Shown piece by piece: positions 1-24,000 of a stretch of 24,000 nucleotides of DNA; positions within the stretch are counted from its first letter, which is position 1, and each line of letters starts with the position of its first letter. The stretch spans positions 44,024-68,023 of the forward strand of contig NZ_JAAHHG010000001.1 of assembly GCF_010692555.1 (NCBI RefSeq), read 5' to 3'. The position numbers and the translations under genes are program-made. The notes under the pieces were generated by a model. The model was not told where the DNA came from. It made no database searches and was given only the letters and a program-made list of their open reading frames with translations. The DNA is from Okeania sp. SIO3B5. Lineage in GTDB: Bacteria > Cyanobacteriota > Cyanobacteriia > Cyanobacteriales > Microcoleaceae.

Positions 1-1017
1 TTAATTTGTACTTTGTCTTGCTGTTTCTAACCAATTATCATATTTTTGCTGATTATTATTTACCCATTCTTGAGCATGACGCAGAATATCTTCCGGTTTG
101 TCTTCACCCTCTTTTATACGTAAACTTTCAGCATTCATATCAGCAACTGAAATTTCAACTAATTCAAACCATTTTTTAGCAACTGGATTATTTTCTAGGA
201 ATTTTTTATTAGCAACAATACGCTGATCGCTTTTAGGAAGACCAAGATTTTTACCATCTACTGATGTACCTTTTTCACTCAGATTTTCCATAGGTTCTGG
301 TAAAGAAGTAAAAGAAACTTCTAACCAAACTACATCTTCTCCTGGTTTTAAAACTGCAGATATCCAGTGAGGATTATAGGCATAATAAATAATAGGTTCG
401 CCTTTTTGATAACGAGTAACAGCATCTGCCAGAAGCACTGTATATTGGCCTCGATTATGTTCTACAGTATCCTGCAGTCCATAGACTTTAAGGTGATGGT
501 CTATGATCAACTCACAAAACCAACCAGGATTACAACCAACTAAATTTGCTTTACCATCTTTATCTGAATCAAAAAGCTTGGCTATTTCTGGATCTTTTAA
601 TTGTTCAATGTTAGTAATGTTATATTTATCGGCGGTTTTTTTATCAATTTGATACCCTTGGATGCCATTAGGAGTTAAAATTCCCACTCCCTCTAATTTT
701 TCTTCACCACCAGCATTTTCAAAGAATTTCTTGTGCCCTGGTTGATAGTAAACAACACTATAGTCTAAGTCTCCATTAGCTATGGAAATATAAAGTGCCG
801 GATAATCAATTTCTTTTGGTTTTTCTACTTGATAACCAAGTTTTTCTAGACCTATATTAACTACAGAAGTTTGAAATAACTCTTCTACCCAACCAGTATT
901 GTAAGCACTCCTAATAGTAATAATTTGAGCAGTAGGAACTTGTTGACAGGAAGTAAAAACTATTAACAAGCTGGTAAGGATTGTCCCTAAAATAATTTTG
1001 AGGAATTTTGGTTTCAT
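1..1017 (-). CDS. ABC-transporter substrate-binding lipoprotein, glycine betaine/proline betaine (ProX/OpuAC-like) family
   Basis: Complete 338-aa ORF with its stop at 1-3. The N-terminal signal peptide ends in a lipobox-like VFTSC (Cys24). The mature part looks like the OpuAC/ProX fold (e.g. NPGWFCELIIDHH, aromatic-rich binding region). Family call is from memory only. Confidence 0.6.
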   Translation of the reverse strand: MKPKFLKIILGTILTSLLIVFTSCQQVPTAQIITIRSAYNTGWVEELFQTSVVNIGLEKLGYQVEKPKEIDYPALYISIANGDLDYSVVYYQPGHKKFFENAGGEEKLEGVGILTPNGIQGYQIDKKTADKYNITNIEQLKDPEIAKLFDSDKDGKANLVGCNPGWFCELIIDHHLKVYGLQDTVEHNRGQYTVLLADAVTRYQKGEPIIYYAYNPHWISAVLKPGEDVVWLEVSFTSLPEPMENLSEKGTSVDGKNLGLPKSDQRIVANKKFLENNPVAKKWFELVEISVADMNAESLRIKEGEDKPEDILRHAQEWVNNNQQKYDNWLETARQSTN

Positions 1018-1333
1018 TTTGACCTAAATAAATATGATAATTTTTAGCTTGATTCAGACTGAAAATTTTATGCTTAAGTAAGAATAACTAGGACTTAATT
1101 GTTAATTATAGTTATTTTTCCTAGTTACTATCAGCTAAGACCTTAGCTTAAATTAATCCATTCATTTTGTAAATTATCTCTTCTGGCTTTCTATTGTTTT
1201 TTTTTGAAATTACGATCTAGGGTTTCTCAAGTTTTGGAGGTACACCTATATTTTTTCTTTTCTAGTTCCCCATTCCCGAAAGAAAAGGAATTGTGTACCT
1301 CACAACTTATGAGAACTGCATATATAGCACTAC

Positions 1334-1396
1334 ATTCCCTATTCCCTATTCCCTATTCCCTATTCCCTATTCCCTATTCCCTATTCCCTATTCCCT
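1334..1396. repeat. Heptamer tandem array (ATTCCCT)x9
   Basis: Nine perfect contiguous copies read directly, ~50 bp upstream of the rplI start. They produce the spurious FPIPYSL-repeat ORFs in the track. Confidence 0.97.
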
Positions 1397-1448
1397 AGCG
1401 CTACACGCTATAATTAAAGTTTGCAGTAAAAATTTTCCAATTAAAATC

Positions 1449-1907
1449 ATGGCCAAAAAATTGCAGGTAGTCTTGAATCAAGATGTCAAAAAATTAGGAG
1501 TATCGGGAGATGTGGTAGAAGTAGCCCCTGGTTATGCTCGTAACTATTTGATTCCTCAGAAAATTGCTTTTCGTACTACTCCAGGTGTTCTTAAACAAGT
1601 AGAACGCCGTAGAGAACAAGAACGACAAAGACAAATAGAATTGAAGCAAGCAGCAGAAGCTCAAAAGATAGCTTTGGAAACAGTTGGTCGCTTTAAAATT
1701 GCCAAACAAGTTGGTGAAAATGATGCGATTTTTGGTACCGTTACTGATAGAGAATTAGTGGATTTAATTAAGGAAAATACTGGTCAAGAAATTGATAGAC
1801 GTGGCGTTACTTTGCCAGAAATTAGCAAAGTTGGATTCTACAAAGCTCAAATTAAACTTCATCCCGAGGTAACTGCTGAAGTAGAGATTCAAGTAGTAGG
1901 TAGTTAA
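1449..1907 (+). CDS. rplI: 50S ribosomal protein L9
   Basis: Uses the internal ATG at 1449 of ORF 1293..1907. [40 protein letters not shown] is the canonical L9 N-terminal domain. Length is 152 aa, and it lies directly upstream of dnaB, as is common in bacteria. Confidence 0.92.
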
Positions 1908-1910
1908 TTA

Positions 1911-1945
1911 AAGTCAAAAGTCAAAAGTCAAAAGTTAAAAGTGAA
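1911..1945. repeat. Heptamer array (AAGTCAA)n, 3 perfect plus 2 degenerate units
   Basis: Starts 4 nt after the rplI stop codon. The same heptamer family recurs at 17264-17334 (reverse complement) and 19526-19606. Confidence 0.9.
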
Positions 1946-2183
1946 AAAGAAATTATAAGTTATGCAAAAAAATACTCTAGTGCCACACTAAATCTAGATT
2001 TTATGACTCAAAAATGCGTAAGTATCTTTTGATCGACAGTCTTTGACTTTTGACTGTAGCTGTCAGTATTTAGCCATTAGCTATTGCTTCTAGTTTGAGA
2101 TAAAAGCTTTACTAATTGAATCAGAATTTATTTACTATAAAAGCTGGCTTTTAAATCTATATTAATTAAAATCTCCTTATTTT

Positions 2184-2231
2184 GCTGATAACTGACAGCT
2201 GTTTGCACAGCATTCTAAAGGAAATGCTTAC
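2184..2231 (+). repeat. Short dispersed repeat ('S' family), copy 1
   Basis: GCTGATAACTGACAGCTGTTTGCACAGCATTCTAAAGGAAATGCTTAC aligns with 13743-13797. Its core also aligns with 19905-19937 on the minus strand. Confidence 0.6.
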
Positions 2232-2271
2232 TTTTAGATCAACTTTAATATTCAGCAATTTGATTAATTAC

Positions 2272-2451
2272 CGAATAATTAAAGTTAAATTCCTCTCCTT
2301 TAAAGAAGAAACAAGCGGTGGAGGGATGGCGAGGAAACCTGCGCCATATCAAATCGACTAATAGAAGAAAAAATTTTCATAATTAGTCAATCCTCTTATT
2401 TTCAAGGAGAGGTAATTATTAATTATTCATTATTAATTATTAATTGTTGAA
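2272..2451 (+). mobile_element. MITE-like 'R' element, copy 1, carrying a nested 49-bp GC-rich insertion (2316-2364)
   Basis: Shares CGAATAATTAA..CCTCTCCTTTAAAGRAGAAACAAG..AGTCAATCCTCTT.TTTTCAAGGAGAGG..(ATTAATT)n with 2532-2657, and with 16344-16471 and 16735-16855 in reverse complement. The extra GC-rich block is absent from the other three copies. Confidence 0.75.
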
Positions 2452-2531
2452 AGATTTTTATACCAGAGTAATTTAAACTTTAATCCCTATTCCTTTTTCA
2501 AATAAATGTTGAATAATTGTAGGTAAATCAC

Positions 2532-2657
2532 CGAATAATTAAGGTGGGAAACCTCTCCTTTAAAGGAGAAACAAGAAAAAAATTTCCATTGAGTCAATCC
2601 TCTTATTTTCAAAGAGAGGTAATTGTTAATTATTAATTATTAATTATTAATTATTAA
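2532..2657 (+). mobile_element. MITE-like 'R' element, copy 2
   Basis: Same family. Two internal hairpins (perfect palindrome TCTCCTTTAAAGGAGA; CCTCTT..AAGAGAGG) and an (ATTAATT)n tail that ends about 3 nt before the dnaB ATG. Confidence 0.75.
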
Positions 2658-2660
2658 AAG

Positions 2661-5600
2661 ATGTCTAGCGATCGCCTACCTCCCCAAAATATTGAAGCGG
2701 AAGAAGCTATTTTAGGTGGTATTCTCCTCGATCCAGAAGCTGTTAGTCGAGTAACAGAGTTATTACGCCCAGAGTTTTTTGCCATTGAAGCTCATCAAAT
2801 TCTTTATAAAGCAATGTGGCAACTTTATAATCAGGGCAAACCTACGGATTTAATGACTGTTACCAGTTGGCTTACTGATAATAATAAATTAGAAAAAATT
2901 GGCGGACAAGTAAAAATAGTTCAACTATTAGAACGAACTGTTTCGGCGGTTAATATTGACCAATATGCTGTTTTAGTTATTGATAAATATATCCGCAGAA
3001 AATTAATTCAAGCAGGAAATGAAATTTTTGATTTAGGGTTTCAAACAGCTACTGAATTAAAAACTATTCTTGACCAAGCTGAACAAAAAATATTTGCTCT
3101 GACTCAGGATAAACCACAACAAGATTTAGTTCCTATTTCTGAGACTTTAATTAATACTTTTCAGGAGATTGAAGATAGAAATGAGGGAATTGCTTTACCT
3201 GGTCTTGCTTGTGGTTTTTACGATCTAGATGCAATGACTGGAGGTTTTCAACGTTCGGATTTAATTATTGTAGCTGGTCGTCCATCAATGGGAAAATGTG
3301 CTGCTTATGATACTTTAGTTTTGCAAAAAGATGGCAGTTTAATTACTTTGGCAGAAGTTTATCAAAGGCAGGAAATAGAGTTATTAACTTTAGGCAAAAA
3401 TTGGAAGTTTCAGATTACTAAACCTTCTGCTTTTATTGATGATGGAATTAAGCCAGTTTTTAGAGTAACGACAAAATCAGGAAGATTTGTAGAGACGACA
3501 ATTACTCATCCTTTTCTAACGGTTGATGGTTGGAAACCTTTGGCAAAATTACAGGTAGGAGAAAAAATAGCTGTACCCCGTCTGTTAGATGTTTTTGGCG
3601 ATGAAAGTATTCCAGAAAATCAGTTTGCTTCTCTGATTGATTCGGATAATTTCTGTCTTTTTCCTATTGTCTTTAAATTAGAAAAATCACAGTTAGCTTT
3701 ATTCATTAGATATTTATTTTCCCAGGATGGATGGATAAAAATATGTGAAACTGGGGCAGTATGTTTAGGCTATTCTGTGGAGAGTGAAAAGTTAGTTAGA
3801 CAAGTACAACATCTTTTGCTCAGATTTGGAATTATTGGTGTTATTGAAAAGGTTTTTAAAGAATTCAGAATTCAGAATTCAGAATTCAGAAGTTGTTTTT
3901 GTAATAGGGATTTATGGCATTTGACAATTACTGATGCTTTGTCTCAGAAAAATTTTATTGTAGATATTGGTGGCTTTGATTCTAAAAAATTCGACTTTGA
4001 CCCTAGCTGGTTAAATTTAACTACAAAAAATAATTTCTGGGATGAATTGGTGAGTCTGATGGAAAATTTTACCGAATCTAAAAGTAGGTCAGTAAATAAT
4101 AGGAGTTTCAAAGGAAACTCTCCTAAAAATTCTGAGAATTTAACTACTGCTGATACTGTCTCTGGGAAAAATTTTCTGGTAGATATGGGAAGTCTTCCGT
4201 CAGAAATTCTTGATTTTGACTCCGATAGATTTGATTTAGATAAACCGGATAATTTCTGGGTTGAGAAATTAGAAAATACAGAGGTTTTCTGGAATAAAGT
4301 TCTTGTTGTAATGGAAAAATTTACTGAATCTAAATCAGAAAATTGGAATTTACTCACAAAGAAAAATTCCTTGGTTAAAAATCTCAAAGATTGGGAAATT
4401 TTCGTGAATGAAATTGTATGTGTGATGGAAAAGTTTGCTGAATCTAGATGGTTTTCACCACATAGGAAAAATAGCATAAGACAGACGGATAAAATTTTTG
4501 GTCATTTAACTACTTCTGAGACTTTATCTGTGAAAAGTTATGTGACAAATATTAGTAGTTCTCCATCAGAAAATTGGGATTTACTCACAAAGAAAAATTC
4601 CTTGGTTGAAAATCTCAAAGATTGGGAAATTTTCGTGAATGAAATTGTATGTGTGATGGAAAAGTTTGCTGAATCTAGATGGTTTTCACCACATAGGAAA
4701 AATAGCATAAGACAGACGGATAAAATTTTTGGTCATTTAACTACTTCTGAGACTTTCGGTGGGAAAAATTTAGGGGCAGATATGAGAAATTTTCCATCTA
4801 TAAATCTGGATTTCCCCTCTAGCATATTAAATTTAGTCATACCGGATAGTTTCTGGGTTAAGCAACTAAAAAATACTGAGATTTTCGGGAATGAAATTAC
4901 TTCTGTAACGGAAAAATTTGTCGCATATAGATGGTTTTCACCACAGAGCAGAAACGGCACAAGACAGACTGATAAAAATTTCAGAAATTTAACGACTTCT
5001 GAGACTTTATCTATGAAAAGTGGTGTGGCAAATATTGGCAGTTCTCTATTAGAAGATTTGGATTTCGACTCCGACAGATTTGATTTAGCGGAACCAGAGA
5101 ATTCCTGGAGCCAACAATTAGAGAATACAGCAATTTTCTGGAATAAATTGGTGAGTCTGATAGAAAATTTTGCCGAATCTAAAAATCAGTCACTCCAGAG
5201 TAGAACTGTCAAAGGAAAGTCGGATAAAAACTCTGAAAATTTAACTACTACTGACACTCTCTATAGAAAAAATATTCTGATAGATATGAGAAACCTTCCA
5301 TCAGAAAATCTAGATTTATACTGTGACAGATTAAACTTAGTCAAACCACAGAATTCCTGCACAGAGCATTTAGAAATTAGGGATATTTTCTGGAATAAAT
5401 TGGTCTATCTGATAGAAAATTTTGCCGAATCTAAAAATCAGTCGCTCCAGAGTAGGAATGTCAAAGGAAAGTCGGATAAAAACTCTGAAAATTTAACTAC
5501 TACTGACACTCTCTATAGAAAAAATATTCTGATAGATATGAGAAACCTTCCATCAGAAAATCTAGATTTATACTGTGACAGATTAAACTTAGTCAAACCA

Positions 5601-7499
5601 CAGAATTCCTGCACAGAGCAATTAGAAAGTAGTGATATTTTCTGGAGTGAATTGGTGAGTCTGGTGGAAAAGTTTGCCGAATCTAAAAATCAGTCGCTCC
5701 AGAGTAGAAGTGTCAAAAGAAGATCTCCTAAAAATTCTGAGAATTTAACGACTACTGATACTATCTGTGGAAGAAATATTCTGGCAGATATAAGAAATTT
5801 TCCATCAGAAAATCAAGATTTTTACTCAGACAGATTAAATTTAGTCAGACCACAGAATTCCTGGAGCGAGCAATTAGAAAGTAGGGATATTTTCTGGAAT
5901 AAATTGGTTAATCTGATAGAAAAATTTGCCGAATCTAAAAATCAGTCGCTCAAAAGTAGAAGTGTTAAAAGAAAGTCAGATAAAAATGCCGATAGTTTAA
6001 CTACTACTGATGCTCTCCATAAGAAAAATATTCTGATAGATACGAGAAACCTTCCATCAGAAAATCTGGATTTCCACTCCGACAGATTAAATTTAGTCAG
6101 ACCACAGAATTCCTGCACAAAGCATTTAGAAAATAGCGATATTTTCTGGGATGAAATTGTTTCAATAGAACCAGTAGGAGAAAAACAAGTATACGATTTG
6201 ACCATACCAGAAACTCATAATTTTGTAGCTAATGATATTTGCCTTCACAATACTAGCTTTGCTGTAAATATTGGTCATAGTATTGCAGCTAATCTCAAAT
6301 TACCAGTAGCAATTTTTAGTCTAGAAATGTCTAAGGAACAATTAGTATTAAGACTATTAGCAAGTGAGGCAAGAATTGAAAGTAATAGATTGCGGTCCGG
6401 GCGAATTAGTCAGAATGAATGGGAACCTTTAACTTCCGCTATTGGTACTCTTGCTGAAATGCCAATTTTTATTGATGATACTCCTAATATTACTGTTAAT
6501 GAAATTCGTTCAAAAGTCAGACAATTACAGAGCGAACAAGGTGGAGCTTTAGGATTAATTTTATTAGATTATTTACAGTTAATGGAGGGTAGTAATACTG
6601 ATAATCGAGTGTTGGAGTTGGCAAGAATTACTAGGAGTTTGAAGGGTTTGGCACGAGAACTTTCGGTGCCGATTATTGCTTTGTCTCAACTTAGCAGAAG
6701 TGTGGAGTCTCGAACTAATAAAAGACCAATGATGTCTGACTTAAGAGAGTCTGGTTGTTTGACTGGGGATACTTTAATTTGTTTAGCTGATGGTAAACAA
6801 ATTCCTATTTCTTGCCTGGTTGGTAAGTCTAATTTTTCTGTTTTGGCGTTGAATGAAAATACTGGAAAATTTGAGTCGGCTATGGTTAGTCGAGTATTTT
6901 CTACTGGGGTTAAACCTATACTTCTTCTGCAAACTTCTTCGGGAAAATTGATTAGGGCTACGGCTAATCATCCTTTCTTTTCTATGGGGGGTTGGAAACA
7001 GTTAAATACTCTGAATATTGGGGATTCTCTTGCTATTTTGAACCAAAAAATGCTTAAATATTCAATATTGTATTGTGGCCAACTCTTGTCTCAAGTAGAT
7101 TTTGGGCCAAAAAATGGTGGAAATTTAGGGTCTGTAGTTAAGTGTCGGGAGTGGGAAAAACCTACTCAAATTGATGTTAACTGGGATGAAATTGTAGAAA
7201 TAAGACCAGATGGTGAGGCAGAGGTTTTTGACTTAACTGTGCCTGGTTTACATAATTTTGTGGCGAATGAGATTGTTGTTCATAACTCTATTGAACAAGA
7301 TGCGGATTTAGTTATTATGCTTTATCGGGATGAGTATTATTCCCCAGATACTCCAGATCAGGGTATTGCTGAGGTGATTATTACTAAGCATCGGAATGGG
7401 CCTACTGGTACGGTTAAGTTATTGTTTGACCCCCAGTTTACTAAGTTTAGAAATTTGGCAATAAGAGGGAACAGGGAACAGGGAACAGGGAACAGATAA
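2661..7499 (+). CDS. dnaB: Replicative DNA helicase DnaB, interrupted by two in-frame inteins
   Basis: The N-terminus MSSDRLPPQNIEAEEAILGGILLDPEA and the C-terminal IITKHRNGPTGTVKLLFDPQFTKFRNL are canonical DnaB. Removing residues 213-1197 and 1366-1542 leaves 450 aa, with a restored Walker A (GRPSMGK|TSF) and RESG|SIEQDADL. Confidence 0.95.
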   Translation: MSSDRLPPQNIEAEEAILGGILLDPEAVSRVTELLRPEFFAIEAHQILYKAMWQLYNQGKPTDLMTVTSWLTDNNKLEKIGGQVKIVQLLERTVSAVNIDQYAVLVIDKYIRRKLIQAGNEIFDLGFQTATELKTILDQAEQKIFALTQDKPQQDLVPISETLINTFQEIEDRNEGIALPGLACGFYDLDAMTGGFQRSDLIIVAGRPSMGKCAAYDTLVLQKDGSLITLAEVYQRQEIELLTLGKNWKFQITKPSAFIDDGIKPVFRVTTKSGRFVETTITHPFLTVDGWKPLAKLQVGEKIAVPRLLDVFGDESIPENQFASLIDSDNFCLFPIVFKLEKSQLALFIRYLFSQDGWIKICETGAVCLGYSVESEKLVRQVQHLLLRFGIIGVIEKVFKEFRIQNSEFRSCFCNRDLWHLTITDALSQKNFIVDIGGFDSKKFDFDPSWLNLTTKNNFWDELVSLMENFTESKSRSVNNRSFKGNSPKNSENLTTADTVSGKNFLVDMGSLPSEILDFDSDRFDLDKPDNFWVEKLENTEVFWNKVLVVMEKFTESKSENWNLLTKKNSLVKNLKDWEIFVNEIVCVMEKFAESRWFSPHRKNSIRQTDKIFGHLTTSETLSVKSYVTNISSSPSENWDLLTKKNSLVENLKDWEIFVNEIVCVMEKFAESRWFSPHRKNSIRQTDKIFGHLTTSETFGGKNLGADMRNFPSINLDFPSSILNLVIPDSFWVKQLKNTEIFGNEITSVTEKFVAYRWFSPQSRNGTRQTDKNFRNLTTSETLSMKSGVANIGSSLLEDLDFDSDRFDLAEPENSWSQQLENTAIFWNKLVSLIENFAESKNQSLQSRTVKGKSDKNSENLTTTDTLYRKNILIDMRNLPSENLDLYCDRLNLVKPQNSCTEHLEIRDIFWNKLVYLIENFAESKNQSLQSRNVKGKSDKNSENLTTTDTLYRKNILIDMRNLPSENLDLYCDRLNLVKPQNSCTEQLESSDIFWSELVSLVEKFAESKNQSLQSRSVKRRSPKNSENLTTTDTICGRNILADIRNFPSENQDFYSDRLNLVRPQNSWSEQLESRDIFWNKLVNLIEKFAESKNQSLKSRSVKRKSDKNADSLTTTDALHKKNILIDTRNLPSENLDFHSDRLNLVRPQNSCTKHLENSDIFWDEIVSIEPVGEKQVYDLTIPETHNFVANDICLHNTSFAVNIGHSIAANLKLPVAIFSLEMSKEQLVLRLLASEARIESNRLRSGRISQNEWEPLTSAIGTLAEMPIFIDDTPNITVNEIRSKVRQLQSEQGGALGLILLDYLQLMEGSNTDNRVLELARITRSLKGLARELSVPIIALSQLSRSVESRTNKRPMMSDLRESGCLTGDTLICLADGKQIPISCLVGKSNFSVLALNENTGKFESAMVSRVFSTGVKPILLLQTSSGKLIRATANHPFFSMGGWKQLNTLNIGDSLAILNQKMLKYSILYCGQLLSQVDFGPKNGGNLGSVVKCREWEKPTQIDVNWDEIVEIRPDGEAEVFDLTVPGLHNFVANEIVVHNSIEQDADLVIMLYRDEYYSPDTPDQGIAEVIITKHRNGPTGTVKLLFDPQFTKFRNLAIRGNREQGTGNR
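3861..3888 (+). repeat. Heptamer array (GAATTCA)x4 inside the intein-1 coding sequence
   Basis: Read directly. It is translated as EFRIQNSEFR and lies where the endonuclease-like region ends and repeat-like sequence begins. Confidence 0.95.
4035..6143 (+). repeat. In-frame tandem repeats within intein 1: 9 units (seven of 252 bp/84 aa, plus 114-bp and 231-bp units), 703 codons
   Basis: Each unit starts F(W/V/G)(N/D/S)(K/E)(L/I)V. Unit boundaries are 4035, 4287, 4401, 4632, 4884, 5136, 5388, 5640 and 5892. Units 6 and 7 are 79/84 aa identical. Homology to the second half of a unit already starts at about 3945. Confidence 0.95.
6756..7286 (+). other. DnaB mini-intein 2 (177 aa, no endonuclease domain)
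   Basis: RESG|CLTGDTLICLADG...NHPFFS...WDEIVEIRPDGEAEVFDLTVPGLHNFVANEIVVHN|SIEQD. From memory this is the same insertion site as the classical Synechocystis DnaB intein. Confidence 0.9.
7467..7494 (+). repeat. Heptamer array (GGGAACA)x4 forming the last codons of dnaB
   Basis: Read directly. It encodes the non-canonical tail ..GNREQGTGNR just before the TAA at 7497-7499. Confidence 0.95.
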
Positions 7500-7594
7500 A
7501 TCATTATCAGTTATGAGGAAAGTTAGAGTACAGTAAAAGAATGAAAGATTAGAAAGCGATCGCTTCTTCAGTTACCAGTTATCAGTCTCAGGAA

Positions 7595-7835
7595 TTTTCT
7601 GAGGAGCAATACCAGAAATATTTTCATCTTGTGAAGCTCTCACAAAGGTTGTTGTTCCCTGATTAAATGTTTCCATCCATCACTTCTCAGTGGAAAAGCA
7701 CCAATTTTTTCATTTCCTGAAGCTCATAAAAAATCGCCACGCCAAAGGATTTTCGGTTCCATACCCACAATTTTTGTGATATTATAAATGATATAAGGGG
7801 CTGTTCGTATATACGCATGACTTTTTATTCAACTA
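7595..7835 (+). repeat. Direct repeat 'A' (241 bp) immediately upstream of the IscB leader
   Basis: Aligns colinearly with 9405-9647, roughly three-quarters identical by eye. The last 20 nt, CATGACTTTTTATTCAACTA (7816-7835), are identical to 9628-9647. Homology stops abruptly at 7835/7836. Confidence 0.85.
7777..7785 (+). promoter_or_regulatory. Candidate extended -10 promoter (TGaTATTAT) inside repeat A
   Basis: TGnTATTAT lies at 7777-7785. The aligned position in A' (9589-9597) reads TGaTATAGT. Both sit 50 nt before the end of the repeat. No strong -35 element. Sequence pattern only. Confidence 0.3.
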
Positions 7836-8125
7836 AATTTCCATGGTCAGAGACAATCGAATATTGAGGAATTATTCCCAGGACTAACCACAAATCTAAT
7901 CAAAACGCAAATTTTGTGTTTAAATGGTTAGTCCAGCCCACTTTCTTCAAGTAAACGTTATTTTGGTCACAATACGTCGGGATGCGCGGCCAGTTCCGAC
8001 CTCTATTGTTCGGCATTAAACAGGCAAAGAGATTTGAAAAGCTAGTGTGCCGAACGTAAAAAGCTGAAATAACCGGGCGAGGCCAACTTTACACTTTTTG
8101 TAGGAGGGACGCAACAATGTCCAAT
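7836..8125 (+). ncRNA. Candidate IscB omegaRNA scaffold (a guide would be the ~16-20 nt just upstream, within 7816-7835)
   Basis: About 280 nt of non-coding leader runs into the iscB start. It is clearly more GC-rich than its surroundings. Stems: GGACTAACCA 7881-7890 / TGGTTAGTCC 7925-7934 (10 bp), GTTCGGCA 8008-8015 / TGCCGAAC 8048-8055 (8 bp), GTCGG 7976-7980 / CCGAC 7996-8000. Position and orientation match known IscB omegaRNAs. The ends are not determined. Confidence 0.5.
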
Positions 8126-9397
8126 TCAAGCAATTATGTATTCGTACTTGATGGAAGTAAAAAACCCCTAACACCATGCAAACCAGCCATGGCAAGGTCA
8201 TTGTTAAAAGCTGGCAAAGCCAAAGTTTTCAAGCGCTATCCATTCACAATAATTCTGAATAAATTAGTAGACGAAGAAAATCAAGGTTTGCAATTAAAAA
8301 TTGACCCTGGTTCCAAACAAACAGGCTTTGCCTTGGTAACACAAAGTGAAGAAGTTATCTTTGCAATGGTTTTAATCCATCGTGGCCAGCAAATCAAAAA
8401 TGCTTTGGAGCGACGACGAACTCTTCGCCGAGGTCGTCGTTACCGAAAAACTCGCTACCGTAAGTGTAGATTTTTCAATCGCAAACGAAAAAAAGGATGG
8501 CTGCCACCAAGTTTAAGGCATCGGGTTTTGACTGTAGAAACCTGGGTTAATAGACTGTCTAAACTAAGTCCGGTAAGTAGTTTGGCTATTGAATTGGTCA
8601 AGTTTGACACCCAGAAAATACAGAACCCAGAAATTTCAGGGGTTGAGTATCAAAAAGGGGAACTGTTTGGTTATGATGTCCGGGAATATCTACTAGAAAA
8701 GTGGGGTCGCTCATGTGCTTATTGCGGGGCAACAGATACTCCTTTAGAAATTGAACATATCGTTCCACGATCAAAGGGTGGTAGTAATAGGGTATCTAAT
8801 TTAGCCATAGCTTGTCATCAATGCAACCAAAATAAGGGCGCTATGGATATTCGGGAATTTCTCGAAAATAAACCGTCTGTACTAACTCGGGTTCTAAAGG
8901 TTGCCAAAACGCCGTTAAAAGATGCTGCTGCGGTGAACTCAACTCGCACATCTATTTTTGAAACTTTAAAAGCAAAAGGTTTACCTATGATTACTGGTAG
9001 TGGTGCTGGTACTAAATACAACCGTCGTCAATTGAATTTGCCAAAGGAACACTGGATAGATGCTGCTTGTATTGGTGAAGTTGAAAAGTTAACAATACTT
9101 ACGAATCAACCCCTAGTCGCCACAGCAATGGGACATGGTTGCCGACAAATGGTTCAAATGGATAAATACGGTTTTCCACGAAAAGGTTACAAAGCAAAAA
9201 AACCTGTACCAGGTTGGAAAACAGGGGATATTATCAATGTCGTCAAAGGCAAAAATGCTGGGTTAAAAGGAGTCAGGATTAAAACGGTGAGAACCAAAGG
9301 CAATTTTGATATCCGAGACGGGGATAAAATTTTGTCTGTATCTCGAAATCATATCCAACCTGTCCATAGACGAGATGGATACAATTACTCGTTTTAA
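8117..9397 (+). CDS. iscB: IscB RNA-guided nuclease (OMEGA system; RuvC with inserted HNH, a Cas9-ancestor family)
   Basis: 426 aa. PLMP-like KKPLTPCKP (res 15-23). RuvC-I LKIDPGSKQTGFA (D63). Arg-rich bridge helix RRRTLRRGRRYRKTRYRKCRFFNRKRKK. RuvC-II LAIELVKFD (E159). HNH CAYCG..EIEHIVPRSKGGSNRVSNLAIACHQCNQNKG. RuvC-III EHWIDAACIG (H312, D315). SD AGGAGG lies 9 nt before the ATG. Confidence 0.88.
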   Translation: MSNSSNYVFVLDGSKKPLTPCKPAMARSLLKAGKAKVFKRYPFTIILNKLVDEENQGLQLKIDPGSKQTGFALVTQSEEVIFAMVLIHRGQQIKNALERRRTLRRGRRYRKTRYRKCRFFNRKRKKGWLPPSLRHRVLTVETWVNRLSKLSPVSSLAIELVKFDTQKIQNPEISGVEYQKGELFGYDVREYLLEKWGRSCAYCGATDTPLEIEHIVPRSKGGSNRVSNLAIACHQCNQNKGAMDIREFLENKPSVLTRVLKVAKTPLKDAAAVNSTRTSIFETLKAKGLPMITGSGAGTKYNRRQLNLPKEHWIDAACIGEVEKLTILTNQPLVATAMGHGCRQMVQMDKYGFPRKGYKAKKPVPGWKTGDIINVVKGKNAGLKGVRIKTVRTKGNFDIRDGDKILSVSRNHIQPVHRRDGYNYSF

Positions 9398-9404
9398 GTA
9401 TATT

Positions 9405-9647
9405 TTTTCTAAGAGCAATATAAGAAATATTTTCATCTTGTGAAGCTTCTATAAATAGTTGTTTCTCTCTGATTAAATCTTTCGATTCATCCCTCCTACG
9501 TTGAAAACCACAAATCTTTTCATTCTCTGAAGCTCATGAAAAAAATCGCCGCGCCAAAAGATTTTCAGTTCTATCCTCGCAATTTTTATGATATAGTAAG
9601 TACTATAAGGTATCTTTCGCCTATGCACATGACTTTTTATTCAACTA
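9405..9647 (+). repeat. Direct repeat 'A-prime' (243 bp) starting 8 nt after the iscB stop
   Basis: Colinear homologue of 7595-7835, ending with the identical 20-mer (9628-9647), which is followed by GAGATAGT. Confidence 0.85.
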
Positions 9648-9836
9648 GAGATAGTATAGTTTTGAGGGCGATCGCTTTTTCAGTTATCAGCTTTCAAGTT
9701 AAATTGTTGATATTTTAAGGATGAAATATTAGAGAGCGATCGCTTTTTCCAGATAGTAGAAAAGTAGAAAATCAGCTAAATAAAACAATATATTCATAGA
9801 AATAATTGTGGCTTCCCGATTTTTATGTATGGCTCC

Positions 9837-11003
9837 TTAGAGTTTAAAATTCTTGAAAGGATTAGTAATTTTACGCTCTATGTTTTTTGCATAAATCCTT
9901 GAATAAATCCATAGAATTAAGGAAATAGTTGATATTACTGCCCAAATTAACAAGGAAATTTTCCAAGAGAAATAAAAATAATATACTAATTGCCAATAAA
10001 GTAACAATATAATTACAATAAATTTGCATATTCTTAAATTAACTTTAGGATACAAAAACATAGAAATAAAGAATACTACCAAAATTCCTATAAAAGTGTA
10101 CATTCCACTAATTAAAACAATATTGACTGGAGAATAAATGTCATAGTCATTCATAGAATAGAAAAGTTTTTTTGCATATATAAAACTAATACAAAAAGAT
10201 ATAGTTATTACTATATATCCTGCTATATTTCTGTCTAATTTTGAGAAATAAAATTTTATTAATGTAGGTGAAAAAAGCATCAAAATTATGAATAAAAATA
10301 AGAAAAAGAAAAACCTTATACACAATTTTAAAAAAAAGACAACTAAATTGGTATTATCAACAGATTCAATAAAAAAACCAAAGTGAATAACTGTCCCAAA
10401 TGTTTCCAATAAAATTAACATCCATATAATTTCTCTCCGAAATTTTAAATACAAATTTTCAGTATGATTATATTTAACATTTAGAAAAATATTACGCCAG
10501 TCATCCCGAGTTGGAGTGCGGTATTTTATGAGATGATAAAGCAAGGAACATTGTAACTCTATATCCAAAGTTTCAAATAAAGATTGCCATTTTTGACTAA
10601 GATTAATTTCAATAAATGCTTGTTTTATCTCATTAACATATTTCTGTTTTAGTTTTGATGTTTCTGATAGTTGCGATAGTTCTAGCAGTTTTAGTTCTAG
10701 TTTTAGTTCTAGTTCTTGTTCTAATTCTGATGCAAATACTTCTGCTATTTTTAGATCACTACCGAATTCTTTTTCTTTGAGAAGCTTTTTTAACTGTAAA
10801 AAATCTTTTTTATCAAACAATTCTATAGCACACAAAGGAATTACTATTCTTGGATCTATCTTACGTTGAGAAATTTCTTCAGGAGTACATTTATCAGAAA
10901 TTAACCAAGCTACTTTTGCCATAGCTTCTCTTTCTGATTTCGGAAAATGAACTGCTATCCATTCCCAATCTTTTAAATTAAATTCCTTATCAACTTCTGG
11001 CAT
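9837..11003 (-). CDS. Hypothetical protein: ~190-aa soluble N-terminal region with a coiled-coil segment, plus about 6 predicted TM helices
   Basis: 388-aa ORF. SD AGGAG lies 8 nt before the ATG, and the start is only 20 nt downstream of the NACHT gene stop, suggesting an operon. The C-terminal half is made of long hydrophobic segments (e.g. FFFFLFLFIILMLF, IVLISGMYTFIGILVVFFISMF). Very AT-rich. I recognise no family. Confidence 0.6.
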   Translation of the reverse strand: MPEVDKEFNLKDWEWIAVHFPKSEREAMAKVAWLISDKCTPEEISQRKIDPRIVIPLCAIELFDKKDFLQLKKLLKEKEFGSDLKIAEVFASELEQELELKLELKLLELSQLSETSKLKQKYVNEIKQAFIEINLSQKWQSLFETLDIELQCSLLYHLIKYRTPTRDDWRNIFLNVKYNHTENLYLKFRREIIWMLILLETFGTVIHFGFFIESVDNTNLVVFFLKLCIRFFFFLFLFIILMLFSPTLIKFYFSKLDRNIAGYIVITISFCISFIYAKKLFYSMNDYDIYSPVNIVLISGMYTFIGILVVFFISMFLYPKVNLRICKFIVIILLLYWQLVYYFYFSWKISLLIWAVISTISLILWIYSRIYAKNIERKITNPFKNFKL

Positions 11004-11023
11004 ATTTCCAACTCCTAGAAAAC

Positions 11024-13342
11024 CTAATTATTTAGACTCGTAAATTCTGCAATATTTAAAGCAGCTAACCTCTGAATATTTTCATCAGAATGATAGAGTA
11101 AATCATTTAAAGTTTCTCTCGAATAAGGAGTACCAATTTTCACTAAATCTCTCATTGCCATTTCCGAACCTTTCTCAGCTAAACCCTTCAATAAAGAAAC
11201 TGCAATATCTCCCATATTAATAAGTGCTAGACGAGCATCCACCAAATTAATATCCTCATAATACATAAATAAAATATCCGCCGCTTGTGGCAAATTTGTT
11301 TTAGATAAAGCCTTAACAGACGCCTGACGAACTTCCAGAGATTCAGAATAATTCAAAGCATTTTCTAGAAACTCAAAAACAACTTTTCCTCTACCTCTTT
11401 CGCGAACATCAGAAGCAACTGCTCCAAAAGCTCTAGCTAAATTTTCATCAGAATTTGCTTCTACCAATTTTTGCTTAAACTCTTCAATAATTCCCTCTGC
11501 CAAAATAGGAGAAACTTCTTGAGCATCTGCTAAACATTCAAAAGCTGTCAGAGAATCTTCCTGATAAATAACCTCTATTAAATTTGTACTATTCCCAGCA
11601 AAACCACACCAAAGTTTAATTGTTTCTCGCCAACGTTCCGGGTCATTTTTAAACCTTTCTATTAACTCATTTTCTTTATCTCTCAAAGCTGTTGCTGCAA
11701 AATATTCTTGCAAAGTTAAATGAGCAAACTGATATTTATCTCCCCTTTCAACTTCCAATAATAATCCACTACGCTCGACAATTTCTTTTAATATTGGTTG
11801 AGTATCTGTTTCAGGATTGAGATTCAGATCGGGTAAAACTTTTTGAATTTGTTCCAAGACAATTTGATAATCCAAACTCAAATCATTCTTTTGTTGTTTA
11901 CTAGCATTATCCTGAGCAAATAAAGCTAAATGTTGTAACACTCTCCGCTTATGAGCGCTCTCTTTATATTGATTAAAATTATTCTGCCATTGATTCAATA
12001 AAATATGAGTAGATTCTTGATAAAAATCTGACCGAGACTGAGGTAAAACAAAAGCAGGTTGAGTATAAAGATGAGCAACAATAGTCAACATTAAAGGATT
12101 TCTAGCTAACTCCATAATTAACGGTCTATCCCTCAAAGTTTGTATGAGTTGATCGATAGATTTTTCCGGTGGCATTTCAGATTTCCATGCTTCTAAAAAA
12201 AGTCGCATTTGTCTGTCGCTAAATTCTTTAATATCTAAAGTTTTCTCCACCGACTCAGCAAAATCATTGCGATAAACTGCTGCCCGACAAGTAATAATTG
12301 CTCGACATTTATCGTACTTATCTAATAAATCATTAATAGCTTGTACAACTTGAGAGCGAATCAAACTTTTCACTTCATCTAATCCATCAAATAATAGAAA
12401 TAATTTTCCTTTTTCCAGACTTTGTTCGACAAAAGAATTAGCTTTAGGAAAATCATCCCTATCTAAAGCTTCTACTAATTTCTGTTTTAAGACTTCCATG
12501 TTTAGGGCAGAAATTTCCACTTCATTGAGGCGATATAACTCTAATAAAATCGGCACATATTCATTAGAGGAAGTTTTTAATTTTTCCCTCGCCCAAGAGA
12601 GAACAAGATATTTTAATAAAAGAGTTTTTCCAGCTCCAGGTTGCCCTTTAATAGCCAAGCGATTATATTTTTTAATCTCAGAAAAATTAATTGGTTCATT
12701 ATTAGCTTTTTCCAAGAATTGCAAATCCACATAAATTTCTTGCAGACTTAAAGGACGATTCGGACGAAAAGGAATTTTTAGTTGTTCGTGTTTATTAATT
12801 AGACCTTTTTTATAGCGCTTTAGAGAGAAATTCCAAAACAATTCAATACCAGAAATTTGATTGTATAACCAGTTGCCAATAGTCTTAATAAAATCAGTTC
12901 CCCAACCTTGTATAGCTTCCTTAAAAAGGAACAGAATAAAAAATGCTATAGCAGCAAACCAAGGCAACCCATAAAAGAAATCATCTTTTATTTTTTTCCA
13001 GAAATTACTATCTATTTCATCCTTGACTTTTTCGTATTCTACCTCGTAAATTTCAGTAATTTCTAGTTTAGTTAAACCAACAGAATTTTCACCATAAATT
13101 TCAATTATTAATTGACTATCCATTTTCTGCTCATTTTCAACATGACGTTTAGCAGATTCTTTAATTTTTTGAATGATAACTTCCCGACTTTTAATATTAG
13201 GTGTAGGTGTTTGAGTATAACTAGGTAATATCCAACTCCAAGACAATACAATAGTTAAAGTTAGTAGAAACAAACTAATCGAAACCAGTCGGTTAAATTT
13301 GTGTCGAAAAAGTTGAGTGTAAGATAAATTAGATTTAGGCAT
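11024..13342 (-). CDS. Membrane-anchored NACHT-family STAND NTPase with C-terminal HEAT-like repeats
   Basis: 772 aa. Two N-terminal TM segments (res ~19-41 and ~124-140). Pre-NACHT LQEIYVDLQF. Walker A GQPGAGKT (12623-12646). Walker B LFLLFDGLDEV. The C-terminus has HEAT/PBS-lyase-like repeats (EVRQASVKALSK..., ENIQRLAALNI). Confidence 0.8.
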   Translation of the reverse strand: MPKSNLSYTQLFRHKFNRLVSISLFLLTLTIVLSWSWILPSYTQTPTPNIKSREVIIQKIKESAKRHVENEQKMDSQLIIEIYGENSVGLTKLEITEIYEVEYEKVKDEIDSNFWKKIKDDFFYGLPWFAAIAFFILFLFKEAIQGWGTDFIKTIGNWLYNQISGIELFWNFSLKRYKKGLINKHEQLKIPFRPNRPLSLQEIYVDLQFLEKANNEPINFSEIKKYNRLAIKGQPGAGKTLLLKYLVLSWAREKLKTSSNEYVPILLELYRLNEVEISALNMEVLKQKLVEALDRDDFPKANSFVEQSLEKGKLFLLFDGLDEVKSLIRSQVVQAINDLLDKYDKCRAIITCRAAVYRNDFAESVEKTLDIKEFSDRQMRLFLEAWKSEMPPEKSIDQLIQTLRDRPLIMELARNPLMLTIVAHLYTQPAFVLPQSRSDFYQESTHILLNQWQNNFNQYKESAHKRRVLQHLALFAQDNASKQQKNDLSLDYQIVLEQIQKVLPDLNLNPETDTQPILKEIVERSGLLLEVERGDKYQFAHLTLQEYFAATALRDKENELIERFKNDPERWRETIKLWCGFAGNSTNLIEVIYQEDSLTAFECLADAQEVSPILAEGIIEEFKQKLVEANSDENLARAFGAVASDVRERGRGKVVFEFLENALNYSESLEVRQASVKALSKTNLPQAADILFMYYEDINLVDARLALINMGDIAVSLLKGLAEKGSEMAMRDLVKIGTPYSRETLNDLLYHSDENIQRLAALNIAEFTSLNN

Positions 13343-13546
13343 ATCAAGTTAAAGTTAGAAGTCAGAAGTTAGAATTCATAAATTAAATTCTTACTTTGTT
13401 ATTTTGATAAAACCAGAAAAAATATTTAACTAATAACTGATTAAAATACAAGGTTTTATACCCAATTATTTTGATAATAGATTTAAAAATTATCATTGTA
13501 GAAAATTTGTAGCAAAATGCCTAATATAAAACCAGGTTGAACAGTC

Positions 13547-13622
13547 GTCATTGCGACGATAGGAAGCAATCTCCACCCACCCCTGAGATTGCTTCCTTCC
13601 ACTCCGTTCCAGTCGCAATGAC
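13547..13622. repeat. GC-rich nested palindromic element (76 bp)
   Basis: Outer arms GTCATTGCGAC 13547-13557 / GTCGCAATGAC 13612-13622. Inner arms GGAAGCAATCTC 13562-13573 / GAGATTGCTTCC 13585-13596. The loop is CACCCACCCCT. Confidence 0.85.
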
Positions 13623-13742
13623 TTGAGTGTAGTAATTATCTGAATTTAATATAATATAAGTATTAGTATTCAACTCTTAGTTTTTAGCTTGCCTTCTAGA
13701 TCGGAACTGTGTTATCAACTAGATTATAATTACTAAAAAAAA

Positions 13743-13797
13743 GCTGAGAGCTGATAGCTGATAGCTGTTTGCGCAGCAGTCCGCAGGAAATGCTTAC
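13743..13797 (+). repeat. Short dispersed repeat ('S' family), copy 2
   Basis: GCTGAGAGCTGATAGCTGATAGCTGTTTGCGCAGCAGTCCGCAGGAAATGCTTAC aligns with 2184-2231 and abuts the stop codon of the Uma2-like gene. Confidence 0.6.
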
Positions 13798-14354
13798 TAA
13801 TCAAACACAGGAGGCCAAAGTTCAATAATAGGTAATTCCCACTCACCAAATAATTCAGGAATAGTCAAAATATCTCCATTTTTTAACTCAATTTCTTCAC
13901 CATTAGGACGATAAACTATAACTATTTCCTTGTCAGGATCTATCAATATTCCTACTTCCGCTCCCAATTCTAAATACTTCTTTATTTTCTTTTTTAAAGG
14001 TTTAATTCTGTCACTTTGAGACTTAATTTCTACTACTAAATCTGGCACCAACTCCCCAAAATAACGAACACTTTTTTTCAAACGTTGGGCACGAACAAAA
14101 GAAACATCAGGAACCTTTAAATTAGTATCCGGAAGAATAAAAGCACCACTAGAATCAAACAAACGTCCGAGACGACGTGGATTAACCCAAGCATAAAGAG
14201 AAGCTGCTAAACGAATGCCAATTTCACTAGAAATAATATCCGACGGACCCATGACTAATATTTTTCCTTCGTCTAATTCTAATTGATAATCTAAATCTAA
14301 TTTATCAAGAGTACCTTGCAATATTTCTAAGTCTTTAACTGTAAGATTTGACAT
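13797..14354 (-). CDS. Uma2-family (DUF820) putative endonuclease
   Basis: 185 aa with the family's PD-(D/E)xK-like layout: VPDVSFV, LVPDLVVEIKSQSD, KKIKKYLELGAEVGILIDPDKEIVIVY. From memory this family is highly expanded in cyanobacteria. Confidence 0.75.
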   Translation of the reverse strand: MSNLTVKDLEILQGTLDKLDLDYQLELDEGKILVMGPSDIISSEIGIRLAASLYAWVNPRRLGRLFDSSGAFILPDTNLKVPDVSFVRAQRLKKSVRYFGELVPDLVVEIKSQSDRIKPLKKKIKKYLELGAEVGILIDPDKEIVIVYRPNGEEIELKNGDILTIPELFGEWELPIIELWPPVFD

Positions 14355-14450
14355 ATAGTTTTAAGGAATTAAATAACATATAAAAGGGAACAGAGAAAAA
14401 GTCTCTATTCCCTACTAAAAATTATAATTGCTGATAGCTGAATGCTGAAT

Positions 14451-14972
14451 TTATCCAGCAATTCTCAATAATTCCACATCAAAAATCAGAGTAGCATTAG
14501 GAGGTATAACCCCACCAGCACCACTAGCGCCATACCCTAATTCTGGTGGAATAATAAACTTACGACGTTCACCAACTTTCATACTAGCGACCCCTTCATC
14601 CCAACCTTTAATAACTCGACCTACACCAACTGGAAATTGGAAAGGTTGATTGCGATCGCGAGAACTATCAAACTTAGAACCATCCGTTAAAGTTCCAGTA
14701 TAGTGAACCACAACTGTTTGACCTTTTTGAGGAGTAGCGCCATCTCCTTCTTTCAAGACCACATACTGAAGACCAGATTCAGTAGTAATAGTTTCTTCGT
14801 TATTTTCAGTCATAATATTTTCTGCCACTTGTTCTTGAACTTCAGTAGAATTTATAGTACTTTGTGTATTTTGAGAAGCAACTGCCCCTTTTTCCGAACC
14901 TGTGATTTGAGCAACAATCAAAACTAAACCACAGAATATTACTACTGCCAGACTAATAATAATTCCTCGCAA
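14451..14972 (-). CDS. FKBP-type peptidyl-prolyl cis-trans isomerase with an N-terminal membrane anchor or signal
   Basis: [80 protein letters not shown] is a canonical FKBP domain. It has a TTG start, supported by a strong SD (AGGAGG, 8-nt spacer). Confidence 0.9.
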
Positions 14973-15333
14973 AATTAATCCTCCTAATTTAAGTTAAAAG
15001 TCAAAAATTCTCAGTTGAAGTTTAAATTATAACCACTATATTTTGCAGCTACACTAACGTCAGTTGTAATTTTTCCAATCTCGTAACTGACTTTATAAAC
15101 ACTCTAAACAACCTCCCATTTTCTCTAATTTGTATTTTTGAAAAAAAAATCAAACAGAAAAAACAGAACGTAACAACTGAAAAGTTAATAACTATAATAT
15201 TTGATACTAAAATCAATCTTCCATATAATTAAGTCAAAAACCAAAAATTAATATGAAAGTTTAACTTTAACTAAGATTCCAGATATTGTTAAATGACATA
15301 GCAGTCGTCAGGGAAGTTAGCACATTCTCACAC

Positions 15334-15506
15334 CTATCAAATTTAATCACTGCTGCAAATCTAAATTCTGAATTCTCAATTCTCAATTCTCAATTCTCAA
15401 TTCTCAATTCTCAATTCTAACTCACCCCTCTCAAACTTAATCACTGCTGCAAATCTAAATTCTGAATTCTCAATTCTCAATTCTCAATTCTAAATTCTAA
15501 ATTCAT
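15334..15506. repeat. Two tandem ~85-90-bp units, each TCAAAYTTAATCACTGCTGCAAATCTA plus an (AATTCTS)n heptamer array
   Basis: Heptamer arrays lie at 15364-15419 (8 units) and 15458-15506 (7 units). The second array runs right up to the stop codon of the 15507-15833 gene. Confidence 0.9.
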
Positions 15507-15833
15507 CTAACGCCAATTACGATTTTCTAAATCTCGGATCTGACGCTCCAAACGGTCCAAACGACCCCGGAGTTCGTCCAATTCCGATTGACGAGGAACA
15601 CCTATATCCTGCATGACATTCCGCATTTGTCGCTGCATCTGAGTTTCCCAGCTTCCTTGCTCTGACCTAAGTTGCTGCATTATATCATCAACAAAAGTTT
15701 TAGCTTGGTCTGGGTTGATAGTACCATCTTTAACCCATTGGTTAGTGACTTCCTGTATTTTTTCGGCCACTAGGGAAGTTGTACCAATGCCGATCATTAA
15801 AAGTTGTTTAAGTAGATTTTCAGTATTATTCAT
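15507..15833 (-). CDS. Phasin-family-like small coiled-coil protein (COG3937-like)
   Basis: 108 aa: LLMIGIGTTSLVAEKIQEVTNQWVKDG...PRQSELDELRGRLDRLERQIRDLE. The layout resembles phasin-like proteins. Call is from memory. Confidence 0.5.
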   Translation of the reverse strand: MNNTENLLKQLLMIGIGTTSLVAEKIQEVTNQWVKDGTINPDQAKTFVDDIMQQLRSEQGSWETQMQRQMRNVMQDIGVPRQSELDELRGRLDRLERQIRDLENRNWR

Positions 15834-15909
15834 ATTTTTTTCCTATTTCCATATTTTTAGGTATCAAGAAGCAACTAACTTAGAATTAAGCTACAAATTT
15901 AAACTGTAG

Positions 15910-16305
15910 ATGAAAAAAGTTGTTGAATTCAATATATCTAGCATAATCAAAATGTCAAATTGTCCTCGTTGTCATCAAAAAATTGATAGTCAGGCGATCG
16001 CTTGTCCGTATTGTGGAGTTTCTCTTAAAGCTTTTGGTCATCCAGGAATTCCTATTTATCACACTCAAACAGAAGAATATTTGTGTAATAGCTGTATCTA
16101 CCATTTTGATGATACCTGTAATTTTCCTAAACGTCCCTATGCTAAAAATTGTACTCTTTATCATGACCAATCTGAACCCCTTGTACCTCCTACTAATTTT
16201 AATCATATTAGTTGGTTTGGAATTGTCAAATTTTGGCTTCAAAGAAATACTATCTGGTGGTTATTGTTAAGCTTAGTTCTTATCAGTTTGATAATTTCTT
16301 TATAA
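15910..16305 (+). CDS. Small zinc-ribbon protein with a second 4-Cys module and a C-terminal TM helix
   Basis: CPRCHQKIDSQAIACPYCG is a zinc ribbon. It is followed by LCNSCIYHFDDTCNFPKRPYAKNCTLYHDQ (CX2CX7CX10C) and a C-terminal IWWLLLSLVLISLIISL. The start is uncertain: ATG 15910 or ATG 15952. Confidence 0.6.
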   Translation: MKKVVEFNISSIIKMSNCPRCHQKIDSQAIACPYCGVSLKAFGHPGIPIYHTQTEEYLCNSCIYHFDDTCNFPKRPYAKNCTLYHDQSEPLVPPTNFNHISWFGIVKFWLQRNTIWWLLLSLVLISLIISL

Positions 16306-16343
16306 TTAATTTTATTCTGATAATATATCTGGCTCAAAAACTG

Positions 16344-16471
16344 TTCAAGAATTAATAATTAATAATTAATAATTAATAATGGCCTCTCCTTGAAAAGAAG
16401 AGGATTGACTAATCATGAATTTTTTTTCTTGTTTCTCCTTTAAAGAAGAGGCTTTAAACCTTAATTATTCG
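16344..16471 (-). mobile_element. MITE-like 'R' element, copy 3
   Basis: A 128-bp insertion between ..CAAAAACTG and GTAAATCAAAC. The uninterrupted versions of this site are at 17190-17198 and, in the kinase gene itself, around 17395-17403. Confidence 0.8.
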
Positions 16472-16734
16472 GTAAATCAAACTAGAAAATTGTACCCAAT
16501 ATATATAGTAATCTTGAATAATTTTTCAGTTATTACTCAATAGATAAAAATATTTCAACCCTGATTCCTGTTACCTAACTCTGGAGTTGAGTTACATCTA
16601 AATAATTAACTTTTTTCTGATACTATAGTCATTTAAAATAAGAATGAAACACTTTTTTAGGTGAAACTCTTTCAAAGCCAGAAATCCTTGTCTCAATCTC
16701 AAGTGAAATAACTATATATTTAGCTCAAAAACTG

Positions 16735-16855
16735 TTCAATAATTAATAATTAATAATTAATAAAGACCTCTTCTTGAAAAGAAGAGGATTGACTAATCAT
16801 GAAAATTTTTTCTTGTTTCTCCTTTAAAGGAGAGGCTTTAAACCTTAATTATTCG
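16735..16855 (-). mobile_element. MITE-like 'R' element, copy 4
   Basis: A 121-bp insertion at the same position in the second duplicate unit. Confidence 0.8.
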
Positions 16856-16919
16856 GTAAATCAAACTAGAAAATTGTACCCAATATATATAGTAATCTTG
16901 AATAATTTTTTAGTTATTA

Positions 16920-17081
16920 TACCAAATTGAAAAAAGAATGTTACAAATAAACTGGCTAGTAAATAACTAATAATCCACCTAAAACCTAAAACCTAGCACC
17001 TCGTACCTAAAACCTACCACCTACCACCTACCACCTAACACCTAGAAAATTATTTGTAGCAAACATTTATCACGCTTGGTA
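16920..17081. mobile_element. TIR-bounded MITE (162 bp) carrying an (ACCTAMM)n heptamer array; TTA target-site duplication
   Basis: The ends TACCAAATTGAAAAAAGAATGTTACAAATAA and TTATTTGTAGCAAACATTTATCACGCTTGGTA are imperfect inverted repeats. It is flanked by TTA (16917-16919 and 17082-17084). The empty site AGTTATTACTCAATAG is present in the sister unit near 16536-16551. Confidence 0.85.
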
Positions 17082-17263
17082 TTACTCAATAGATAAAAAT
17101 ATTTCAACCCTGATTCCTGTTACCTAACTCTGGAGTTGAGTTACATCTAAATAATTAATTTTTTTCTGATACTATATCTGGGTCAAAAACTGGTATAGCA
17201 GTGAAAATCAAGGTTGGAAAATATCCGAAAATATCCAAAGTTTAAAACTCAGACAACGTAATA

Positions 17264-17334
17264 TTTTAACTTTTAACTTTTGAATTCTTCCTTTAACTTT
17301 TAACTTTTGACTTTTGACTTTTGAATTCTTCCTT
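17264..17334. repeat. Heptamer arrays (TTTTAAC/TTTTGAC, reverse complement of the AAGTCAA family) with an internal ~27-bp duplication
   Basis: Read directly. The arrays end 3 nt before the kinase stop codon. Confidence 0.9.
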
Positions 17335-17337
17335 CTT

Positions 17338-19518
17338 CTAAAGTTGAGTTACATCTAATAAATGACTTTCTTCTGATACTATACTTTGCTCAAATACTGG
17401 TAAATCAAACCAGAAAGTTGTACCCACACCTAACTCACTAACTAACTGAACCTTACTATGATGCTTATCCATAATATTCCTCACGATAGACAAACCCAAA
17501 CCAGTTCCTTCCAAAGTATGAACTCGATTTTCTACTCGGAAAAACCTCTCAAAAATAGCCTCTTGGTCTTCAGGTTCAATGCCACTTCCTGTATCTGAAA
17601 TTTCAACTCTAACAAACTTTTGACAACTTGGTTCCGAGGGTAAATGTAAATCTATTGGCCGAGGAGGAGGAGGAGAAACTATCCATCCCCCCTCTTCAAT
17701 TTGTTGAGCTTCAATATTGCAAGCTTCTGAGTCAGATTCTAATATATATGCTCGAATAATTATTTTCCCCCCTGCTTCAGTAAATTTCATAGCATTGCCG
17801 ACTAAATTAGCAAATACTTGTAACAATAAATCGTAATGACCAACTACAGAAGGCAAGTTAGGTTCTATCTCATAATTTAACTCTATTTCCTTATCTTTAG
17901 CATTAAGTTGATAAGTTCTTAAAGTTTGTTCTATAGGTTGAGAAATATCAACAGCATCTAGATGATAAATATGACAAGATTCTAGACGACTCAGGTCTAA
18001 AACATCATTAACCAAACGAGTCAAACGATCTGTTTCATGATTAGCAGTTTCCAGAAATTCCCTTCTTTCTATTTCACTTAAATCTTCCCCATATTCGTGC
18101 AAAGTTTCGATGAAAGATTTAATATTAAATAGAGGAGTTCTTAACTCGTGAGATACATTACTAATAAACTGACTTTTTGCCTCATTTAACTCTACTTCGC
18201 GAGTAATATCCTGCACAGTCATCGCAATTCCTTTCAGACTATCTCGGTACTGAGAATTTAAACCTTTTTCTAATTGATGCTCATAAAGAGTACATTCAAT
18301 AACTTCAGGACGTTCAGTAGAATTACAAGTCTCATCTACGTCATAAATACAACTTTGACAAAGAGACTCTTTGCCTGGTGCCCTATGTAACAAAACCGTT
18401 GTTAATAAAACTCTAATTATACGTTTATTTGGTTCATCCAAAGTGCAGCAATATTCCCCACCTTCTATCTCTCCTCCAGCTATTTGATAAAGCGGTCTAC
18501 TAATTTCCATTTGTACAGCTGCAGGCAAATAATCAATAACATTTTCACCCACAACATCTTTTCCTTCCCAACTAAAAATTCGCCTAGCAGTAGAATTAAC
18601 TAACATAAGTTGTAGATTAGCATCCAACAATAAAGCACCATCAGCAATAGTCGAAACCAAAGTCTCTAACTTAGCTTTTTCTGCTCTTAATTCTTCAATA
18701 TTTTGCTTCTTATAATTTTCTAACTGCTCTGCCATTTCATTAAAGCTAAAAATCAGTTCCCCTAACTCACCTCCAAATGGTAAATCTATCCTTTGCTTAA
18801 AATTTCCCTGAGCAATATTTCTCACACCTTCTGATAATTCCTTAATTGGTTTAGTAATAATCAAAGCATTAAATACTGCCCCTAAAATTACCATTGCCCA
18901 AATCGAAACAAACACTGCCAAAGTAACATCTCTAGTAAGATTTGAAGAAATAACAGCAGTAGGATTAGGATTAATTCCTATTGCCAAAACTCCTAAATAT
19001 TTACCATCTTGAATTAAAGGCACAAAAACATCTGTTAATTCTCCATTCGGAGTTAAATGTTGTCGCACCATCGGTAGGACAGACAAATTTCCTGGCTCTA
19101 CATTGGCCATAAAATCTTCTGGTAGTTGAATGCGACGGCGTAGAGTCAGGGACGTTTTTACCTCTGATTCTGAGAAAGGCAGACCAAGGAAAATTTTTCC
19201 TTCCTCATCAGCGTAGAGCATATAACGTACACTAGAGGTGCTGCTGTAGAAAAGTCGAGAAAAACGCGCTACTTCGTTGCGTTTGCCTTCTGCCACTAGG
19301 GGAGCGACATTTGCAGCCAATAATAGTCCCAGGTCTCGGCCATAGCGAGTATCATTGAGACGAGCATCCTGTTGAATAGTATTTACCGCCCAGAAAGAAA
19401 AACTACTCATTAGCAAAGACACCATGAGGGTGACAACTGCCATGAGTTTGGTCTGGAGGGTAAACTCAGACCACCAGTTAGCGATAATTTCTCCGATTTT
19501 TTTTAGGAGGGGAAGCAT
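17338..19518 (-). CDS. nblS: NblS/Hik33(DspA)-type sensor histidine kinase (2 TM, HAMP, PAS, HisKA, HATPase_c) with lineage-specific insertions
   Basis: WSEFTLQTKLMAVVTLMVSLLMSSFSFWAVNTIQQDARLNDTRYGRDLGLLLAANVAPLVAE matches my recollection of the Hik33/NblS N-terminus. H-box FISNVSHELRTPLFNIKSF. G-boxes DTGSGIEPED and GTGLGLSIVRNI. At 726 aa it is about 60 aa longer than the ~660-aa orthologues I remember. Confidence 0.8.
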   Translation of the reverse strand: MLPLLKKIGEIIANWWSEFTLQTKLMAVVTLMVSLLMSSFSFWAVNTIQQDARLNDTRYGRDLGLLLAANVAPLVAEGKRNEVARFSRLFYSSTSSVRYMLYADEEGKIFLGLPFSESEVKTSLTLRRRIQLPEDFMANVEPGNLSVLPMVRQHLTPNGELTDVFVPLIQDGKYLGVLAIGINPNPTAVISSNLTRDVTLAVFVSIWAMVILGAVFNALIITKPIKELSEGVRNIAQGNFKQRIDLPFGGELGELIFSFNEMAEQLENYKKQNIEELRAEKAKLETLVSTIADGALLLDANLQLMLVNSTARRIFSWEGKDVVGENVIDYLPAAVQMEISRPLYQIAGGEIEGGEYCCTLDEPNKRIIRVLLTTVLLHRAPGKESLCQSCIYDVDETCNSTERPEVIECTLYEHQLEKGLNSQYRDSLKGIAMTVQDITREVELNEAKSQFISNVSHELRTPLFNIKSFIETLHEYGEDLSEIERREFLETANHETDRLTRLVNDVLDLSRLESCHIYHLDAVDISQPIEQTLRTYQLNAKDKEIELNYEIEPNLPSVVGHYDLLLQVFANLVGNAMKFTEAGGKIIIRAYILESDSEACNIEAQQIEEGGWIVSPPPPRPIDLHLPSEPSCQKFVRVEISDTGSGIEPEDQEAIFERFFRVENRVHTLEGTGLGLSIVRNIMDKHHSKVQLVSELGVGTTFWFDLPVFEQSIVSEESHLLDVTQL

Positions 19519-19525
19519 GGGTTTA

Positions 19526-19606
19526 AGTCAAAAGTTTAAATAAAGTCAAAAGTCAAAAGTCAAAAGTCAAAAGTTTAAATAAAGTTATAAAGTTAAAGGT
19601 CAAAAT
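19526..19606. repeat. Heptamer array (AAGTCAA/AAGTTTA...)n
   Basis: Begins 8 nt upstream of the kinase start codon. It is inverted relative to the array at 17264-17334. Confidence 0.9.
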
Positions 19607-19644
19607 TTATTAGGCATTTTTGACTATATTATTAATTAGGATAA

Positions 19645-20050
19645 GTGACATACTCCCACACTAACCTTGCGGTATAGTGTGGGCTTCTCGTTTCGCAGTC
19701 CCGGTACCCCGTCGGACAAGCGCGTGCTTTAAGGACGGAATGCCCTACCGCCCTATTTTTGATATTTATTGCTGCATTCACATCACGATCAATCGCAATA
19801 CCGCAATGCGGACAAGAATGAGTTCGTATGTTTAATTTTTTGGGAACTTTTTTTCCACAGTTTGAGCAATTTTGGCTGGTATTTTTGGGGTTCACTGCTA
19901 TAGTTTTCACCTCCAGCATTTGCCTCCTGCGGAGGAGCTGCGCTAACGGCTTTGACAGTTAAAATAGTTAGAAATTGTCCCCAGCCAGCATCATTAATTG
20001 ATTTACTCAAACGAGTCTTTGCTAGCCCTTTAATGTTTAAATTTGCCTCC
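19645..20050 (-). pseudogene. tnpB: 5'-truncated, frameshifted TnpB (IS200/IS605-family RNA-guided nuclease) with its right end and omegaRNA-like region
   Basis: Two overlapping frames. The first reads ..[32 protein letters not shown]. The second reads [50 protein letters not shown] (zinc finger plus RuvC-III). The N-terminal half is missing. The GC-rich 3' region carries the hairpin CCCACACTA/TAGTGTGGG and ends ..GGGAGTATGTCA at about 19646. Confidence 0.85.
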
Positions 20051-20233
20051 GGCACGAGGGGAGTAGGGGAGTAGGGGAGAATTTTTTTGCCCAACTATGC
20101 GCTCTTTAATGCGCTCCATGCATGAGCATGAAGAGCTGAAAACCATGTACTTTTTCAATACCTAAAAAGGCTAAAACCTTTATCTGGTAATCATTTGATA
20201 TTTAATCAGCAAACCCTAATTAAAGATAATTTA

Positions 20234-20446
20234 TACCAAGCATGATAAATGTTTGTTACAAATGGTAGGGACGTTGCATGCAACGTCCCTAGGAAAGAAG
20301 GAAGAGGGAAGAAGGAAGAAGGGGTAAATATTGAAAAAAAAGGGAAAAAAGATAGAGATAACTATCTCAAATGAACTGGAGCAGCTATTTTTAAGCATAT
20401 CCGATCAATATCTACATTTTTGTAGCATTCTTTTTTAAGATTGGTA
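20234..20446. mobile_element. Second copy (213 bp, opposite orientation) of the TIR-bounded MITE, carrying a (GAAGGAA)n array and a 26-bp perfect palindrome
   Basis: The ends TACCAAGCATGATAAATGTTTGTTACAAAT and TTTTTGTAGCATTCTTTTTTAAGATTGGTA match the two ends of 16920-17081. Palindrome TAGGGACGTTGCATGCAACGTCCCTA lies at 20266-20291. Confidence 0.75.
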
Positions 20447-20539
20447 CTATACAGTATAAATACTTAGTAAGGCCGGGATCTTTATGCTACTTTTTGTATT
20501 ACAAATTGAAGTGCAAAATGTGGGATTAACCACTATAAT

Positions 20540-20630
20540 TTACTTCTTACTTCTTACTTCTTACTTCTTAATGCATGACTTCTTACTTCTTACTTCTTAC
20601 TTCTTACTTCTTACTTCTTAATGCATGACT
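20540..20630. repeat. Two (TTACTTC)n heptamer arrays, each followed by TTAATGCATGAC
   Basis: Read directly: 4 then 5-6 units. A TIR-like CGTAACATTCTTTTTTCAAATCGGGA at 20688-20713 suggests a third, degenerate MITE copy spanning about 20470-20713. Confidence 0.85.
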
Positions 20631-20728
20631 TATATTTTTATGCTACGTTTTATCGTGCGGAATGTAGGTTTTATCGCTCCTACTATTCGTAACATTCTTT
20701 TTTCAAATCGGGAATGGAGGGAAATTTT

Positions 20729-22723
20729 TTAACTCAAATTTATCGGGATAGTAATGATAAATTCTGTATATTTTTCCTTTTGAGAATGACATTCTAGTTT
20801 TCCTTTGTGTTTTTCAACAATAATTTGATAACTAATTGAAAGTCCTAACCCAGTCCCTTTACCAACTGGTTTTGTTGTAAAAAAAGGATCGAATAAATGA
20901 GAGAGAACTTCTTCACTAATTCCTCCTCCATTATCAGTAATACAAACTTGTACTAAATTGTCCGATACTCTTTGAGTTTTAATCCAAATACAGCCAGAAT
21001 TAAATTCAATTTTTCGAGAATTTTGATCATCTTTAATCGCATAAATTGCATTACTAAGAATATTCATAAATACTTGATTAAGTTGTCCAGGATAACAGTC
21101 TATCAAAGGTAGTTGACCATATTCTTTAATGATTTTAATCTCTGAATATTCAGATTTAGATTTAGCTTTGAAGTGACTCTGTAAAATCATTAAAGTACTC
21201 TCAATTCCTTCATGTACATCAACTTTTTTAATTTCGGCTTCATCACAGCGAGAAAAGATACGCAATGATTTGACAATTTCCTGAATGCGCTCTGTTCCCA
21301 CTTCCATAGACTTAAGGATTTTTTTGAGGTCTTCTTGAAGAAAATTTAATTCGATCCTTTCAATTTCTGCTTCAATTTCTTGATTGGGATGAGGATAATA
21401 ATCTTGATAGAGTTGAACTAAATTTAGCAAATCTTGAATATAATCTTTTGCATAAACAATATTTCCATGAATAAAGTTAACCGGATTATTAATTTCATGG
21501 GCAACTCCGGCAAGCATTTGACCCAAACTAGACATTTTTTCACTTTGAATCATCTGAGCTTGAGTTAGCTGAAGTTCTTTTAATGTTAGCTGAAGTTCTT
21601 GTTTTTGTTCTCTTAATCTAGCTTCTGATTCTTGTAGTAAGTTTTCCGCTTGTTTACGTTCTTTAATTTCTAAAAGTAGTTTTTCTTGAGTATTATTTAA
21701 CTCGTGTAAAGTGCGATTTTTTTTGTGAAGTTGTTCTTCAAGTTCGTCGGTTTGAATAATTACTTGACCCGCTAATGGACGCAATAGTAAAACCATACCA
21801 CCTGCTCCTAGAAAACTTAAAATAATAATTAGAATTGCAATGGTAATAAGCTGACGATGAACAGAAGCATACAATTCCTGACGATCGATGTTAATAATAA
21901 GTCCCCAATCCACCTTTGAGAGGGGTTCAAAGGCAATTATTTGTCCATAAGTCCAAAATTTAGGTTTGATAAATTTAAGTCCTGATTCTTGAAGAACTAC
22001 TGTTTTTTCCAGCGCTCTCAAAATTGGTTCTGATAAAGTTTTAGTTTTATTTCTGGACGATAAAAATAATTTTACTTGTTGGCTTTGAAAGGTTCCTAAA
22101 AAAATTTCTCCTGTTTGACCTAGTCCTGTATAATCTGTGATTATTTTTTCTAAATCCTCCGTTTTAAATAAAATTAAATCTGTTCCCTGTTGTTGTTGAT
22201 TAGAGTTAAAAATTGCTTGACTAACAATTATATAAGATTGATTATTGAGGCGAATTGGATTGCTAATGTGAGAATTTTGAGAGTTATGAGTGGAAAAATT
22301 CCAAAATTTTTGAGGGATAGGTAAACCAAGTTGAACTATCAATTGATTATTTTTATCGAAGCGACTAATACCTACTACATCTTCGCTCTGATTTAAAGCA
22401 TCCCTCAGATAGGGTGTAATTCTAGAAACACCAGAAGCACGATTATTTGGATTGCGGTTATAAGCTTCTAATTCTAGTCTTGCTTGGGTACGACTAGCAA
22501 TTTGTTTTGCAATACCTTTGGCTTTTGAAAGAAATTCTTCTACTGCTAAAGTTCGAGTTCTTAAAGCTGATTGTAAATTGCTTTCTTCGTTTCTTTTAAG
22601 CTGCTTATAAAGAGGAAATATACTGACTATTGCAACCAGAACACTAATAGCAAATATTCCTGCTGCAGAATAAAATATTAAAAGTTTTTGTAATTCTTTA
22701 GAATTGATAGATGATTTATTCAT
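20729..22723 (-). CDS. Sensor histidine kinase (TM, ~250-aa extracytoplasmic sensor domain, TM, coiled coil, HisKA, HATPase_c)
   Basis: 664 aa. H-box MSSLGQMLAGVAHEINNPVNF. N-box NQVFMNILSNAIYAI. G-boxes DNGGGISEEV and GKGTGLGLSISYQII. Hydrophobic segments at res ~15-38 and ~293-315. Confidence 0.88.
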   Translation of the reverse strand: MNKSSINSKELQKLLIFYSAAGIFAISVLVAIVSIFPLYKQLKRNEESNLQSALRTRTLAVEEFLSKAKGIAKQIASRTQARLELEAYNRNPNNRASGVSRITPYLRDALNQSEDVVGISRFDKNNQLIVQLGLPIPQKFWNFSTHNSQNSHISNPIRLNNQSYIIVSQAIFNSNQQQQGTDLILFKTEDLEKIITDYTGLGQTGEIFLGTFQSQQVKLFLSSRNKTKTLSEPILRALEKTVVLQESGLKFIKPKFWTYGQIIAFEPLSKVDWGLIINIDRQELYASVHRQLITIAILIIILSFLGAGGMVLLLRPLAGQVIIQTDELEEQLHKKNRTLHELNNTQEKLLLEIKERKQAENLLQESEARLREQKQELQLTLKELQLTQAQMIQSEKMSSLGQMLAGVAHEINNPVNFIHGNIVYAKDYIQDLLNLVQLYQDYYPHPNQEIEAEIERIELNFLQEDLKKILKSMEVGTERIQEIVKSLRIFSRCDEAEIKKVDVHEGIESTLMILQSHFKAKSKSEYSEIKIIKEYGQLPLIDCYPGQLNQVFMNILSNAIYAIKDDQNSRKIEFNSGCIWIKTQRVSDNLVQVCITDNGGGISEEVLSHLFDPFFTTKPVGKGTGLGLSISYQIIVEKHKGKLECHSQKEKYTEFIITIPINLS

Positions 22724-23255
22724 AAGTGATTTATTTTACAAATTAGGTGAGTTTTATCATATAGCAATTCCCAAGAAGCGTTAGGTACTCATATTCGTTG
22801 GTTTTAACTGGAGTTTAGACTAAATTGTAGGGTCTTCAAATAATTTACTCAGAAGGAAGGAAAACTTGAAACTCAGAACCCAAGATTAATATACGCTTTG
22901 GGTGTCTAATAATTGATTTGGATTATTTGTCTTTTTTGGTGAGTTTAGGTTAGGGCTGAGTTATTCGCTCCTCTTCCAAAAGTCTTGCGTTGGCGGAGCC
23001 TAGCGGCAGCTATATCGCTTAATTAACCTATAGCACAGGCCCTGGAAAACTGACTTAAAAGTAACTACAATGCTAATCTACAAGGGGTTTCAGTTAATTT
23101 AGCTAATTAAGGAATTAACCTCAATTTATTTGCAATCTGCTGTAACTGATTTAACTTGCATTGTTTGCGGTTAATATTAACAGTATTGATGAGTAAATTA
23201 TCAGATAAAAATTAACATCATACCTCTGTTACTTGTATAAAAAAAAGACAGCTTA

Positions 23256-24000
23256 TTGACATACTCCCGACGCTCCCCTACGGGAGAGCGCGGGATTCTT
23301 CAGTCAGAGAGGCCCTGACCGCAGTTTTAACAGAAGTGATGCCCTCCTTCTGTGTTGATAGCAATCCAACCCACCTCCATCCCCTCCCGGGAGGGGAGCT
23401 AGAGGGGTGGGTGAGTTATAATCACGGTCTAATTCTTGACCACAATTACTACAAGAATGCCAGCGCTCAGATAAGCTTTTAGAAACTTTTCTCAAGCACT
23501 CCCAACAATATTGAGACGTACCTTTTGGGTCTACGCATGATAACTCGTTTACCCAGTTTCCAAGCCACATACTCTAAAACTTGGATGAATTGACCAAAAG
23601 CTACATCTTGTAAAGACTTATTCAGTCGTGACTTTGCAGATTGGCCGTTTGGTAAGAACTGACCATTGTCAGCTAATTTCGCTTTGCAACGTCGAAGTAA
23701 ATTTGAGAGCTGCAAATCTTCGCGCGAAAATCACACTAATATCTGAAAACAGATGGTAAGCCAGTTTGAATTGCCAGTCCAGTCGTTGTCTAGCTATAAG
23801 TTGGTGCAGTTTTGCTATTTTACGTTTGAGAATTTTCCAAGATTTTGAATGTTTCTGTTTCTTAGCCAATCTCACCTGAAGTTTAGATAATCTATGTTCA
23901 CAGAGCCTAAAAAACTTAGGGACTTCTATAAACTCACCGTCGCTAGTCACAGCATAGTGCAACAACCCTAAATCAATACATGCATGAGTTATCTTCGGTG
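23256..24000 (-). pseudogene. tnpB: TnpB pseudogene (at least 2 frameshifts plus a 49-bp palindromic insertion), partial at the window edge, with its right end and omegaRNA-like region
   Basis: Three frames read as follows. Frame 1: ..ACIDLGLLHYAVTSDGEFIEVPKFF..KLHQLIARQRLDWQFKLAYHL. Frame 2: EDLQLSNLLRRCKAKLADNGQFLPNGQSAKSRLNKSLQDVAFGQF. Frame 3: VDPKGTSQYCWEC..HSCSNCGQELDRDYN. RuvC-III is split by a GC-rich palindrome at 23366-23414. The right end ..GGGAGTATGTCA lies at about 23257-23268, the same terminus as the 19645 copy. Confidence 0.85.

Follow-up and report, generated by a model that had tools for sequence, protein, structure and literature searches.

IscB proteins are the ancestors of Cas9 and form a well-studied class, with structures solved and a use in genome editing. 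The class of ISC transposons has been described by Kapitonov et al. (PMC4810608), with non-autonomous members presumed to be mobilized in trans by a Y1 transposase (PMC4810608) and with IscB loci that lack TnpA being the rule rather than the exception (PMC9755519; PMC4810608). The guide of an IscB element is encoded beyond the transposon end, on the 5' side of the RNA scaffold (Meers et al., bioRxiv 10.1101/2023.03.14.532601). Here, we analyzed a window of 24,000 nt from Okeania sp. SIO3B5 ("the window" being this whole stretch) and observe that positions 7882 to 9412/9415 (~1.53 kb) very probably represent a single-gene, non-autonomous Okeania transposon of the IS200/IS605 family ("ISC") that encodes IscB and its omegaRNA (HEARO; Table 1). 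We regard it as an ordinary member of a mobile-element class that is already known, in a copy that seems intact; the protein is named in RefSeq and the RNA is found by a routine Rfam scan.

Table 1. Features of the IscB element and its surroundings (nucleotide positions in the window; residue numbers refer to IscB)
Feature	Position	Strand	Details and basis
Mobile element (ISC-type non-autonomous IS200/IS605-family transposon)	7882-9415	+	Block common to all copies, 1534 bp
Presumed omegaRNA guide, GAGGAATTATTCCCAG	7866-7881	+	Host flank immediately 5' of scaffold
omegaRNA scaffold, Rfam HEARO (RF02033)	7882-8092	+	cmscan; 5' end is the transposon end (RE, nomenclature of Meers et al.)
Shine-Dalgarno-like GGAGG	8104-8108	+	8 nt 5' of the iscB ATG; read from the sequence
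iscB	8117-9397	+	426 aa; ORF translation and NCBIfam, Pfam and PDB matches
IscB N-terminus	residue 17		PLMP-like domain; motif PLTP (not PLMP)
RuvC-I	residue 62		IDPGS; D63
Arg-rich bridge helix	residues ~98-126		
RuvC-II	residue 159		ELVKFD; E159
HNH	residues 200, 211, 233		CAYC at 200 (C200/C203), EIEH at 211 (H214), CHQCN at 233 (C233/C236)
RuvC-III	residue 311		EHWIDAA; H312, D315
IscB C-terminal domain	residues 321-426		Beta-rich; presumed TAM-interacting domain
GAG, retained target-site nucleotides, start of presumed TAM	9413-9415	+	L025 empty site and copy comparison
Host repeat R, copy A ("repeat A")	7588-7835	.	Outside element; ~80% identical to copy B
Host repeat R, copy B, part 3' of insertion	9416-9647	.	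Outside element

The iscB product matches the NCBIfam equivalog model guided_IscB (NF040563) over residues 8-320 with 461.7 bits, which is 2.6 times the cut-off of 175 bits. Pfam RRXRR covers residues 8-181 (242 bits) and Pfam HNH, HNH_5 and HNH_4 all fall on residues 200-243, with the HNH insert sitting between RuvC-II and RuvC-III. The N-terminus is alignable to those of TbaIscB, OgeuIscB and IsrB, sequence matches in the PDB (TbaIscB, OgeuIscB and HfmIscB) bring the catalytic D/E/H/H/D into register, and an alignment of 40 family sequences shows D63, E159, C200, C203, E213, H214, C233, C236, H312 and D315 to be invariant. The AF2 model has a pLDDT of 77.5, and in each of its nine best Foldseek matches in the PDB (E = 4e-23 to 2e-16), IscB or IsrB is bound to omegaRNA and DNA. 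Residues 321-426 are predicted with confidence to be beta-rich (pLDDT mostly 75-90); a sequence-profile alignment of this C-terminal domain with solved TAM-interacting domains gave no significant match, and the Foldseek alignments to IscB run over the whole chain (~510 columns). Equivalog HMM, domains, catalytic residues and predicted fold together identify the product of ORF 8117-9397 as IscB. This is in line with a preliminary description of the locus, made from the sequence, which had proposed an intact IscB ORF of 426 aa on this strand and whose named motif positions all check out; the protein HMM comparison that it called for rules out a stand-alone HNH reading. Intact motifs, combined with the purifying selection described below, suggest that the protein is catalytically competent.

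The same description had expected routine annotation to stop at "HNH endonuclease," which is the label of the identical protein in GenBank (NEO51645.1) but not in RefSeq and UniRef, where the identical WP_293072804.1 (Okeania sp. SIO3B5) already carries the name "RNA-guided endonuclease IscB." It had also called the protein compact, which we do not follow: the best 120 relatives are mostly 422 to 429 aa long, and, judged by these sequences, 426 aa is the usual size in a large cyanobacterial IscB clade. In the Shine-Dalgarno-like region of iscB, TAGGAGGGACGCAACAATG is kept across the Okeania copies.

With respect to the leader of iscB, cmscan detected HEARO at full length (model positions 1-211 of 211) with 99.1 bits (gathering score, 83; E = 1.5e-19), on the same strand as iscB and ending 24 nt before its ATG, and HEARO is the sole Rfam match in 7400-9900, even at E <= 1. 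The P1 helix of the model has 8 bp (7882-7889/7926-7933), with the window copy showing one fortuitous extra pair on each side, while the stems at 7976-7980/7996-8000 and 8008-8015/8048-8055 fall within HEARO helices of 8 and 9 bp, respectively; all three stems listed in the preliminary description are HEARO helices. Compensatory (double) changes are found across relatives in 20 of the 61 HEARO pairs (84.9% of cells paired), compared with at most 6 pairs in the slid controls and none of 500 shuffles reaching the observed level, with two Microseira sequences supplying most of this covariation, which corresponds to few independent events. RNAalifold, as a separate test, recovered the main helices with compensatory changes in 22 of 56 pairs. 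Furthermore, the scaffold retains 90.6-92.5% identity to copies whose iscB dS exceeds 1.2, that is, with synonymous sites saturated. The match and its covariation, two of the checks that had been proposed for the leader, identify it as an IscB omegaRNA (HEARO). Of the 280-nt leader originally put forward as the omegaRNA, however, only 7882-8092 is scaffold, with the guide being host flank, and the local GC peak is real but modest (43% in 7950-8249 versus 33-36% in the flanks and ~41% in the whole element).

The ends of the element emerge from comparison with its relatives. All 15 copies have unrelated sequence upstream of 7882 and common sequence from there on, and the homology with 14 independent Okeania loci, whose contexts differ, starts at 7881/7882 and ends at 9414-9419. 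The 7882-9415 block occurs in at least 14 unrelated Okeania genomic contexts with nothing in common beyond it, and the two termini, 5'-GACTAACC...TTCTAA-3', are seen only as pairs flanking iscB sequence. Two syntenic loci, L024 and L025, are both without the element, and the junction in L025 is clean: its empty site reads ...TTTTCCCAG-GAG-CAAC..., so that CCCAG-GAG-CAAC in L025 corresponds to CCCAG-GACTAACC...CTAA-GAG-CAAT at the occupied site in the window. Because the empty site reads this way, the insertion left no target-site duplication (as judged at this one empty site), the flank 7866-7881 is the presumed guide, and the target or TAM would begin with GAG. The inserted DNA amounts to 1531 bp (7882-9412), with the last 3 nt of the common block, GAG, already present at the empty site. 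This corrects the start at 7836 given in the preliminary description, as element and scaffold begin at 7882 and 7836-7881 is host sequence, the last ~16 nt of which are the presumed guide.

In iscB orientation, GAG is placed 3' of the protospacer, with CTC abutting LE on the other strand. The triplet after the element is GAG in 12 of the 15 copies, GAC in two and GAA in one, and the bases beyond are not conserved. Conservation outside the element comes to these 3 nt only, few for a TnpA target or a TAM, and, as the element itself starts with GA, the placement of the junction is ambiguous by 0-2 nt. The RE side has a strong P1 hairpin (7882-7933) and the LE side weak hairpin candidates only (ACGAG...CTCGT at 9369-9391; DNA fold z = -1.6). 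A guide length of 16 nt is presumed by analogy with OgeuIscB. The sole exact match of this guide in the window is its own site, and the only other match there, with 3 mismatches at 14953-14968 (-), is within chance expectation.

Flanking repeats of the element, one of which is the repeat A of the preliminary description, turn out to be host sequence. In an alignment of copy A, the L025 copy and copy B after removal of the element, the first ~19 nt of the part of copy B are 7866-7881 plus GAG, and the element therefore sits inside copy B. Copies of R are present in L024 and L025, two orthologous loci devoid of IscB, with another in L015. From these alignments, repeat R is identified as a pre-existing host tandem repeat and not part of the element, with repeat A being one unit of it that is also found at an element-free orthologous locus. 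We rejected the flanking repeats as a target duplication or as transposon ends, given that they are only 80% identical, stand in tandem at the element-free orthologous loci and have the element within copy B. A structured RNA or Rfam family found no support (no Rfam match at E <= 1; RNAalifold covariation unfavorable on both strands), and neither did a small gene (minus-strand mini-ORFs not conserved; an early stop in one L025 copy); the repeats are not the template/variable pair of a diversity-generating retroelement because their mismatches are not adenine-specific. A putative right-end remnant upstream of repeat A (TTTTCTGAGGAG compared with TTTTTCTAAGAG) is more likely host-repeat sequence for the most part, because its motif occurs in L015 and L025 without an adjoining element.

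Pfam Y1_Tnp has no match in any of the 18 window ORFs of at least 90 aa (iscB included), and a tblastn search of the 24-kb window and of ~4 kb around 23 related loci reached a best E of 0.13, a weak negative obtained with two queries. Both searches agree with the earlier statements that the window holds no Y1 transposase and that this copy is non-autonomous: as delimited here, the element carries only the omegaRNA and iscB, and hence is non-autonomous. Absence of Y1 in cis is also the defining trait of the non-autonomous ISC class. Upstream, dnaB lies on the same strand as iscB and ends 382 nt before the element. A pattern scan of the + strand in 7499-7882 revealed no promoter-like site and no intrinsic terminator, and no sigma-70 promoter for the omegaRNA, which would have fixed the 5' end of the guide, was called in 7500-7881 (+), with candidates picked by eye falling below threshold. 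The co-orientation with dnaB and the lack of a called promoter fit the orientation bias that has been published and a dependence on transcripts from beyond the element.

Among the Okeania relatives we observe decayed or interrupted sister copies (L007, L013, L015-L017 and L020-L022), including internally deleted derivatives with both ends kept (L017, 633 bp; L021, ~700 bp), as well as copies interrupted by group II introns (L008 and L009). Intact iscB copies show dN/dS values of 0.07-0.18, a purifying selection that is measured between copies and cannot show that the window copy is still in use. The dS from the window iscB to the nearest copies is 0.25-0.30, and therefore the insertion is not recent.

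For the life cycle of the element, we adopt the donor-joint cleavage, or "homing," model of ISGst5, together with its TAM logic (Meers et al., bioRxiv 10.1101/2023.03.14.532601), with every step carried over from characterized relatives. Transcripts would originate beyond the element, probably by read-through of dnaB, and would join ~16 nt of host flank (GAGGAATTATTCCCAG) to the 211-nt scaffold, yielding a guide-scaffold RNA that IscB would bind. Were the element to be excised by a Y1 transposase (TnpA) provided in trans, the rejoined donor would read GAGGAATTATTCCCAG|GAGCAA, that is, a protospacer followed by a GAG-type TAM, and could be cut by the HNH and RuvC sites of IscB. The copy would then be restored by repair, with a sister chromosome in which the element is still present as the template. 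The occupied site would escape cutting because its protospacer is followed by GACTAA and not by GAG.

The reading that competes most seriously with a working element, although we consider it improbable, is that of a stranded relic, i.e., a genuine IscB/omegaRNA transposon that is immobile without its cognate TnpA, is inherited vertically and has an idle or decaying nuclease. The lack of a detectable Y1 transposase in the window or beside the 23 related copies, the age of the insertion and the many decayed or intron-interrupted sister copies would all fit such a history. Yet the window ORF is intact with every catalytic residue present, a dN/dS of ~0.1 across copies from different genomes shows that selection has acted on the protein, conservation of the omegaRNA exceeds that of synonymous sites, and TnpA-less IscB loci are usual in the literature (PMC9755519; PMC4810608). 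Much less probable is that the Okeania IscB family is a transposase-independent homing element, which would spread by omegaRNA-guided cutting of empty alleles and recombinational copying with no cognate TnpA. That reading draws on the lack of TnpA near 24 copies and on the purifying selection on protein and RNA, facts that a TnpA at another place in the genome would explain just as well; for the window copy, it would have the guide come from read-through of the essential dnaB and be drawn from a host tandem repeat. We give slightly less credence still to domestication, in which IscB and its omegaRNA downstream of dnaB would have been recruited as, e.g., an RNA-guided regulator or a defense nuclease. 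Purifying selection without a linked transposase, the shared orientation with an essential gene and a guide derived from a host repeat with a nearby paralogue could be taken in this sense, but the element is missing from the orthologous L024 and L025, which is not what a conserved host feature would show, the same element occurs at many unrelated sites with a different flank, and hence a different guide, at each, an ungapped comparison of the guide with the paralogous copy A gives only 8 identical positions out of 16, and matches to defense models are to generic HNH only.

Two further readings can be considered refuted. The GenBank and JGI names of the protein and its relatives ("HNH endonuclease," "McrA") imply an HNH endonuclease that stands alone (McrA type or group II intron type) behind a leader structured by chance, and the PADLOC and Pfam HNH matches do span only residues ~186-257; nevertheless, invariant RuvC-I, -II and -III motifs flank this HNH, the equivalog match extends far beyond it, the fold match to IscB complexes is over the whole chain, and the leader is a full-length HEARO with covariation. 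The idea of a miniature type II CRISPR effector that uses a crRNA instead of an omegaRNA, whether Cas9d-like or an IscB associated with CRISPR, finds an echo in partial Cas9d and Cas9 model matches through the HNH region and in Cas9 structures lower in the fold-match list. These model matches are weak (Cas9d, 51 bits versus a cut-off of 375; Cas9, 23 versus 100), there are no CRISPR-like arrays anywhere in the window and no cas1 or cas2 among its ORFs, and the protein, with its 426 aa, has no REC lobe. We thus retain the non-autonomous ISC transposon encoding IscB and a HEARO omegaRNA as the best explanation of the locus.

Beyond correct annotation, the importance of this locus is small. For one 426-aa cyanobacterial orthologue, the gain consists of precisely placed element ends, a guide and an empty site that both occur in nature, and a presumed GAG-type TAM, which could seed a TAM or activity test of another compact IscB, and the flanking 240-nt repeats are settled as host sequence and not element.

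Compared with the structurally characterized systems, the domain order of the window IscB is that of OgeuIscB (PDB 7UTN, 7XHT and 8CSZ), TbaIscB and HfmIscB, with the catalytic D/E/H/H/D aligned, and their complexes provide its best fold match (E = 4e-23). As in OgeuIscB, the gene is preceded by a HEARO-type omegaRNA that has its guide at the 5' end, but identity to the OgeuIscB structures is only 18-22% in structural alignment, OgeuIscB has 496 aa versus 426 aa here, and the C-terminal domain of the window protein is not alignable to it by sequence. The TAM of OgeuIscB is NWRRNA (PMC12660989), whereas that of the window element probably starts with GAG. IsrB (PDB 8DMB) shares the RuvC and bridge-helix core but has no HNH, which the window IscB does have, and Cas9d (type II-D) shares the RuvC-HNH core but has, unlike this locus, a REC lobe and a CRISPR array.

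At the level of the element, the closest likeness is to cyanobacterial ISC transposons of the ISC1-1_MA type (Microcystis aeruginosa; Kapitonov et al. 2016, PMC4810608), which are 1.3-1.7 kb long and encode IscB only, as does the window element. Conserved termini, no target-site duplication and insertion immediately before or inside a short specific target are likewise shared, and all listed features of the ISC class (PMC4810608) are seen here except the transposase. The sequences themselves differ, with ISC1-1_MA having termini 5'-GT...CG-3' and the target N|ATGA, and the window element 5'-GACTAACC...TTCTAA-3' and the target GAG. In ISGst5 of Geobacillus stearothermophilus (Meers et al. 2023, bioRxiv 10.1101/2023.03.14.532601), RE bounds the scaffold with the guide outside, the upstream host gene is co-oriented and the TAM abuts LE, an arrangement that we find again in the window with its presumed guide and TAM; for the Geobacillus element, however, TnpA excision and IscB cleavage have been demonstrated (TAM, TTCAT), whereas no TnpA was located in the window or beside the related Okeania copies. 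HEARO RNA with IscB is also known from Arthrospira/Limnospira: the window RNA is a full-length match to this RNA family, and the Limnospira/Arthrospira proteins show 59-61% identity over 99% of the length (423 aa versus 426 aa). Compared with the family consensus, the window HEARO represents a different sub-lineage, with P1 beginning GACUAACC instead of GUCAacua and with a deletion of the small hairpin that forms the second helix within P1 in the model.

By several independent tests, the 426-aa product of the ORF read as an intact IscB in the preliminary description is IscB, and the ORF and every motif position proposed there are correct (see table). The NCBIfam equivalog NF040563 ("RNA-guided endonuclease IscB") matches residues 8-320 with 461.7 bits (cut-off, 175), the Pfam RRXRR domain covers residues 8-181 (242 bits), and three Pfam HNH models match residues 200-243. 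The top matches among PDB sequences are TbaIscB, OgeuIscB and engineered variants, HfmIscB, OrufIscB, and IsrB, with which the IDPG, ELxxF, HNH, and (D/E)H(W/Y)(I/L)DA motifs are in register; residues D63, E159, C200, C203, E213, H214, C233, C236, H312, and D315 are invariant in an alignment of 40 relatives. The AlphaFold2 model (mean pLDDT, 77.5) has low confidence at residues 104-121, which form the Arg-rich helix, and in a loop at 162-186. Its best nine Foldseek matches in the PDB (E = 4e-23 to 2e-16) are IscB or IsrB bound to omegaRNA and DNA, followed by Cas9d and Cas9. In this model the chain ends in a confidently predicted beta-rich domain of 106 residues, with no sequence alignment to any solved TAM-interacting domain.

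The leader of iscB, put forward as a candidate omegaRNA for its three stems and local GC peak, matches the HEARO covariance model (RF02033) at 99.1 bits (gathering score, 83; E = 1.5e-19) over model positions 1-211 of 211. Later work showed that HEARO RNA is the omegaRNA of IscB (Meers et al., bioRxiv 10.1101/2023.03.14.532601; Goltsman et al., PMC9755519). It is the sole Rfam 15 match in the entire window, and no other Rfam family is found within 7400-9900 even at E ≤ 1. The stems are all present and map onto HEARO helices; the GC peak exists but is mild (43% in 7950-8249 versus 33-36% in the flanks), with the whole element at ~41%. When the Rfam structure is transferred onto eleven copies (nine from Okeania or a close relative and two from Microseira, whose proteins are ~56% identical), 84.9% of cells are paired, and the compensatory changes suggested earlier as a check occur as double changes in 20 of 61 pairs, values attained by 0 of 500 shuffles, while slid partners give at most 6 pairs. 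RNAalifold, run blind, recovered the main helices (22/56 pairs compensatory). Independent covariation events are few, since most double changes stem from the two Microseira sequences; the result nevertheless agrees with the curated family model. Scaffold identity is 92.5% and 90.6% to copies L004 and L005, at an iscB synonymous divergence of 1.2 to 1.5; judged from these comparisons, the scaffold is more conserved than neutral sites. Two copies (L006 and L013) carry a ~54-nt insertion at the same scaffold position, equivalent to window 7970, and score under the HEARO gathering score, with L013 additionally having a 348-nt insertion further along and a frameshifted ORF.

With respect to the element ends, a genome-collection scan with the protein as query yielded 23 loci, mostly from Okeania, and BLASTN of 7300-9900 against them repeatedly showed homology beginning at 7881/7882 and ending at 9414-9419, and in at least 14 contexts the sequence to either side is unrelated. 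The 5' terminus GACTAACC and the 3' terminus TTTTTTCTAAGAG are shared by all copies and are found solely in pairs around iscB sequence, internally deleted derivatives included. Two such derivatives, one of 633 bp retaining the full omegaRNA and the last ~320 nt (L017) and one of ~700 bp (L021), keep both termini and resemble non-coding passengers of the MITE or PATE type. Two syntenic loci, L024 and L025, were further recovered from metagenomes by searching with the downstream membrane-like gene; they have no IscB or HEARO sequence, and the genes around them share 80-93% DNA identity with the window. The empty junction in L025 reads ...caaatattcagaaagttttcccag-GAG-caacaccagaaatattc..., and the occupied junction in the window reads ...cgaatattgaggaattattcccag-(GACTAACC...TTCTAA)-GAG-caatataagaaatattt... 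(element in parentheses); the insert is therefore 1531 bp without target duplication, placed directly 5' of GAG in the iscB orientation. Since the element itself also begins with GA, the insertion point can be shifted by up to 2 nt. Across 15 copies, the triplet after the element is GAG in 12, GAC in 2, and GAA in 1, and the bases beyond it are not conserved.

The insertion splits one of two tandem, ~80% identical units of a ~240-nt host repeat (R), which is tandem downstream of dnaB and dispersed elsewhere. The preliminary description's "repeat A" is the unsplit unit, and we rejected it and its partner as element features: tandem R units also stand at the orthologous, element-free L024 and L025, so that R predates the insertion and lies outside the element. 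A further copy is present in L015. The strongly conserved blocks of R are TTTTCATTCTCTGAAGCTC and CATGACTTTTTATTCAAC, and it has no Rfam match (7400-9900, E ≤ 1), no conserved fold on either strand, and no conserved ORF. HIP1 palindromes (GCGATCGC) flank the R repeats.

Coordinates of features in the window and in the comparison loci (L)
Feature	Position	Strand	Basis or remark
iscB ORF	8117-9397	+	
PLTP motif	IscB residue 17		sequence check
D63	in IDPGS of IscB		sequence check
E159	in ELVKFD of IscB		sequence check
CAYC; H214; CHQCN	IscB residue 200; in EIEH; residue 233		sequence check
H312 and D315	in EHWIDAA of IscB		sequence check
HEARO	7882-8092	+	RF02033
P1 of HEARO	7881-7890 with 7925-7934	+	described stem mapped to model
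Part of 8-bp HEARO helix	7976-7980 with 7996-8000	+	described stem mapped to model
Part of 9-bp HEARO helix	8008-8015 with 8048-8055	+	described stem mapped to model
Scaffold insertion	L006 ~3798-3850; L013 ~3445-3497		
Internally deleted elements	L017 3767-4399; L021 3947-4650		
Repeat R, copy A	7588-7835		
Repeat R, copy B	7866-7881 + GAG + 9416-9647		split by element
Repeat R elsewhere	L015 ~715-915; L024 7818-8050 and 7530-7674; L025 7843-8195		
HIP1	7557-7564; 9668-9675; 9736-9743		
iscB interruptions	L008 3217-4359 (1.1 kb); L009 5054-7250 (2.2 kb)		
Group II intron 3' end	L005 5352-5430		
tnpB remnants	19632-20094; 23669-23965	-	
dnaB	2661-7499	+	1612 aa
LAGLIDADG domain	dnaB product, aa 344-436		
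dnaB tandem repeats	4334-4756 (period 231); 5133-6159 (period 252 x 4.1)		Tandem Repeats Finder
GGGAACA array	7466-7495		
Membrane-like ORF	9837-11003	-	388 aa
NACHT/STAND NTPase	11024-13342	-	772 aa
Uma2-family gene	13797-14354	-	
Heptamer repeats	1334-1397; 15356-15504; 16976-17044; 19542-19609; 20540-20620; others		

In characterised IscB elements, the transposon end RE bounds the scaffold and the guide is encoded beyond this end, which requires transcription to start outside the element; genes located upstream tend to share its orientation, and the motif next to the other end, LE, serves as the TAM (Meers et al., bioRxiv 10.1101/2023.03.14.532601). From these relatives we infer the following mechanism as a whole. 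The gene upstream, dnaB, is on the same strand as iscB, and a pattern scan of the + strand from its end to 7882 detected no promoter-like or terminator-like site, making read-through from dnaB the simplest RNA source; such read-through would supply an omegaRNA with a guide of ~16 nt, GAGGAATTATTCCCAG, whose 3' end would lie at 7881. Excision by TnpA would leave a donor joint of guide-match plus GAGCAA, a putative protospacer with a GAG-type TAM, which IscB may cut, with recombination then restoring the element. With the element in place, GACTAA comes after this protospacer, which would presumably spare the occupied site.

Both ORF and RNA are intact in the window copy, and dN/dS among intact iscB copies is 0.07-0.18. 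Other copies (L007, L013, L015-L017, and L020-L022) are damaged by deletions, frameshifts, or truncations, and group II introns interrupt iscB in L008 and L009, from other Okeania genomes, at different codons, each insertion ending in a sense-strand domain V/VI match. The element in L005 is immediately followed by the 3' end of a group II intron. The absence of a Y1 transposase ORF from the window, already remarked upon, holds for all 18 ORFs of at least 90 aa, iscB included (Pfam), and tblastn with two Y1 queries, as a weak negative, found none in the window or any fetched locus. Linked TnpA is missing from most IscB loci (Goltsman et al., PMC9755519), and mobilisation in trans is assumed for such elements (Kapitonov et al., PMC4810608). 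The window has no CRISPR-like arrays. It contains two tnpB fragments: a frameshifted C-terminal third between two histidine-kinase genes, with a Cas12f1-like TNB zinc-finger domain (66.7 bits) and a RuvC-like "DAGWGQF" frame, and, close to the end of the window, a piece of OrfB_IS605. Other IS605-family elements are therefore present in this genome and have been active in it.

Elsewhere in the window, the dnaB product has two Intein_splicing stretches and a LAGLIDADG homing-endonuclease domain; inside the first intein, long tandem repeats that stay in frame take up ~2.7 kb, and the C-terminus of dnaB enters a GGGAACA heptamer array. Intergenic regions hold many heptamer short tandem repeats of the STRR type, which is characteristic of filamentous cyanobacteria. 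A NACHT/STAND NTPase with HEAT repeats is followed by a multi-pass membrane-like ORF of 21-30% GC without a match in Pfam or PADLOC, which shows ~41% identity in the syntenic loci versus 85-93% (DNA) for its neighbours. In PADLOC, the Uma2-family putative restriction endonuclease additionally hits the candidate defence family PDC-S03.

The finding of the preliminary description is thus confirmed, correctly interpreted, and already known. The identical Okeania sp. SIO3B5 protein is labelled "MAG: HNH endonuclease" in NEO51645.1, the annotation that had been expected, but is already "RNA-guided endonuclease IscB" in WP_293072804.1. Full-text literature searches found no publication on an Okeania or Trichodesmium IscB. 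Sequence comparison here adds the exact element ends and a natural empty site, together with the putative natural guide and a predicted GAG TAM. The IscB/omegaRNA class is thoroughly characterised, and the window protein has at least 8,000 relatives at E ≤ 1e-20. The best 120 of these are mostly ~423-429 aa, the named ones being cyanobacterial, and include Limnospira/Arthrospira IscBs ~60% identical to it. The element shows the properties described for non-autonomous members of the "ISC" group in the IS200/IS605 superfamily (Kapitonov et al., PMC4810608).
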